Part shown: piece after piece, positions 1 through 64,000 of the stretch
Position numbering within the stretch: position 1 is the first letter of the stretch
Layout: every line of letters begins with the position of its first letter
Source of the DNA: Fimbriosthenelais zetlandica
Lineage: Eukaryota
Direction: 5' to 3'
Assembly (NCBI GenBank): GCA_977030845.1
Contig: OZ365112.1
Span: forward strand, 17,980,001 to 18,044,000
DNA: 64,000 nucleotides
Position numbers and translations under genes: made by a program
The notes under the pieces: model-generated
Told to the model about the DNA's origin: nothing
Database searches by the model: none
Seen by the model: only the letters and a program-made list of their open reading frames with translations

Positions 1-399
1 AAGCATTGACTGACCCTCCCCCATTGATCCGTTCATATTCAGGGTTCTCCTGTGTTGTCCAGTCTTCCTAAATTCTAAAATGTTGTAATATATGTCGTTT
101 CAGAAAGTGATATATATGTATTGTTTTGTAATTAAGTGACATCTAGGCCTTGATCGGAAGTGTCATTCTCTCTTGTGATGACAGCATATTTGTCAACATG
201 GTCATCAAGTTTCTATTATTACACTTGTTCAGATGCGTCTCCTTGTGGGGGTGGGTAAATGATATAAACGATTATTTATCCTTGACATAAGAATGGTCAC
301 GTACACTTTGGCAGATGGTTTTACATTATGTAATCATTACCTTACAGGATGATCTTTTCGGCATTGTGGTTTTGAAGCATTAGTTTATGATGTGCAATT

Positions 400-620
400 T
401 CTTTTCATGTTAAATCATAAATTTTACCGCAAACACGACAAAGGCTATTAGGCTTTATCTTGGATCAGAATTTGAAAAGCCAGATTCGTAATGGGCAAAT
501 CCCAAATAGTCCACTTAACTCTTTTGGAAAATGTAATTTCAAATTACATCTTGTGTCAAACTTAATACGAAAGCTATAAATCCTATACAATCATCGTTTT
601 CTTATTTCCAACAACACCAT
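400..620 (-). mobile_element. Decayed LTR (Gypsy-like) reverse transcriptase fragment
   Basis: The minus-strand reading FQKS*VDYLGFAHYESGFSNSDPR resembles the Gypsy RT C-terminal motif (F...V.YLG..I...G..PDP); it is broken by stops. Confidence 0.3.
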
Positions 621-2287
621 GCATGTGAGTGGCTGCTTCAAAAATTGATTGACTAATAACGTAAATGCTATTAAAAACTAAGGTTTTATTGTGGTGTAAA
701 GGGCATGTTGGCAGTCAGCTTGCAGGGTTATACAATGAGTCTTTAACACATTTGATGATAGAAATCCCCTTTTCATCTTTTTCCATGAATAAGTAAGTGT
801 TGTTCATTCACAGTGAAGACACCAACCTGTATGTGTTTCACTTCTGTATACCTTCGCTGTTTACTAAGTATAGGATACATATGGGCTCATATGTGTGGAT
901 GTGGCTGACAGACTAATGTCTGCAGGAGCTTTGATGACAAATAATGGCATTATATATTCTAAAGGTTAAGTGTTGATAGTCTCAGCGCTAAGCAAAAGTT
1001 TTTCATATATAGACTATTGGAGACATACTTTCAGAGAAATATAGATGATACATATATATATTTTATAATGTTCACCTCAAAAGTCTGTGTAACATATAAA
1101 GATCATTATAAATATGAAGGTTCAGTAGTGGTCTTGTTTTCCGAGCAGTAATACTGCATCTTACCAATAAGACTGCATCCTTTGATGATGAGGCTTGCCT
1201 TTTGGTGGTATATACCTGTGAAACGCCTTCCTAAAATCTAGGAAAAGGACCCATGGCCATTGAGATTTAAAGTTATGTTTAAAATTAACCCATGCTCATA
1301 GGTTATTTTTGAGATAATTAATTTTATTAATCCAACTGGGATTGTTGTTGCTGTCTCGACTTCCCACAGAACTTGGATATGCTACTGAACAGTTACTGGC
1401 GATATGTATGGTAGTGATGCTACTAATTTCTATACGGCCCCATTTAATGTATGCAAATGAAATATGTATATGCTTGATTGTTTCTGAACCTGTCTTTGTA
1501 CTCACTCTCGGCCCGTGTCAACCATTAGTGGGAAATGTTAAGAGGACTGGTATGAGTGCCATGTGAGATTTAAATATATAACCTTGTGAGCAGCTCAGAA
1601 TGCTTTTGCTCGGATATCCTGGCGGAAATATGTTGTTTGAACGATTCCGGTCCACACCAACTATGCATGGTCAATGAAGGCAAGTCAATCAATGAAAAGG
1701 ATCCTTGTCTTCACTGCAATTTTCCTCCCTGGATTTCGGCGCTGGCCACGTTGCTAACATGCATACATGTATATAAAGGGGGGAATATAAAGTGGGAGGA
1801 AGGAAACGGCTTGGAATGCTTTCTATTGTCCACTCCTGTCAAGGGCCATAAAAGGCACCCATGTCCAAGCTGCATTGACTTCAAATCTAATTAAATAGTG
1901 GTATTCTATACACAGTGTCATTCTGGGAACATGTTATTAAGAACGCCATCAATATATTCAAATGAGTTCTGAAAAGTATAGATCGAGGTGATATATCAAG
2001 ACTGATAATTATTGGCCTACCAAATTCAAGTAGACTATTGAGTGGATACTTTTGAGTGAACTTGGGACTGAGATACTCAGCTGGGTTGATAGGTGGGTGT
2101 GATGCTTCAATGATCTGATTGATCTTCCATTGAATTCCAGATGACCACAAGGAGAGGAGGCCGGGCCTCATTTACAGTGTCCCCCACCCACCACCCACCA
2201 CCCACTGGCCTGACCTCTAGCGGAGACGGCGGGCTGCTGGAGACGCGGCCATATTTCCCCGCCTCCCACACACCGTTCACCGTCGCG

Positions 2288-2407
2288 TTTATATTGAGAG
2301 GATCGCGCCCGCCCAGCGACCACTTGTAGTCGGAGATTAGAGAGTGACAACAGACAGGCACACACAAGCGCAACTGGGCCCAGGGAGAAACAAGAACAAA
2401 AGTAAGT
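2288..2407 (+). promoter_or_regulatory. Candidate core promoter and non-coding exon 1 (~2322-2401) of the neuropeptide gene
   Basis: GC-rich block at 2140-2330; TATAT at 2290-2294; Inr-like CCACTT with A at 2322 (~30 nt downstream); 80 nt with no ATG; strong donor AAAA|GTAAGT at 2402. The signal-peptide exon has only 6 nt before its ATG and a good acceptor, so an upstream non-coding exon must exist. Linking the two is inference. Confidence 0.5.
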
Positions 2408-4099
2408 ACAAAACCAGTATCTTCCTTCTTTACACGCCTCCAAGTTGGATATAATTAAAGGGAGGAACTTGTGTGCCACTCAATGGAAAACTTGAAACAG
2501 CTTCCATGGATGGAACTTAATTTTTCAGCATGAACATATTTCCCTTGCAGGTTAGTTTTAAGCAATGCATTGACCAGACATGTTTATGAACCAGGACTGA
2601 AAAGGGGAAAAAGTAGAAAGGGAAATCAGAAAATATACTTGGATCAGGTTCAGAGTGTCTCATGGTGAGATAGTTGATTTGTCCTGAGGGGGATTTTCTT
2701 AGCTGCATTGTGAAAATGCGTGTGTGGAAGAGGCGACGGGTGTGTATTTCATGAATTCATTATATATTTATAATCTTTATAAATAGTGGAGCCTCGGGGC
2801 AGTGATAGGGATAACAACTGTTAGAGTTTGTTCTGAAATGTTGAAAAAGTTGTGCCAATCACATTTAAAGCTACTTCTTAATTGATATTATTGGACTTAA
2901 AGATCATGAAGTTCATTGAAGAAATTCTGCTCAGAACTGATTGATCCTTGATGCTTAGCGATCGTCTATTCCCTGGGAAAATGAACACAGAGGAAATGTT
3001 ATAGGGAAGAACAATGCCTGTATGTACACTGTATGCCGTTACAATTGAGGGAACATCGTCAGCATCTATTTCATTTCCCACGTATCTATTAAAATGACGC
3101 AGGTGCCAAGTTCGAGTCTCCAGCTTCGAATATACTGATTTTAGGGGGATACTTGGCAAGCTTAACCTATGTTGTTTAGACTAATATCAACACATATTTC
3201 CGGCCTATCTCGAGGAGTGCCTCCTCTGTATTTCTCAGTTCCCAGTGTTCACATCACTTTAATTGCTTCCCAAGTCAGAAGCCCACAAAGACATCCTTAT
3301 AGTTCTAATACACAACATACATGTACAAATGAATTGCTCCTGTCTTTATTGTGATCGAGAGTCACGTAAGAGCCATTCTAAAAGAGCATAAGATGTGTGC
3401 CCACAGCGTATTTCCTTCGCTCTGACACAGCTTAGAAATACTGACGGGACATTAAACAAATATTCATTCACTAATATGTCAGAAGGATTATTTTTTTGCA
3501 ATCATTTTATCCCAAGTTCATGCATGCACTCATTTCCAGAATCCTAACAGAACGAATACCGTTCTATTGCATTGATTGGTGGCCTCTAACACTGTTTCTT
3601 AGCAAGATTGAATTGCAATTTATCAAGCACTCTCTTGGGGTTTGTTACGCAATAATACTTTTGATTAAAATTTGATCTTTTTATTTAATGCACTACTAAG
3701 CATGATGTAACGTCCCAGATAAAAGCTCTAATCCATATCTTCCTGTTCATTAGAATAAAGGCCAATTCTAGAAGATAATGCCCTTTACTATAGGATCCCA
3801 TCGTTTCTTGCCTTCCTCTCCAGTTAGTTAGCCCTGCCCTGAGATCCCTCCCCTTCCTCACTGCCCTTAAACCTCCCTCTTATAAATTCCCCCGGGCTTC
3901 GAGTGATAGCAGTCACTAATCACTTATCCACCTGGAATCGAGACAATGCAATTATTGGAGGCTTCCATTTGATGGTGGTTCAGTTTGATATAGATTGAAA
4001 CAATGACGAGACCCATCTCCTAAACTCCGTGGAAGGCACGTGGGGAGATACCCGCGTCAGGAGTGGGGGCGATAGCGTCAGCAGCCCTCAACATAGTCG

Positions 4100-5300
4100 C
4101 CACATCGGTGATGCAAACGACTATGTGAGGCGACGTTCTGCCCAGTAACCATTGGTCCATAGCCACAGAGATGATTGGTGATTGGTCTTCGAGATAGCAC
4201 AGGCTAAATCTATACACATGGAACACTGTTGTATGTTGCAATGCCATAACGCAAATAACCCAAGAAACGGGTCGCCTGCAAATACATTTAAGGCGCCAGA
4301 CCAATCTTGGACAAGAACTCTGTGGCTTCCATATGACCAATCCTTATCTCTAGCAATATCAATGTGTGCAAAAGTAATAAATTTTCTACACTCTTTATGT
4401 ATATCAACCGGATTTCCATTGATACAAATATACTGGGGGTACATACAAATATTCTTTAAGTTGATGGTCCTTCTCTAAAACTGAGAATAATTATCTTCTA
4501 TATAGGACTTAATATAAGGACCCAGTATAGGCCCAGAGGTTTTACCTACTTTTGCTTTAGGCTGGATATCCATCTTGGGAATCTCTGTTTTACCAAGTCA
4601 GCATGAGCAATTTCGATCCATCTTTGATTCTTAAAAGAGAATAACATGTTTTACGCTCCCATCCGTCACTTTTTTGCTTATCTTGATAACAAATCAAATC
4701 TAACAATGGCATGGCTACTGCTGCACAATGCCTTGCCTTGAAAATAACATACCATCGCGTCAGTGGCATTTTCCATCTTCCATCAGAGCATGATTTGCAA
4801 TTGGTACCATTGTGAAGAAGGAAGTAATCTTCTCCAAGTTCAAGCTTTCATTTTCTTCCTGCATGAGCCATCAAGTGATGGGGTTGTGGAAAGTCTCAAT
4901 CAGACATGCTACTTTCGGATTGTGGGTTCTTGACACTTGGTTTTGATTTTTTGTATAAACCCTGGAATCTGATTTCGACCCAAGTATAAGAACAATTTCT
5001 GACTCAATTGGCCCAGTGTACTGAACAACCTTATTTCGCAAAATCAATATGGACTAAAATGTCTCTGGGTAATTCAATGCCTCGCAATTATTTTCCGTTT
5101 TTTTCTCTTTTGTCTTGTTAAAAACTGCCATGCCTTTTACTGTTTGAAACCACCCACAATTCAATTTTATCGGAGACAAGTTGCAAATACTTTTTGGAAG
5201 TACTGTTATCTTATGAGACTATTTCATTGTTAAGTCTCTCATGCCCATGGCTGTGTAATTTCATCTGATGCTCTTCGCTGCACTTCCTTTTAACATTGAG
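4100..5300 (-). mobile_element. Decayed Gypsy-like integrase fragment
   Basis: Minus-strand fragments ILVHIDFA (~5060, cf. W.R.HIDFAGP) and LGPYIKSYIEDNY (~4500, GPY module) occur in the expected order; many stops and frameshifts. Confidence 0.35.
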
Positions 5301-8300
5301 GCAAAGACGTGTTCATATGGCATGTCCTATGGCCAGCCTGCTGATCGTAGAAAGCTTATACAGGGCCCAAAAGGCCGACCATAGCAGCCTCCAACTAATC
5401 AGAAGCCACTGCTTCAAAGCCTAATTACTGTTAGTACAAACTAGCGTCCTGACTAACGACGTGACAGCATGGTGCTTGTGGCTGATGTGGCCCCAGCAGT
5501 GGGCAGGACAGGAAATCAGATGTCTTTAACATGAAGGCAATTGCAGTGGTCAGTGGTAGTGGAAGAGAGGTCACTATCTGGACAAGGGGACTGCCAGGAA
5601 AGGCCCTCACGCAGGCCACGTGCGTCCGCCCTCTTAGCGTCACTCACCCAGTAGGGTTAAGGGATTGAAATGCCCCCGCCCCCACCACCCCCGTATCTGA
5701 TCAATGCATACATATCCCTGCAGACAAACATTGAACATTGAGCAGAGTACACCAATTTGTCCAATTGAAGCTTATAGACAAATTCTCTGCACAAAGAGGA
5801 AGAGTACATGTATAAGGAGGAGTAATTGTATGATTTCTCACATATATCCCTCTTATCTTGTGCTATTTCAAGTCATGTCGACACATTGTAGCTACTTTGT
5901 CTAATACTGATGATCCCGTGTGCAATTTACTTTTTCATTCAACAGAGAACAGACTTCTTAGTATAAAGTGGAAACAGTGACAAAAATGATGTCATTGTCT
6001 TAATGCCTTGAGGGAAGTCACCCCTTGTCTCTCTTTTACTCTGACAACTGAGGTGTGTGACACGTAATTGACTTCTAAATGTGAAACCGTGCGTCAAATC
6101 GAAAGTGAGGAAATACCATCCGCCATTGATGGGACAACTCAAGAACTTCTCATATTTTGAATGTTCAGACAGTGTTTTATGCACCAGTACCATGTTGAAG
6201 AAATGCCAGTATCAACATCTCATTTATTACAAACGAAAATTGACTTCAGTTTTAACGTTTTCAGACATCTTTCAGCCAGACTTTGAGCTGTGGCATGGCT
6301 TTGCTCCTTTGAGGGTTGGGGTCCGCTCTGGAACCAACCTAGACCTCCGCTGCTTCAATGCATACTTTATTCATTGGACAAAAAGAGATTAAAGCATTGC
6401 ATTCCTAGTCACGACCAGGGGCAGCTGTTAAAACATTTTCAAGTTTGCAGCCTGCTGATGAGACTCCTCATTGAAAAAGACTGAGAATTCTCTCTTCTCT
6501 ACTATAGCTATGAATGAACAAGCTGATTCAAGATGTCTGTTCTTCCAAATGGGTTTCATATGTGTATTTTCCTTACAGACTACGGAACACGTATGCCTGA
6601 TACATAAGTTTTGTGCAAGGTCATCTTGTCATTTTCCAATCTCAGAATTTCTAATCGAATGATCATTTCTTCCGTATTACACCGGTAACCCCGCCCGCAT
6701 GTTTGTACATGTCACTAATGTATGTCCGTTGAAAAATATTCTAAGCAAGTTCCTTCTGTCTAGTAAACTTGAGCATGTAATTCTAGTTACTCCCACACTA
6801 TCGGTCGAAATGGAACATTAATACATTTGGGATATGGTAACAACGTTATGGCTACGCCATCTATTTTTTCACTCCTATGCGTCATCCTGATCCTAATCAT
6901 TAATATAGCTTACAAAGGCACACGGGCTTTAATGATGATTATACCATTCGGCTTTTATATACACTGTCTTCTTATATGCGATTGAACGGAAAAAGTATGA
7001 AGAGGAACCCGAGACAGTAAACAAAGTTTTAGACACGCTTACATGGCCATTACCGATATATGTTAGGGGCATCCCTTCTATTTCTCATTATCATGCTCTC
7101 ACACCTCCAAAAAAATGGTTTGTCTTCTCACACCCACAGAGAAAGGAATATTGAGCCTAGCGCTGACCTGATGGCAAATGCCAGCTTATGAGGAAATGTG
7201 AGAACTCTGTACAGGGGCACAAATAGAGCTGTCCACGAAAGAGTTGCTTCTGAAAGAAACTATATCATACCCATACCGGCTTTCCCTGCCGCTGAATGCG
7301 CTTGTCTGTAGAACTCTTCCTCCTACGACCTTTCTCTTTCTTAGGCTTATGTGTATACTGAAATCCCTGTTCGAATGGGATTGGATGCAGGATGCAGGCA
7401 TTGGAATATTTGCCATTTGAAATAAGACATGTAAACGTTTTTCGCCACTCAAAACTAATATGTTGGCATTGACGAAGGAAGAGAAAATGCCATGAATTGT
7501 CTGTTCTTATATAAGCAATTTCTTCATCTTAGATTAGCAATATTGTCTCGCAAGTTTTGCAATAATTTTGACTGCAGAGAATTACTAATCTATTTGTCAG
7601 TATTCCGAGGGAGAGTTTTAAAGTGATGCTTGACTTCATGCAGCATGATTTGCGTGTACGCTGCAGCACCTTGCTGCTTTGCAACATCGACTTGTCGACA
7701 TACTTAATATATGTCTAGAAGTCTGCATACTTCACTAAGTGCCTGATAGTTTAAAAACCTACAATAAAGCTTGGAAGATTAATATGCTTTGCAGCCTTTG
7801 CTGTGCCAGCAATACTGCACAATCCCACAATATGAAGAGTGAATCCTGTAAAAGTTTGCTGAGGCATTTCTGAGTAGTTTCCCAAAAGCTAGCACGTTGT
7901 CCTATATGAACAGATTTACCATTCTGTTAGTTAACCAGTGTGCCGACGTATTCAGCCAGTAGGTCACCTTTTAGAAGGACATTCACATTGCTAATTCAAC
8001 TTTAAAGGAAACTGTCTCTGATAGGGGGAGTATTCTCAGGTAGTCAGATTTGTACTTCATGCTGTCAGGGATGGGCTGACAAACGTGACTGTCAGAGAAC
8101 CCGGTCCCTTAATCACAGACCCATTGTATTTGTCCCATGGGGATCCTGCACGAGCAATGGCCTGAAAGGACTCCAAATGAAGAGGAGACCAAGGCAGGTC
8201 ATTGATGATGTGTGAAGAGAAGTGCATGAGACCAGGGATCTTGGCCTCCCTTGCCCTCAAAGCTTTATCTCTTTAATGGAAGGACATGCAAAGACATTGC

Positions 8301-9329
8301 AGTGGTAACATGCTGATTAGGTACGCTGGCATGTGGTGCATGCTCAGCCGAGATATACTGTCCCTGTGTCTATCTAGGAACCTCAACTTTTGCCAATAGT
8401 GTGTATATACACTCAAATACATGCAGAAACTTCTTTTATCCAAGTGGGTATAGATATTTTAACTCTTCTTCAGATCTCTCAGACAGTATTCAGTTAAATA
8501 CCTTCTTTGCCATTGTCTTTGTCCTTTATCTATCTAAATTTACACCAATATTAACCCCGAGTGGATTTCCCTGTAAAGCCCTGTATACTATAAGGATGAT
8601 CTTCGAGCACCTGAGACCGTGGAATATGTCATTCTAAATCCCAAAGAAAAAGGGTGTTGCATTAGGATGGATTAAGGTTTTAGGAGAAGCTGTATGAGGG
8701 ATAGTGTGAAATGTAAAGGGTATAAGGCCTGGGCCCCCTGCTTGTGTAATGTGGACATAACTATATCATAACTCAGTCGATTTCTGTTGAATATTTCACA
8801 ACATATTCCTATAGAAAACTTTTATACTTTACTCTATGTATACAACCTTTACATATAATGATCGAGTATCCTTAGCCCCCATCACAGAGAGACAACCATG
8901 CATTAATTAAGTCATTGTGCAATAATTAAATCTGTGGAGAGGATTCCCCAAGGTAGCATTACAGCTCAACATGACTAAAATACTGATGTAAAAACAAGAG
9001 CTTCAGTTCATTATGGAGGTATTTCTGACTTACTTCTCCCATATATCCTCTCCAAATGAATGCCAATTATCTCCGGTTTTTCTTGGAATGATTTTTAAAC
9101 GAAGTTAATACGATTTATCCCCATATAAATGCGACCCAAATCCATACATAACTCTATAGGGGGAAGGAAACGATTTCAGCGTGAGATTTTGTCTGCCTGA
9201 AGGAGTGACTTTTTCAGCATTTAGGGAAGTTGAATAGCCAACCTTAGTACCTTTCAACCAATTGTCAATGCTGAAACTTTCTTGTTTAAATCATTGTCGA
9301 TAAGCGTTGGATATAATATTCATAGTCCC

Positions 9330-9470
9330 GCTCGTAAGCAGCACCTTTTCGAATTAAAGCATGAAATTTGGAATACATGTAGAATTCATTTGTGAATGAA
9401 TCAATATCAGTGGCAGATCCCTCTCAAAATCCAAGATGACCGCCATCTTGTATTATCAATTCTCATTTTG
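9330..9470. repeat. Probable non-autonomous DNA-element fragment
   Basis: Contains ATGAAATTTGG...AAAATCCAAGATGACCGCCATCTTG, a motif string I recognise from invertebrate non-autonomous repeats; ends not defined. Confidence 0.3.
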
Positions 9471-10379
9471 GGGACATAACGTAACAACAATTAGAGATGC
9501 CAACATATTTAATTATACTTCATTAACAACTATTTAACTATTTAACTGTTATATATGAAAATGTTTTCTTATTTTATATTCCTTTATTTATCGCTTCAGC
9601 CCTGATACGGACAGGTGCGACATCTCCTTAAAGGGCCCTTCTTGGCACCCTCCGACTGTCAGTCCAACACTCATAATTTAAGGTAATTCTTGGAATGAAT
9701 TTCATTACCAACCCTTATAGGGAAAATTAAGGAAAGAAAGACTTTTATTAGCGTTTTATCTTCTTTTTGAATGAATGCCCCAGATGTAATTCTGCCAGAA
9801 ATCAATTTGCTAATTCTTATATTTGCATTAATTCCTGATTATCAGCAGAAAATATAATAATGGAGCTCCCAATTCTATCCCATTTTGCCTCGGTCTTCCT
9901 TATTTTTCTTGACTGGCTTAAGATCCTACATCCACCGAATAAGTGCAGGCTTTATCACTGAATACCTATATAATCCTCATTTACAACCAACACAAGCATG
10001 AGCAACATTAACAGTACACGACTTTTTGGCAATATTCTTCATTGAAAGTAAAGCCACGGTTTTTTTTATTGATGGAATAGTGAATGGCATTCCTGCATGA
10101 TATCGTTGCTCGGGGTTGACTTGAATGTAAATCTTGTCACGTGGTCGTAGATGACAATGGTAGGAGATAAATATGCTATAGGCTTCCGTAGGCTCAGCCA
10201 GGGATGATTTATCCCTCACTGCATCCATCAAATAAGAGAATATGGCGGAGATTTATAACCAAGTCAAACCCATAAAAGAGCAGATAAATGCCCGTTATTC
10301 ATGGATTACTTTCAATCCTCCTGGATCTTATGATTACCTGGCAAAACTCGGTTGACCCACGCAAAGGAAGAAATTGGAA

Positions 10380-10900
10380 GTACTGCTGCTCACATATCTT
10401 TAGAACAACTTCCTTATATAAACAGGGGGAAACGGAAGACAATTTATCGAACAATCGTACCGTTTAATGCCTCATATTTACGGGGATGTATGGCCTAACT
10501 TTAAAAGGAAAAAATGATGGAAACCATGAAACGAAAGACAGACCCTCCTTTAGTTCTTCGATTGCCATTCTTTGCCTAATGTCGTGGAATGAATTATGAT
10601 GGTCAGGGCCTCCAGGTGCATGTTAAATTTGCGTGAGAATGTTCATGCTTCACCATCTCTACCCACATGTTCTTCTCTCCTCTAAGTCCTGTTTTCTATT
10701 GATAATCCATATCCGGAGTTGAATCCGGTTAGTTTAAGAAGATCCTGTTCGTGTTTTATTATCAATTGTCGAAAGATTGATATCAATGGAATCAACTTGA
10801 CAAATGTGGCTAAAGAAAAGGTCAGTTTCCAAGAAGCTTGGATCTGTGCTAGAATCAGAGACCCATTCATTTTGAAGTTTGGATTTTTACTGTTGAGAAA
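10380..10900 (+). mobile_element. Decayed non-LTR (LINE, RTE-like) reverse transcriptase fragments
   Basis: KTIYRTIVP..Y (~10440) and KIDINGINLTNV..F[frameshift]KKLGSVLES (~10770-10860, cf. FKYLGS). The order is non-canonical, suggesting two pieces. Confidence 0.35.
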
Positions 10901-12481
10901 TCTCTTGTGATGACTGTAAAGGTTACTTCCTCATTAAATTGGACACAAACGTCACTGACTCTAGCTGATATTTTCTTTTTATTCTCAGATAAAAAATCTA
11001 AATGCTTTTAATCGTGATTTTTAGCCACGCATGCCAAACTTTGTTCTTGTCACTATGTTTAATAGTCCGCAATGTTTATAAATTACCGTCCTGGCAAACA
11101 CTTGACCGGCAGCACCATTTGCTCATTGCTCATGATAATATCAGTTCTCTTTGCCGTTATAATTGTGTAAATCATGCAGGGTAGATTTACTTTGTCATAC
11201 CTGAAGCTTCGCTGATCAAAGGTTTGATATCATAGAGATAATACACAAGCTCAGAAAGTAAGACAACCTTTCAGACCATTCAGTCCACATTGATGACACA
11301 TTCCTCACCCTTGGTTAAGGGCACTCCGGCTTAATGAAATATCCTAACATGTGGCTTGACATTGACTGCAGTTGTCCGATGAGATAAGGAGCACCATGCG
11401 ATAATGTAATTTGCTCCCGGGCTGAGGGCTGAGGTTATCACTACAGACATTGACTTCTTGTATATCAGATGGGCAGGTGGTGGAGGTGAACAGTCGATAA
11501 GCCTGGTCGTATTGAACTTGTCAAGGCTAGAGCATAGCTCTCATATCTGAATGAGAGATGTCATTGAAGGTCACAATACCTGGAGGCCATCTCTCAGCTT
11601 CAACCTACTCCTAAGCAATGCTGAGAGCTTTTCCATTTTCAAAGGGGACATTCTCACCCCTCATGTGGGTACATGGATAAATTGATTACCTGATGGTTCA
11701 AGCCCACAGAAATTGTGTAGTATAGTTCCCTATTAGCCATAGCGGCATAAACATAGTGAGTGAAGAAGAAGGCATATTTTTTAAGGTATTAGAAGACCCC
11801 GGGTTAGCATAGGTCTGAGTAAAGCATTGGATTATGATGCTAGTCATTGACAGCCTTCAGGCATTGGATAAGACAAAGCTTTTATAGCTTCTTGTTTCTT
11901 TTATGAGTCCTCCATTAGCAGTTAGCATTGTAGGATGTCTAATAATCGAGGTGATCCAGTCTCCTTACCGTCTAATGTGATTGCCTTTGAAAACGCTGGT
12001 ATGGAAGGAGAAAGGCAGTTGGAATCAGCACATTGATACCAAGAAATTATGTAATTTCCAGTAAAGGCACGATATATTAAGTTAGTTGATCAAGGTGAGT
12101 CACCTCGCAGTTCTTCTACAAGGATCAGCTCAATTATTAAGACACCACATAAGATCGAGGAGCACTGGCCTTCAGTGTTCCTATGATCAACACCGGCCTT
12201 TCACCAAACCTTCTTGTGTGGGAAACTGCTGGATGCCCCGCATAGACAATGAGTATTGGGAAACAGTCGAGTCAGCTGCATGTTCCTATTTCATATATAC
12301 TTACTGTCAAGTATTCAAATGAAGAGAGCCTGATCAGTCAAGTAGAGATTGCCAGAGGTAGAAGGCTGTCCCTGCGAAAGAGAAAAAATAATTGAGAATA
12401 TAATGCCAATTGAAAATAATCCTTCACCTATATTCTGTTGCCGCTCGTTCTTACCTGTTTCTCTTTTCGTTTCAGATTGCC

Positions 12482-15400
12482 ATGGATGTCCGGGCTGTTC
12501 TAGCATTTTTGGCTGTTTTGGTTGCCATAGTAACAACAGAATCTACAGGGAAAGGTAAGAGTGGGTGTAGATAATATTAAATTATGTATTGCTGCAATTA
12601 GGACATTGAATGTCGTCATTGTTGAGGATTTACCTTGTATACTCATGTGAAAGCAATGCCTCATACATGATAGCGTATGATGGCCTCCTGTTGAGGAATA
12701 CACCACCATTCACAGTTCCTGTGATGTTCATCTCTTTGTACGCATATGTCTATATGTTGTCTTCTGTGCAACAGATATTTGTGCAAGTGTTCTAGAACAT
12801 AATCAACAACACGCCCCACATCCTGAGCAGAGAGACTTGTAGATGGAACTGCCATTTCATTGTGCCTTCCTCGGGTGGACTATTTGAAACTAGTTATTCA
12901 TAAGACATATATGATTTCCTTACCAACGAGGTCTTATGAATCAAAGTATTGAAGGTTCCCTTGTTTAATTTCAATGGTAAAGAAATGAAAGAGATGGGTC
13001 CATTGAGAGACAGGCCTGTTGTGTACACTTCAAGAACAATTTGTTACGTTTTACAGAAACGAATATAATGAGTCAGTATCTAAATGTTAAAGAAAGTGTC
13101 ATATTTCACATTGCCTGCTCCATTGCCAGTGTTCATATAAAATTTCCCTGGAGAATTTCAACATGTAGCTTGATGTTTTGAATTGGCATCATTATTTCTA
13201 TGATTGATTCTGTTAGAGTCTCAGATACGTATCATATGAAATGGACCGCTCTTGAATGCATAATCTCGGTTGGTCACAGGGCACAGTGTAGCCGTTTTAG
13301 GTCACTCTCATGTAGTAATTTTAACCCACCGGAAGTGGCTTGAAACCAGACAGGGGAGTGTCCATAACCTCGGATGATATAATTCTTGATCGTCCTCTAA
13401 ACCGGAAGTGTCTATAGTGATGCGCATGGCCTAATACAAGTAGGAAGTGTGACTTGAACCTAGGATGTTATCACCCTGAATCTAGGACTAGGGCACTCAA
13501 GAGTATTGCCAACCTAGAATGAGATGACTCTAGTGGGAAAACGGCGGTGATTTGATCCTACTACAACGACACAACTGTCATGGCGAGAAAGATTTATATT
13601 AAAGTCAAAAGCGATAATATTGAAAGAAGAGGTTATGCAGTGCTCGTTAGGTGACGATTGCTCGTCTGGATTCTCTCTCTGGGATCCCAGAAGAAACTCC
13701 TACCTGTGCATGTCACGCTATCAATGCCACGTGATTGAATGAGACATAATCGTGAGACAATGGCGCAGGGTTTGCGCTCTGACTACTTTTATCTGGTGAT
13801 TAGTGTACCGTTTTTTGGCGGTTCCTACTCACTATGGAGAGTAAGAAGGGGGAGGGCACAGTCAAGGAAGGGCTCAGTGTCGAAATAAGTGGAATAGGAA
13901 GAATGAGGAAATCTTAGAGGGTTTGCAGTATAGATTTGCGCCGTCTGTGCACATCTAAGCATTTGGGCCTGATTGCAGATTCTCCATGCAATAGCCATGA
14001 ATGTCCTTTTGTTGTGTAATTGAAAGGCTTCAGATCGAGTTACATTCCTGTCTTGTAAAGAACAGATGAGAAAGGTATTGATCGATGACCAGAAAGGAAG
14101 GTACAATACTAACTTGAAGTATCATCAATTAATCGATCCAAGACCTATATATCCATGACCCTCTCATCTGACTATGTTGCCAATATACCTTTGGACTATG
14201 TTGGTTTGTAATGAGAAGTAATTTGAATTCCCTTAAGGGCACCCAGCCATTGTTGACTTACTGCGCATTATTGACAACATGCCCCTTAATTTTCTCGAAA
14301 TATTGTAAGTTTTGCTGCAAAATAGGAAAGGGCAGGGTAGTACAAATGGATGTCCAAATTGCCTGTAAGGTAAAATGTTGATTTTTCCACTGAATATCGC
14401 ATGGAGCACTCATCCAAGGCTTATGTAATCTACTTCAGTGTAATTCTCTATGGCTGTAGAGCTGTGGTCAACATTGGCTGCCTCAAGTGCTTAATGCCAT
14501 GTGGAGTGTTTGCTTAGGTAGTAGATGTTTCCCCTCCTTTATTCTATGTAAAGTTTTGGCTGGATAACTCTTGACACCGCAATATTTTCATAAAATCATC
14601 TATTGTTTTAAAGATTTTATATTGGAATTATATATTTTTAGAGTGTTTTTAAAAAATGTTTAGAACTCTGTTAACATTTAAAAGCCCTGTGATTTCAATT
14701 AAGTCAATAGTATTGAATTTAGCCATCACCACGAACAGCAAGTCACAGAATTTGTTTCCTTTTCCTATCCCCTGGCATTTCGTTTAGTCCTATATGGGTA
14801 ATTACTGGTGGTTTCTGTGTACCACAACCCCAACTACTGTTTGTCCTCAATCCACACAAAGCCTGGATCCAATACAGAGTAGTATATACCCAGTCGCTAT
14901 CAGTTGGCTGTCGGGCGTGCTATACGGCCCCCGGAAACTAGGGACCTTGTGTCTATCTCACCACCAAATGGGAGGAACATTTCCACCAAGCCATAACACT
15001 GACCATCCCTTGTCTAACACACATCCAGGGGCAGCCACTTAGGAACTAGGTGCTGACAGAAATGCTTCCTCTCCCACTCCTGCCACTCTTGTTTTGCCTA
15101 TACACAGAATTACATTTCTGTTTTGGAGCGATACTATTGGTAAATTTGTCCACTCAGCAATTTGCCTCCAGCCACATTGGATAAAAGGAACTTGAGGAAA
15201 GTCCCCATAATGATTCTTCATGTAAAGCCATGAGGCTAGGTTTCGACCCGACAGCCTTTCCCCTAAAGGGAATTACTCCCAAATCTTGAATGTGGAACTT
15301 AATTTATTTGCCCATTTCTGCTAATGTCAATTCATTAAACCAAAGGATTGTATTGGCCTACTCCATTATTTTAATTCTAATGCATTCCAAGTTTAGCAGA

Positions 15401-18400
15401 TCTTCCCCTTTTTGCCATAATGTATTATGGTAATCTTTCATTCAGCTGAAATAAAGCTCATCTTTAATACGACCACCTTTGAGACAAAAGTGGTCTATGG
15501 GGGAAGCGGCCGATTCAGGGGTATTTTTAAGAAGGGAATTTTGACCGGAAACAAATATGGTCATGAGCCATGTCTTTCTAGGGCATTGGTCGCCTGAGAG
15601 GGGTGGTCGGATTGCGGGAGCATTGTCTTTCCTCAGGATAGTTTTTGTTCAGGATTAGCGTCATTTCAGACTTCGATCCCACATTATCGGTGGACAGTTG
15701 AAACGTGGATCGTCCTTGGATGTTAAGGTACACTGGGGTGTTGTTCAAGAGTTCCTTTGTTATCTCCATACACTCGCATGTGTCTTGGGAATGCATGGAA
15801 CTGAGCTCAGATCATGAAACAAGAGGAACTGCACACGTAGCTTCTGGTGGCGATAAAAATACAGTGGGTATGCCAGTCTCCAATTATTGGCTTTATGATG
15901 TTGAGTGCAGGGGGACCCGTACGTGGTTCTGAAGGTAGAGTTTGTTACTGGGAGAGGGATATATGATATCTATTCTGCCAGGAGAGCGGACGGAACATTG
16001 TGTCCTTCAAGATGATATGATGATTGTGCCTTATAGGACAAAGCTTTGTAACGAGTTGATTTACTTTGTTGACCGCTAATCACGTCTAACATCTATATTC
16101 ATTATAGACATATATGATAGCCATATCGTTTCTATAGTTGCCATGATAAGATTTGTATTGTTGTAAGGCTTGTTGTCAGTTATTTTTCTACAGGTACATT
16201 TTTTACATTTCCTTGGTAAAGCTGAGATGAGAAGTTGAGTAGGCCTATACAACTACAGTATACAACACAATAATCATGGTTTCTAAATACATTATAAACA
16301 CAGAGTATTACATTACAATGACTAGCATATTTTTAGCTGACATATGTTTCTTCTTAAATAAATATTGTATATGTGACATTCACTTTTCACCCTTTTCCAA
16401 AGAAGGACATACTTCGTGGATTGCAGGAAACTAAGATGTAGCTTGACATTTGACTGGGACCTGTTTTGCCAGGATAGAAAGTGGAGGCTGACGTACAGGT
16501 CTTGGATTAGGCCTGTTATATCCACCGATATGATACCCTCTCCTGCTGACCTTTGGTGGTATTGAGGACCTATTATATTGGCCTCTGCTCTCTCCTTCCT
16601 CTCAGTAGGAAACAGTTGGCGAGTCGAGAGCTACAGTAAAAACCATCTGCCCTGAAGCTGTGCCAGAAAATGCATGAGTAAATTAATGCCAGTTATAAGA
16701 TCTTATAGGAGAAGAAGCTGTGAGTGAGGGTATAGGTGGGGTTAAATAGGTTGTTGCGAAGCCTTAATTATGGGTTTTGTCCCCGTTTTTGCTCCTTGTA
16801 TAAGCCTTGTCTTTGCTACTTTCCTATACTCAACGTCTATTAACTCTTGCAAGTTAGAACCCTGCTTAATTTGTATAGGAAAAACCGATATTATCCCGAG
16901 AACATTGCCTATTAGTTAATCGGGCCTCTTGGGAATATTTATGATGTTGTAAGGGGCCGTGAACCGCAGGGGCCATATAGTGTGGGCCCCTTATAACACT
17001 ATATAGTCTAGAACACCCAAAACCCTATAATTATGATAAAATTAACATATATAAATAAACTATTTTGGGTCTAAGTCTAAATCTATCCTGGAAAAGCTCT
17101 TGTATTCTGCGTGGAATATATATCAGGGAAGGCCTTACTTCCATTGGGTGGATGGAGGGAGATTTATTGCGTTTTTAGTAACATGTTTTTAACTCTGTAT
17201 AGAAGGCTTTAATTTAGATATTACTTGATAAATGCACCCCATAAACTCTCAGCAGTGGGTCTTTAAAAGGATAATCAAGAATTATCATTATTAGGCCTTC
17301 CGGGCATGAACATTGTACGGTTGTTTTAGCAAAACAGCGGGAAGTCTCAAAAAAACATCCAGGATCCGCCTCTGCCATGTGAGGCTCTGCAAATTCAGCG
17401 TGACAGGAAAATTGCTAGATTTATGTTTCACTCTTGATGGGTTCAAGAGAGACACTTTGTATTAAAGGAGATCAAAGGGAGGATTTCCCTTCTAGAGGGG
17501 GCGAGTGTTTTTGAGCCGTATATATCCGTTGGGTGTGTCAAACTAAAACAAATAATTGTCCACCATTACCATGCCAAGATTGTTAGTTAATTAAAAGCTA
17601 GTTTGAATCATCTAATTACCATCCACTTGAGTAATAGCAGCTTTAACAGTTATTAATTTAGTCAGCATGATAATTCCTATAAATTATAGCAATAATTAAT
17701 TTTGGTTCATATAGTGTTGACATGCGAACCTCGTGCTTAAATGGCTCCCAATTTTACCTCTCATATCAAATTATTATTTGCATGTATTATGTCATATGGT
17801 TGTTATAATACATTCTTTTTGCCCTTTGTTGTTAGACTGCCCCAATGTGGACCTTCTTCATTACCACCACTGCCTGATATTTTACCTTTTAATTAAGGAT
17901 TTCCATAGATTTGATCCTTTCCTATAAGGAAACATAAAAAGTTTGATATATCGAAACTGTTGTCATGGAAACGTCTTGAATTATCCACAACTGACAGAGA
18001 CATTGTTTGGCAATGGTTGCCCCAGTCTTTGCCCCAAACAAATCACTGAAGACAAGAGGAAGTCTTAATGTTTGATAGACCGGATATAGTTTCACTAAGT
18101 GGCACATTTCTTGCGGGCAATGCCTTTTGGTGTCTTGGTTATAATCAGCTGCATGGGCGTTTGTTCATGGCGTCATTCTGTGGTTCCATCCCACCCTCTA
18201 ACATGCATTCTACCGGCCTAAGTTGGCAGATCTGGATTTGACTATAATGAAGGAAAGGGTGCACTGCTGCCATTTGAAGCGCGTGGGAAATGTTATTAGC
18301 CAATTCCGGCACGATTACGGACACAATAAGAACTAATGATGAAGGTAGAAGAGTGACAATGCAACTCTGAATTACAAGGGCCTTTTATGCTCCCATCGCG

Positions 18401-21400
18401 TTTATTAGTGAGGAAAGAGGATTAGTTATCAATTCCATTTTTGACTTGGGATTCTCCTTGTCCAGATTGAGTTCAATTCCTTTCTAAAGTTGCCTGTTAT
18501 TGGCGTGGGATCACCGAGCCTCATAAGGCCTGAACTGCAATTTTGAAGTTGCAGGAATAAATGGTGTCTTCAGTTGAAATACTGACCCTGATTTTCCGCA
18601 GTTAACTGAATATTGTTTATTTCTATCGATTTATGATTTTGGTTTTTCAATCCTTAAATGAAAATTTGAAGTGTCATTTTGCGACAGGATTATTTCCAAA
18701 TACATGCATCAAGAAAAACAAAACAAAAAGGGGAATCACCATTGGGGAGGGAGCAGGTGCAAAAAGGAATTATTTTGCAGATAGAAATGCATTGTCTTGA
18801 TTAAAGCCAATGTTTGCCTAAGAAACGAGCAGGACAAGAACTCTAATTGGCAGTAATCACCTTGGTGTGCATTCTAAATTAATTGGAAAAGTAAACAAAA
18901 TTCTGCTGCTAAAAATTGTCCTCTCACTTGTGGGTGTCACAGAGAATTTAGAAATACCTACCTCTTGACCAGATGCCACAATGCCTTATGGAATTCTTTA
19001 AGAAAAAGCAAATACCTGTTCATAATTGTCTGCCAAGGCAGGCAACTGGACGGCCATAAAACAGAGGTAATTTGAAATTCCCATGGCCCACCTTTCATGA
19101 TTTGCGCTGTGACGCCAGTTTTGGAAGTGGGACTGTGGAGGCGGCAGAAGAAGGCATAAAAACGATGGACAACGTCACAAGGAAGTATTCTATTAGTTTA
19201 TTGGATAATATGTCCAAGAAACTTGATAAAAGTCTTCCAGGCACCAGTGTAGGCTACTGACAGCTCCAGTGAAACTATGGGAATAAACTGATAAGCCTTA
19301 TCAGAGACCTGCAGGTGATGATCACATCATTAATACGCTGCTATTAATAGCAGAGGTCTCGCCTTCACGACCGGAAGTATGGCAGACTGTCAGAACAGGG
19401 AGAGTCCGATACTATTATTTTAGTATACCAGACCGAGTGGATAAAATGATATACCCAATTTAGAGATAAGATATGATCATATTCATCATATTCCTTTCTT
19501 AGCCTATTTATACTCTTGGGTTGTATATATAGAGTTGTTTCTTTTCGACGGGGATGGTTTAATTAAAGGCAGTAGATATATATAAGTAGATAGATATAAG
19601 TATAAAGTAGATATATATATAGGAATAGATGGTTGGCTGGTTGGTTGGTTGGTTGGTCACTTTATTTGATGAAATAGGATGATGTTTATGGTAATATAGA
19701 AAAGGCTTGATAATCATATTTTATAGCATCCAATGTTGGGGACTACTAGAAATAAGTCCCTAATCACTTGCTTTGGCTACTCACCTCCCATTTTACTTGC
19801 CATGGGCTTTCTAGTCATATTTGGAGGACCTCTAATGCCTTTAAGAAGCTTCTTCTATTCCCTTGACTGCCTTCGGTCAGTGAAGGGCAAGGCACCAGAA
19901 TACCACCCTCCTGCACTTACTACAGCTTTTGTAGACTTAAAGGAGCTAGCTGTGACATGGTCCTCCCCAGAGATATTAGTTATAACAACTTAACAATAAA
20001 AGAACATAAATAAGGCCGGGTTATCTACCACCACCAGACCTAGCAAGTCACCGCGGAGCTTGCCCAAGCATGGAGTGCAGATCAAACTTTTAAAAGACGA
20101 ACAAAGATGGTGGCATTCATCGGAATGATTCGGACATGACGTGGTAAAAACTGTTGTGGTGTGTCCCATATGAGATTGACAATATTTGAGTTCAGCCACC
20201 CTATAATACCAGAAGCATTATGTAAAAAAAAAATGTCATAAAAATTATATACCTCTTATAAATGATCCAGGAAGCAGCTGCTGACCTGTATAAGAGTAAT
20301 ACGCTGCCAGAACGAACATTACATTGGACTTGTTCAGTATTTGTCAAGTGGACATTTTAACCATAACTCTATATCTGTTTTCAATTTTCTCTTCGATTAT
20401 GAACTTACGAAGCTTGAAAAATTACCTTATCAATCTGTACCTTAGAAACCTAATAGGCTATTACGAATTCCCCATTATAACAGTTTTATATGAGCGGACC
20501 TTTTACCACCCTTATCCATCCGTCTCATTCTTATTGAAATCCGGAAAGGAGTGTCAATTTACCAGTTCATTAATTTTTTTATATTTTAGAACAACGCTCA
20601 GACACAGCGCCTATATAGGCAGGTTCATACAACTGTGCTCAGTGTATTTTTATTATTACATACAAAAATGGAACTTCTGACATACTCGTGTCTTAAGCTA
20701 AAATCCCTGTAGGAGCGAGACCTCATTAGGGTACATCAAGTACCAGTATAATGGAATTTAGTGCAAAAAATTCAACTTCCTATAACTCTATTAAGAGTGA
20801 TCCAAGTAGAGGAACTCTTGATGTCAGGTATTGCTCATCATATATGTAGCTACAGATCTCTGGTTTTTGATCATCTAATCTAGGGTGTGTTAATATTACT
20901 GCCATGGGGTCTCTTGTGGTAATCAAGTTGTTTAACCAGGTGACTGGATTGCCTTTTCAGTACGTATTATAAATGCAGCTGATTCAGTCATATCACTCTG
21001 ATGATGTACCCAAAATAAGTTGTGGTCATTTTCTGGTGGTAGCAGCCATTGTCATTGCCATATCATATTTCTGCCTGTTGAATAAAAATGATATTGGGAA
21101 TGGAATGATAACCAATCTAGGCAGGTTCAGCAATAGTAGTTGTCAAAGCATCTGTCACAAAAGCAGATTCCATCTGGCTTTTCTTGAAAATGAATCATTG
21201 ACCGTTTTTACATCATTTTTGTCATTGCGTTTCTTTTTCATCTGATTTTCATCTTTTCATTTCCAGGGGACCAAGAAGCTGCAGATGTAGATGAATCTTC
21301 TTTAGACAAACGTCCTAGTTTGATGCGATATGGCAGGGGAGGACTCTTACGGTATGGCCGCGGTGGTCTCCTACGTTACGGAAAACGTGGCGGTCTAATG

Positions 21401-21811
21401 AGGTATGGACGTGGCAGCATATTCCGGTACGGCAAGCGCTCTGATGACATACAGTCTGACGATGATGAATTTGACTCCACTAAGAGGTTGTTCCGGTGGG
21501 GAAAGAGAGATGACGAAGGTGACTTCAAACGCTTGTTCCGGTGGGGTAAGCGAAGTGGAGAGGAAATGGCTGACGAAGAACTAGCAGAAGAGAAGCGCCG
21601 ACTGATGCGATATGGAAAACGCAGTGATGACGAGGATGACCTAGACAATTACACAGCTGAGAAGAGGATTTTCCGATACGGCAAGCGCGCTCATGACGAC
21701 GAGGCGTTGGAGGAAATCAAGCGGCGGTTGATGCGTTATGGTCGGGACACCCGCGCGCCACAGAAGGGGCCCCATGTACCATTCAGATTTGGAGAAGAGG
21801 AGGAGGAATAA
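12482..21811 (+). CDS. RYamide/LFRWamide-type multi-peptide neuropeptide precursor, 205 aa, join(12482..12554,21267..21811)
   Basis: Exon 12476-12554 (acceptor ttttcgtttcag, donor AAG|GTAAGA, phase 1) encodes the signal peptide MDVRAVLAFLAVLVAIVTTESTGK. It joins in phase to the exon after catttccag at 21267: GDQEAADVDESSLDKR-PSLMRYG-R-GGLLRYG-R-GGLLRYG-KR-GGLMRYG-R-GSIFRYG-KR...LFRWG x2...LMRYG x2, IFRYG...APQKGPHVPFRFGEEEEE*. Gly amide donors, mono/dibasic sites and acidic spacers are typical of prohormones. Confidence 0.93.
14250..14620 (+). mobile_element. Decayed DIRS/Ngaro (tyrosine-recombinase retrotransposon) RT fragment
   Basis: GKGRVVQMDVQIA followed by IYFSVILYGCRA resembles Ngaro RT GKG..MAK.D...A and YY.D..LPFG.RS; interrupted. 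Confidence 0.35.
18200..19260 (+). mobile_element. Second DIRS/Ngaro-like relic (RT start and possible tyrosine recombinase end)
   Basis: GKGALLPFEARGKCY*PIP at ~18252; TFHDLR...GSGTVEAAEEGI and a shifted-frame RW at ~19090-19170 resemble the YR H-x-x-R...AA..G...GRW motif. Confidence 0.3.
19630..19658. repeat. (GGTT)n microsatellite next to a short AT-rich repeat
   Basis: tggttggctggttggttggttggttggtc seen directly. Confidence 0.8.
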
Positions 21812-23149
21812 TAATAATAACACCTACAGAGTTAAGTGACATTAAATTGAGTGACTCTCGCGGAATCTCGCTGTCATGAGAGATGGCCTGGATCCCTCCC
21901 CGACAAAGGCCAAGGATTCGCCAGCCTCTCACTGACGTCACTTTATAGATTACTTTGGGGGATAAAAAAGTCAAAAATCAAATAACTGTAAGAAGGTACA
22001 GAACTCATTGAAAATTAGGATTTCTTTTTGATGGGAGACAACATCCTCGTTTTCAAGAGTCGAGCAATGTGATTGTAACATGTACAAATCCCGATAGAAT
22101 CTTGTTTTGTCGTAGACATTTTTGGGCTTACACCTATACCTTCTTTTTATAATGACGCAAAAAGATCCAAACGAAAATCATTTTGTCACGATGGTCACCA
22201 TTCAGTTGTTACTATGGCAATGCTATTACAAGACAATTATCGTGAACACATTTGAGTTATTGTCATTATATTTGTATTAGTTTCAATACCACATCAATGT
22301 ATCTGCCAATGATGTAAGGAGTACGATTATTATTGTACATTATATCACATAAAATGAGTGCAGCATCTCTAGTGTCCTATCACTGAACCTGCAACGTACC
22401 ATGAATCCACTGTACAGACCCGTGATATACCTACTTATTTGTACATGCTCTCTGTAAGTGTCCATTATACCAATGAGAAGTTAACATATAAAGTGATCGC
22501 TATTTTATGTAATTTTTCGTTTCCGATGACTTCTTGACATTATTTCGCAGATGGCGAAAGACACAGGAGACAGATGAACGTCATTACCTATAAATAATAC
22601 GATAAATGGTACGATAAATAAGATGCTTTTAGCTAGAAAATGTGCAACACAACCCGAATACATGAGATAAGTTTACTCTGGATGGCTTAAATGGTGATTA
22701 CATTAAACTTCATTTGCATCTGTTAATTGATACTAATTCCACAGATAATTCTCCTTAACACATAAAAGATTTTCTTCTTGATTCCTAACTTGGGTATCCA
22801 AATGAAGTAGGTATGGGCTATGCACACTATATATTGAAGCATGCAGACATTGTCCTTGTACGGTTTTAAGTGTACCAATTCCCCCTCCAACTTGACACCC
22901 TTGACAGTGCTCCCTACTTAAGGATCTTATGAATATGCCCATCTCTGAATACAAAGTACTCTATATTGATTGTCGTTTAAACCCCCTGTGAAATCTGTAA
23001 TACGGTCTAACTAGTGAACAGCAGTGGTCGGACCTGGCTCGCCTCACAACGAAATGTATGACACCTTTATAGATAAGATGGACATGGGGATTTAAGAACA
23101 TAACAGAATGTGTTACCTTATCCTTTCTAATTTTTCAAAACAGAAATGT

Positions 23150-23500
23150 ACTAGTCTAGTCGGAGGTATAGTGAAACTTAAATTGTTTACCCAACTGTGA
23201 TGGCGAAAATGAATTGTAAGAAAAGGAAAAGAAAATCATCAACAGGTATATAGGAGCATGACACAGTATGCGAACCCTGTTCACTGTCTGCAATCTCTCC
23301 ACGATTTCATTCGTCCTGCTGGTCACACTGAATGGATTTTCAGATTTGAAGAATCCAAATATTTTAGGCGATCGAGGTGTAAAAGTGTGTTGGCAATTGA
23401 TGCAATTAACTTTGTCAGAATCCATTTGAATGGAGCGCATTTGCATTAGTGGCAAGTACCGTTATCCCAAAGGATGATACTTTTCTGTTCGTAATTTAAT
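23150..23500 (-). mobile_element. Decayed Gypsy-like integrase core fragment
   Basis: ORF 23156-23455 reads QHTFTPRSPKIF...SVTSRTNEIVERLQTV, matching the integrase QFTS..F......SNG.VER.N motif. Confidence 0.4.
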
Positions 23501-26449
23501 GCACACAACAAGCTTTGGCCCGTTATATTCATATAAAAATTAATAATTCCCGACTGTTTTATGAAGAAGATTGATCAGCTAAAATCTGCAGCATTTATCT
23601 TGGTGATTTATTGGAGAAAAAGCTCGCTTGGTGTAATTTGCTGTTCATGAGACTGGAAGAAAATACCAAGCGATTATGCTTATTAACAGTCAGCATAATA
23701 TGTGTCGTGAATCGAGAATACAAGCATGTGTTAATAGACTTCTTGTTCCATGATGCATATGATGCAAGTCTGCCTTAAGCTTTGTGATTCTGATATTGTG
23801 GTCTGTGGGAATTCAGGCGTGGCAGCAACCTGCACATTTGGTACCATCTGATAATTTCCATTATGTTACACAGCTGTTCTGGACTATTCTTATCTATAAT
23901 GAAACGTATCCCTGATATACACTATGATTTTTAGCTTTACGATGCTTGTATCAAATTCTGTCAGTCGGAATGTTTGTCATCTAAACATCCAACGGTTCAT
24001 TTATGTACGTATTCACTTATCCATTGATCAGTCCATCGGTTCGTCCATCCATGAATCAATTGCCTCCTTATATTCTGCTTTCTAATAGTATGGTCAACAT
24101 AACTCTAACCTGATCGCTATAACCTCCTCTATATTCATTTGATGATTATTGTTACGCTTGACGACAGAATATACTTCTGTTCTGGTCTTTGAGAGCACAG
24201 GATGAAACGTGGTTGCAGGGAAAGTGGCCCTCTGTTAAGGCCCCTTACAGTATTATTAGATTCTACTATTCTTTGAGGGGAGAAAGGCCTTCTTTAGATC
24301 CAATTTCCATCGATATTCGAAATCCATTACGCGGGTATTGCATTGTTCTACTTGAATTTAACTCATGTAATAACAGATTGATTAACTCATAGAGCTGAAT
24401 GGCCATGCTTTGAGAGAGGACGAATGGTCTTCTTAAAGCTGTAGAGTTCTCTTGGATCTTCCTTTCATCAAGTGAGTTATCTTTAATTGCTATTCACGTG
24501 TTTCTTTTGGAAAAGTTTCACTGAAAGCATCAATTTCGTGATCTTGATGCACAAGCCCTGTATGGTGCTTCTAACTGTTGCTTTCATATTCGAAATTGAA
24601 GCGATTTCATTATAGAAACGTTGGGGTTTGGGGCACTAATGGAAGGACATCTTCCCGACTATTGATACTGTGGAACCATTTGAGCTTCATCATTTTATGA
24701 TGGCTGATTGATGTCTCACCTGAATGTATTGTATGTGAAGTGTCTCAACTGGCGCCAGTGTATTAAGATAAGGATATCATTGGATTAATATCATTTCCAT
24801 TCATACCTTCGAAAATGAGGCCAGGCTGATCAAAGTGATAAAACATGGCAGGCGACGCTTCTTGTGTGAAAGTACTACTGAGGCTTTGGCAGATCAAATG
24901 CTTTCAGCCAAAGGCAACTAGAGAGTAAAGTCCATTCATTATTGAGGGCACATCAGACTTGAATCTTCTCCTTGCGTCCACTGATGTCGCCTTGGCGACA
25001 GTAGGCAGATCAAAACGAATCATTACTTGCCCATCTTCAGAGGCAACTCGCCAACATGGAACTTGTGTAAACCTGTCTCCTCCAAATAAGGGCAGGCAAA
25101 TGGCTGTTATAGTGCAATATTGGGGCCTAGGCAGTCCATGAAATTCGCTATCCAAGGTGGGAAAAGACATGATTTGGAAACGCATACATGGTATTAGATA
25201 AAGGTTACTTTAATTGCAGGCATCAATTCTTAACTCTTCAATGTAATAGATTATTCCAACTATTTAACCTAAATACTATAACAAAAAGTCGACATCAAGA
25301 ACATTAGATCCTGAATATAATGATTCCTTAGCTGTGGTAAATATGAAGATTAGACGAAGTACCTGGGATACTTATTAACCTATTGCTTTTCTGTGTCAAA
25401 GTGAAACATTTGGTTTTCGCCAGGGGTTGCATTGACAGACCGCCTCTTTGAAATGTCAGTCTTCGACCTATGCCATGTCTAATAAGATTAAACACGAATT
25501 TCAGATTTTGTACTTGCATAAAGAGAAAAAAGAAAACTTCACACACTTCTCTTGTTCCCGTAGTTGCCCCATGGATCAACTTCAGATTTCGGAGCTAAAT
25601 GTCACCACGTAAGTCAAATACTAAACCACTGATGAATCCCAAAGTCAGACCACAAAACATTAACCTGGGAACATTAGTATGTGTTACTATATTAACACGT
25701 TCCTCCAAAATAGCTTTTTAATCCAATCTGTAAGGTCTAAGGTTAGGTACACACAAGCATCACTTTCATACACTTTAAAATAAGTCCGTTATAGTCATTC
25801 AGGTTATGTGATTGCCAAAAGTTACAAAAGTATTTTATTCATTATAAAACTCTTGATTTGATAATTAGCCGCGTCGGCTTAAGCCCTCAAAATGATGCCA
25901 CTTTCATCCAGCATGTTAATTATTGACTGAATTTCTCGGATAGTTGAGCAGAGATTTTGACGAATCTTGTCTCCATTGTGTACTTCATGATCTCGGTAGA
26001 GATTGCTTCTGAGGTTCTAATTATGTGGGCCTTTATTTGATCTCTTTGGAGTATTCCTTATTCGCATGCTGAAGTGATTTTATGGATCCGGAGTGACTCA
26101 AACTGCAAGGAATCAGCTGTCATAGTCTATTAAGAGAATGGAGAAACTAGTTCTATCGCACTGCACCCTCAATAAACTTTCAAGTTGCCAAAAATTACTT
26201 TGGTAATATCCTGTGGATGTCCTTGCAATCAAATGTAATAGTCTCACTATAATTCCGAAGGAAGTGAACTTCAAAGGAGCCATAAGGGTCATGCGTTTCA
26301 TAATTTATCCTCTATAATGATACTAAGTCATTATGAAAAGAAAGGAGAGAAATTTCATGTAAGAAGAACTACTGTCGTTTTGAGATTTCACCAATCACCA
26401 AAATATCTTATTCTGATAATTGTCATCCAAAAAGGCTTCCTTTGCCAGG

Positions 26450-27310
26450 TTTTAAATGTGTCACGTAAAGATTCATTATTTTGTTTTTTGTTGTAATAAG
26501 CAGTCTTAAAGAGGGACATGAAAGAAGAGGCCTAACTCTCATAAGAGATGAAACCATTAGTTTATCTCCTTGTCCTCTTGAACTCATTGAACTAGTGCTG
26601 TGTTTCGGTCCTGAAGAAGCCACTCTATACTTGCTGACAGACGCTCTTTTGCTCTTGTTCATAGGTCAATTGTTTATTACACATTGCACTTTTTATACAT
26701 CGATATTTAGGACGATTCAAAGTGGAGATGATCCTTTAACTTTTTCGCCAAGGAAGCTCCTTTGTCTCTTTTAGTGCTAAAGTGATCTTCTCCATCTATT
26801 TGCATCATTCAGAGAAGATATTTTGCCACTTCTGGAGTTCCTCTGGAGTGTAACAAAATGTCAAGGGACAGTTCTCATTAGATCAGTTGAGGGGAGGACA
26901 AAGGCATAGGGAGGTGGAACTTCAATTAGGCACAAATTGGCCTCTATATTTGCTTCTATTTTGTCAGAGGCATTTGCATCATATCTGTAATTACCAGTTA
27001 CAACATACTTTAATAATATTCTAAAATAATTGTGAATTATAGGCTTAGGTCTGTAGAGGATTGTAGGATTATCAATCACTTTCTTGACTTCTCTTTTCCT
27101 TTATCAGAGGATACGGCCTTCATGCCTAGAATTGCTGAGGATTTTAGCTTCAATCATGTGTTCTTTCATGCCACGTGGTCCTCTCCAACCAATGTCAACC
27201 TCAGCTTGAAGCCGGTGAAGGGAATTCTTCCCTGATACCATAGCAACGGCAGGAACCATGTGCCGGCCAAGAGATCAGATGCCTCTCCTTTGATAAACCG
27301 TTGTAACTTT
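26450..27310 (-). mobile_element. Decayed Gypsy-like RNase H / pol fragment
   Basis: FIKGEASDLLAGTW (~27290, cf. F.L.TDASD.G.GA.L), YRYDANASDK (~26980, cf. N..ADALSR) and VQEDKEI (~26580, cf. Q..D..L) are in the expected pol order; possibly the same element as the 23.2-kb integrase piece. Confidence 0.4.
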
Positions 27311-28531
27311 GCAATTCATAGGCAATCGATGCATTGTTGTGCGAGGCATTGATGTCCAAAGCACGATCTCGCCACAAAGCCGAGACGATATGTGCATTCC
27401 TCTCGTTTACTGGCTTCCTTGTTTTGCAGTCATTCCACACCCAACAATCGCCATATTATGGACGTTACTTGTGACCTCTTGCTTGGTGTCAGCATCCCCA
27501 GGGGGATGGAATGATGGTGGTAGTTACCACGAACCAGAAACTCGCCTAATGTTTATGCAGAGTTACATGTTGGGACATTATATTACATGCCAGCAGTTGG
27601 AACTGAATACATGTATACATGCTCATTTCTTGCATGGGCAGATTGAGGCGCCTGATTGGACTTTAAAAATAGCCAGAAGGCGGCAATATAATCAAAGTAA
27701 TACATGTAAAAGAATAATCACTATAGATGGACTCCGTCTCTTTCTTAATTAATAATATATTTAAAGGTGAAAAAGTACATCTTCTGATCTGAAGTGATTG
27801 ATGATATGTATGAAAAAACCTCATTTATAAAACCAGTAACCATTAAGGAGTTCCTAGTTTGCTTTGGACTATATAACATTAAAGGCTAACAGTACTGTTG
27901 TTCATTAGTGCTGCCGGCATGCTAGAAGAATCAGAAACCGTTCACGGGAAGACAAACCAAACGGAACATTTGAAGCTTTTTCTCGGGGCACGTTATCAAT
28001 TATGGTTGTGGTCCGGGGCGGATACCTTCCCTAAAGGTTATTTCTGATATGGGATAGCTGGGAAGGCCTCGACTGGGTAAACTTAAGATGAAGATGGGGA
28101 CGGATCTGACTCGCATTCTGATCGTTTCCTTTTTATCTCCATGAGGGAGATGCATTGATCGAGGGAACCGTTAGTGCTACGACATATTTTCCTCATATTT
28201 TTGTTGCAATTCGTTTTTAACCAAATTATGAATCATGAATTTAATCATATTGAACAAAATTTAACAAAATCAGGTTTCATCAAAGGGACCATGGTCTCTC
28301 CAGGCCTCCAGCCTATTCGCTTGTTTCCAATCTACACCATTCTTTCAACCAACCCTCCCTGTATTTCCTCTGGTATAATACACGCAAGAAAACATACAAT
28401 GAACTTGATCCCAGTCAGAATTTGGCGTAGCAAATATTGGACTTATTAATAAAGGGACTGGCGGCATATGTTACATGACGGCAGTAGAGTCTCCGGCTTG
28501 GATACAAATTAAAGCTAGGGATAGAAGCGTT

Positions 28532-28608
28532 CCACCCTCCATCTGTGCTGGCCCTTCGCCAGCACAGATGGGGGTGGGTTGTGGGTGGAGGGGGGGGGGC
28601 GGGGTGGG
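28532..28608. repeat. GC-rich inverted repeat followed by a G-run
   Basis: CCACCCTCCATCTGTGCTGGC-ccttc-GCCAGCACAGATGGGGGTGG: 14-bp perfect stem plus 6 bp after a 1-nt bulge; G-tracts continue to 28608. Confidence 0.75.
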
Positions 28609-29580
28609 TTTCTATTGGCTGCTTTAATAAATCTTTGCAAACCTGGCAGCATGTATAATACTAGCCCTATATATATATGGCAGTAGCCTACTTCCTCTTA
28701 TTGGATACATGTCGAGTGCGTAAGTCAATATAAAGAACAAAAGGTGTGAGGGGCTTCATCATTTGGGTACGCACATTGTCCTAGTATAATTATGGACAAT
28801 AGGCTAAGTTGTTTAATTCAAAATAATAGATTATTGATTAAATATTATTATGAATGCCTGTATCATTGAACTTGCAGGAATCACATTATTTTTAATGGAG
28901 GTATTAGACCCCTATACCATACAATCAGTCCGAGGTGACTAGATGATATTCGATTGACTTGAAAACTTATGTGGACAACATCTAGCCTATTAAGTCATGT
29001 CAGAAATAGGCGTACTGACATGATATGACCGATCATCCACAGTGCCTGCATCTCCACATTATAGTGTCACCTCCTGCCGGATGCATTCATTGATGCAAGC
29101 GAAAAATCATATCCGGTCTAGCTAGAATGAGTGACGTGGAGAGGCGTACATGTCGCTCTTGAGAAGGCTATTTGCCATGGTAATCAAGCCTCTCTGTCGG
29201 CACAGCAGATCTGGCCTTTCCTTGCTGCATGATTAGCTTCATCACTATTTATTTGTCATGTTATATGTAGGGCCTACTCTGAGATCTGGACACAGGTAGG
29301 CTTATGATATGAAATCTCCAAATAGCTGGGGCAATGCTTTAGGTCCATTCCGCTAAATATTAGGCCGAGGCTTATAGGTCCCTATCAGAAAATCATTTGT
29401 TCAAAGCATTTGTGCTGGGTTTCCACCGTCTGTCCTTTCCTTCCTTCCAAAGACATAGTTCTATAGGGAATCAGAGGCTTCTAGGCCTGCCATAGAGAAT
29501 CTAGGCCCTATCTAAGGGGAATCAGACATGTTTTCATGGAGATCAAAAGGTTAGGCTATATATGCCCCACCTAGGCCTAC

Positions 29581-30474
29581 CCATTGAAGGCCTCCTACGA
29601 AAAAAATAAACAATAAATTAAGCAGGTTCCACTCCTAGCTCACTTCTGTCTTTGTAGGCCTATGCTACTGTCATTTCGTTTTAAAACAAAATATTTTCGT
29701 TTTTCACGAGATAGAGACGAAAAACTAACCCTATCGCTGGTTCAGGTTGATCCCTGTAGCGCCCTCTCTCACTTAAGCCTTGTTCATCGACGGAAGATTC
29801 GGGAACTAAAGATTTTCAAGATGGCCGCCAAATTTACAGGATGGCACAAACCTCAGTTCAGCTTTTCGCCGCCTACTGGGAGGGCGGTAGTGTCGCTTCA
29901 TGACCATCCTCTTGAAGGCCTCCTACGAAAAAAAGACCCATGAATTAAGCAGATTCCACTCCTAGCTCACTCCTATCTTTGTAATGTTACTGTCATATCG
30001 TTTCAAAACAAAATATTCTAGTTTTTCACGAGATAGGGGCGAAAAACTAACCCTATCTCCAGTTCTGATCGATTCCTGTAGCGCCCTCTCCCACTTAAGC
30101 CTTGTTCATCGACGGAAGATTTGGGAACTAAAGATTTTCAAGATGGCCGCCGTGTTTACTTGATGGCACAAGCCTCAGTTCAGCTTTTTGCCGCTGGCCG
30201 GAAGGGCGGTAGCGTCGCTACATTCTCATCCACTTGAAGGCCTCCTACGCAAAAATAAAACAATAAATTGAGCTGATTCTACTCCTATCTCACTCCTGTC
30301 TTTGTAATGCTACCCTGATATCGTTTTGAAACAAAATATTTTCGTTTCTCATGAGATAGAGACGAAAAACTAACCCTTTCACTGGTTGAGGTTGATCCCT
30401 GTAGCGCCCTCTCTCACTTAAGCCTTGTTTATCGACGGAAGAATCGGGAACTAAAGATTTTCAAGATGGCCGCC
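29581..30474 (+). repeat. Three tandem ~322-328-bp copies of the MED27 promoter region
   Basis: GAAGGCCTCCTACG at 29586, 29914 and 30236. Each unit has AAAACAAAATATT, GAAAAACTAACCCT, CCTGTAGCGCCCTCT and ATCGACGGAAGA..GGGAACTAAAGATTTTCAAGATGGCCGCC. The third copy runs into the MED27 5' leader. Confidence 0.92.
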
Positions 30475-30536
30475 GGATTTACGAGGAGGACCAGCGCGCC
30501 GCCTACAGTCGCTCAGTGAAAACAACTACTACAACA

Positions 30537-32683
30537 ATGGCCGACACCGACACTATACTCGCCGCAATCAAGGCAACACAGGAGTTACGAGCAAGTGTAG
30601 CACAAGTTTTTGAGCGATTAAGTGAGGGAATGAGAGAGTCTTCAAACCCATCTGGTACAGGGAATGCATTCTTGTCTGAAGTCAGACAAAACCTGATGGT
30701 TGTGAACCGTGATCTAGGGTAAGCTTATTATCTCCTATTATCGCTCACCGGCATCATGACTGAAGTAGGGGGACTATAATTAATGCTTTGTGTTGTAGGC
30801 CCTACACAGCAATATACACGACAAATACATTGCTGTGTATATGTACTATATGTCCTTAGATATTATTGTTGTGTTCTGGTTTATATACATACAGTTGTTT
30901 GGCTGGAAACAATCTAAAACAGTGACCTCTTTTAATGCCTTTTTGGCTGCCCTGTGACAGGGCCTGTCCCCAGCATCATGATCAGCCCCCCCCCCCCCCC
31001 CCCCCGCCCCCCGACTATTGTAAGCAGGTCTGAAATCTATATGGTCATTCTAAACTATAGTGGGCGCATATTACACCGAAGACAATATGTCTGTCTTACA
31101 GAGAAATCGAAAAATGCGGAACCATACTGTCAGGATCTAACGCCCCCCTGAGTCTGGGTAACAGCAGTGTATTGACGCTGGACCCCATCCTTGACAAATC
31201 TCCCATCTTCGGTCAAGTTCTGCAGGCCTATAAATGGTCATCCAAGGTAAGGAAAAAGATTATTTTAGATACGTAGCCTTCCTGAATATTTTATATCAAT
31301 TATGAGTACCGGTATTTCGTGGGCCTAATATACAATCGTGTTGCATTTGAAAAATAACTCAAATTTTTCTTTGGGACCAAATTTATGAAAATAAGATCTG
31401 GAAACCTTCCTATAATATGTCTCAGGTCTTGTATAACAGTATTCAATTATGTGTTTTCCCTTTTAGCTTCATGAACATTCTAGTATCGCCGCTACACTCC
31501 TCCACCAGAACAACCCTAATACCAAACGATCACAGTCTTCTTCTGCTTTGGCTAACAAACGTTTACGAAAGGGCCACATAGGCAGCCACACATGTCTCCC
31601 TCAGTAAGTTATTATCTAGGTTATCTATTTATTCATGACGTCTAGGTCCTAAGATTCAATTACTGTAATGTTCTTCTTTTCTATATACATGTAGGCATCC
31701 ATGTATTTATTTCTCTGTTTTTAGGGCTGTGGACAATCTCATTGTCAAGTTAGATAGTCTCTTCCCTGATATGACCCTCGTGTCCACTCGACCCCTTGGC
31801 AGTCCTGCTGTCTTACAGGTAACACACTTAAGATTAGTTAAGAAACAATGATTTTATCTATCGATTTGCTTTCTACTATTTATCACTTTATTAGGAATAA
31901 CTGAAGGTTTTATCATATTAAAATATTATTATGTTACAGATCACTTTAGGACGTACGTTAAAAGCTGTAGTGGTTCTACGAGGTTTGATTATTGAATGGG
32001 TTACCGTCAGAAGTTATGGTGAACCATTTCACACAGAAAATGGCAAAGTATGAAATATTTTATGCAAGTAAAATGGTATTCTTAAGTAGGATGTACAAAT
32101 CCCTTCACAAGTATGTTAAATACATCAACTGTTACTACCCGGTACTCACTGATCTTGTTTTCACCATAATCTGTAATTTAACATTTTTCAGCTCGATATT
32201 TGGTCCAAGTCTCGCTATGCTGTGTTCCAGAAAGTAAGTATAGTGGCAATGTCATAAACATACATTGATGGAAAACGCTCAGAATAGGTCATTGACAAAT
32301 ATTTATAACCATTTACCCGGTACATATTTTAAAGATATAATTATTTGTCCTTTAGGTGACAGATCATACAAGCGCTGGTATGCTCCATTTTTACGCCCCT
32401 CAAATCCCAGAAATAGCCGTCAGGTCTTTCCTGGTAAGTTTATATATAAGATCTTCTGTATAAGTTTTCTTGTTTGTATATATCACTTTAATCTAAATAA
32501 ATTATATCCGTGTTCATTAACATATTCATACGAATTTGTTTATTACAGACATGGTTCCACAGTTATAATGGACTCTTCACCACACCTTGTCATAAATGTG
32601 GGAAATTCCTCCAAGATAACCTGCCCCCTACATGGAGAGATTTCAGAACACTATTACCTTACCACGAATACTGCCGACCTTAA
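30537..32683 (+). CDS. MED27: Mediator complex subunit 27, 306 aa, 8 exons
   Basis: join(30537..30718,31102..31246,31467..31603,31725..31818,31940..32047,32192..32233,32356..32433,32549..32683); all introns GT-AG and in phase. Motifs match human MED27 as I recall it: QELRASVAQVF, VNRDL, LDP..QAYKWS, LDIWSKS.Y.VFQKVTDH, PC.KCGKFLQD.LPPTWRDFRT..YH..C. Confidence 0.96.
30986..31011. repeat. Poly-C tract in MED27 intron 1
   Basis: Near-pure run of about 26 C residues (G-quadruplex potential on the minus strand). Confidence 0.8.
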
Positions 32684-33359
32684 TAATGACTGCCCTTAAT
32701 GGGAAGAAGAGACAATTACATTATAGTAGTGTAGATGTTCTAGTTAGGTTCAAATGAAAAAAGGACTTACCGGTAAGTTATTTTGGTATACGTAACTTAG
32801 AGTTAAGTCTGTCTGAACTCCTAAATACATTATTTCATCTTATGGTGCTGTAACACCTATTTTAATTAAATAAGCAAGTGCCCACTTAAATAAACATAAA
32901 TACATGTAACATGTTCTTGGTGTTTCCCTACTGAACCATGTAGGTTTAGAACTATAGCTTTGGAGCACATCTCCAAAGAATTGATAACTCATCTAGCTTA
33001 TATCACCCTGGTTTAGAAATTAATCACTTGCTCTATTCTGACAAATTTGATACTGTACATTAATATTTCTGGAATAGTAATACGGTTATATGTGGGTGCT
33101 ATCAAAAACCCTTAACTATTCTATTCATCACATAGATCTATATTTTATTGAAAGAAGAGTTTATTATTCGATCGGAATCTTTATATGCTATATAGTAATT
33201 CAACACACGTTTACATAATATTTGATTTTTTTTTGCTTAAGTAATATTCATAAAAATAGAATTTGATATTGAAGAATACATTAAGCACAGCTAATAACAT
33301 GGACTAGGATTAGACTATATATATATGTATATATTAATTGCACTACATAACTATAAGCA

Positions 33360-33645
33360 GCACTAGGAGAGCGCAGACTTCTGCCAAGCCATAGGGTTAC
33401 TCACCAGCCCTATCTCCCAATAGTAAAGATTCCTAATTACATGTATTCCTAATATAGTAACAAATTCCTGGATCCAGACGGTGATCCAGATCATCCGCAA
33501 AATTTAAACACCTGTACCTTATCCCATTTTTGACATTTCCTAATAATATTCTCAAAATCGTTACATAACTGAGGTAATTATGTTGCTGACAGACAGACAA
33601 ACCATGTTGCCGAAAATATAACCTCGGCCTAGGCGGAGGTAATAA
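33360..33645 (+). mobile_element. Helentron-associated non-autonomous element (HINE/DINE-1-like)
   Basis: GGATCCAGACGGTGATCCAGATCA..CAAAATTTAA core, (GACA)n microsatellite, and 3' palindrome ACCTCGGCCTAGGCGGAGGT (33621-33640) after AAAATATA. This layout is typical of that family. Confidence 0.65.
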
Positions 33646-33798
33646 CGTTACCCCCTATACTTATGCCACGTCTCTATCTCAGTATTTGAGGTACAGTACA
33701 CACACATTCTGTCAAATCAAAACCCGTCTCTGGACCCCCACAGATTTCCTTCTACATATCACAGAAGAATTATAGTAGTTCTGCTGCCTGAGCTGAAG

Positions 33799-36700
33799 TT
33801 AGGCCTCGCTCGCATCCACCTTAATTGTCATGCTCTCCCCGGCAAACTCTGTAGGTGCCGTGGATTTGGAAGTTGTCTTGAAACTTGCAGTCATGTAATG
33901 AATTGAGTCGTTCTTCTTGTCCTTCCTTTGTCTTCTCAATTCCCGCCTGTCCTTCCTATTTCTCTCCTTTTCTTCTTGTTTTAGTCTTGCTTCCTCCTCC
34001 CTTCTTTTGGCTTCCCGCCTTTTCTCTTTTCTGGCTTCCCTTCTCTCCTCTTTTTCCTTCTTGCTTCTCTTGGATCTCTTTGGGTCATCCACTTCCTTTG
34101 CTGGTTCATCTTTGAGAGGAAGGTCTCGTATTGCTGTAGTCCTGACCACGCTGGTATAAAGATCATCATAGGAGTACACCGAGTCCTGTCTAACAGTGGC
34201 CACCCGATAATCTGGATACAATATTAACATTTCATTAGAATCTCCCAACTTCTTGTCATCAATTGCAATGAGAACTTTTTTATAGTCATCTAAATGCTAT
34301 CACTGTTGCTGAGGGGGTACATGTAGTAGGGATAGACCTATTTCTTTCCGACACTTGGAATAGTTTAGTGACTGGTATCTAGCTATGTAGATATTAGTAT
34401 GCCTACCTCGGTTATGAACTGGCACCTCATATTCCCTGCTGCCTACGTTATGTGCTGATGTTTCTGAGTCTAATGCAGCTGTGGTAAGTGAAGATATTTT
34501 TAGTTAGAACCCATGTTAGTATATGTACATGGTTATACATTCAGGTCTACATCAAAACAGACATCAAGGTCTGGGGTCTATGTGTTATAGCTGTTAGTAT
34601 AATTGTTTGTGAGAATACTTTACTGAGTGAAATTTAAAGTAAGGTAACTTACTTGTGCTAGTTGTTGGGCTTTCTGTTTCTCCGTAGAAGGGACGATAGG
34701 CGTTAACATCTTTGATGTCAGTAGGGTGAATGTTCCTTCTCTTCCTGCCAGTCAAATACAACATGGTTGTTAGAAAACTCAACATACCTTAACAAACACA
34801 GCCTTGGGTGGCCAAGTGATATATCTACTATAAAGCTAGTATATATGCCCACCAATCCAAATTGTCTTTATAAAGAAATGTTTGGATTGTGAGAACTGAC
34901 ACATTGCCGCCCTATTCAACTAAAAAAACTGAACTTACTTATCATGATTGTGACACCAACAGCATATACCGATGAAAATAATAACCACCAGAACAAAAAC
35001 GGTACAGACGACAATTACAACTGAAAAGAAAACAAATTAATCCTTATTCATTTGTTAATTGATCCGTATTTTGTTCACACATGTTCTGATTACCTTTGAT
35101 GATATATATTTGATATTTTGAGGTATTGACAAAAAATCTCACCTATTCTAAACACATCCAGTTGGCCGTCTGCAGTGGAGGCCCCAGAGCTAGGTTCTAC
35201 CGAGGTTTGCTGTACCTCAGAGTCTGCCGTGGTTGTTGCTGCTGTTATTGTGGCCGTTGTAGCTACACTCCCATTTGCAGCTTGCGTATCTGTTACATTG
35301 TCTGCAATACATATCATTATGATGCCATTTAATCAAGGTTTTAAACTCATATAGACCCTTTTTAAAATGACTAGTATTAGTTACGAAGTAGTCTCAACCA
35401 CCATACAAGAAAGCTAAGCCGATTTGGGGAAGAATATAATCTGAAATTACAAACCATTGGCAGTTGTAGCCTCGATATTTCTTGGAATAGTTTGTGGTTC
35501 TGTATTCTGTGCTGAAACATTTAACAAAGCATTCAATTATTTCTTAATCTGCGTCCATTTGAGATTGCTCAGTTGAATATATTTTTTTTTTTATCAGATA
35601 TCACTCTTAAATATTCTTAATTTTACCCGAACTGCCAGCGAAACTTATAAAACCTATAAATAAAGGTCTCTGATAATTTATTCATTGATTCTTTTAAAAG
35701 ATATTTACCTATATAGCAGACATATGGTAGCTGTTGGTTGCAGTCATAGTCGTTCCATCCATAACGTTCTTGAGGGTTGGATTCAATAATCAAACACGAT
35801 TTCAGGTTTGACTGAGGTGCCGCAGACATAAATGATGTGTAAATGAATTCTTGGCCTGGAAATCATACCAAATGTTTAGTTTTATATAATGTTATATAAT
35901 TGGGCTAAGTTATACTAGCTAATGCAACTAAAGATAGTTATCACTTACCATCTAGCCATTTCCACAGCCGACCCACTAGCCCCATCCAGTATGGCGCCCT
36001 CGCTTGGATTTGATCCAGAATTGTCTTCAATTTATTAAAAGTGTCTGCTGAATCGATGGAGAGCAGGTCTCCAGACATGGCTCTACAGGTTTCCCTTGCT
36101 TTGAACCAGGTCTTCGTTAGCAGATTTTCTATATACACGCAGTGTGTATTTACCATGTAGTGGCTATTCCTATTCAGGGTACAGAAAATTGTTGCTGAAA
36201 AAAAAATGATAAATAGTCTTATTTCCCAATTGTGATTAGTTCTTATTTCTCACAATTTTCTATAATACTCTTGGCCATTGACTGGATTTACTCATTCTTT
36301 GTTCTGAATGAATTAGTTTGCTTCTAACGTGATTTATGAGAAGACTACTATACTTACGGACTTTACAGATGTAGTTCATTTTATCATGGCATGCTTTATC
36401 TCCCATCTTCCACATCCTCTCATTCCTATCCTCAAATATCTCAATGTTACCACATGACTGGTAGTCGTTAAAATCATTTGGTTGGTCATAGCCCCAATCC
36501 ACAAAGGCTCCTGGATCAGCACGAAGGGAAACATTGTTAATTTTTGTTCAGGTGTATAGTAAACGACTTTTAATTGGAAAATTGAAACTTGCGGGCAAGA
36601 TCTGCTGATTTCTGATAATATTTATAATAATATTACTAAATATTATTTATACGTACCACCAATCTTGTAAATAGTATTTTTGCTGGTTCCCCCACAATAT

Positions 36701-38888
36701 TGATTGATATCACCAAGACATGATCTAGTACAGCCGGAGGTTGATCCGTACACCCCATATGTGTCACCACAGCTGCAGTTAGTCCCTGCCTGTATTGAAA
36801 AAAATATTTTATAAAACCTAAAAAAAAGGTCTGTGATATCATGTTCTACGATTCAATGACTTGTAGCATCGTATTACGTTATATTTATTGCATCGATGGG
36901 AAAGTATGGCGAAATTGTTTTGAATGCCTTTATTACATAATCATATTCCGTACCTTGAGGGCAAAATACTTGTATTGGTCACTGGCAGTGGAGCAGTGGT
37001 CGGAACATTTCGCTGGCTCTATGAGAGGCATTAGAACACTGTTTGTGAATTCAGGATACGCCTGGCTTTCCATGAAACATCCTTGCAGATCCACTTCTTG
37101 TAAACCTGTGAAATTACATATGGAGGAATATTAATCAATTAATACTGAACAAAATTTTGTATGCATAATAACGAACTCATCATTAATTAATTCTACTCAA
37201 AGTTGAGGGAATGTACATACCATCTAGCCATCTCCAGTTGTTAAATCTGTTCCCTCCGAACTTGACACTTTCCTCATATCCACCAATAAACACCCTGTCC
37301 AGCATGTCTCTGTCAGTGGGGGTAGTTTTGGTTTTGACCAGATCTTTGATCATATTGAGGACTATATTGTTTGATGGCTGCTCTGGTAGTGAGGCGAGGT
37401 GGCCATGGCCAGGGTAACTCATGTTAATGGCCATATTTACACAGTCAGCCTCAGCAGCCTCCCAGGTCTTGGGCGTCTCTTTTAGGATGTAGCATCCATT
37501 GGGTGTTCTCACACCTTCACAGACTGGTTCTGCCAAAAATAACAAATAGCAAATTATGAATACATCAAAATTTTCCAAAGTGATGAAAGTCCGGAATCTT
37601 AAAATAAAGCAATGGATTACCTTTTGATATAGGCTGGGTATATTCTGATGGTTGAAGGCAGAAGGTGTTAAAGATTCGTTCAATAACATGAAAGCTGTCA
37701 AAGGCTGAGAAGTCAGGAAGCAGCCAGTAGGTGGTATTTTCCAGCCTGGGAGCAGATGAGATGTCTCTCACTTCTTTCTTGTCCACTTGGCGGGTGATTC
37801 CCACTGAGTACATCCTTATGTCTGCTTCCTCTGCCCTCCTAGCCTCTAATGTTGTCTTCTGTGTATCCCTGGTAGACTTCCCATCACTAATTACTATGCC
37901 AACATTAGACACCTCAGGCCTGTCCTCTGCTGTAGAAAACACCTCGGTCCTCATGACCTTTATGCCTCCGGAGGTATTCGTATTCTCATCTTTGATGGAA
38001 ACAGCTGAAATGGCCGCACTTAAAGAGATGTGGCTAGTGTACTTGGAGAGACCAAATTCCCTGGTTCCCTCATTTCCGAACTGGACAAAAGCAACACGGT
38101 CCTGGTCAGGACCTATGTTGAGGTAGTTGGTAATGCCTTTGATGAAGTTCTGGATTGACTTCCAGTTGGCGCAGTTCGATATAGTACTGTTTCTACAGAT
38201 ACTACCACTACCATCCACGACAAAAGTCAGATCAATCTTCTCCCTGGCACAAACTGGTAAAATATAATAGATCATATTATACATTAACCTCTGCCAAATT
38301 CAAATGATTTATTGATACTTTTAGACTAAGTCACAGAATAAGTTTTTAATCTATGTAACTGGGGGAAATCGAGTTTCATTAGGAGTCATTAGGCAAATAT
38401 TTCTTAATTGATCAGCAAGAGAACTTACCGCCTGTGCAAGCAGCGCACCCTATAATGAAATGAGAAAAATAACCAATAAATAATCGAAAAACAATCAATG
38501 TAATTCATACATGTAACAGATTTACTTTGATACAAATCTATTCCCTTCAGAGGGAAAGTTACGGGCACAATGTTTGTCAAGCAGTCATATTATATAGTAT
38601 TTAATATATAAATTTTGAAAAGGTGGGTCTTAAATATTTTGTCACTTAGAATATAAGATATAATATGATCATTATTCCGCTAGTTAGCTATATTGATCGC
38701 TACTATAATACCCAATGGTTTCCAAGTAGTTACATAAGCCGTGTATTTGTATCAATGCTCTTGCCCGAACATAACAACCTCCATGTAGACATGGAGTATG
38801 GAATAAATAACTACTCACCACAATCAGCGACATTAGTTAAATATCCCACTAATAGTACTGATAAAACGAAAATCCTGGTAAGATCCAT
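33799..38888 (-). CDS. Type-I membrane receptor A: signal-vWA-CTLD1(WSC inserted)-CTLD2-S/T stalk-TM-cytoplasmic tail, ~919 aa, 14 exons
   Basis: complement join 38888-38819, 38449-38429, 38253-37621 (vWA, DGSGS MIDAS), 37529-37221 (CTLD1 N-half ending WRWLDG), 37105-36954 and 36789-36657 (WSC), 36510-36358 (CTLD1 C-half DWGYDQPND..SC..MGDKAC..YIC), 36194-35949 and 35855-35709 (CTLD2), 35301-35143 (stalk), 35020-34939 (TM), 34744-34653, 34478-34407, 34289-33799. All GT-AG; phases consistent; 2760 nt. Confidence 0.88.
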
Positions 38889-40583
38889 GACAGTCTGTTT
38901 TTTTTTATATCTCTTTCCTTCTTGTTGTACATGTATGTTTATCTTCCGGGAGGTTATATATGTGAAGATTTGAAGGAGGCATTGCCACCTTGCCACCTTC
39001 AAGGTGTAGCCTTGTTAAAGCTCCACGCCTCAGTGGTGACAGCTTTAACGACTGGGCATGTCTCAACCCGTTGTCAATACTTTAACTCATGGGTTGTCTC
39101 CCCCTGTAGCCCCTAAGCTCAGGGGCTTTAAAAGCGGTAGGGGGTCAGGGGTATTTAGACACACCACCTTTCCATGGGCCTGAGATATTATACATTAAGG
39201 ATTTGGCATCGATCATCATCCTGATCATCACTATATCTATATATCAAGCCTGTTTTAGATTTTCCCCCAACTCAGAAGATAGACCGGAAGGGGGATAGGA
39301 GATTGTTACAGGTTGTTACACAACTAAAGTAGAACGTCCCTCCCCTCAGTAACTCTTCTCCCAAGACGCACCTCTTTAGTTCCGGCTTAATAGCTATTTT
39401 TAGGTATACCCAGGGCTTCCTTGGGCAGATTTGGTCATTGGTCATCATCAATATAGACATGTATGAACCCCTGTAGTAGAATTCCCCCCCCCCCCCAACC
39501 TCTAAGCTGCACACCTCTCCCCTATACGTGTATATAGCCAAGAACATGAAAATATTCGTGGAAAGTTTAGAATTAAATCGAATTAGTGTTGTCATGTTGT
39601 CATGGTACCAATAAAAAGGGGCAAATATATGGGGCTGAATGGTGTACTTGTGATTAGGTTAATCCTATTCTGATTGAAGGTAGTGACTTTATTATGGGGC
39701 AAATTACTTATTTAGGCATAGACCTATATATAATGAATAGATATATATAAGTGATTAATAGGTTCCCGATATTGCAATGATGAAAAGTGAATAAATATAA
39801 TGTTAGGTCACTATTTCAGTGGACTTGGCCATGTGTTAAACAACGATCGATTGTTAAAAATAGTCTTATAACATTAATATAGATATATAAACATGTTTAT
39901 TTCATACATTGGAATATTATATATAGTTGATATATACAAGGAATATACGTTCACTGATTAATGTCATGCTCCAGAGACCCCTTCCCATGATATGGTACCC
40001 CCACTGACAATTGCCATAACATATGATATATTACTATAATATTTATGGAGGTATATACAAACATCTTATGCAAACAAAATTACACATAAATTATAACGAA
40101 ATATCACAGATAATGCAAATCTCAAAGGCACTTTGCTTACAAAACTCTTATAGAGACTAGTGGTTTCTCATAATGCAGTGGCTACTTTGCCAGGAAGATG
40201 ACCAACACTCCCTTGACACAGTACTAATCATAATACAGTTTTGGTACTTTGGTACAGGAACAGGCAAGTTGTTTTTGTCAAAGGGCCACCCAGCCAGTCA
40301 TTTGTTTGTACTACTCAGTAGTAGTACAATCAAATGCATGTATTTGAAGTTTGAGATGTTTTTGCACCCATAACAATCGATAGCGTGAGAAAGTTCTACA
40401 CTTATGTACTTCTCACTCTTGCAACATAGAGCTACATCTCAATTCGTCATTTGTTACAGTCTAAGTACTTTGACAGCAAGCAACAGACAGAGAACCACAT
40501 GTCAATCTGCATCTGTTTCTGTCAAAGTACTTTGACAGCAGACACTTTGTTCTCATAAATATCATAATTATCACGGGTATCCC

Positions 40584-43500
40584 TCAGTTAGAGGCGTCTA
40601 CTGGACTCAGTTCCCTGTAGCGATGTTTCCCCTCATATCCACTTGATCTCTTCTTGTTCTTTTTTGACTTCTTGCTCCGTTTCTCTCGATGCTCATCCTC
40701 AAGTCGTGCTGGTAGTAAAAGGAAATATATTCTTTTAGTCGAAATTGATTTACTTGTACTTGTACTTGTACTTGTAGTGATGCAGCACATGGGTCATGGA
40801 AAAATATCCCAGGTTATTACTTTAAACTCAGAATTGTGGGATTGGTATGATGGCTGTGGTATGAATTTTTAAAGGAACATGTAATCAGATCATGTAAATT
40901 GTTAAAATTGACTTTTCTCTTGATTTAGATTTTTCTTGAGTAATCATCTTATTATCTTTGGTGACCCACTTACAGTTATAGTGTGAGTCTTCTGTGTCCA
41001 TGCTTAGATGGCGGTTTCGGTTAGGTGTGCCTGGTCCTTTACCTGAAAATGATAGTACATGTATTAGTAGAACAAACATAATGGAATGAATTTTAATGCA
41101 CTATTAACTCAGTTGTATTGCATAAAAAGTTTCCCATGAAGAACTCACGTCTGTTGGTGTTGTATTGATCAATTGGTATCTCCCTCGATGCAAGTTGGGA
41201 TGCGCTTAGGATTTGTTCTGGAAACAATTACAAAATGGATGGATTATTCTGAAAGAGTTTGGGGGTAAGAGTTATATCGAGTTCGAATTACTTATTTCTG
41301 ATAACAGCTTTGGACATTGACATATTTTCGGTCAGTTTTAAAACTTACCTCCAGAGCTTGGCCTATAGCTGTCATTGTCATAGTCATGGTCCTCCTTCAG
41401 GTAGTTACTATGGCCATAGTTACCATAGTAGTCCCCAAATGGTATGAACACCTGGTTACGTAAATCAGTGACGCCCTTTGGATTTATAGTATTCTTCGTC
41501 TTTCTGGTAAAATAAAATAGAAATTTACCACTATCATAATCATGTTATAGACGACAGAAATATGTTTCCCTTTTTAAGACGAAGGAAGAAAATTATAGCA
41601 AAATTCGTTTCATTACAAAATGGAGACAACAATTGTGTATAAACCTTTAACTCACCCTTTGCATACGTCAGTGCAGCAACATAAGACCACAAAGATGATT
41701 ATTACAATCACCACCAGAGAAACCAGTATAGCGATGACCACTGGAAATAAAGGCAAATATCTTAATAGGGAGGAATCATCATTTTTTTCCGTATTCTAAA
41801 ATTCCAAATCGCAAAATTTTAGACGATGCAGGCGGTACTGATTAGAATATGAACTATTCATTTTACCTATAGCCAGTGTGGTCAGTTGGTTGCCATCTTG
41901 GGTGGAGGCCCCGATGTTAGGATCAACACCCCCAGTGCCTCCAGACTGTGACTGTGTCCCCGCTTGTGTGGTCCCTGAATTTGAACTCGTGGAAGTAGTG
42001 GCCACCGTGGATGATTTACTCGGTTCTGGAGTCAGTCCCGCTCCCGCTCCCGCTCCCGCTCCCGCTCCTGCTCCTGCTGATAAAAATATGTTCATATGAG
42101 ATATATCTCAACATTTTAGGATCATGTATATACACATAGTTGTCTAATATCACAAGTACATTATATCCAAAGCTCAAAATCTCAAGGCTAAGTGTTAGTT
42201 ATTATGGAGGAATTATGCTAGAAGATCTTAGGGCCACTTTTGCCCAGGATAAGTTAAATAGAAGTTAGTACAAAAAAACTGGGGATCAACAAACTTGTAG
42301 TTGACGGCACGACAGTATGAGGCTCCGGGATTCTCTCTGGATAGTTGAATACAAATGAGAGTCAGGGAAGAAGTAGTAAAGGTATTTCACCAAACATATT
42401 AGGACACAAGATAGCCATCATGAAAGTCACTGCAAGTCACTAAATTTAAATCCACCAATGACACAAAATGTCAGTTAATTAATGTTTGTCCTTTGCAGTC
42501 ACTTACCCATAATGCAAACAGAAGGATATTTGCGAGCACAGTTTTCATCAGTCCACCAATAGTTTCCCTGATAATTGTACGTATAGACAATACAGTTTGC
42601 ATTGTCCTGGTTTGGTTCTACAGGGTCCCAGTTTGTGTACAGAATTGGGGTTCCTGAAACAAGGTGTTAAAATGGAATGTTAGGAATAGATACCTAATGC
42701 TAAATATGAAATATGCCCACCCTGTTTCGACTAATTTCCAGAGACCCATAGAACCTCAGTCACTTACCAATCTTCCAGTCCCATAATCTACCAACTAAGC
42801 CGATCCATATTGCCGTACTTTTCAGTTGGAACAATATAAGTTTTTGCTGTACTTGAAGGAACATTTGCTCTGAGGTTACAGACACAAGATCACCAACCAT
42901 CCCTATACACGCTTCTCTGGCTCTGAACCAGTTTTTGGCGAGATCAATGCCATAGAATAGACATTTGCCATCTGCCATTTGGTACTTGTAATTATTTGCT
43001 TGACAGTTAGGATTATCAGATGCTGAAAGATAATAATGGATGATTTCATTTTATTTTGATGTCATCCAGAAGTGATTATAACACATGTACATGTATACAT
43101 TTAAATTGATGATGATTACAGGATTTGACAATTTTCTATTTGTTGAATACTCACAGAGTTGGCAGATATAATAGTATTCTGCAAAACATGGTTCATCTCC
43201 CATTTTCCAGTCATGTCTGCTCTCTAGAACACCACAACTTTGGTAATTCTCAAAATTATTTGGCTGCAAATGTCCCCAGTTGCTGTAGGCTGCATCTGTA
43301 GGTCAGAAACCCAGATGAATGATGTGGCACAAATGATATGGATTAGCAACCTCAAAAATAATTCTAGTGAGGAAAATGTCAGAAAAACATTTTCAAATTT
43401 CCAAAAACATTTTCAAAGGTGAATATTATTACCTTTGACTTTGTAAATAAAATTTCTGTAACTGCCTCCACAGAATTCCCGGGGACGAGAATTGTCGAAT

Positions 43501-44883
43501 ACGCTACCAGAACATTGAGTGCTACATCCACTTGACACACCATAGCTTCCATAGGTATCATCACAGTAACAATAGCGCCCTCCCTAACATAACATCGAAA
43601 CAGCCAAATATAAATATAATTATTACATCTTCATCATTTTAAAATCTTATTATCTGTTGAAAATAAGAACTTGTATTGAAATATATATGTACCTGAAGGC
43701 CTGCATATGTATATCTATTACCCCTACAGTAGTCCGTACAGTTAGAGATCCACATGGGTTCCATGGTGCCTCTGTCACTGTTAGAGAAATCCTGGAAGGT
43801 GTAAAGCGATATCATATCTCTATTCCCTGGCACGGTATTATCAGCAAAACATCCTTGACCAAACAGCTCCACCAAACCTGTAAAAACACAATATATGATA
43901 TCATTAATATTATGAAAATTTCATCCTTATTATTTCTGTGCAAAATGCATAGGTTTTGACTCACCCTCAAGCCATCTCCATACAGGGTAATCTGTTTTTC
44001 CCCGCAGCGCGCTCTCCTCATATCCACCCATCCATAACCACTTGAGTTGCTCCCTCTCAGCATCACTCGGTTTAGTCTCGTAGTAAGTGAGTAGTAGAGA
44101 GTTGAGCTCGTCATCTCGATCCTTGGTCATTGGCATGACTAGCTGACCTGATAATCCTGATCTCCTCCCTTCCTCTTCACACGCTAACTCAGCCGCATCT
44201 CTCGACAAGGGGTCCATGTTAATCACATATATTCCATACGACCCTTGCAGCCTTATCAGTTGGGCTAGGAGTAAATGACAATATATTATAATAGATATAA
44301 TTATGCGTTTCAACATGCCAGTGAAAAATAACAGTAACACAACTGGGCTAAAATAAAGGTTAAAAGCGGACATATGCCGCCCTTTATTGTATTTCCCTCA
44401 CAATTGATGCAGTATGCATTTTGAAATTTCAATATCCATCTTGATTACATGATGTATATATTTTCATTTTTGTTTTTCATACCCCTTACAACCCAGCAAT
44501 TACTGCCTGTACAAGCTGTTACAAGCGCTCTCATATTGGACTTAACCCTTTAAACCGTTATGTAATCAGCCTTTCAGCAGTACTTAGTGTATAGCTCAGG
44601 TAATATGTGGAATATGTACACGCGTAGAACAGCCAATTGATCAACATTCATACTGCATTTCATTCTGTTTAAGATTCACTACACTAATTATAATAACAAG
44701 TATACACTTCATATGTTTAAAATGCTATATTATGTCCTTCGAGCAATGGCATGTTAATAGGAATGTAATGTCCTGTATAAAATACAAATATAATGAAATT
44801 ATAATCTTACCTTCATAGTGAGGTGATAATAATACCAAAATAAATGCGAAATTGACCAATATCCTCTTGGTTAAAGTCTCCAT
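40584..44883 (-). CDS. Type-I membrane receptor B (paralog of A): signal-CTLD1(WSC inserted)-CTLD2-stalk-TM-tail, ~662 aa, 14 exons
   Basis: complement join 44883-44811, 44527-44504, 44264-43965 (CTLD1 N-half ending WRWLE), 43877-43693 and 43583-43433 (WSC: GCFAD...CTDYC..YTYAGLQGGRYCYC...C.TQC.G...FCGG), 43295-43155 (NWGHLQPNN..SC..MGDEPC..YIC), 43022-42768 and 42653-42507 (CTLD2 with EPN), 42076-41867, 41740-41656 (TM), 41503-41349, 41217-41149, 41042-40974, 40708-40584. Phases consistent; 1989 nt. Confidence 0.88.
42036..42077 (-). repeat. Coding hexanucleotide repeat (GCRGGA)7 encoding (Ala-Gly)7
   Basis: tcccgc x5 plus tcctgc x2 on the + strand at the start of the receptor B stalk exon. 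Confidence 0.9.
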
Positions 44884-46314
44884 GTTTGGTGAACTGTAAT
44901 CTAATGTCGCCTCTCGTCCTCGGCCTGCATCACTCCCCATTGCCTGAACCTTTCTGTTGACCCCTTGTTGCTATTTTCTCAGTGGCTAGCCTGTCCTTGG
45001 CGTTCATTGGTTGAGACTTGTTTCCTTCAGGTATACAGTTATTGGATTAAGGGTTAATACCTCCCGGTGTGGATTAGTGGACAGGAGGAATAAAGCTCCT
45101 GTGGTGGCTGGTCACCTGACCAAAAATCACACTGACCACTGCAGGTGTATTATAGGCACTTAAAGTGCAGCTTTCTTCATCTTATATTAACCTTGAATGT
45201 TCCTTAAATTCGAATGCTTGAAGTGTGATAAAAAAAGTTAAAGGTAGGGTGTCAACCCCGTGAAAGTGGCATGGCGGGGGAGGGGGTGGGGGTGACAAAA
45301 ACATTTCTGAAAGCTGTGAACATGTATACTGTGGAGGTGTATTCATCTAGAGTTTCTGTAAATGTTACATAATTATTTATTTTATTTGAACGGAAGTGTT
45401 GCAAAATCAGGGGGTTTCTGACCCAACCCATATTTCAACTTGACCCTTACCATCCACAGAGGTCAGAAGTTACATAATATGACTTTAATATAAGCACATA
45501 TGACTACTACAATAATGTCCCTGAGAATAATGACTGTAAGTAGAGGGAATCAAGCTTGGCAAGAAGAAATTGGTCAAAATCATTGCTAGCTAAGCGCTAC
45601 CACTAACATCCAGATAGAAACTTTTGGCATGGGTTCAATTGAACTGACCCAGTATACTTCTTTTTCATGATTTCAGGGTCTAGAATTAGAGTAATATGAG
45701 ATCAAATGAGATAAAAGGTTGAATTCCTTCTTATTCTTTTTGATACTATTCCCTGAAATTGGTACATGCATATGTTATCTATGTGGTAGATTTAAACATA
45801 CTGCCGTCTATAGATGACTATGTGAGGTATTATATGGTGCAGTGGGTGGTATGTAATCGGTACAGAGAGATTATATGTCATATGTGTGACTCGTCTCCCC
45901 CTCGAGCTACTCATCTTCTGATGGTTGAGTATATCACTGGGTTAGAACCGGATCAGGCAGCTGGGCGTCAATAACCACTCTGTTCACAGATCTTCTCTAC
46001 AAAGGTCCGTATTATAACCATTTTAAGTTGCCCCTCCTTCATCCTTTTTTGTCTCCTTTCCGTATTTATAAACCTGTTCAATGGGCGTCCCTTTCGATAG
46101 AAATTCTTAGAATTTCCCAATATACTTTTATTCTCTTGAAAACATGTAAATACACATTATTTATTTCTGGTGGTACTTTTTACATTGTTTCCAAAGTTCC
46201 CCTGCATGTGGTATTTGAACTTTTTACCTTTGACAAACGTAATACATTGTATTGTGTCATATCAAACCAAATACATGTTTTATTAAGCTTGGGAACATTT
46301 TTCAGGCCTGGAAC

Positions 46315-48326
46315 ATGAAGAGTATGGGTGTGTATAGAGCTGTATGGGTTTTGGCGCTATTCCTCTCGCCAGCTTTTCCCTCATATCAGGGGTCACATCA
46401 TTATCGTGGTAAGTGTATATTGGCGGAGTTACATTATTGTTTACATTCATAGAGGAAATGATGTGGAATGGGGAACCGATCTATACAATGTCATTTCCAA
46501 CAGACTAAAAGTTGTACTTACATATAAGATATAATATTATTATAATGATTAAAATATTGCTCGGATATTGATAGAAAATAATAATACCAGTATAACGTTG
46601 ATATAGGCCTACTTTTATTGGTTGTAAATACATGAATCTTTGTTCTTATTTAGACCTTTTCCGACGAGTTATTGGGGGAAAGGTGACCGTGAAGGGAAAG
46701 TGGCCCTACCTTGTTTCCCTCCAAGCTGACATACCCATCAAGAAAATATTGGGAATCACACTCAAATCTAAAGTCTTTTACTGCGGTGGCTCGCTCATCA
46801 ATGAAAGATGGGTTCTTTCGGCTGCACATTGCTTTGTTCACGAAGGACTTGGGTAAGACGATTTTTATTCCCTATGCACCATCATAGTTGGCAGGAAGAG
46901 AGATGTTAGGGGACACAGGCCTGATACAGTGATTATATAGTGATGCTCAATGCGCCCGAGGCCATTTAAAGTGCCTGATATAGTGATAATCAATGTCCCA
47001 GGGTGGTATATAGAGGACACAATCCTGGAGTAGGCCTACATAGAGATACTCAGTCACCCAGGGCATTGGAGGACATAACCAAATACTAAAGCATTATTTA
47101 GAAACAGGTTTCAGGTCTGCTCTATACATGTAATAAAAAAATATAATTTAACAAAATGTATCTCTTTCCAGAAACAAGGGGACAACTCCACAGTACTGGG
47201 ATGCCAGGATGGGTGACATAGATTTAAAGGTAGATTAAATATTCTTACACATTAATGTTATACTCATTTATGTCTATTTCAATTAATAGTGGCACAGTGT
47301 GTCATTCTGGCGGTATGCATGGAGCTGTATTGTGAATTTCATTTATCTATACTTTGCTTCCTTTGGTTCCCTAGTCTAATCTATACGAAGACGTGAAAGA
47401 TTATCTGGGGAAATGGTTTAAAAAGGACAAGTTAAGGGACTGGAAAATCGAGGGGGAGAAGATCATCATTCATCCTGGCTATAATCCAAAAAGTAAGTCG
47501 TAAATAAATAGTCAATTTGTACATTTATGATGAATAAAACCGGGGGGTCCACTATTTATTATGAATGTCATCTTACTGTTTTATATTACAGATAGATGGT
47601 CTAATGACATCGCCCTGTTGAAGATGTCTGAGTCAGTTCCTATAGATCCTAACTACATCAGTAAGATACAAAGCGTTCCGCTGAATGAGCAGGATAACAC
47701 TGACTTCCCTTCTGACAACGCTGAGTGTGCTTTTAAGGGCTGGGGCTGCCGGGCTGGAGGTATAGGACCTATTCCAATTTGACTTTTTTTTCTCCTCCAC
47801 CCTCGTTCCCTGTCTGTCTACATACGTATGTTCTCCGATCCCTTATGCATGCATCCAATCCCAAATGTCCCACAATACTCGCTACCATTTGATTCCTTTT
47901 CTTTTTGTAGGCAAATCTGTATCGTCCAAGGCATTTGAAGTGTTCTTGGAGAAGCTTCCTGACAAGAATTGTACAAGCACATGGCACATTCCTGCTGTTG
48001 GTAGATTGTGTGCTGGAAAAAATCTTGGGGGCAAAGGCATCTGCTCCGTGAGTAGACCTACATTGACATCATATCTCTGTCAGAATTCGTTTCCAATAGG
48101 ATTAGCATCATTTTCCATTGAAATTCACTTGAATCCGAACTATGATTATTTGTGGCTGTTGTAGGGTGACAGTGGTGGACCTCTGGTATGCAAGCGGGGT
48201 GATAAGTGGATTCAAGTTGGCATTGCTTCATTCACTGCTCGTAATGCCCCAGAAAATTATCCTGGTGTCTTCACTCGAGTGAGCCACTACACTGACTGGA
48301 TACATGACACCATTGCCAAGAACTGA
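46315..48326 (+). CDS. Secreted S1A (chymotrypsin-fold) serine protease zymogen, 311 aa, 7 coding exons
   Basis: join(46315..46408,46654..46852,47172..47229,47375..47492,47592..47759,47911..48047,48165..48326). Signal peptide, activation site FRR|VIGG, intact triad (SAAHC, NDIALL, GDSGGP), C-terminal YPGVFTRVSHYTDWI. Confidence 0.95.
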
Positions 48327-49143
48327 GAGAATATATATATATAATCCAACAAAATTAGAAGAAATAATCTTTTTGTAATAAATATGTTGCACTCGGTTCT
48401 CAACCAAAAGCATAGCCTGTGATTGGGGTAGATCCAAGGTCAATGATGGTGGTTCCTCCTCAACTATAGGTTCATGACGTAGAGACTAACTAAGCAGTGA
48501 CGTCAGAGATCTTGGTGCACTGTATGGTTAAAGTGAATTTAGATGTTTTCTTGATATAGAATTGACAGAAATTCAGGATCATGAAACAGCACACAAAACA
48601 TTTCATTACATAGGTTGTCATGTGTATTTTTCCCAAAGATCATCCCTGGAATCTTCAGTATTCTATGACCCTAGGTCATCTCTCTACACTTATCAGTAAA
48701 TACATGGTGGGAGAAGGACACCCACTGCAAACATTGGTCTTCCAAGACACCTAGCCTGAGATAGGGGGGTACCTCATCATATCTAAATTTAATTAATTAT
48801 TCTCTACAAATTCCAATAGGCATCCTTAGACATCTAACATATATGCCTTTCTTCCCAGGAAACTTTGAAATATTTCATGGAATCTGTGCATTGAATATAA
48901 TCCATAAAGCATGATGAATGATAATGCATGTAGGGCCCCTCCCCGAAGTCATGAGAGGGAATCCCAGCATGGAATATTACATATATATATATATGTATAT
49001 ATGATAGACGGCTCCAGTGGATTCACCATTAACGTTTCTGGTCATTGTTATGGGGATAAAATGAGATATTCTTCGTTCTCAGACAACGCATACATGTTGT
49101 CCCTCACTATACAATATCCTGTAGAAACACAATCACTACCATC

Positions 49144-52100
49144 ATGATCTTCATTGCCAAGTCATCTACCTTCCTTGGTTTATTTTTTATCGTTGGATTT
49201 TTGACAGAAGGTAAGGCATCGATATAGTTGGAATATCTTGTCCATTGGAAGGACGCATATTCTCCTGTATTCGGCCATTTATAATTTTGGAATAATTGAA
49301 GTTTTTTTATTCTTTCTATTTAGAAAATGTTTCTCGGCGTGAATAGTAGGTCTATATTCGAGAAACATCGTGTTAGTAAATGCGAGCGTCATGTTTGATG
49401 AATTCTGACGAGCGTTTCAGTAGTTGTTGCCGACAAAACTCCCGATTCTCAAGTTGAATCGGGTTGTCTGTAGTTGTAATGCGGTCATTAGCTTTTATGA
49501 GGCTTTTATGTTTGATGAGGGCTACTTTTGATGACGCCTGAAGAGCATTATGTTTGATGACGACAGAAGCGCGTTAAGTTTGGTGACATCTGTTGAGCGT
49601 TAATTTTGATGACGAGCGTCAGTTCACATTTTATATGAACACAGCATCATACTCGTTGGATCTTATAACTCTCTATATACTTTTTCTTCTGTCATGGGTC
49701 AAAAATTCAATTTCACTCTACAACTTGATACTGTCAGATATGAAGTACACGCCCATACTTTCAAATCCCTTGGGGTGCGCCAAGGCCCGAAGGAAACTTA
49801 TGGCGATCTCACGATTTGAATCCTTTTTTATTTACTCATGTCCTCTAACTCAAACACACACCATCGCTTCTTGTTTGGACTCTGGGATTGTTCATAAAGG
49901 ATGGGCCACGACCCTCTTCACCCTCGTCCAGGGTGAACTATATGTATGTGTTTTATGTTGATACTAGCCTGTGTAAGAAAGTTGAGTGAGCCCTTGATAT
50001 AAGTGTTAGTATAAACACTAGAACTGTCTCATACATGAACTGAATCTGATACACCTTCATTGAGAATCTTTAATATTAATGCCCTATTTTACGCAATGAA
50101 AATAGGTCTGACCATTATCAAATATAACAGCTTTGTGGATGATTTAAATGTTTTCTGCTCTCTAATGAATGTTCTTTCTCGATAATCAAAATCTTTAAAT
50201 TCTGATAGATGGAGCAGAAAGTATGAGGACTTGTGGGAAGACAATAAGGTTGGGGATTGCCAATAATCGCCAGCCCAGAATCGTCAAGTATCCTGACCGG
50301 GAGTCAGGTGATGGTGAGAGCCCTGTTCCTCCTCTGACCTGTAGATGGGAAATCACTTCACCTCCTGATACCAGTATCCACGCCAGGTTTGATGCTTTTA
50401 GTCTTCCACAAGAGAACGACAATAGGCAATGTGCGAAGGATGTGCTTGAGATTCATGCGGGCACCAAACATGTTGGAAGGTACATGTATATTATCAATAT
50501 TAATCGGTTACCCTTTTTACTTTATCGCTAGTACTACTAGTATCTACTAGTACGTAGTCATATCAAATACATCTTATTGAGCATCTAAAGTAGACCCATA
50601 TCTGTCAGTGTCAATATAAATAGTATGTTATGTGCTTCAGATTCTGTGGGACTAATGTGCCTGGTGGCATAAGAGGAATAAAGATACACGGCGGTACCAT
50701 GATTTTGATGCTGATACTTGAAAGTGAACTGGGAGAAAGCAATGGATTCCTTATCCGTCTTACCATATTGCAATTAGAAACTCCGTCTGAAGATGGAATC
50801 TTGTCGTGTAGAGACGGTAAGTCTTTCAGACTAGCCCCAAGGATAGTAGAGTTACTAAATAGAGTATCCTTGCTAGCCCTAAATCAAGTATTCATGAAAG
50901 AATAGTGTATGTCATTAACCGTGGGTCAAGTATGTTTTCTAGCTCTCTCGTTGCAGGCCCAACAGTGTTTTGTTGTAGAAATGGTGTAACTTTGTCTGCC
51001 GCTGACAGATGTAACCAGAAGGACAATTGTGGGGATGGTTCTGATGAATCTTTGGCTGCTGGATGTTCAGGTTTGAAGAAATCTCTTTTACATCCTGATA
51101 TTAAGACTTAAATACTGAGCTATGTTCTATAGGCCTATAGTTATGACATACTTATGATGAAGTTTTGTCGATGCGTCGTAGGCACCCTACTTTAATTCTT
51201 TTTCTTTTTAGGTTATTTTCAGTGCAGGAACAAAGAGGAAATCTTGAAGACAAAGGAATGTAATCAAATTTGTGATTGTGACGATTGTTCTGATGAGAAG
51301 CAGTGCTGTAAGTATTTTACTTCATCAAATTAGTGCCAAAGCCTATATCCTCCCCACCCCAGTATTAAAGACTGCGGGACAGACGTAGTTCTATGTTTAG
51401 TTGATCGGTTTTCAATTTTATACATTTTCACCTTTATAGCTAGCCACTACATGTGCAATGATGACTCTACAGCTGTCCTCAAATCTCAAGTTTGTGACGG
51501 ACAGAAGAACTGTCCCGATGGTGATGATGAACGCAGAGATGCTGGATGTGAAAGTCAGTTGAGATATCCTTCTTTAATATGTGTTTTGATTGATGTATTT
51601 TGTGTTAGGATTTAGCAACCTTGGATTTATTGTGGACAATTCTAAAACTTGCAGAGGATTTTTGTGATTTTTCGCCATGTCAAAACGATGGGGCATGCTC
51701 CAGTGATGGTCCTTCCTACAAATGCTCATGTACTTCAGGTTGGTCTGGATCCAGATGTACACAGGGTAAGAGATCTGTTCCCATTTTCTTTAATTATAAT
51801 TTCTATTTTTAACTTTTCAATAAATTTCAAACAGAAGTTGTGAAGGGTTAATGGTGTCTTATATTTTTAAGATACCAAAGATGACTGTGCCAGCCAGCCA
51901 TGTCTAAATTCCGCTGAGTGTTGGGATGGTTTTCACCGTTATTACTGTGTTTGTCCGGTTGGTTTCTATGGTTATAATTGTGAAAAAGGTCAGTTTCCTC
52001 TTCCAAACCCCATTTGATACCTTGAAAATATCAGTCGTATCCTTTAGTTAAAGATTTCAAAGCATTATATGAACGACTATAATACTTTTTGTTTATTTAA

Positions 52101-55100
52101 GTGTCTGGAAATTGGCCTTCAAATACCTTGTCTGTGGATGGAGACAATGGAGAAGACAATAACTCCTGTGGGAGCTTGGAGGAGCCATGCAAATCGCTTG
52201 TGTAGCTATTATATTCTCATTATTAAATACTGAAATGAATCATTATTGAGATGTTTCTTTTCATATGGTTGATGACTAATGATTGATTATTGCTTTTCTA
52301 GTTATGGATTGGCCAGGGTAGCTTCCTTCTCGAGGATTCACTTGTTTAATGCCAGCAGGCCTTATACGATAAAGTCGTGGGTCAATCGGAGGATCGCGAT
52401 TTTTGGCAGAGAACAAGATCCTACTTATTTCCCCAAATTGATCTTCGACGATGTCGTTATCACTGAAACTCGACCAAAGTCTGGTTCTGATCTGTGGCTC
52501 AGCAATATCAGATTGTCTGGTAATGCTTATCTTGGTGATGCAAAACTAGTTCTTGATACTGTCAACTTGTCTGGTTTTGCCTTGGATCTTGAAAGCCAAC
52601 GAAGAGTGGATATACACAGAACCTCTCTTGTAATTGACAACTGCAATGTTTCTGAATCAAAATTCATACTAGGAACAAGCCTAGAGGAATTGGATAGTAT
52701 CCCTGCTAATGTTGACATGACAATAAGCAGCTCTTATATCACAGATTCAAGGATTTACACTGCCGGAAAAACAGCTCAAATACTAGTGAGACAAGCTACT
52801 TTCAGTGGAGGTAATGTGAGGTCTGAGGACAAAAAGTCACCCTTTTCAGTATTGGTGGGTTCTCCTAGTAACATGCCAAATGGAGATGAGGGTCATAGAC
52901 CCAAGTCCAAGGCTGAAATGGGAGGGCCAGGACCGAGAAGTCGTGGTAACAGAATTGATGTATTTGACAGCAGTTTTGAAAGTTGTTACAGGGGAAAGGA
53001 CGAGTCAAATGCTGCCATGCGGCTTGGGATATTTGAAGAAGTCAATATTCACATCAGAAATACAAGATTTGAAGGAAACCGTAGAGGTTTGAGGATTCAT
53101 GTGGATGCATCAAAGCGTGGAAGTCTAGACATAACAGAGTCCCAATTCATTGACAACCATGCAATAGGCCCTGGTGGTGGCTTGCTGTTTAGCCAGTCCA
53201 GAGGAGCATTCAGTTTTAGATTAGATAATAATATATTTACTGGAAATTCGGCTGAGGGATTGAAAGGTACGGTTCTGGATGAATCGAGTAAACCTTCCCA
53301 CATAACAGGTAGTGGTGGTGCAATTGCTGTCGATGCCAAACCCTCTTTTAGATTTGGAAGCAGTGCAGAAAGGACAAAACATATTCTTGACATAACCAAC
53401 ACGGTATTTGAAAACAATACTGCCGAAAGTTTCGGTGGTACCATTTACCTCACTTCTGAAGTCAGTGCTAATCTAAGAAATAACTCTTTTTCTAATACAG
53501 CCAGTGTCAGAGGAATGAGGGCAAGAATTGGAGACATTTTGGAGGCAAGAGGGAGGTTGGTCATGTCTGATAACAAATTTGAAGCTCGGTCTTCTGAAGA
53601 CACTAAACCTATAATCTCTTATCGAGCTGACAGAGATGATAGTTTTCTATTGCCCCAGAATTTAACATTATATTGTTCAGCTAATTATGAAACAAGACCT
53701 ATCTATGATTACATCGAATCAAACACCTCAACCAGTGTAGCAGTCCTCCTCTTTTATTGTAAGGCTTGTTCCACGTATCAGTACAGTTTAACAGGTTCAA
53801 CTCTCATCATGTCGAGCAGTCCAGGACAGTTTATGTTAGATACCAGTGCAGAGCACAGTTGTCAAAAATGCCCATACGGAGCTAACTGTGTCTCAAAAAT
53901 AGTTGCGAAACCCAATTACTGGGGTATAAATGTTAATAATCAGGTCTTCATGTATCCTTGTCCTGAGAATTACTGCTGCCAGTCTGATTTCTGTACGACT
54001 TATGATTCTTGTGCTGAAAACCGAGTTGGTGTCTTGTGTGGAGAGTGCAAATCTGGCTACACAGAATCTCTCTTTTCTGCAGAGTGTATTGTTAATAGTG
54101 AATGTGGCATAAGTTCATGGTTCTGGGTGATAATTGTAGTTTATGGACTGTGCTATGTCTTCTTTTTCATTCTGCAGACCGAATTGAGGATATTAATAAT
54201 GAATTTTTCTGATTGGGTGAAAAAGCATTTTGCAAGATGGCAGCAAAGATGTACTTGTAGGACAACTGAAGTCAACAGCATGAAACATGGACCTAAAGAC
54301 TATGTCAGACAACCATCGAACAGATTGGACAAAAATAATGCTTATTTACAGATTATAATGTATTACATTCAAATAACCTCTCTCTTGAGTACAAGCATCA
54401 TTTATGAAGATGGTAGGGACGAACCAGTTGGGGGTCTGAAAAACTTAGTTGAAGGAACATTTAGTCTCTCTGCCCTTGGAATATCTGCGAACACATGTTT
54501 ATTTACTGGAGTAACTGCTGTGTTAAAAACATGGATCAAGTCTGGTTTCCTTCTTTACCTTTATTTTGTCTGGCTGATTTTGTATGCCATGGCCAAATGC
54601 CTTAGTCGGACAAACTATATACCAGATACCATCCATGAAGTCCCTATGGATTCCAGATTTGTAGTGGCCTTTGTGGACCTGATGCTCTATACATACCAGT
54701 ACTTCGCAGAGAACTCCTTCCTGATGTTAAAGTGTATTAAAATTGAATCTCTGGAAACAGAGGTCCTGTATGTATCAGGCAGTGTATTTTGCTATCAACC
54801 GTGGCAATACCTTGTGGTTGCATTTGCATTTGTGTATGTCTTCCCTTATTCAGTTGTGCTCACTGTAGCCCCAAAGCTGCTGAAAATTAGGAAGATCTCT
54901 GTCAAGGTCTTTGTAATTTCTGTCATACTTCCACTATTCTCTGCACCATATTTGCTCTTCATTTACATCAAAGAATGCTACTCTGATAATAGAAGTACTG
55001 ATAGGAGGCAATTGAAGGAGCAGAGGTATCATAAAGATGGAGGTACAGTTGACGCTGTGGTGGAGGTGGTGGCTGAGCCATACAGGAGTGATTTGGCTGG

Positions 55101-55824
55101 TGGGCTTTGCTGGGAAGGCATGATTGCCTTTAGAAGACTTATCCTTGTCCTCATTGCCACCCTAGTGACCAGTAGCCTCTACCGCCATCTTGGATTGATG
55201 TTAAGCAGCTTTATTATTTTAGCATTACATCTTCGTTTTGAGCCTTTCGTCTCCAAATCATGCAACAAATTGGAAACTTTATCCCTGGGAACTCTGCTTC
55301 TCATAAGCATCATGAACCTTTTAAAGGCGTCATACTTTGAGTCAGGAGAGATACCCAAAGGGCCAGCAGATACCATCTTACTCATTTGGGACTGGATTGA
55401 ATTGATGATTTTTGTAGCAGTTCCATGCTTCCTCCTTTTTTGCATAATATGTGCACTTCTGCTCCGTATTGCTGCTTTATGCATAAAAAATTGCAGGAGA
55501 TTCAGAGACAGCAGGAACAACCTTCATACAAATAATTTTGATCCACCAGCGTACAATGAACGTTATTCTGAAGCTGAATGGAGGCCTGATTTGGCCTCAA
55601 GAAATGCTGAACAATCTTTATGGGGAAGTCATGTGACTGAGATGAATGTCAGTGGCCCTCGTTACCGGAGAAGGAGGTCTTTACCCTCTGTGTTTGAGGC
55701 TTTCCCTCCTCAAGGAGACTCTGATTGGCCGAGTTGGTCAGGCAGAAGCAACACATCTTTAATAAGAGATTACAACCAATACTCTGGTGCCTATAACCCT
55801 GGGTTTTACTATAATCCACAGTGA
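49144..55824 (+). CDS. Large receptor-like protein: signal-CUB-3xLDLa-2xEGF-Pmp-like beta-helix-Cys-rich-multipass TM (~9-10)-tail, ~1562 aa, 10 coding exons
   Basis: join(49144..49210,50209..50479,50641..50816,50957..51070,51212..51307,51440..51553,51655..51765,51872..51988,52102..52201,52302..55824). CUB (C.W.I...RF..F.L...C..D.L); LDLa (C.DGSDE, CSDE, CPDGDDE); EGF (CQNDGAC..YKCSCTSGWSGSRC); G.D...CG...PCKS; F..N.A...GG[AG][IL] repeats; CPYGANC..NYWG..CPENYCC; hydrophobic segments. The exon 9 donor (GT|GTAGCT) is weak. AATAAA at ~55957. Confidence 0.88.
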
Positions 55825-56302
55825 TCAATGTATATTGTAGGCTACTTTACTATAAGGCTTGATTACAACCAGAGAAAAATGTATTGGCCTAAGCTAGTTG
55901 GCCTAATAAGGCCTAGGCATCACCTTCATATACCCGCGCCAAATCTAATTAGGCAATAAAATGAATAAAGAAACCAGTTATAAATTCCATCTATTGCATC
56001 TTTTGGTTTATTGTGTTTCTTTCCGAGGATTAAATGTAGCATTAAATGTTCCCGTTGGGCTTTATAATTATAGGGCCTACAATACATCTTTACTTTGTCC
56101 CGTATCAAAACCCCTCTGAACTTGATGGTGATCATGCAGCCAAGTATTTTGCATTTCCGATTCATAGATGATGAGAAAACTCTTCATTTAAAATCAGGAA
56201 ACAAAATAACTACTTCTGATCCGTTATTTTCCTCTATACCACTTGAATATTCATTCACGGGGCCTATTCTACCTTCATCAGAGCCATTTGACAAGGCATC
56301 TA

Positions 56303-56356
56303 TAGGCTAGAGCGGAAGTAGGCGCTGTAACGCGGCAATCAGTCACGTGGTGGCAG
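56303..56356 (+). promoter_or_regulatory. Probable ACAD promoter with ETS-like (CGGAAGT) and E-box (GTCACGTG) motifs
   Basis: agagcggaagtaggcg and cagtcacgtggtgg lie ~120-170 nt upstream of the ATG in a CpG-rich patch. Confidence 0.4.
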
Positions 56357-56476
56357 CACATGTTTGTCATGTGACCAACACTGGATGTCCGTACTTCTCA
56401 GATCAAAACATTGTCCCGTGTTCAGGGGTTATATCCATCATTAGGAGGTCAAACGCCTCCTTTTCAACGGGTTATA

Positions 56477-58588
56477 ATGTTGTCACTCGGGAGAATACTT
56501 TCTAGGATTAAACCTCAATGTTTTCTTGAGGTAGGAGCAAGAAGTCACAGTATTACCGCGGAAATTAGGCCCGAGACCCTGTTCACTGAGCAACACGAGG
56601 CACTCAAAACGTCATTAGAGAAGGTATGGTACGGTACCGTACCCTAAGGCCTAACTAGTAACTTTCTCATTTACGGTATGACATGTCACAGTAGCGTAAC
56701 CTCTGATCCTCATTATCTAATCCATTCATTCATTCATTCATTCATTCATTCATTCATTCAGGGTTGTTTTTGTTAGGTCTACTAGGCCTAGGCCTACCTA
56801 CCCCTATTTTTGTTGAAGGTGGGGAGGGTACCCGTATGATACAAATATTATATATCACTTCAGATTATTGACAAGGATATTAATCCCTATGTGGACCAAT
56901 GGGAGGCAGAAGGACAATTCCCTGCTCGGGAAGTCTTTAAAAAACTAGGAGATGGTGGTTTCCTAGGCGTAACCAAACCCACAGGTAAGCAAAACCAGAG
57001 AACTGTAGAAAAAAACATTTAAAAAAATGAGTTTTTCTTGGCATCAATTTAGTATCATAGCCCTGCACTTTTCCTTGAACTTTTAACCTGTCTAAAATCT
57101 ACATGTAAAAAATATAAATACGATTATTAAAAAAATTGTGAATCTAATAAATGTTTCGTCACTCCGTTATTTCAGAATATGGGGGTCTTGGGTTAGACTA
57201 CACCTATTCAGTTGCTGTAGCAGAGGGACTGGGGAAAATACGTTGTGGTGGTATTCCCATGGCAATTGGTGTTCAAACTGACATGGCTACTCCAGCCCTG
57301 GCCAGGTAAATATTGATTTTCTTTTGTATTTCTAATTTTGACATTTTATAGCCTATCACAAGGTGCCCTCACCTCATCCTGAATCATGGAGAGTATGGAG
57401 TGTGAAACCTGAGTTTGACATGAGGGGACAGCAGCAGTGATGTTTCCTTTAGCCTGAAAAGAAAGTTTTTGTATTTACCTAACTTCTTCCTATTCCAGAT
57501 TTGGCAGTGAGAAAGTAAAGGAGGAGTTTTTAATGCCTTCCATCAGTGGTGACCGTATTGCCTGCCTGGGCGTCAGTGAAGTCGGTGCAGGCTCAGATGT
57601 AGCTAGTAAGAAATTAAATTAAATCCCACCCACCTTTTAAAAATCATTCAAAAACTTTGTGGATTGTTCTGACAAAGCTTTATATATAATCATTCAAAAT
57701 GTAATTTCATTATTAATTTGTAGGCATTAAAACTACGGCTGTGAAGCAGGGAGATGACTACATCATTAATGGTGGTAAAATGTGGACAACAAACGGTTTC
57801 CAGGCTGACTGGATGTGTCTGCTAGCCAACATCAGTAACGATGCTCCACACAGGAACAAGGCACTCTTCTGTCTCCCCATGGATACCCCAGGTGGCCTCA
57901 CTAGTCTTACAATATCACATTTGTAAATAGCAAACTCAGAATATATTTTTTTTCATTGCTTAATTTTGACATTCATTTCCTGGGTGTTTTGCTTATACCT
58001 ATTTTGATCCTTTACTGAAGGTGTCATACTCTCCAAGCGAATTGACAAGTTGGGCATGAGATCTTCCGATACAGCTCAGGTATATTAATTCTGTTGCAAT
58101 TTTTAATCGACATTCAAAGTCAGAAATCGATAGAAATTACATTTGAATTTATCCCCATCTGTCAGGTATTTTTTGAGGATGTGAGGATCCCCCGGAGTTA
58201 TATAATAGGGGAGGAGGGACAAGGCTTCACGTACCAAATGCTTCAGTTCCAGGAAGAACGTATCTACGCTGCAGCTGTCTGTATGTACCCCAGATATTAC
58301 TTTTATCTGATTAATGAAACCAAAGTTGTCTGATGTCAATGAATTAGAATATCTCCCATGATACTAAAGATTTGTACAAAATATATGTATACCAGAAATT
58401 TACCCCCTAAATAATTTTTTTCTCAGGTTTAGAACCTTTGACTGCGTTGATTCAGGAGACACTCGAGTACACGAAGGAGCGTAAGATCTTCAATCAACCC
58501 ATCCTCCACAACCAAACAGTACACTTCCGGCTAGCTGAGCTGGAAACGGAAGTGGAGCTGCTCCGCTCATTAGTGTACCGGACAGTTG
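56477..58588 (+). CDS. Mitochondrial acyl-CoA dehydrogenase (helix-G catalytic Glu, LCAD/IVD-like position); 3' exons not found in window
   Basis: join(56477..56623,56864..56984,57176..57305,57499..57605,57724..57891,58021..58079,58166..58280,58427..58588), ~336 aa. Arg/Ser-rich presequence; [64 protein letters not shown]. The last exon ends in a donor (G|GTGAGT). Confidence 0.9.
56721..56760. repeat. (CATT)n microsatellite in ACAD intron 1
   Basis: About 10 perfect CATT units. Confidence 0.9.
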
Positions 58589-59881
58589 GTGAGTCACTCA
58601 GATTTACTATCTCAGATTAATTTTTTTTTTTCAGATGATTTATTCTCATATATGTTGTCTTCAAATATCCCATGTATGCCATCTCATGATCTCCAATTTA
58701 CTAACGTTTAATGTTTAGGTAGGTCTGATTGTAATGAATTTTATTGGTTATTTTTGATATGTACAAAGCATATTGTCCAGAACTTATTACCGGTACTCAA
58801 AAGAGTAACACCATGAATCATACATGTTGAAAAGGATATTTCACATTGAGAAGTTTCTGTATCATATATTTGTGTATACATATATAAGTATATGCCTTAG
58901 TTCAGCTCCAAATTTACACGTGAATTTACAGGTGCTCTACTGAATATATTCATACACTTCAGTTCCTCTCTTTCACCACTTTTAATAGACACGAATAAAA
59001 TATCTTGCATAGTTTGCATCTCACAGCTATCGGCTTTGTGAGTTTAGAATTGCCCCTTTATACATTACCTAGAGATAATATATCCCTTTATCTTGCGGGA
59101 TAGTTTGGCCAACCAGAAATCTTAATATTTTCTAAACCATTCATTACATAGATCATATGAAGGATTCAAATAACCTACATTCCAAGATAGTTTTTTTTCC
59201 ACGCTTGACTTACTTCAAGGAGGAAGGTCTTCTACCCTCAATAGACAAGCGTTAAACTTCCCTAAAGAAGTCACTTGGTTATATTTGCCCCGTGGCGTCT
59301 GAGGGATTCTAACATCTATAATTGCACGCGTATCTGTGCCTACCCTCAATGGTAAAGTTCAGACCTAATGGGTGACTTCAGAAATGGCCACGAATGAGGG
59401 GGACATAGTGGTTGATGGCTAGCTTACCGTACTATCCTGCTTATAAGAAAATATCATCTTTGAAGTCAGTGTGGATTTTGCCTCAGTATTCCAGTAGCAA
59501 TTGAGTGGCGATATACACATAAGCTGTTAAGATATAGATTCTACATGGAAAAGTACCTTAAGGAAGGGGAAAACCTCAATTAATATTCAATACATCAAGC
59601 AAAGTGTTATCATTTCATTATAACCAATTTTCGAAAGGACTCGCAGTACCGGCAAATTATATCTGGATACTCGTTCTTTATTAAATTAATGTATTTTGCA
59701 GAGAGCAACTATGATGTTATCTTGAAATTGGTCAAGTATAGATTAGTCCAAGCTCTATAAAAATCAGTCCCTTGTATATAAGAACGGTTGGAAACGGATA
59801 TTTTCAATGAATCGACAATTTATGACTTCCAATTCCCTATGAAGATGCAAAAATTGATATATAAATGTTCTTTTCACCCTA

Positions 59882-60413
59882 TCATTGGTCGTCAAGACAG
59901 CCTATGATATCAGCTCGCATGCATTTGTTGCCTTCTGATGAGGTTAGAGGTATAACTCTGACGTACCGCGCTCTGATTGGCTGCCAGAACATGTTGGTTC
60001 TTACAGTGTTTCTGTCCATATTCCCTGCAAATATCTGTAAAGGAGAAATATATAGTTTTACTTTTACAATGAAATCTTTTTAAAGTAATTTAGATTTATT
60101 GATGACAGTCCATAATGAACTTTCATGACTGCCAGTACTGAACTTTCATAACTGCTATGACTGAGTTACTCTGTTGAGAGCAGACAAGTGCTAAGGTTTA
60201 GATTATTGGCATTTCTTACCTCCACATCTCCGATGACGTCGCGATACGCCATCCACTGTGTCGTGTCTAGGCTGGGATCACTGTCAGTGTAGTTAACTCT
60301 GTATGACGTCACCCATTGGTCATAGTCAGAGCGGCCTCGTGTGAGCACGCCCTGGACTAACTTGGACTTACCAAGGTCATACTGTAACCATTCCTCGGCG
60401 TCATTGGGCTCCT
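59882..60413 (-). CDS. Last two exons of a discoidin/F5-8 type C (FA58C) domain gene; 5' exons not identified
   Basis: complement join(60413..60220,60034..59882): EWLQYDLGKSKLVQGVLTRGRSDYDQWVTSYRVNY...|IFAGNMDRNTVRTNMFWQPIRARYVRVIP...CMRADIIGCLDDQ*. Good acceptors and donor; in phase; ends in a stop. Confidence 0.85.
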
Positions 60414-61455
60414 CTGAAAATTATAAAAGAACGATCAGAATATAGATGTAAATATGGTTATGGAATTGAATGATAATATTGCATATATCAGATACTACAG
60501 TTTTTAATTAATGTAGATGCCCCCGATAATTATGTCGATAGTGCTGTCAAGGATCGGATGGATTCCCCTCAAAATTTTATTATAAGTCACTCACATTGAT
60601 GACCATTGACGAATCTTCATGTCTTTATAATTATGAGAATATTTTAATTTTTTGTGTCAGAGAGGATATCCTTGGTGAGAACATCCTGGCAAGAGTTAGT
60701 GAGAGTTTGCTCTATTGCAACAAAAGATCAGTCTCTCAAGTGATGAGTGACATATCTCAATTATTACCTACTTGGTTAAGCTTTTGTTCTATATTTCTGG
60801 TTTAGATTTAGACTGAAAATGTTCAGATGGATTACAGAATATATTATTACGGATTATAGAAGTTTTCTTTATATATGAGTAAAGCACCATTCTGGAGTAG
60901 AATGTTGATAAATTGGCGGATTAAAAGCAGGGATGCAGATTTAAATCTGGTTGTCGGATGGTAGGGACTATGGTTGTTTGAGACTAGAAATGTCCAGTTA
61001 TAGTAGGGTACAAATATGAGTCAAGCAAGCAAATCAGTTTGCCCTTAGGCTGTAGAAACCTGTAAGGGCTGCACTCTTAGTCCTATTCATGCCGTCTACC
61101 TTGATGGATCCTTACTTTGTTGACCTGATTTTTGTATACCTTCTATGGTTTAAATAACCAGGGGCCCATATTATAATTAACTCTCTGAAATGGGTCCCAG
61201 AGTTAATATACATCATGTTTTGGTCTTCAAAATCTGATACTTGCATTAATAAATTAATTAATACAGGTTTGAATAGGGGTGAAAGCCACCATTGATCATG
61301 CCTGAATGCAAGTCCTGAAGATTAATTTCTCCCAACATGAAGTTTAAAGTGAAAAAAGTGTGTAAAATAATAGAATGACAGATGTTGGTGGTGGAAGCAT
61401 GCCACCCCGCCCCCTCATCACGGTCCTCTGATTGCCAAGGTGAACGGAGTCATCG

Positions 61456-61469
61456 GTTACCATGGAAAC
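61456..61469. promoter_or_regulatory. RFX X-box-like palindrome GTTACCATGGAAAC
   Basis: Exact match to GTYNCY-AT-RGNAAC; lies next to a GC-rich patch. Confidence 0.4.
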
Positions 61470-64000
61470 AGATTCACATCTATCAAATAAAAATTGTTTG
61501 ATTGGTTGGGAACTTTTTAGTTGAGTGAACATAGTTATTGGACGGGCCTGGGAATGTTGCTGACCTAAGTCAACATGGATTCTCAGTAAGCCTCACGTTG
61601 CCTTGATTTTTTTTTAATGAAAAAGCTCATATATTTTTAGAAAAAAAATATATTTGATAGATATTAATTCTCACATTTAACCTGTAGACTACATGTGGGT
61701 ATATGTTCTAGGAAGGCTAAGGGTAGGCTGATATTGGTGTTGGTTAAGAAGCCTTGTCCCTGTATGTACACATCAGCAAACTGCCTCATGTTTACACTGG
61801 CCTTCATGTGCAAATTACACCTTTCTCCCCCATAGACACAACAAAGATTTTTGTGACCTCTTTTGCATACCATGCCAATAATTCTGTACATAATAAGCAT
61901 TGGCTCCAGTCTATATCTTTCCTGAGAATGAAATAAGAATTCAAAGTTGATTTTTGAAAAGAGCTAATTCATGGTACACCATTGCCAGTTACTCCCCTCC
62001 CAAATATTGAGAGTGTATATTGCAATCCACTCCATATTTGTGAGAATGTCCAGAAATCCCCCATCTGAGCTATACTGCATGTGACATATTGAAAACAGGA
62101 ATGACAATTGTGTGAGATGGGCTGAGCTGTCGTGAGGGGTAGATAAATATAACTTCTATGGCAACAGGTTTGTTATGGGATTCAAGTTTACCCTTCATAT
62201 CTGTGTCAAGCCTACTGATATTTACCCTGAAGATCCGAAACAACCTTCTACCTGGATAATTTTCATTTCAGGGATTTCTCAAGGTATGAAAATAGCTCAT
62301 CATACCCAAGAAATGTCGGGGGGATTTATGTGTAAAAATTCACGTTGCTGTCCGGTCCTTTCCAAACTAAGAGACATGCACCTACAAGAATGTTATAGTT
62401 TATGATTACTTAAATTATAGTTATTAAAATTTATATATCCTTGCCTTTATCAGTGACTGTTTTACTAGCAAGTACATGTAGTGCGTCTCATGTGAAGGCT
62501 GGAATGTTAAATGAAGTAACATTCCATTCACCTCCCATTACCACACATTATATTTAACAGCATTTTATTTTAGTTATTTAGTAATATTTACAGTGAAGGA
62601 TACGTCGTATTCTTGTATCCTATCATCATAAATATCACTTTATAATAGAATATTCCTGTCACAGGTCACTGATATGATGGTCAAATTGATCTGAGCCACA
62701 GAAAGATATCAGCATGAAAATAATCTTGGTTCATGTGTATGTGTACATGGATGTCCCCGCTTGTGTGTATAGGGTATGTGTGTGCATGTAGGTGTTAGTG
62801 TATGATTATCCCAATACAGACTTAAACCAGCAAGTTCATGGGCAGACAAGCATGCATGCATGATGTATAGATCACATAGCTACTGCACGCTATACCTTAC
62901 ACCGTATGGTTGGCTGCCCAGTCTCTGACCCGTAGACACACTCAATGCCTCTCACTCACATGCTTTACCAGTCTGTACCTTGCGTAAAAAGAATTTCATT
63001 TTTTCCGGCAAATTAAAAGCCCAACCTGAATTATCTATGTGGTTGTTATCCCATTATCAATGGCCATTCCGCATGTATTAATTACAGATTTAATCATCTT
63101 AATCTGAATTGAAATATTCTTCCCCTTTAGAGGGCCATTGATATACAGTTCCCAATTTTTTCTCAGTAGACTAATGATACGCATTCATTAATTGGCATCA
63201 AATCATTCTTGGAATCATGCCAGGTTGGATCTTGAGTCGTGGGGCTCAACTGTGAAGTTGGGACTTTGCTATGGGAATAGACAGTATGAGCCTTCAAAAA
63301 GACTTTAATTATTACAGTTGATTGTGATTGTTCAGAGAGATGAACAGTATTATTGCCAATAATTCCTTTCAATGAAGGAAGACAGACAAGTAGAAAACAA
63401 TGAACGATGGGCAAGGCTATAAGACAGAAGGCCTTAGTGCCCTGTGGTATGAGAGGGTGAATTTCCTGTGTTGGTAAAGGCTTTCTCTGGCTGTGGTAAG
63501 ACCTTGCTTGGTATGGCATGGACACTGTCTACATGCACCAGGAGTCTGTTGATATTGTACCGTATCAGAACATACCCTTCCTCATTGTGTTCTGTGTAAC
63601 TGGCCTATTTCTCCCTCAACTCAGTTTTCTCTTTTTAAAAAGGACATGTTCTCTCTTCACATCTGTTAGTTGAGGCTCGCCTAAGTGGGGTCTCATTGGA
63701 GGAGGATATGTGTTTTTCACCTGAAAACGAGCTGTTTGTAGTCCTGACATGGGATTTGTAATCTGATGGGTATTGTATACACTCAGCTTTCTCAGCATTA
63801 ATGAGTTTGATCAGCAGAAGGGCGAATAAAGGAAGCACGCAGCCCATGCATGCATGGGTTAAGCTGCTTAGTAATTCACATTTCTCCATCCCATACAAAG
63901 TTGGTCAAAAAAAGTTTTTGAATGTCATCCCCATAATGATATGTCTTGAAAATATAACACATCTGGAACTATTTTTGCTACTTTAAATTTTATTTATACA

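What the first reader, a model, noticed from the sequence alone, without database searches (positions are those of the whole stretch)
36358..37529. WSC domain nested inside a C-type lectin domain (receptor A)
Seen: the CTLD N-half exon ends at WRWLDG. Two exons then encode a complete WSC domain (GCF...C.DHC...YFALKAGTNCSCG...C.RSCLGDINQYCGG), and only then does the CTLD C-half follow (AFVDWGYDQPND..SC..GDKAC..YIC). Known: canonical CTLDs run W.W.DG directly into Y.NW..EPN/QPD, the start of the Ca2+/sugar-binding long loop; WSC is a separate putative glycan-binding module normally found in tandem with other domains. Inference: a composite glycan sensor with two carbohydrate-binding folds fused at the ligand loop. 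I do not recognise this architecture from any described receptor family.
Basis: partly seen in the sequence, partly recalled or inferred. Interest (0 to 1): 0.88.

Follow-up and report, generated by a model that had tools for sequence, protein, structure and literature searches.

The report
WSC domain nested inside lectin domain
An invertebrate-type membrane receptor gene carries a complete WSC module, encoded by two exons, in the middle of a C-type lectin domain; the same layout recurs in a diverged neighbouring gene and in two genes of another species, so it is a conserved and apparently undescribed domain-in-domain architecture, though no RNA or 3D evidence could be obtained.

Summary
On the minus strand, 11 canonical GT-AG exons give an open 701-aa frame from the ATG (38888) to a transmembrane helix (34940). 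The order is signal peptide, VWA, CTLD1 N-half, two WSC exons, CTLD1 C-half, CTLD2, Ser/Thr stalk, TM.

- **WSC module.** The two exons (152+133 nt) cover Pfam WSC positions 2-44 and 47-82. They carry all eight cysteines and the CGG motif, with the spacing of solved WSC domains.
- **Insertion site.** They lie in a phase-1 intron after WRWLDG. CTLD2 has an ordinary intron at the same site.
- **CTLD1 without WSC.** It aligns colinearly with CTLD2 across the junction (hhalign 96%, E 4e-9).
- **Conservation.** The layout, with the same phases, recurs in paralog B (43155-44264) and in two loci of another species (L004, L005). WSC is as conserved (33-53% identity) as the lectin halves.
- **Known relatives.** A search of 1.84 billion representative proteins found only four single-exon fragments. 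Four literature searches found nothing comparable.

Not shown: co-splicing (no sequencing runs were listed), refolding of the two halves (the spliced protein has no reference, so it was not folded), and ligand binding. The WSC pair can be skipped in frame, so cassette use is not excluded.

Verdict: a real, conserved new variant of CTLD receptor. The scan's first-stage notes flag further copies elsewhere in this genome.

The parts
38819..38888 (-). Receptor A exon 1: ATG and a hydrophobic signal-peptide-like N-terminus (MDLTRIFVLSVLLVGYLTNVADC), donor in phase 1
38429..38449 (-). Receptor A exon 2: 21-nt micro-exon (…CAACTG…), phase 1-1
   Evidence: it keeps the frame open between exon 1 and the VWA exon
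37621..38253 (-). VWA domain exon (633 nt)
   Evidence: Pfam VWA PF00092, E 5.4e-34, profile 1-169/174
37221..37529 (-). CTLD1 N-half exon (309 nt; beta0/beta1-alpha1-alpha2-beta2, ends WRWLD-G); phase 1-1
   Evidence: hhalign to CTLD2; mostly CTLD hits in PDB; no Pfam Lectin_C hit on its own
36954..37105 (-). WSC exon a (152 nt): WSC Cys1-Cys3, Pfam WSC positions 2-44
36657..36789 (-). WSC exon b (133 nt): WSC Cys4-Cys8 with the CGG motif, Pfam WSC positions 47-82
36358..36510 (-). CTLD1 C-half exon (153 nt): ...W..QPN...QSCG...WKMGDKAC...YIC
   Evidence: Pfam Lectin_C 71-106/107; hhalign
35949..36194 (-). CTLD2 N-half exon (246 nt), ends WKWLD-G with a phase-1 intron at the same site as the WSC insertion in CTLD1
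   Evidence: Pfam Lectin_C 2-59/107, E 8e-7
35709..35855 (-). CTLD2 C-half exon (147 nt)
   Evidence: Pfam Lectin_C 73-106/107
35143..35301 (-). Ser/Thr/Ala-rich stalk exon
34940..35020 (-). Transmembrane exon (VVIVVCTVFVLVVIIFIGICCW)
33799..34788 (-). Probable cytoplasmic-tail exons, not modelled exon by exon: Tyr motifs (YEVPV, YSYDDLYTSV) and a long Lys/Glu/Arg-rich stretch
   Evidence: open frames on the same strand; splice junctions not determined
43965..44264 (-). Paralog B CTLD1 N-half exon (300 nt), ends VWRWLE-G
43693..43877 (-). Paralog B WSC exon a (185 nt)
   Evidence: Pfam WSC 13-45/82, E 5e-4
43433..43583 (-). Paralog B WSC exon b (151 nt)
   Evidence: Pfam WSC 47-82/82
43155..43295 (-). 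Paralog B CTLD1 C-half exon (141 nt)
   Evidence: Pfam Lectin_C 68-106/107, 24.0 bits, above the 22.6 cut-off
42507..43022 (-). Paralog B CTLD2 (two exons, 43022-42768 and 42653-42507), followed by a stalk and TM further downstream

Best explanation
Receptor A is a type I membrane protein: signal peptide, VWA, CTLD1 with a WSC domain nested in it, CTLD2, mucin-like stalk, TM, and a Tyr-motif tail.

**Origin (inferred).** A two-exon, phase 1-1 WSC module was shuffled into a pre-existing phase-1 intron of a CTLD. This intron follows W-x-W-x-DG and is still an ordinary intron in CTLD2.

**Structure (inferred).** The site lies in the surface long loop region of the CTLD. The first and last strands of WSC (beta1 and beta5) are neighbours in one antiparallel sheet. 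The WSC domain can therefore bulge out as a separate globule while the two CTLD halves reassemble, tied by the Cys1(alpha1)-Cys4(beta5) disulfide.

**Function (inferred).** The mature protein would display the WSC surface next to the strongly conserved QPN-x-F/Y-x-x-x-Q-S/G-C-G loop of CTLD1, giving a two-module ligand-binding head on a signalling receptor.

**Shown:** the exon structure, the phases, the domain identities, and conservation in four loci of two species.

**Inferred:** co-splicing, refolding of the CTLD, and ligand binding.
For: 1. Canonical splice sites and an open 701-aa frame across 11 exons.
2. In all four loci the WSC exons cover Pfam WSC positions 2-45 and 46/47-82. L005's exon a alone scores 35.6 bits, above the 27.8 cut-off.
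3. All eight WSC cysteines and CGG are conserved, with the spacing C-x3-C, C-x-C, C-x3-C-x7-CGG. This matches Kremen1 residues C147/C151, C167/C169 and C186/C190/C198 (PMC5014086; PMC9024836).
4. Frame is conserved despite length changes. WSC_a is 152/185/140/152 nt, always 2 mod 3. WSC_b is 133/151/133/133 nt, always 1 mod 3.
5. WSC is 33-53% identical between copies. The N-half is 27-40% and the C-half 39-66%. The insert is therefore under the same constraint as its host.
6. CTLD1 minus WSC is colinear with CTLD2 across the junction (hhalign 96%, E 3.9e-9).
7. Cysteine parity: B's N-half has one Cys and every C-half has three, so the halves must be disulfide-linked to leave none unpaired.
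8. The WSC sheet order is beta1-beta5-beta3-beta4-beta2, which places the two ends of the domain side by side (PMC5014086, PMC9024836).
9. Both an A-like gene with VWA (L004) and a B-like gene (L005) in a second species have the insert. It therefore predates the A/B duplication.
Against: - No RNA evidence: no sequencing run was listed.
- No transcript-derived or annotated protein of the family exists in the 1.84-billion library.
- The WSC pair totals 285 nt, and its total length is a multiple of three in all four copies. Skipping it gives an in-frame canonical CTLD junction.
- The N-half is too diverged for Pfam Lectin_C.
- AF2 on the N-half alone was of low confidence (pLDDT 54.6), and its Foldseek hits were meaningless.
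- The spliced nested domain could not be folded.
- The canonical Ca2+ site 2 is incomplete in A, B and L005: Gln for the Glu before Cys2, and Gly for the Asn of WND.
Confidence: 0.6

Rival explanations
1. The two WSC exons are a regulated cassette. The gene would make both a canonical CTLD1 isoform (exons skipped) and a WSC-bearing isoform, so splicing would switch the ligand-binding head. This overlaps with the best explanation, because the inclusion isoform would still be a nested-domain protein.
For: - The pair is symmetric (phase 1-1) and its total length is a multiple of 3 in all four loci: 285, 336, 273 and 285 nt.
- The skipped junction ...WRWLDG-GAFVDW..QPN reads like a normal, if short, CTLD hairpin.
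- Another first-stage note (s1-214137) made the same point.
Against: - Phase symmetry is what exon shuffling requires anyway, so it says nothing about present-day skipping.
- All splice sites of the WSC exons look as strong as those of the neighbouring exons.
- Introns here are 92-164 nt. In genomes with such short introns, exon skipping is generally rare (general knowledge, not tested here).
- Only 2 residues would separate DG from the aromatic of the next strand, against 4 in CTLD2.
Confidence: 0.25
2. The flanking 'halves' do not form one CTLD. The N-terminal piece would be a separate, diverged module, and only a remnant of a lectin domain would follow WSC, so the protein would be a string of three units rather than domain-in-domain.
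For: - Pfam Lectin_C does not recognise the N-half in any of six family members.
- The AF2 model of the N-half alone is poor.
- The N-half carries family-specific insertions relative to CTLD2.
Against: - hhalign aligns N plus C colinearly with a whole CTLD.
- The weak PDB hits of the N-half profile are mostly CTLDs, at the beta1-alpha1 region.
- A C-half alone (beta3-beta5 plus loops) cannot fold, yet it is the best conserved segment (39-66% identity).
- Cysteine parity requires a cross-half disulfide.
- The predicted secondary-structure order of the N-half (E-E-H-E-H-E...E) is that of a CTLD N-half (low confidence).
Confidence: 0.1
3. The WSC exons are non-functional intronic remnants (pseudo-exons), or the gene is a pseudogene, so the architecture exists only on paper.
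For: No expression data. No annotated protein in the databases.
Against: - Four copies at 33-53% identity keep open frames, the splice sites, the phases, all eight cysteines and the CGG motif.
- Every length difference between copies of the same exon is a multiple of 3.
- The whole 701-aa frame of A is intact.
Confidence: 0.04

Closest known systems
Canonical C-type lectin-like domain receptors whose CRD has a conserved intron after W-x-W-x-DG (for example CTLD2 of this same gene)
   Same: The CTLD motifs, the Cys1-Cys4 and Cys2-Cys3 cysteines, the phase-1 intron at the same site, type I membrane topology, and a QPN tripeptide at the EPN/QPD position.
   Different: CTLD1 is interrupted by a whole 90-110-residue WSC domain inside the long loop region. 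Its N-half is too diverged for Pfam Lectin_C. The WND position reads M-G-D in A, B and L005.
WSC domains of Kremen1 and yeast Wsc1 (PF01822; PDB 5FWS, 7PZ2 as cited in PMC5014086 and PMC9024836)
   Same: Eight cysteines with identical local spacing, the CGG motif, and Pfam coverage of positions 2-82.
   Different: In those proteins WSC sits in tandem between other domains (Kringle-WSC-CUB) or at the N-terminus of a stalk. Here it is nested inside another domain. Its ligands are unknown.
Polycystin-1 / REJ-type proteins, the best known animal proteins carrying both WSC and a CTLD
   Same: WSC and a C-type lectin domain occur together in one extracellular region.
   Different: In polycystin-1 the two are separate, sequential domains (my own knowledge). 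No PKD repeats, REJ, GPS or multipass TM region occur in the 701-aa frame of receptor A, which has a single TM helix.
Nested-domain proteins in general, which arise by insertion of one domain into a loop of another
   Same: The parent domain is continuous when the insert is removed. The insert's first and last strands are adjacent. The insertion site is a surface loop.
   Different: I found no case reported for a CTLD parent or a WSC insert. Here the insertion coincides exactly with an old intron, so its origin by exon shuffling can be read directly from the gene.

Membership tests
C-type lectin-like domain (Pfam Lectin_C PF00059) | Match to the family profile | tested here: inconclusive
   C-half: profile 71-106/107 at 17.5 bits in A, below the 22.6 cut-off; 24.0, 23.8 and 23.0 bits in B, L004 and L005, above it. 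N-half: no hit at E<=1 in any of 6 members.
C-type lectin-like domain (Pfam Lectin_C PF00059) | Colinear homology of both halves with a recognised CTLD | tested here: met
   hhalign of CTLD1-minus-WSC (A, B, L004) against CTLD2 (A, B, L004): probability 96%, E 3.9e-9, 105 columns spanning the junction. 18 of the 26 weak PDB hits of the N-half profile are solved C-type lectin-like chains.
C-type lectin-like domain (Pfam Lectin_C PF00059) | Conserved cysteines Cys1 (alpha1), Cys2, Cys3, Cys4 (beta5), plus WIGL-type and W-x-W-x-DG motifs | tested here: met
   Cys1 in A-A-E-x-x-C and three Cys in every C-half. F/W-x-GG and W-R-W/V-L are present in all four copies. Actual disulfide pairing is not tested.
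C-type lectin-like domain (Pfam Lectin_C PF00059) | Canonical Ca2+ site 2 / sugar site (EPN or QPD, Glu before Cys2, WND) | tested here: not met
   QPN is present in all copies. Gln replaces the Glu before Cys2 in all four copies. The WND position reads M-G-D in A, B and L005 and L-N-D in L004. This feature defines Ca2+-dependent lectins, not the fold.
C-type lectin-like domain (Pfam Lectin_C PF00059) | The two halves fold into one double-loop domain | not tested
   The spliced sequence has no reference and was not typed in. AF2 of the N-half alone gave pLDDT 54.6 and uninformative Foldseek hits.
WSC domain (Pfam PF01822) | Match to the family profile over its full length | tested here: met
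   Exon a covers profile 2-45 and exon b covers 46/47-82 in four loci. The bit scores are 15.9+17.5 (A), 20.6+15.3 (B), 23.3+23.2 (L004) and 35.6+26.9 (L005), against a cut-off of 27.8. The exons had to be scanned separately.
WSC domain (Pfam PF01822) | Eight cysteines with Kremen1/Wsc1 spacing, and the CGG motif | tested here: met
   C...C-x3-C...C-x-C...C-x3-C-x7-CGG in A. All eight Cys and CGG are present in all four copies. Compared with the disulfide map in PMC5014086 and PMC9024836.
von Willebrand factor A domain (PF00092) | Match to the family profile | tested here: met
   E 5.4e-34, profile 1-169/174. Also present in the A-like L004. No match to A's VWA region was found in paralog B's stretch of the window or in L005.
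Polycystin-1 / REJ family | PKD repeats, REJ module, GPS site, multipass TM region | tested here: not met
   The seven ectodomain exons scanned with Pfam hit only VWA, Lectin_C and WSC; the 701-aa frame also holds a stalk and a single TM helix.
Kremen family | Kringle-WSC-CUB triplet | tested here: not met
   No Kringle or CUB match in any exon scanned.

The most novel reading that the evidence does not exclude
The WSC domain is a constitutive, structurally integrated insertion in the long loop region of CTLD1. The CTLD halves close around it, and the WSC surface together with the conserved QPN loop forms a single composite binding site. This would be the first lectin in which one ligand-binding fold is grafted into the specificity loop of another. 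It would also be a textbook case of exon shuffling into an intradomain intron, maintained since before the A/B duplication and the split of two species.
Probability: 0.3. Interest if true: 0.75.

Novelty: new variant of a known kind. Interest (0 to 1): 0.6.

Why it matters
CTLDs are among the best studied animal recognition domains, and their long loop region is where ligand specificity evolves. Until now that variation has been a matter of loops and short extra secondary-structure elements. A whole second disulfide-rich binding module living in that loop, conserved across paralogs and species, would show three things:

- The CTLD scaffold tolerates domain-scale grafts at this site, which is useful for lectin engineering.
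- Exon shuffling can create nested as well as tandem architectures when an old intron happens to lie in a surface hairpin.
- Profile-based annotation will miss such receptors. The N-half gets no Pfam hit, and the C-half gets only a partial one.

The family seems restricted and unannotated, with four fragment hits in 1.84 billion representative proteins. Its biology is entirely open.

Tried and rejected
- **RNA evidence.** The look-up of sequencing runs was called twice (rna, any). No run was listed, so read laying could not be used.
- **Folding the spliced nested domain.** Not done.
- **AF2 on the N-half exon** with a 6-sequence alignment gave pLDDT 54.6. Foldseek against PDB gave no hit with E<=0.001. 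Two snake-venom CTLDs appeared among noise at E about 5. This was uninformative.
- **Architecture search in annotated proteomes.** Impossible with the length-restricted word search, because only single exons can be referenced. The exhaustive HMMER search with the N-half profile returned only 4 exon fragments.
- **L001/L002** (Logan contigs) end about 1.1 kb after the N-half exon, so they say nothing about WSC.
- **L003** has only the N-half exon within 10 kb, next to a retroelement. It is probably a truncated duplicate.
- **The contig of P0003** could not be fetched. Its gene table shows a VWA ORF just upstream of the N-half ORF.
- **Organism identity.** Not established. A search with the neighbouring 1181-aa ORF gave unnamed hits only.
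- **Literature.** Four searches on WSC with CTLD, Lectin_C, nested or domain insertion found nothing on this architecture.
- **Rejected readings.** An independent nested gene in the intron is ruled out, because there is no start codon or signal peptide and the exons are in phase with the lectin halves in all loci. Polycystin-1 or Kremen membership is ruled out, because their defining domains are absent.


Full report
**1. What is in the sequence**

The window has about 39% G+C and short spliceosomal introns. The finding lies on the minus strand. Translating that strand and reading the borders gives seven exons with AG acceptors and GT donors:

| Exon | Coordinates | Length (nt) |
|---|---|---|
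| VWA | 38253-37621 | 633 |
| CTLD1_N | 37529-37221 | 309 |
| WSC_a | 37105-36954 | 152 |
| WSC_b | 36789-36657 | 133 |
| CTLD1_C | 36510-36358 | 153 |
| CTLD2_N | 36194-35949 | 246 |
| CTLD2_C | 35855-35709 | 147 |

Four more exons complete the frame: a signal-peptide exon (38888-38819), a 21-nt micro-exon (38449-38429), a Ser/Thr stalk exon (35301-35143) and a TM exon (35020-34940). The frame is then open for 701 codons. Every intron at a domain boundary is phase 1. The intron inside WSC is phase 0. The finding's coordinates are exactly CTLD1_N start to CTLD1_C end.

**2. Domain identities**

The spliced protein cannot be referenced, so the exons were scanned one by one:

- VWA: E 5e-34.
- WSC_a: WSC profile positions 2-44 of 82.
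- WSC_b: positions 47-82.
- CTLD1_C: Lectin_C 71-106 of 107.
- CTLD2_N and CTLD2_C: Lectin_C 2-59 and 73-106.
- CTLD1_N: not recognised by Lectin_C. Its only hit is a weak one to the CTLD-like poxvirus A33R family.

Three other results identify the N-half as a CTLD half.

- In a script I joined N and C without WSC for three family members and compared them with their CTLD2 domains by hhalign. The result was probability 96%, E 3.9e-9, with 105 aligned columns running uninterrupted through ...W-x-W-x-DG | ...W..(Q/E)PN..SC...C...C.
- A six-sequence profile of the N-half has solved C-type lectin-like chains as 18 of its 26 weak PDB hits: DEC-205, echicetin, CLEC4A, codakine, CD69, CEL-IV, CD93 and a type II antifreeze protein. 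They align on beta1-alpha1.
- A low-confidence AF2 model has the secondary-structure order expected for a CTLD N-half. I give this little weight. Its Foldseek search was noise.

The WSC part is textbook. It has eight cysteines spaced C...C-x3-C...C-x-C...C-x3-C-x7-CGG. This is the local spacing of Kremen1's C147/C151, C167/C169 and C186/C190/C198, which form four disulfides (PMC5014086). The CGG motif is stressed for yeast Wsc1 (PMC9024836).

**3. Where the insert sits**

WIGL lies in strand beta2. The long loop region follows beta2 and carries EPN/QPD, and WND lies in beta4 (PMC7618208). CTLD2 of the same gene has an ordinary phase-1 intron at exactly this point (WKWLD-G | QEF...), and so does CTLD2 of paralog B and of L004. 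The simplest history is that a symmetric 1-1 WSC module of two exons was shuffled into a pre-existing intradomain intron.

**4. Conservation**

tblastn of the spliced A protein against the window finds a second gene 6 kb away on the same strand. Its exons are CTLD1_N 44264-43965, WSC_a 43877-43693, WSC_b 43583-43433 and CTLD1_C 43295-43155, followed by CTLD2, stalk and TM. tblastn found no match to A's VWA region in or near it.

An exhaustive HMMER search of 1.84 billion representative proteins, using an A+B profile of the N-half, returned only four proteins. All are short ORF calls that stop at the intron after WRWL-x-G. Fetching their contigs gave two informative loci from one ENA assembly, which comes from another organism:

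- **L004** is A-like. It has VWA exons, then N (10218-10535), WSC_a (11240-11379), WSC_b (12620-12752), C (14106-14249) and CTLD2, with an open spliced frame.
- **L005** is B-like. It has N (10086-10394), WSC_a (13685-13836), WSC_b (14705-14837) and C (15339-15482).

Pfam gives the same split of the WSC profile at positions 45|46-47 in all four loci. It gives above-threshold Lectin_C hits for three of the C-halves.

| Locus | WSC_a (nt) | WSC_b (nt) |
|---|---|---|
| A | 152 | 133 |
| B | 185 | 151 |
| L004 | 140 | 133 |
| L005 | 152 | 133 |

WSC_a is always 2 mod 3 and WSC_b is always 1 mod 3.

| Segment | Pairwise identity |
|---|---|
| N-half | 27-40% |
| WSC | 33-53% |
| C-half | 39-66% |

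All eight WSC cysteines and CGG are invariant. The stretch QPN-x-F/Y-x-x-x-Q-S/G-C-G just after the insert is among the most conserved. Each C-half has three cysteines and B's N-half has one, so an unpaired cysteine is avoided only if the halves are cross-linked. This is the canonical Cys1-Cys4 bond.

The insert is therefore coding, selected, and older than both the A/B duplication and the divergence of the two species. First-stage notes of this scan report further copies elsewhere in the same genome. I could not check those.

**5. How it probably works**

The WSC sheet order is beta1-beta5-beta3-beta4-beta2 (PMC5014086, PMC9024836). This puts the first and last strands side by side, so the chain enters and leaves the domain at neighbouring points. 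That is the geometry nested domains need. I therefore think the CTLD halves reassemble and WSC protrudes from the long loop region beside the QPN loop.

The receptor context suggests a cell-surface recognition or adhesion receptor that signals through its tail. That context is VWA, a second CTLD, a mucin-like stalk, a single TM, and a tail with Tyr motifs.

Glycan binding is plausible but unproven. The Ca2+ site 2 signature is incomplete in A, B and L005, and WSC can bind protein, as in Kremen1-Dkk (PMC5014086).

**6. What is not shown**

- **Co-splicing.** No sequencing run was listed in either permitted search. The protein libraries hold no transcript-derived member. The WSC pair can be skipped in frame, so a cassette model remains open. 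I put it at about 0.25, and it would still imply a nested isoform.
- **Refolding.** The spliced segment has no reference, and I did not type it in, so no model of the nested domain was made.
- **Novelty in annotated proteomes.** I could not run a true architecture search. The claim rests on the empty HMMER result for this subfamily and four unproductive literature searches.

**7. Verdict**

This is a conserved, apparently undescribed variant of CTLD receptor with a WSC domain nested in the long loop region, created by exon shuffling into an intradomain phase-1 intron. Interest 0.6: a clean and unusual architecture with good comparative support, but no expression, structure or function data yet.

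Noticed in passing
window 21320-21811 (+): A 163-aa open frame made of repeated short units ending in R-Y-G or R-W-G, each followed by K-R or R (LLRYGR, LMRYGR, IFRYGKR, LFRWGKR, RLMRYGKR), separated by acidic spacers. It looks like a multi-copy amidated neuropeptide precursor (RYamide/RWamide type).
   Followed up: no
window 52279-55824 (+): An intronless 1181-aa ORF with a repeat-rich N-terminal part, a Cys-rich stretch and many hydrophobic helices. Its only relatives in the 5.8-billion library are one Logan protein at 59% identity and two unnamed NCBI proteins at 24-25%. The first-stage note s1-214055 also covers it.
   Followed up: partly
L003 9965-10276: A lone copy of the B-type CTLD1 N-half exon, in the same 90% cluster as L005's. 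No WSC or C-half exon lies within 10 kb downstream, and a retroelement (RVT/rve) sits at the end of the locus. It is probably a truncated duplicate.
   Followed up: partly
window 33799-34788 (-): The putative cytoplasmic tail of receptor A has tyrosine motifs (YEVPV, YSYDDLYTSV) followed by a roughly 70-residue Lys/Glu/Arg-rich low-complexity stretch. The exon junctions were not worked out.
   Followed up: no
window 44264-44373 (-): Paralog B's signal-peptide-like exon (MSAFNLYFSPVVLLLFFT...) can be joined in phase to the CTLD1 N-half exon only through a GC (not GT) donor. B seems to lack the VWA domain that A and L004 have.
   Followed up: no
window 38429-38449 (-): A 21-nt micro-exon (…C-A-A-C-T-G…) between the signal-peptide exon and the VWA exon of receptor A. 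It is needed to keep the frame open.
   Followed up: partly

Follow-up and report, generated by a model that had tools for sequence, protein, structure and literature searches.

The window, that is, the whole stretch of 64,000 nucleotides of Fimbriosthenelais zetlandica DNA that was analysed, carries two paralogous genes on its minus strand, A and B, in each of which a WSC module appears to be nested inside a CTLD. Judged by sequence comparison, this nested arrangement is confirmed as a real, conserved domain-in-domain gene family. In the most likely explanation, to which we assign a joint probability of about 0.85, a single exon-shuffling insertion of the WSC exons took place before the duplication that gave rise to A and B, the nested layout has since been held by selection at the protein level, and gene B is predicted to be an intact type I membrane receptor. 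The family is apparently undescribed so far; a literature search found no paper on a WSC-inside-CTLD arrangement.

Exon structure and architecture of gene B

The model of gene B comprises 11 exons, all on the minus strand, and encodes 608 residues with no internal stops. From the N-terminus, the predicted protein would display a signal peptide, a CTLD with nested WSC and an ordinary second CTLD, followed by a mucin-like stalk, one transmembrane helix and finally a basic tail. Exon 1 (44811–44883) supplies the start codon and the signal peptide METLTKRILVNFAFILVLLSPHYE; its GT donor lies in phase 1, and it joins the following exon in frame. The next four exons, referred to as e1 to e4, form the nested unit. 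The front half of the first CTLD is encoded by e1 (43965–44264, 300 nt), the first half of the WSC domain with Cys1 and the helix C-x3-C by e2 (43693–43877, 185 nt, phase 1 to 0), and the second half with C-x-C, C-x3-C and the CGG motif by e3 (43433–43583, 151 nt, phase 0 to 1); e4 (43155–43295, 141 nt) completes the CTLD with its back half. In the window sequence all borders of e1 to e4 are canonical AG acceptors and GT donors with good pyrimidine tracts, and the phases run 1 (in), 1, 0, 1 and 1 (out). The reading frame enters the WSC domain at WRWLE-G|LVEL... and leaves it at ...YKVK-D|AAYSNWGHLQPNN. Placed between these junctions, the WSC domain (PAN/Apple-like) would be seated whole in the long-loop region of the first CTLD.

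The second CTLD of gene B is encoded by two exons, the first of which (42768–43022; Lectin_C positions 3–57) ends at WDWKI-G in phase 1, while the second (42507–42653; Lectin_C positions 68–105) contains TPILYTNW, EPN and WTD. These are followed by a stalk exon (41867–42076) with (GA)6 and then a Ser/Thr/Gly-rich stretch, a transmembrane exon (41656–41740) encoding VVIAILVSLVVIVIIIFVVLCCC, a Tyr/Asp-rich cytoplasmic exon (41349–41503), and the last exon (40584–40708), which contributes the basic tail and the stop codon and whose splice was picked only by frame and by likeness to the basic tail of A.

Domain identity of host and guest

Scanned as separate exons against Pfam, B e2 matches positions 13–45 of the WSC profile (PF01822) with 20.6 bits (E = 5e-4) and B e3 matches positions 47–82 with 15.3 bits. 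The two matches are complementary and in order, and their scores, roughly added as separate pieces, come to 35.9 bits, with the cut-off at 27.8. Scanned alone, each of e2 and e3 of both B and A stays under this cut-off; in the B-type gene of another species (L005), e2 exceeds it by itself with 35.6 bits and e3 reaches 26.9 bits. The host is recognized by e4, which in B matches Lectin_C (PF00059) positions 68–106 with 24.0 bits (cut-off 22.6). Complementary WSC half-matches in combination with the C-terminal Lectin_C match are found in all of B, A and L005. By itself, B e1 is a weak CTLD match and gave no Pfam match. In the PDB, CTLDs are the top hits of a profile built from e1 and its relatives (echicetin, E = 0.0015; DEC-205; CLEC4A), and Lectin_C is present in 87 of 100 Atlas look-alike clusters of B e1. 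A PDB search with B e3 alone returned noise only.

All eight WSC cysteines (C, C-x3-C, C-x-C, C-x3-C, C) and the CGG motif are present and aligned in B, A and L005, with a spacing ahead of CGG in B of x13 in place of x7. The WSC fold is characterized by a β1-β5-β3-β4-β2 topology, four disulfides and the CGG motif (PMC9024836), and the cysteine pattern in B is the same as described there for Wsc1 and Kremen1. Gene B also retains the four core CTLD cysteines, Cys1 in e1 and Cys2–4 in e4, which probably pair as Cys1-Cys4 and Cys2-Cys3. At the positions of the canonical calcium and sugar ligands (EPN or QPD, plus WND), both B and A carry QPN and MGD, so that classical calcium-dependent sugar binding by the first CTLD of B is not assured and its lectin activity is uncertain.

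Comparison with paralog A

The four-exon module of paralog A spans 36358–37529 on the minus strand, with e1 at 37529–37221, e2 at 37105–36954, e3 at 36789–36657 and e4 at 36510–36358. A VWA exon (approximately 38260–37601) comes before the module and a second CTLD (36194–35949 and 35855–35709) after it. An earlier note on this DNA had described B as repeating the layout of A, with WRWLE, two WSC exons and phase 1-0-1, despite low sequence identity and with all WSC and CTLD cysteines and reading frames intact. Each part of this description holds: the four-exon layout and its phases (1|1|0|1|1 in A) are the same, identity is 36% overall (26% in e1, 35% in e2, 49% in e3 and 49% in e4), and the eight WSC and four core CTLD cysteines are accompanied by no stops or frameshifts in the four-exon module. 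The 12 cysteine columns common to A and B are conserved in the alignment with L005 too. An optional N-terminal cysteine pair is found in A, both partners being gone from B as well as from P0001, the closest relative of B in another assembly. Between A, B and L005, exon-length differences range from 3 to 33 nt, each divisible by three.

The same gene in another species

The B-type gene L005 has four corresponding exons of 309, 152, 133 and 144 nt with the same phases as A and B. It is 51% identical to B versus 36% to A, which fits a duplication of A and B older than the split of the two species. A second copy in the species of L005, about 5% diverged, is open in all four exons; it is possible that the two are haplotypes and not separate genes. 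The nested layout is therefore seen four times in two genomes, which speaks against a mis-assembly and bears out the proposal of the earlier note that the insertion defines a gene family and is no one-off accident. Over the 11 kb that lie downstream of L005, no A-like gene was found.

The closest relative of B by e1 (L001/L002, 60% in e1) lies on a contig that stops 1.1 kb past e1, and within this 1.1 kb no WSC exon scored above shuffled controls. One sequence in this stretch resembles the beginning of e2, carries a stop codon and was judged a chance match. L001 also has a homologue of gene B exon 1 ahead of its B-like e1. The apparent absence of WSC exons from L003/L004 is accounted for by a 16-kb retrotransposon-bearing insertion in intron 1, the exons having been located in L007. 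Among 1.84 billion representatives searched with B e1 (phmmer), only three exon-sized open reading frames and no annotated full-length protein were retrieved. Protein homologue searches with B e2 and with B e1 found none, nor did a scan of JGI metagenomes with the e1 profile.

Purifying selection on the nested exons

Synonymous divergence between A and B is saturated (pS about 0.75–0.80), as it is across all pairs of A, B and L005 (0.72–0.89), and dN/dS per domain is for this reason not computable for A and B. Between A and B, pN nevertheless reaches only 0.37 for the WSC exons and 0.45 for those of the CTLD. In every pair of A, B and L005, pN lies well under the saturated pS, and the WSC exons are constrained no less than the CTLD exons. 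The near-identical copy pair of the other species was compared in place of A and B. These two copies differ at 10 synonymous versus 2 nonsynonymous positions, a small count, corresponding to a pN/pS of 0.06 overall and 0.15 in the WSC exons; the deviation from neutrality has P = 1.5e-5 overall and P = 0.029 for the WSC exons alone. Their pS of 0.060 is in line with the intron divergence of 0.053–0.058. The suggestion that the insertion is under purifying selection is supported by these differences.

Origin of the insertion

In A, B, L005 and the second copy of its species, the WSC exon pair is flanked by phases 1 and 1. Moreover, the uninterrupted second CTLDs of A and of B share a phase-1 intron at the identical aligned column (Lectin_C 57|68), which equals the aligned position of the WSC insertion in the first CTLD. 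A symmetric phase 1-1 cassette, located at a host-intron position that is also found in a related CTLD, is what characterizes an exon-shuffled module. An intron following the WIGL motif has been described in CTLD genes (PMC514892). The WSC cassette would thus have entered a pre-existing phase-1 intron of the CTLD, ahead of the tandem duplication and of the divergence from one other species or more. Considering the common site, the two-exon WSC and the phases in A, B and L005 together with the intron of the second CTLDs, a single pre-duplication insertion is a much more parsimonious account than several separate events, in agreement with the earlier note, which had placed the insertion before the duplication.

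Phase 1-1 symmetry also lends itself to the view that the WSC exon pair is used as an optional cassette, with nested and plain isoforms produced side by side, or plain ones for the most part. Skipping of e2 and e3 joins e1 to e4 in frame to an ordinary CTLD (WRWLE-D-AAYSNW), as confirmed on the A and B sequences and implied for L005 by its exon phases, and the skipped products of A and B align over their full length to the second CTLDs. However, the WSC exons keep their eight cysteines and CGG, have a pN not above that of the CTLD exons and a pN/pS of 0.15, and every splice site is canonical with a good pyrimidine tract. This conservation implies that the exons are translated often enough for selection to act, which renders the optional cassette rather unlikely. 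It would in any case be compatible with the single, selectively maintained insertion, to which it adds isoforms only.

Since e2 and e3 each fall under the Pfam cut-off in A and B, they might alternatively be a separate small gene or pseudo-exons within a CTLD intron, the nesting being an artefact of joining open frames. This is very improbable: the two exons possess neither a start codon nor a signal peptide of their own, their phases suit the CTLD exons on either side in all four genes or copies of the two species despite the length differences of 3–33 nt, and pseudo-exons are at odds with the absence of stops and with purifying selection on the WSC exons. Still less credence is given to an independent gain of WSC in A and B, by convergent insertion or gene conversion, which would make the layout no older than the duplication. 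Nothing specific favors it, although the A–B identity of 49% in e3 versus 26% in e1 could in principle reflect a later exchange. A, B and L005 agree in insertion site, split-codon position, the phase-0 intron at WSC positions 45/47 and gene order, and e4 is conserved as much as e3, so that the identity gradient tracks domain constraint and not a conversion tract.

Proposed structure and function

With the single insertion as the preferred reading, the CTLD would still be able to close over its insert via the Cys1-Cys4 disulfide. The first and last strands of the WSC fold are neighbours, and the module could thereby hang from one loop. Its attachment would lie about 10 residues ahead of the QPN sugar/calcium motif, and host CTLD and guest WSC would present a combined or adjacent glycan-binding surface of a putative receptor for recognition or adhesion at the cell surface. 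Tentatively, the nested pair could represent a new composite glycan-recognition unit, in which WSC shapes or gates the binding site of the CTLD, and thereby a lophotrochozoan pattern-recognition or adhesion receptor family with its own specificity. If so, it would be one of few surviving examples in which exon shuffling into a domain's interior can still be read.

Comparison with known systems

The mobile modules of extracellular proteins almost always follow one another in a row. To find one nested whole in another and kept across duplication and speciation is uncommon, and here the gene structure records the route, as a phase 1-1 cassette in an intron common to the sister domain. The family offers a natural test case of a disulfide-rich fold tolerating a 110-residue guest beside its binding site; automatic domain annotation is likely to list it as CTLD fragments plus WSC. 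In integrins, the alpha I (VWA) domain is nested in a beta-propeller as a complete, independently folding module in a loop, with its ends close together. Gene B differs in both host and guest families, and its shuffling is still visible in the exon structure, where a phase 1-1 cassette occupies an intron of the host.

The polycystin-1/sea-urchin REJ family likewise combines WSC and CTLD in one metazoan surface ectodomain (PMC1934368, PMC9672506), where they stand side by side as separate beads of a very large 11-TM protein. In gene B, by contrast, WSC lies within the CTLD of a small single-pass receptor; the comparison covers the shared domain families. Yeast Wsc1-type cell-wall sensors and vertebrate Kremen1/2, whose WSC domains have been solved (7PZ2 and 5FWS), display the same eight-cysteine pattern and CGG motif as B, and Wsc1 moreover shares with gene B a Cys-rich head, a Ser/Thr-rich stalk, one transmembrane helix and a short tail (PMC9024836). 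The WSC domain of Wsc1 and Kremen is a free-standing module, whereas that of gene B is a guest in a lectin fold and is longer by six residues between Cys7 and Cys8.

Like canonical CTLDs and the multi-CTLD membrane receptors of invertebrates, B possesses four core cysteines, a WIGL-like motif, W-x-W and Q/E-P-N, and in common with the latter it carries a further ordinary CTLD with EPN. In contrast to canonical CTLDs, the first CTLD of B is split by about 110 foreign residues between W-x-W-x-x-G and x-x-Y-x-N-W; its WIGL motif reads W-[IML]-G-G, and MGD replaces WND.

Domain organization of gene B

Judged from the sequences, the minus-strand gene B appears to belong to a conserved gene family that arose when a WSC cassette was inserted once, by exon shuffling, into an intron of a C-type lectin domain (CTLD) and that is held by purifying selection. 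On a minus-strand read of 42600–45000, the nested module was located in four exons: e1 (44264–43965, 300 nt), e2 (43877–43693, 185 nt), e3 (43583–43433, 151 nt) and e4 (43295–43155, 141 nt), each bordered by an AG acceptor with a preceding pyrimidine tract and by a GT donor. The frame enters e1 in phase 1, and the intron phases after e1, e2, e3 and e4 are 1, 0, 1 and 1, respectively. Spliced in silico, the four exons remain open and encode the N-terminal half of the lectin domain up to WRWLE-G, the WSC domain, D-AAYSNWGHLQPNN and the remaining C-terminal half.

Pfam scans, run exon by exon, assign e2 and e3 to WSC profile positions 13–45 and 47–82 and e4 to Lectin_C positions 68–106, the last exceeding the family cut-off, while e1 by itself gives no Pfam match. 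When a profile from an alignment of e1 and its relatives was searched against solved structures, the top matches were C-type lectin domains, namely echicetin (E = 0.0015) followed by DEC-205, type II antifreeze protein and CLEC4A; moreover, 87 of 100 Atlas look-alike clusters of e1 have Lectin_C, which serves as a lead only. Both observations lend indirect support to e1 as part of the lectin domain. The host CTLDs (window 43965–44264 and 37221–37529; L005:10086–10394 in another species) display W-[IML]-G-G where WIGL is expected, followed directly by an invariant G-Y-E-E-S that is absent from ordinary CTLDs. The cysteine spacing and the CGG motif of the nested WSC domain agree with the pattern defined by the Wsc1 and Kremen1 structures (PMC9024836), from which gene B differs by six additional residues ahead of CGG.

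The complete model of gene B, traced in frame both ways, comprises 11 exons and 608 residues and is open with canonical splice sites throughout. A signal peptide exon (44883–44811) precedes the nested module, which is followed by a second, ordinary CTLD with EPN in two exons (43022–42768 and 42653–42507), a stalk, one transmembrane helix and a predicted tail that is first Tyr/Asp-rich and then basic. The stalk exon (41867–42076, minus strand) starts with a perfect (GCx-GGA) repeat, translated as (GA)6, and continues Ser/Thr/Gly-rich; it is likely to form an O-glycosylated spacer and to be a length-variable site. Since the final splice was picked solely by frame and by resemblance to the basic tail of the paralogous gene A, this splice and the 3' end are the least certain part of the model. 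Between the last two exons lie two open stretches with AG/GT borders (41148–41218 and 40975–41043, minus strand), which are out of frame when joined in series and thus may represent alternative or non-coding exons.

Comparison with gene A

Gene A is located on the same strand, about 2 kb downstream of gene B. Behind a signal exon of its own and an additional VWA exon, its parts are arranged as in gene B; therefore, A and B are tandem paralogues and not repeats inside one gene. The VWA exon (37601–38260, minus strand), situated between the signal peptide and the nested CTLD, has no equivalent in gene B, and its nearest Atlas clusters are mostly molluscan (a lead only). The nested module of gene A (e1, 37529–37221; e2, 37105–36954; e3, 36789–36657; e4, 36510–36358; all minus strand) has phases identical to those of B. 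An earlier note had described paralog B as having the same layout as A with phases 1, 0, 1, low sequence identity and intact WSC and CTLD cysteines. This description is borne out: four exons lie exactly inside 43155–44264, identity is 36% overall (26%, 35%, 49% and 49% in e1 to e4), and the alignment reveals 12 common cysteine columns, eight of the WSC domain and four of the lectin core. Two additional N-terminal cysteines of A are absent in B. Both partners of this optional pair are missing in B as well as in its closest relative, the e1-like ORF P0001, a pattern suggestive of orderly evolution and not of decay.

Insertion site of the WSC cassette

After in silico removal of the WSC exons from A and B, the resulting CTLDs were aligned with the second CTLDs of both genes. 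All four introns share one column, the codon after W-x-W-x-x, and are in phase 1. In agreement with this, in the second CTLD the Lectin_C match (Pfam) of the first exon runs to position 57 and that of the second exon sets in at position 68, as does that of e4. Together with the intron known downstream of the WIGL motif in vertebrate CTLD genes (PMC514892), these data indicate that the cassette most probably sits in a pre-existing host intron.

Skipping the cassette in silico keeps the frame. The insertion site presumably falls into the long-loop region of the lectin, ten residues ahead of the QPN motif. In the WSC fold, with the strand order beta1-beta5-beta3-beta4-beta2, the first and last strands are adjacent (PMC9024836), as would be required of a guest inserted in a loop.

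In the nested WSC-in-CTLD, known domains are combined in a new way. Literature on WSC and C-type lectin domains together yielded only side-by-side cases (polycystin-1/REJ proteins) and no nested arrangement, whereas here the WSC domain lies within the CTLD. We can only infer that the family functions as a composite glycan-recognition receptor.

Relatives in other assemblies

A phmmer search with e1 of gene B against 1.84 billion representatives returned three exon-sized ORFs only. P0001 (60% identical) is found on 2.6-kb Logan contigs, which carry a B-like signal exon upstream and stop before any WSC exon. P0002 (46%) and P0003 (36%) originate from two different ENA assemblies. Immediately upstream of the P0003 exon is a VWA ORF, arranged as in gene A, and conservation may therefore extend to the form with the VWA domain.

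Via P0004, a cluster mate of P0002, a complete module (L005) was reached on a 2.9-Mb contig. All four exons, e1 (10086–10394, 309 nt), e2 (13685–13836, 152 nt), e3 (14705–14837, 133 nt) and e4 (15339–15482, 144 nt), have AG/GT borders and the same phases as in A and B, and a second CTLD comes next. The WSC halves score 35.6 and 26.9 bits (Pfam), and the 12 cysteine columns and CGG are kept in all three genes. The L005 gene is 51% identical to B versus 36% to A, as expected if it is an orthologue of the B type and if A and B had duplicated before the species split. Directly upstream of e2, a 60-bp unit is repeated 8.7 times (L005:13161–13690); the last copy provides the splice acceptor and first bases of e2, while most remaining copies have CAA at the position of the acceptor's CAG.

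Selection on the nested module

The dN/dS per domain between A and B, which the earlier note had asked for, yields no ratio, because synonymous sites are saturated in all pairs of A, B and the L005 gene (pS 0.72–0.89). In these pairs pN is 0.30–0.45, with the WSC exons consistently below the lectin exons. The species of L005 also has a second copy (contig ctg37582; L003, L004 and L007), which runs collinear with L005 and is about 90–95% identical to it. The two copies, which may be haplotypes, differ at small counts, with 12 coding differences, of which ten are synonymous and two, both in the WSC domain, nonsynonymous. Over all four exons pS is 0.060 and pN 0.0035 (pN/pS 0.06; P against neutrality 1.5e-5), compared with 0.061 and 0.0091 in the WSC exons (0.15; P = 0.029) and 0.059 and 0 in the lectin exons (0; P = 1.3e-4). 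Intron divergence (0.053–0.058) is close to pS; synonymous sites thus behave as neutral. Despite the small counts, the direction of selection is clear and points to purifying selection.

The further proposals of the earlier note hold as well. Purifying selection on the layout is supported by the pN/pS ratios between these copies, a single insertion predating the A/B duplication by the same site, phases and WSC exons in A, B and the L005 gene, and a gene family rather than a one-off event by the recurrence of the layout in these genes and the ctg37582 copy.

Relative to L005, the ctg37582 copy carries a 16-kb insertion in intron 1, yet all four exons are open with intact splice sites. The bulk of the insertion is a Ty3/gypsy-type LTR retrotransposon (L004:6332–16449 = L007:1–8215) encoding a 1352-residue pol (RT, RNase H, integrase) and a 654-residue PEG10-like gag. 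Upstream of the e1 exon of this copy, a long TGTATGTA-type microsatellite (L003:8116–8517) translates as VCMY repeats.

Follow-up and report, generated by a model that had tools for sequence, protein, structure and literature searches.

The window analysed here is 64,000 nucleotides long and carries, on its forward strand at 49144–55824, a single gene of 10 exons with GT-AG introns. Its spliced reading frame is free of stop codons and encodes 1562 amino acids (Table 1). From the N terminus, the product has a signal peptide and then one CUB, three LDLa, and two EGF modules. A beta-helix cap and a Pmp-type right-handed beta-helix follow, then a stalk rich in Cys, about ten helices in the membrane, and a tail. 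All elements that a preliminary description had listed for this interval were found where it had placed them.

The start codon at 49144 is the first ATG downstream of an in-frame stop and begins a hydrophobic signal peptide (Kyte–Doolittle 1.99, 19-residue window); the donor of exon 1 matches the consensus at 8 of 9 positions. Introns are GT-AG in nine of nine cases, and eight of the nine measure 100–161 nt. Module exons of the head are uniformly phase 1-1. At the other end, an open reading frame of 1181 codons closes with the stop codon at 55822–55824. The tail that it encodes carries the short motifs RRRRSLP, DWPSWS, RDYN, and GFYYNPQ, together with PPAY. The gene is presumably expressed.

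Table 1. Exons and features of the gene (positions in the window)
Feature	Position	Strand	Content and evidence
Exon 1	49144..49210	+	Start codon and signal peptide MIFIAKSSTFLGLFFIVGFLTE; donor aag/GTAAGG
Exon 2	50209..50479	+	CUB, N-terminal half; splice sites phase-compatible
Exon 3	50641..50816	+	CUB, C-terminal half (FCG...GF motif), and first Cys of LDLa1; pattern and splice phase
Exon 4	50957..51070	+	LDLa repeat 1 CNQKDNCGDGSDE; Pfam Ldl_recept_a; kept in L004
Exon 5	51212..51307	+	LDLa repeat 2, extra-Cys variant (CDCDDCSDE); Pfam
Exon 6	51440..51553	+	LDLa repeat 3; Pfam; kept in L003 (E 8e-9) and L004
Exon 7	51655..51765	+	EGF 1; Pfam EGF; kept in L003 and L004
Exon 8	51872..51988	+	EGF 2; Pfam EGF; kept in L001, L003, and L004
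Exon 9	52102..52201	+	Beta-helix N-cap DGDNGEDNNSCGSLEEPCKSL with G.D...CG...PC; Met-free
Exon 10, part a	52302..53736	+	Pmp-type right-handed beta-helix ectodomain; Pfam, AF2, Foldseek
Exon 10, part b	53737..54114	+	Cys-rich stalk, DUF7630-like; 12 invariant Cys (alignment A1)
Exon 10, part c	54115..55461	+	Multipass membrane domain, ten predicted helices, SadA/Flc/Pkd2-like fold
Exon 10, part d	55462..55824	+	Variable tail, probably cytoplasmic, and stop codon; comparison with P0001
Two AATAAA polyadenylation-like signals	55955..55969	+	About 130 nt past the stop; pattern scan

Head Modules and Their Linkage to the Body

The proposed head of one CUB, three LDLa, and two EGF modules is borne out by Pfam matches in separate exons. 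The N-terminal half of CUB matches at E 4.3e-6 (27.4 bits against a cut-off of 21.4); the C-terminal half alone gave no Pfam match and was recognized by pattern. The LDLa repeats match Ldl_recept_a at E 5.5e-5, 1.4e-4, and 7.3e-4, respectively; as exon fragments they score 20.1–23.7 bits, slightly under the gathering score of 24.1, with their DxSDE calcium cages intact. EGF 1 (E 2.2e-6) and EGF 2 (E 3.7e-9) both exceed the cut-off. Extracellular CUB and LDLa modules on phase 1-1 exons are also found in LRP3/LRP12, Neto1/2, and Caenorhabditis elegans SOL-1 and LEV-10, and in several proteins of this group they act on ion channels. Those proteins are single-pass and have neither a beta-helix nor a multipass domain.

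The same linear order recurs at other loci. An ortholog in another genome (L003) retains LDLa-EGF-EGF-cap-body, and a short contig (L001) retains EGF-cap-body. The paralog locus L004, whose body is only 36% identical, retains CUB, three LDLa, two EGF, and body; its equivalent of exon 3 is a weak tblastn match, and it also carries the extra-Cys variant motif of LDLa2. The cap exon is 72% identical in L001 and 48% in L003. Because the head exons stand in the same order at the ortholog and at so divergent a paralog, head and body very probably form one gene, as judged from sequence. No protein spanning head and body was found among the database matches, all of which lack the extra ~390 residues.

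The same interval could instead hold two genes, a secreted CUB-LDLa-EGF protein (49144–51988) and a beta-helix multipass gene starting near 52100. Read-through of the exon 8 donor reaches a stop after nine codons, which would permit a head-only product, and cnidarian members of the body family have no CUB/LDLa/EGF head. Against this division, neither the cap exon nor the large exon has a usable start that would open a signal peptide: exon 9 has no Met and so cannot serve as a first coding exon, and the first ATG of the large reading frame lies within the acceptor region, where initiation would yield a beta-helix without a signal peptide. Like the introns inside the head, those between head and body are short (100–113 nt), and they match in phase; in another genome the same head order lies 5′ of both the orthologous and the 36%-identical paralogous bodies. 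We therefore regard two genes as improbable and treat head and body as one.

The body belongs to a very large family, comprising 7103 clusters at 50% identity (E ≤ 1e-3) and ranging over cnidarians, sponges, some bilaterians, and protists. Relatives include Actinia tenebrosa LOC116300849, Montipora foliosa XP_068670808, and Exaiptasia LOC110253693, with matches at E 1e-42 to 1e-58 in single-sequence searches and down to 1e-180 in profile searches. The Actinia, Montipora, and Exaiptasia members share the cap, the Pmp coils, the 12-Cys stalk, all membrane helices, and the WE..RR and PF..N..E motifs. In the annotated cnidarian members, the signal peptide leads directly into the cap, and Pfam finds no CUB, LDLa, or EGF; the G.D..C...PC cap comes right after the signal peptide in Montipora P0012 and also in P0013 and P0015. 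Since these members are without such modules, the head is, on the sequences compared, a lineage-specific addition. The term "chimeric" used in the preliminary description thus fits the added CUB/LDLa/EGF head; it does not extend to the beta-helix, stalk, and multipass body, which form an old and widespread animal and protist family.

Literature searches found no papers on animal members or on eukaryotic Pmp-like multipass proteins, and none on DUF7630 (PF24633); among reviewed animal proteins in Swiss-Prot, no fold match rose above noise. The animal members appear to be undescribed, and the family as a whole uncharacterized.

Beta-Helix and Cys-Rich Stalk

The assignment of the ectodomain to a Pmp-type right-handed beta-helix withstood three kinds of comparison. 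In Pfam, the large exon matches Chlam_PMP (26.7 bits against a cut-off of 20.6) and Beta_helix (26.5 against 25.9). The AF2 model is an all-beta coil (pLDDT 78.5, pTM 0.83), and Foldseek aligns it with PL6 lyases, the PfbA adhesin, tailspikes, and pertactin. The repeated F..N and GG units reported earlier are present, but few canonical units remain: The signature is modest, with four FxxN and three GGA[ILV]-like motifs, and strict combined repeat units number two against 0.01 expected from shuffles. The reported G.D...CG...PC motif is likewise present and occupies an exon of its own.

In Chlamydia Pmps (PF02415), FxxN/GGA[ILV] coils build a right-handed beta-helix (PMC11166332), as they do here. 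Chlamydia Pmps, however, are bacterial autotransporters with a C-terminal beta-barrel, whereas the present gene continues into a eukaryotic Cys-rich stalk and an alpha-helical membrane domain; Pfam gave no match to an autotransporter beta-barrel in the window protein, whose C-terminal half is alpha-helical and multipass. The ectodomain thus works like a Pmp-type helix in a protein that is not an autotransporter. We rejected a recent acquisition of the Pmp part from bacteria, since the cap lies on a separate spliced exon, GC content equals that of the flanks, and relatives occur widely among eukaryotes.

A membrane-tethered polysaccharide lyase or hydrolase, making the protein an enzyme and not a receptor, is suggested by the best solved-structure matches of the beta-helix, which are PL6 alginate lyases, chondroitinase B, and glycosidases (E 5e-4 to 1e-2). 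These alignments reach TM-scores of at most 0.39 at 8–13% identity, and the adhesins PfbA, pertactin, and Ag43 score as well as the lyases. Lyase and hydrolase Pfam families give no match, and the invariant positions of the beta-helix are the structural FxxN/GGA coil residues. On Pfam, invariant positions, and Foldseek together, we rejected the enzyme reading as unsupported and consider it very improbable.

The Cys-rich block noted in the preliminary description follows, with 12 Cys invariant in the family alignment (A1). It resembles DUF7630 below the family threshold (16.5–17.6 bits against a cut-off of 27, E 0.004–0.0095). Five of 15 relatives also match DUF7630 (best E 8.9e-4), and structural neighbors in the Atlas and AFDB clusters include proteins of that name. 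By fold, the stalk shows weak furin-repeat and laminin-EGF-like matches (Foldseek, PDB).

Membrane Domain and Its Remote Kin

Some 9–10 hydrophobic segments had been counted C-terminal to the Cys-rich block; AlphaFold models ten helices there (pLDDT 75.7, pTM 0.71). The PY...WE....RR and RFEPF....N.LE motifs described for this region are present and conserved throughout the family, and W459, E460, R467, P503, F504, N510, and E513 vary little or not at all (A1). Within the helices, conserved polar residues comprise Q212, Q357, E460, R467, N510, E513, and N527 (A1), and invariant Q, E, R, N, and P residues occur there. Ten spanning helices with the N terminus outside would leave the tail outside as well, which conflicts both with the character of the tail and with the later loops, whose charges follow a positive-inside pattern. 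Loop charges fit an N-out, tail-in arrangement only with one of the ten helices non-spanning. A cytoplasmic tail is probable, and the spans may number nine or ten.

The region had been described as no rhodopsin, adhesion, or frizzled GPCR, and the comparisons agree. The best GPCR matches in Foldseek against the PDB are mGlu4 and CaSR (E 0.18–0.5, TM 0.08–0.13), and TRPM5 scores no better (E 0.52, TM 0.08). No 7tm Pfam family matched the window protein or 15 family members. Against the PDB, a sequence-profile search of the membrane domain returned no matches at E ≤ 10, and Foldseek with the membrane model found none beyond background. VIA-align wide gave nothing above background (best Z 7.6 over a 60-residue stretch). 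PDB searches found no solved structure for any member of the fold. On the predicted model, the membrane region is neither a GPCR nor a canonical TRP channel; ABC and OSCA readings were rejected with these two on the negative Foldseek-PDB and VIA-align wide results.

The resemblance to the fungal and protist PF06011 family that had been proposed for this domain holds in fold and language-model comparisons and fails in sequence models. Neither the window protein nor any of 15 aligned family members matched the PF06011 HMM at E ≤ 1, so the kinship is remote. A profile search with the membrane-only alignment (A3), its reach narrowed by a length window and word filter, gave 11 matches, all from the same family and none annotated with PF06011. 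In fold, by comparisons that all set one predicted model against another, the best reviewed Swiss-Prot matches include Dictyostelium DDB_G0281931 (E 5e-10, TM 0.51, model residues 39–591) and SadA (E 6.8e-4, residues 30–575). Flc1/2/3, YOR365C, Schizosaccharomyces pombe Pkd2, and Cryptococcus Flc1 follow with Foldseek probability 1.00 and E 1.9e-3 to 1.6e-2, or to 5e-2 with Cryptococcus Flc1 included, at low TM-scores (0.25–0.34 to the fungal PF06011 members). Matches to AFDB clusters run from E 1e-9 to 1e-26 and include proteins labeled TRP C-terminal domain as well as DUF7630, beta-helix, and Ephrin_rec_like proteins and some with different heads; the "TRP C-terminal domain" clusters lie at E 7e-12 and 1e-9 (TM 0.54–0.58). 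Atlas fold matches reach TM 0.59–0.65, a PF06011-carrying cluster standing at 0.59. When the membrane part is compared by itself, its highest-ranking named language-model neighbors carry PF06011 (score 0.95). These model-based comparisons support a remote kinship to PF06011, at the level of fold only.

Dictyostelium SadA (Q8I7T3), DDB_G0281931, and DDB_G0287209 share the same predicted stalk and multipass fold. In this type, a variable extracellular head, EGF-like or LRR, sits upon a conserved multipass body, as in the present protein. Identity is just 11–15%, however; nine transmembrane segments are predicted for SadA against ten modeled here, and SadA has no beta-helix, CUB, or LDLa. The fungal "TRP-like" PF06011 proteins superpose on the helices starting near residue 199 of the model and also hold their N-terminal ectodomain outside. 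Their heads differ, and the protein described here has an additional N-terminal helix and cytoplasmic loop. Flc proteins are also named flavin carriers.

Candidate Function

Two relatives have known activities. SadA, defined genetically, is a nine-transmembrane surface receptor for substrate adhesion that bears EGF-like repeats (PMC2173991). When reconstituted, S. pombe Pkd2 lets Ca2+ through upon membrane stretch (PMC9727806); Ca2+ permeability and a role in calcium homeostasis pertain to fungal PF06011 members only (PMC9727806, PMC9600462).

We consider it reasonably probable that the 10-exon gene encodes a 1562-residue multipass receptor in which an added head and a SadA/Flc/Pkd2-like body couple tension or ligand to a path through the membrane. 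The head would have joined by shuffling of phase 1-1 exons in the lineage of this animal, before the paralogs split. The long ectodomain would bind or tether something outside the cell, for example a glycan, the matrix, a microbial surface, or another protein. A rigid, disulfide-rich stalk, resting on extracellular membrane-domain loops, would transmit engagement or tension, and the membrane domain may then open a polar, probably Ca2+-permeable path by analogy with stretch-activated Pkd2. The tail may connect to the cell cortex, as proposed for SadA. In function, the protein would thus be a sensor of ligands or adhesion, coupled to a membrane module that may be permeable to Ca2+. The channel or polysaccharide-sensing role put forward in the preliminary description is likewise a candidate role.

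A less probable reading makes the protein purely an adhesion or scaffolding receptor of SadA type, its membrane domain a non-conducting anchor, sorting determinant, or partner platform and its tail the signaling part. SadA, among the best reviewed fold matches, was defined genetically by substrate adhesion, with channel activity not demonstrated (PMC2173991), and may serve adhesion or trafficking and carry no ions. Binding and adhesion are classic roles of CUB, LDLa, and EGF modules and of Pmp-type helices, and the tail keeps the conserved short motifs RRxS and DWPSWS. We doubt this reading on three grounds. No other part of the family is as well conserved between animals and protists as the membrane domain; the invariant polar and charged residues in its helices exceed the needs of an anchor; and a reconstituted fungal relative does pass Ca2+ (PMC9727806). 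We accordingly retain the coupled receptor as the preferred reading.

More speculatively, the gene and its thousands of relatives might constitute an undescribed class of animal receptor-channels in which a modular ectodomain, in this gene CUB/LDLa/EGF and the beta-helix, directly gates a Ca2+-permeable multipass pore of the SadA/Flc/Pkd2 type when it binds a ligand or is mechanically tethered. Such a class has no counterpart among reviewed proteins of the standard model animals, which, if the class is real, would explain why it was overlooked.

The membrane domain connects three subjects that are commonly handled apart: an adhesion receptor of Dictyostelium, the Flc/Pkd2 proteins of fungal calcium homeostasis, and a very large orphan family of early-branching and spiralian-type animals. 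In this gene, animals evidently retained the old multipass body and lengthened it by binding modules of their own, gained through exon shuffling. Its recognizable CUB/LDLa/EGF head makes the present gene a tractable entry to the questions of sensing and ion conduction in the family.

Gene structure and the join between head and body

The window has a GC content of ~39% and split coding segments, which fits an animal genome. An ORF of 1181 codons lies at 52279–55824 on the plus strand; by enumerating frame-keeping GT donors and AG acceptors, with two ambiguous junctions read directly, we built a chain of ten exons (4689 nt, 1562 codons) with zero internal stops. Every intron has GT–AG borders, intron 1 measuring 998 nt and the remaining introns 100–161 nt, and the module exons are without exception phase 1-1, the classic exon-shuffling signature. 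Both gene limits from the preliminary description hold: its start is the first ATG past an in-frame stop, where a hydrophobic signal peptide begins, and its end is the stop codon, with two AATAAA signals ~130 nt 3' of it.

Exons of the receptor gene (positions within the window)
Feature	Position	Strand	Basis
Exon 1	49144–49210	+	frame-keeping splice chain
Exon 2	50209–50479	+	frame-keeping splice chain
Exon 3	50641–50816	+	frame-keeping splice chain
Exon 4	50957–51070	+	frame-keeping splice chain
Exon 5	51212–51307	+	frame-keeping splice chain
Exon 6	51440–51553	+	frame-keeping splice chain
Exon 7	51655–51765	+	frame-keeping splice chain
Exon 8	51872–51988	+	frame-keeping splice chain
Exon 9	52102–52201	+	frame-keeping splice chain
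Exon 10	52302–55824	+	frame-keeping splice chain

In stop-free segments upstream of the large ORF, Pfam identified a CUB half-domain (E 4.3e-6), three repeats of the LDL-receptor class A type (5.5e-5, 1.4e-4, and 7.3e-4), and two EGF domains (2.2e-6 and 3.7e-9). Homolog searches with the single sequence and with the A1 profile (stalk plus membrane domain) found no database protein joining head and body. Exon 9 encodes DGDNGEDNNSCGSLEEPCKSL, with the spliced continuation ...VYGLARVAS; its product is the same beta-helix cap as in the Montipora protein P0012 (GNDTWPCNQKNPCKTIGRAV) and the family proteins P0013 and P0015, where the cap comes straight after the signal peptide.

On this sequence evidence, head and body very probably form a single gene. 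That reading is favored because the cap exon lacks a Met, because the large ORF's first ATG sits in the acceptor region, because the introns linking head to body are just as short as the introns inside the head and agree with them in phase, and because head exons precede the body in the same order at three other loci. A start at the large ORF's first ATG would yield a beta-helix and 12-Cys stalk without a signal peptide. Among the three loci, EGF2 and the cap precede the body on a 7-kb contig from a relative (L001; body 58% identical), and in a second genome the body of an ortholog (L003; 53%) is preceded by the series LDLa–EGF–EGF–cap. A paralog on the ortholog's contig (L004; 36%) has a CUB C-half, three LDLa, and two EGF before its body, the order of the window gene, so the fusion predates the paralog split. 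An unusual LDLa2 variant (CxCDDCSDE), whose calcium cage holds an additional cysteine, is kept between these divergent paralogs (exon 5 here; L004:3273–3458).

Read-through at the exon-8 donor (51989–52017) adds 9 codons (GQFPLPNPI) before a stop is met, and a secreted head-only isoform (CUB-LDLa3-EGF2) is therefore conceivable in principle. L003 and L004 lie ~26 kb apart on opposite strands of one 1.89-Mb contig, as clustered head-bearing paralogs, and that contig also carries P0162, a third member of the family; within the 64-kb window, no paralog was found. The ortholog locus also contains, 5' of its LDLa3 exon, an extended run of near-identical tandem repeats (L003:84–2155), probably an intronic satellite. 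This array reads as Cys-rich pseudo-ORFs in several frames, and the CUB and first LDLa exons of the ortholog are masked or displaced by it.

Directly upstream of the receptor, on the same strand, is a trypsin-like serine protease gene (46632–48300) with its catalytic motifs each in their own exon (AAHC 46821, DIALL 47606, GDSGGP 48165); with its end ~0.8 kb short of the receptor's first codon, it is apparently a gene in its own right. Downstream, an exon-like ORF at 58094–58333 (+) bears acyl-CoA dehydrogenase-type sequence, identified by eye.

Folds of the ectodomain and membrane domain

Within the large ORF, Pfam matched Chlam_PMP (26.7 bits; cut-off 20.6) and Beta_helix (26.5 versus 25.9 bits), with NosD weak and DUF7630 sub-threshold. 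AF2 modeling of exon 10's first 483 residues with 11 homologs predicted an all-beta coil stack (pLDDT 78.5, pTM 0.83). Its best solved-structure matches by Foldseek are right-handed beta-helices—PL6 alginate lyases, chondroitinase B, the pneumococcal adhesin PfbA, phage tailspikes, and pertactin—at E 5e-4 to 4e-2, TM ≤0.39, and 8–13% identity, which for this predicted model settle the fold class only. Together, these matches and the model uphold the Pmp-like beta-helix proposed earlier. The Pmp signature is modest here (4 FxxN, 3 GGA-like, and 2 strict combined units versus 0.01 expected) and far stronger in cnidarian relatives (73–86 bits, Pfam). Invariant positions in the A2 alignment are mostly coil motifs, and neither these nor the Pfam and structure matches support a catalytic site.

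In alignment A1 (the window protein and 14 homologs; 593 residues), 12 cysteines of the stalk are invariant, as are three in membrane-domain loops. Invariant or near-invariant polar residues within helices are Q212, Q357, W459, E460, R467, P503, F504, N510, E513, and N527, among which are the previously noted WE....RR and PF....N.LE motifs. In the AF2 model built on A1, ten helices follow a small stalk rich in beta structure (pLDDT 75.7, pTM 0.71). The A1 profile had no PDB sequence match and the membrane model no PDB structure match at E<0.001 (Foldseek); mGlu4/CaSR and TRPM5 reached E 0.18–0.5 with TM ≤0.13, and VIA-align over 48,161 chains gave background only (best Z 7.6 across 60 residues). 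The membrane domain is therefore neither a GPCR nor a canonical TRP channel, in line with the preliminary description, which had set aside rhodopsin, adhesion, and frizzled GPCRs; as modeled, its fold is without a solved representative.

Relatives of the multipass body

Against predicted models in reviewed UniProt, Foldseek ranked Dictyostelium DDB_G0281931 first (E 5e-10, TM 0.51, residues 39–591), with DDB_G0287209 and the substrate-adhesion molecule SadA (6.8e-4) also at the top. Next came PF06011-family proteins—S. cerevisiae YOR365C, Flc1/2/3, S. pombe Pkd2, and Cryptococcus Flc1—at probability 1.00 and TM of just 0.25–0.34; no reviewed animal protein rose above noise. AFDB fold clusters gave many matches (E 1e-9 to 1e-26) whose names describe one body with varied heads: right-handed beta-helix, ABC-type substrate-binding domain, Ephrin_rec_like, laminin EGF, Sushi, IPT/TIG, DUF7630, and "TRP C-terminal domain." Clusters A0A1Y2H4B2, A0A0L0SB27, and A0A1Y2CBL9 pair the same stalk and multipass body with an "ABC-type glycine betaine substrate-binding" head, which suggests that small-molecule-sensing versions exist.

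An ESM Atlas fold search reached TM 0.59–0.65 to sponge (Chlam_PMP), cnidarian (DUF7630, LRR+DUF7630), and green-algal (Ephrin_rec_like+PF06011) clusters, and the nearest named language-model neighbors of the membrane part alone carry PF06011 (score 0.95, ~219/256 features shared). The PF06011 HMM matched 0 of 15 members at E≤1, and a profile search restricted to the membrane part brought up no protein annotated with PF06011. The PF06011 resemblance noted in the preliminary description is thus supported at fold level while the HMM is silent: we read it as a shared fold with probable remote homology, the domain being outside the Pfam family as currently modeled.

The A1 profile retrieved 7103 clusters at E≤1e-3 and 1335 at E≤1e-30 (50% identity clusters, among 1.84 billion representatives). 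The members that carry names are "uncharacterized" proteins from Actinia, Montipora, Porites, Exaiptasia, and Stylophora. One, P0016 (Stylophora pistillata PFX28788.1, 3995 aa; "Uncharacterized protein YfaL"), matches the membrane-domain profile in six stretches and is probably several tandem members fused in one gene model. Annotated cnidarian members lack CUB, LDLa, and EGF domains (Pfam); the head was therefore added in this animal's lineage.

Topology and a working model

The loop after helix 1 is probably inside, since it is K/R-rich and disordered, and the loops with invariant cysteines are probably outside. Three features point to a cytoplasmic tail: the loop charges counted from the C-terminus, the RR with which helix 7 begins, and the tail's own basic, low-complexity character. 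In the loop-charge analysis, ten full spans with an outside N-terminus cannot reconcile the two sets of constraints. Possibly one of the helices does not cross the membrane, Pro-kinked 389–416 and weakly hydrophobic 304–329 being the candidates; the count would then be nine, matching the predictions for SadA and Pkd2 (PMC2173991, PMC9727806).

SadA, whose EGF-like repeats face outward from nine predicted TM helices, is a surface protein needed for substrate adhesion, phagocytosis, and normal actin organization (PMC2173991); for the receptor, an adhesion role without ion conduction seems unlikely. In S. pombe Pkd2 the N-terminal domain is extracellular and the tail cytoplasmic, and in reconstituted vesicles membrane stretch makes the protein Ca2+-permeable (PMC9727806); ion permeation by the receptor itself, argued by analogy, is tentative and less likely than not. 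The most likely working model draws on both proteins: the long ectodomain (CUB/LDLa/EGF plus beta-helix) would bind or tether a partner, a rigid disulfide stalk would be seated on the extracellular loops, and the conserved polar-lined multipass module would respond to engagement or tension with cation (Ca2+) entry, with cortical coupling, or with both. The tail, whose RRxS, DWPSWS, and RDYN motifs are common to the window protein and P0001, the closest relative found, would act as a regulated element. We consider this overall explanation reasonably probable; the structural reading in the preliminary description was confirmed in its observations and supported in its interpretation.

We found no literature on DUF7630 or on eukaryotic Pmp-multipass proteins. 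The receptor is a new domain architecture of a widespread, uncharacterized family, not a categorically new system; the family itself is present and expanded in animals and is absent from the literature and from solved structures.
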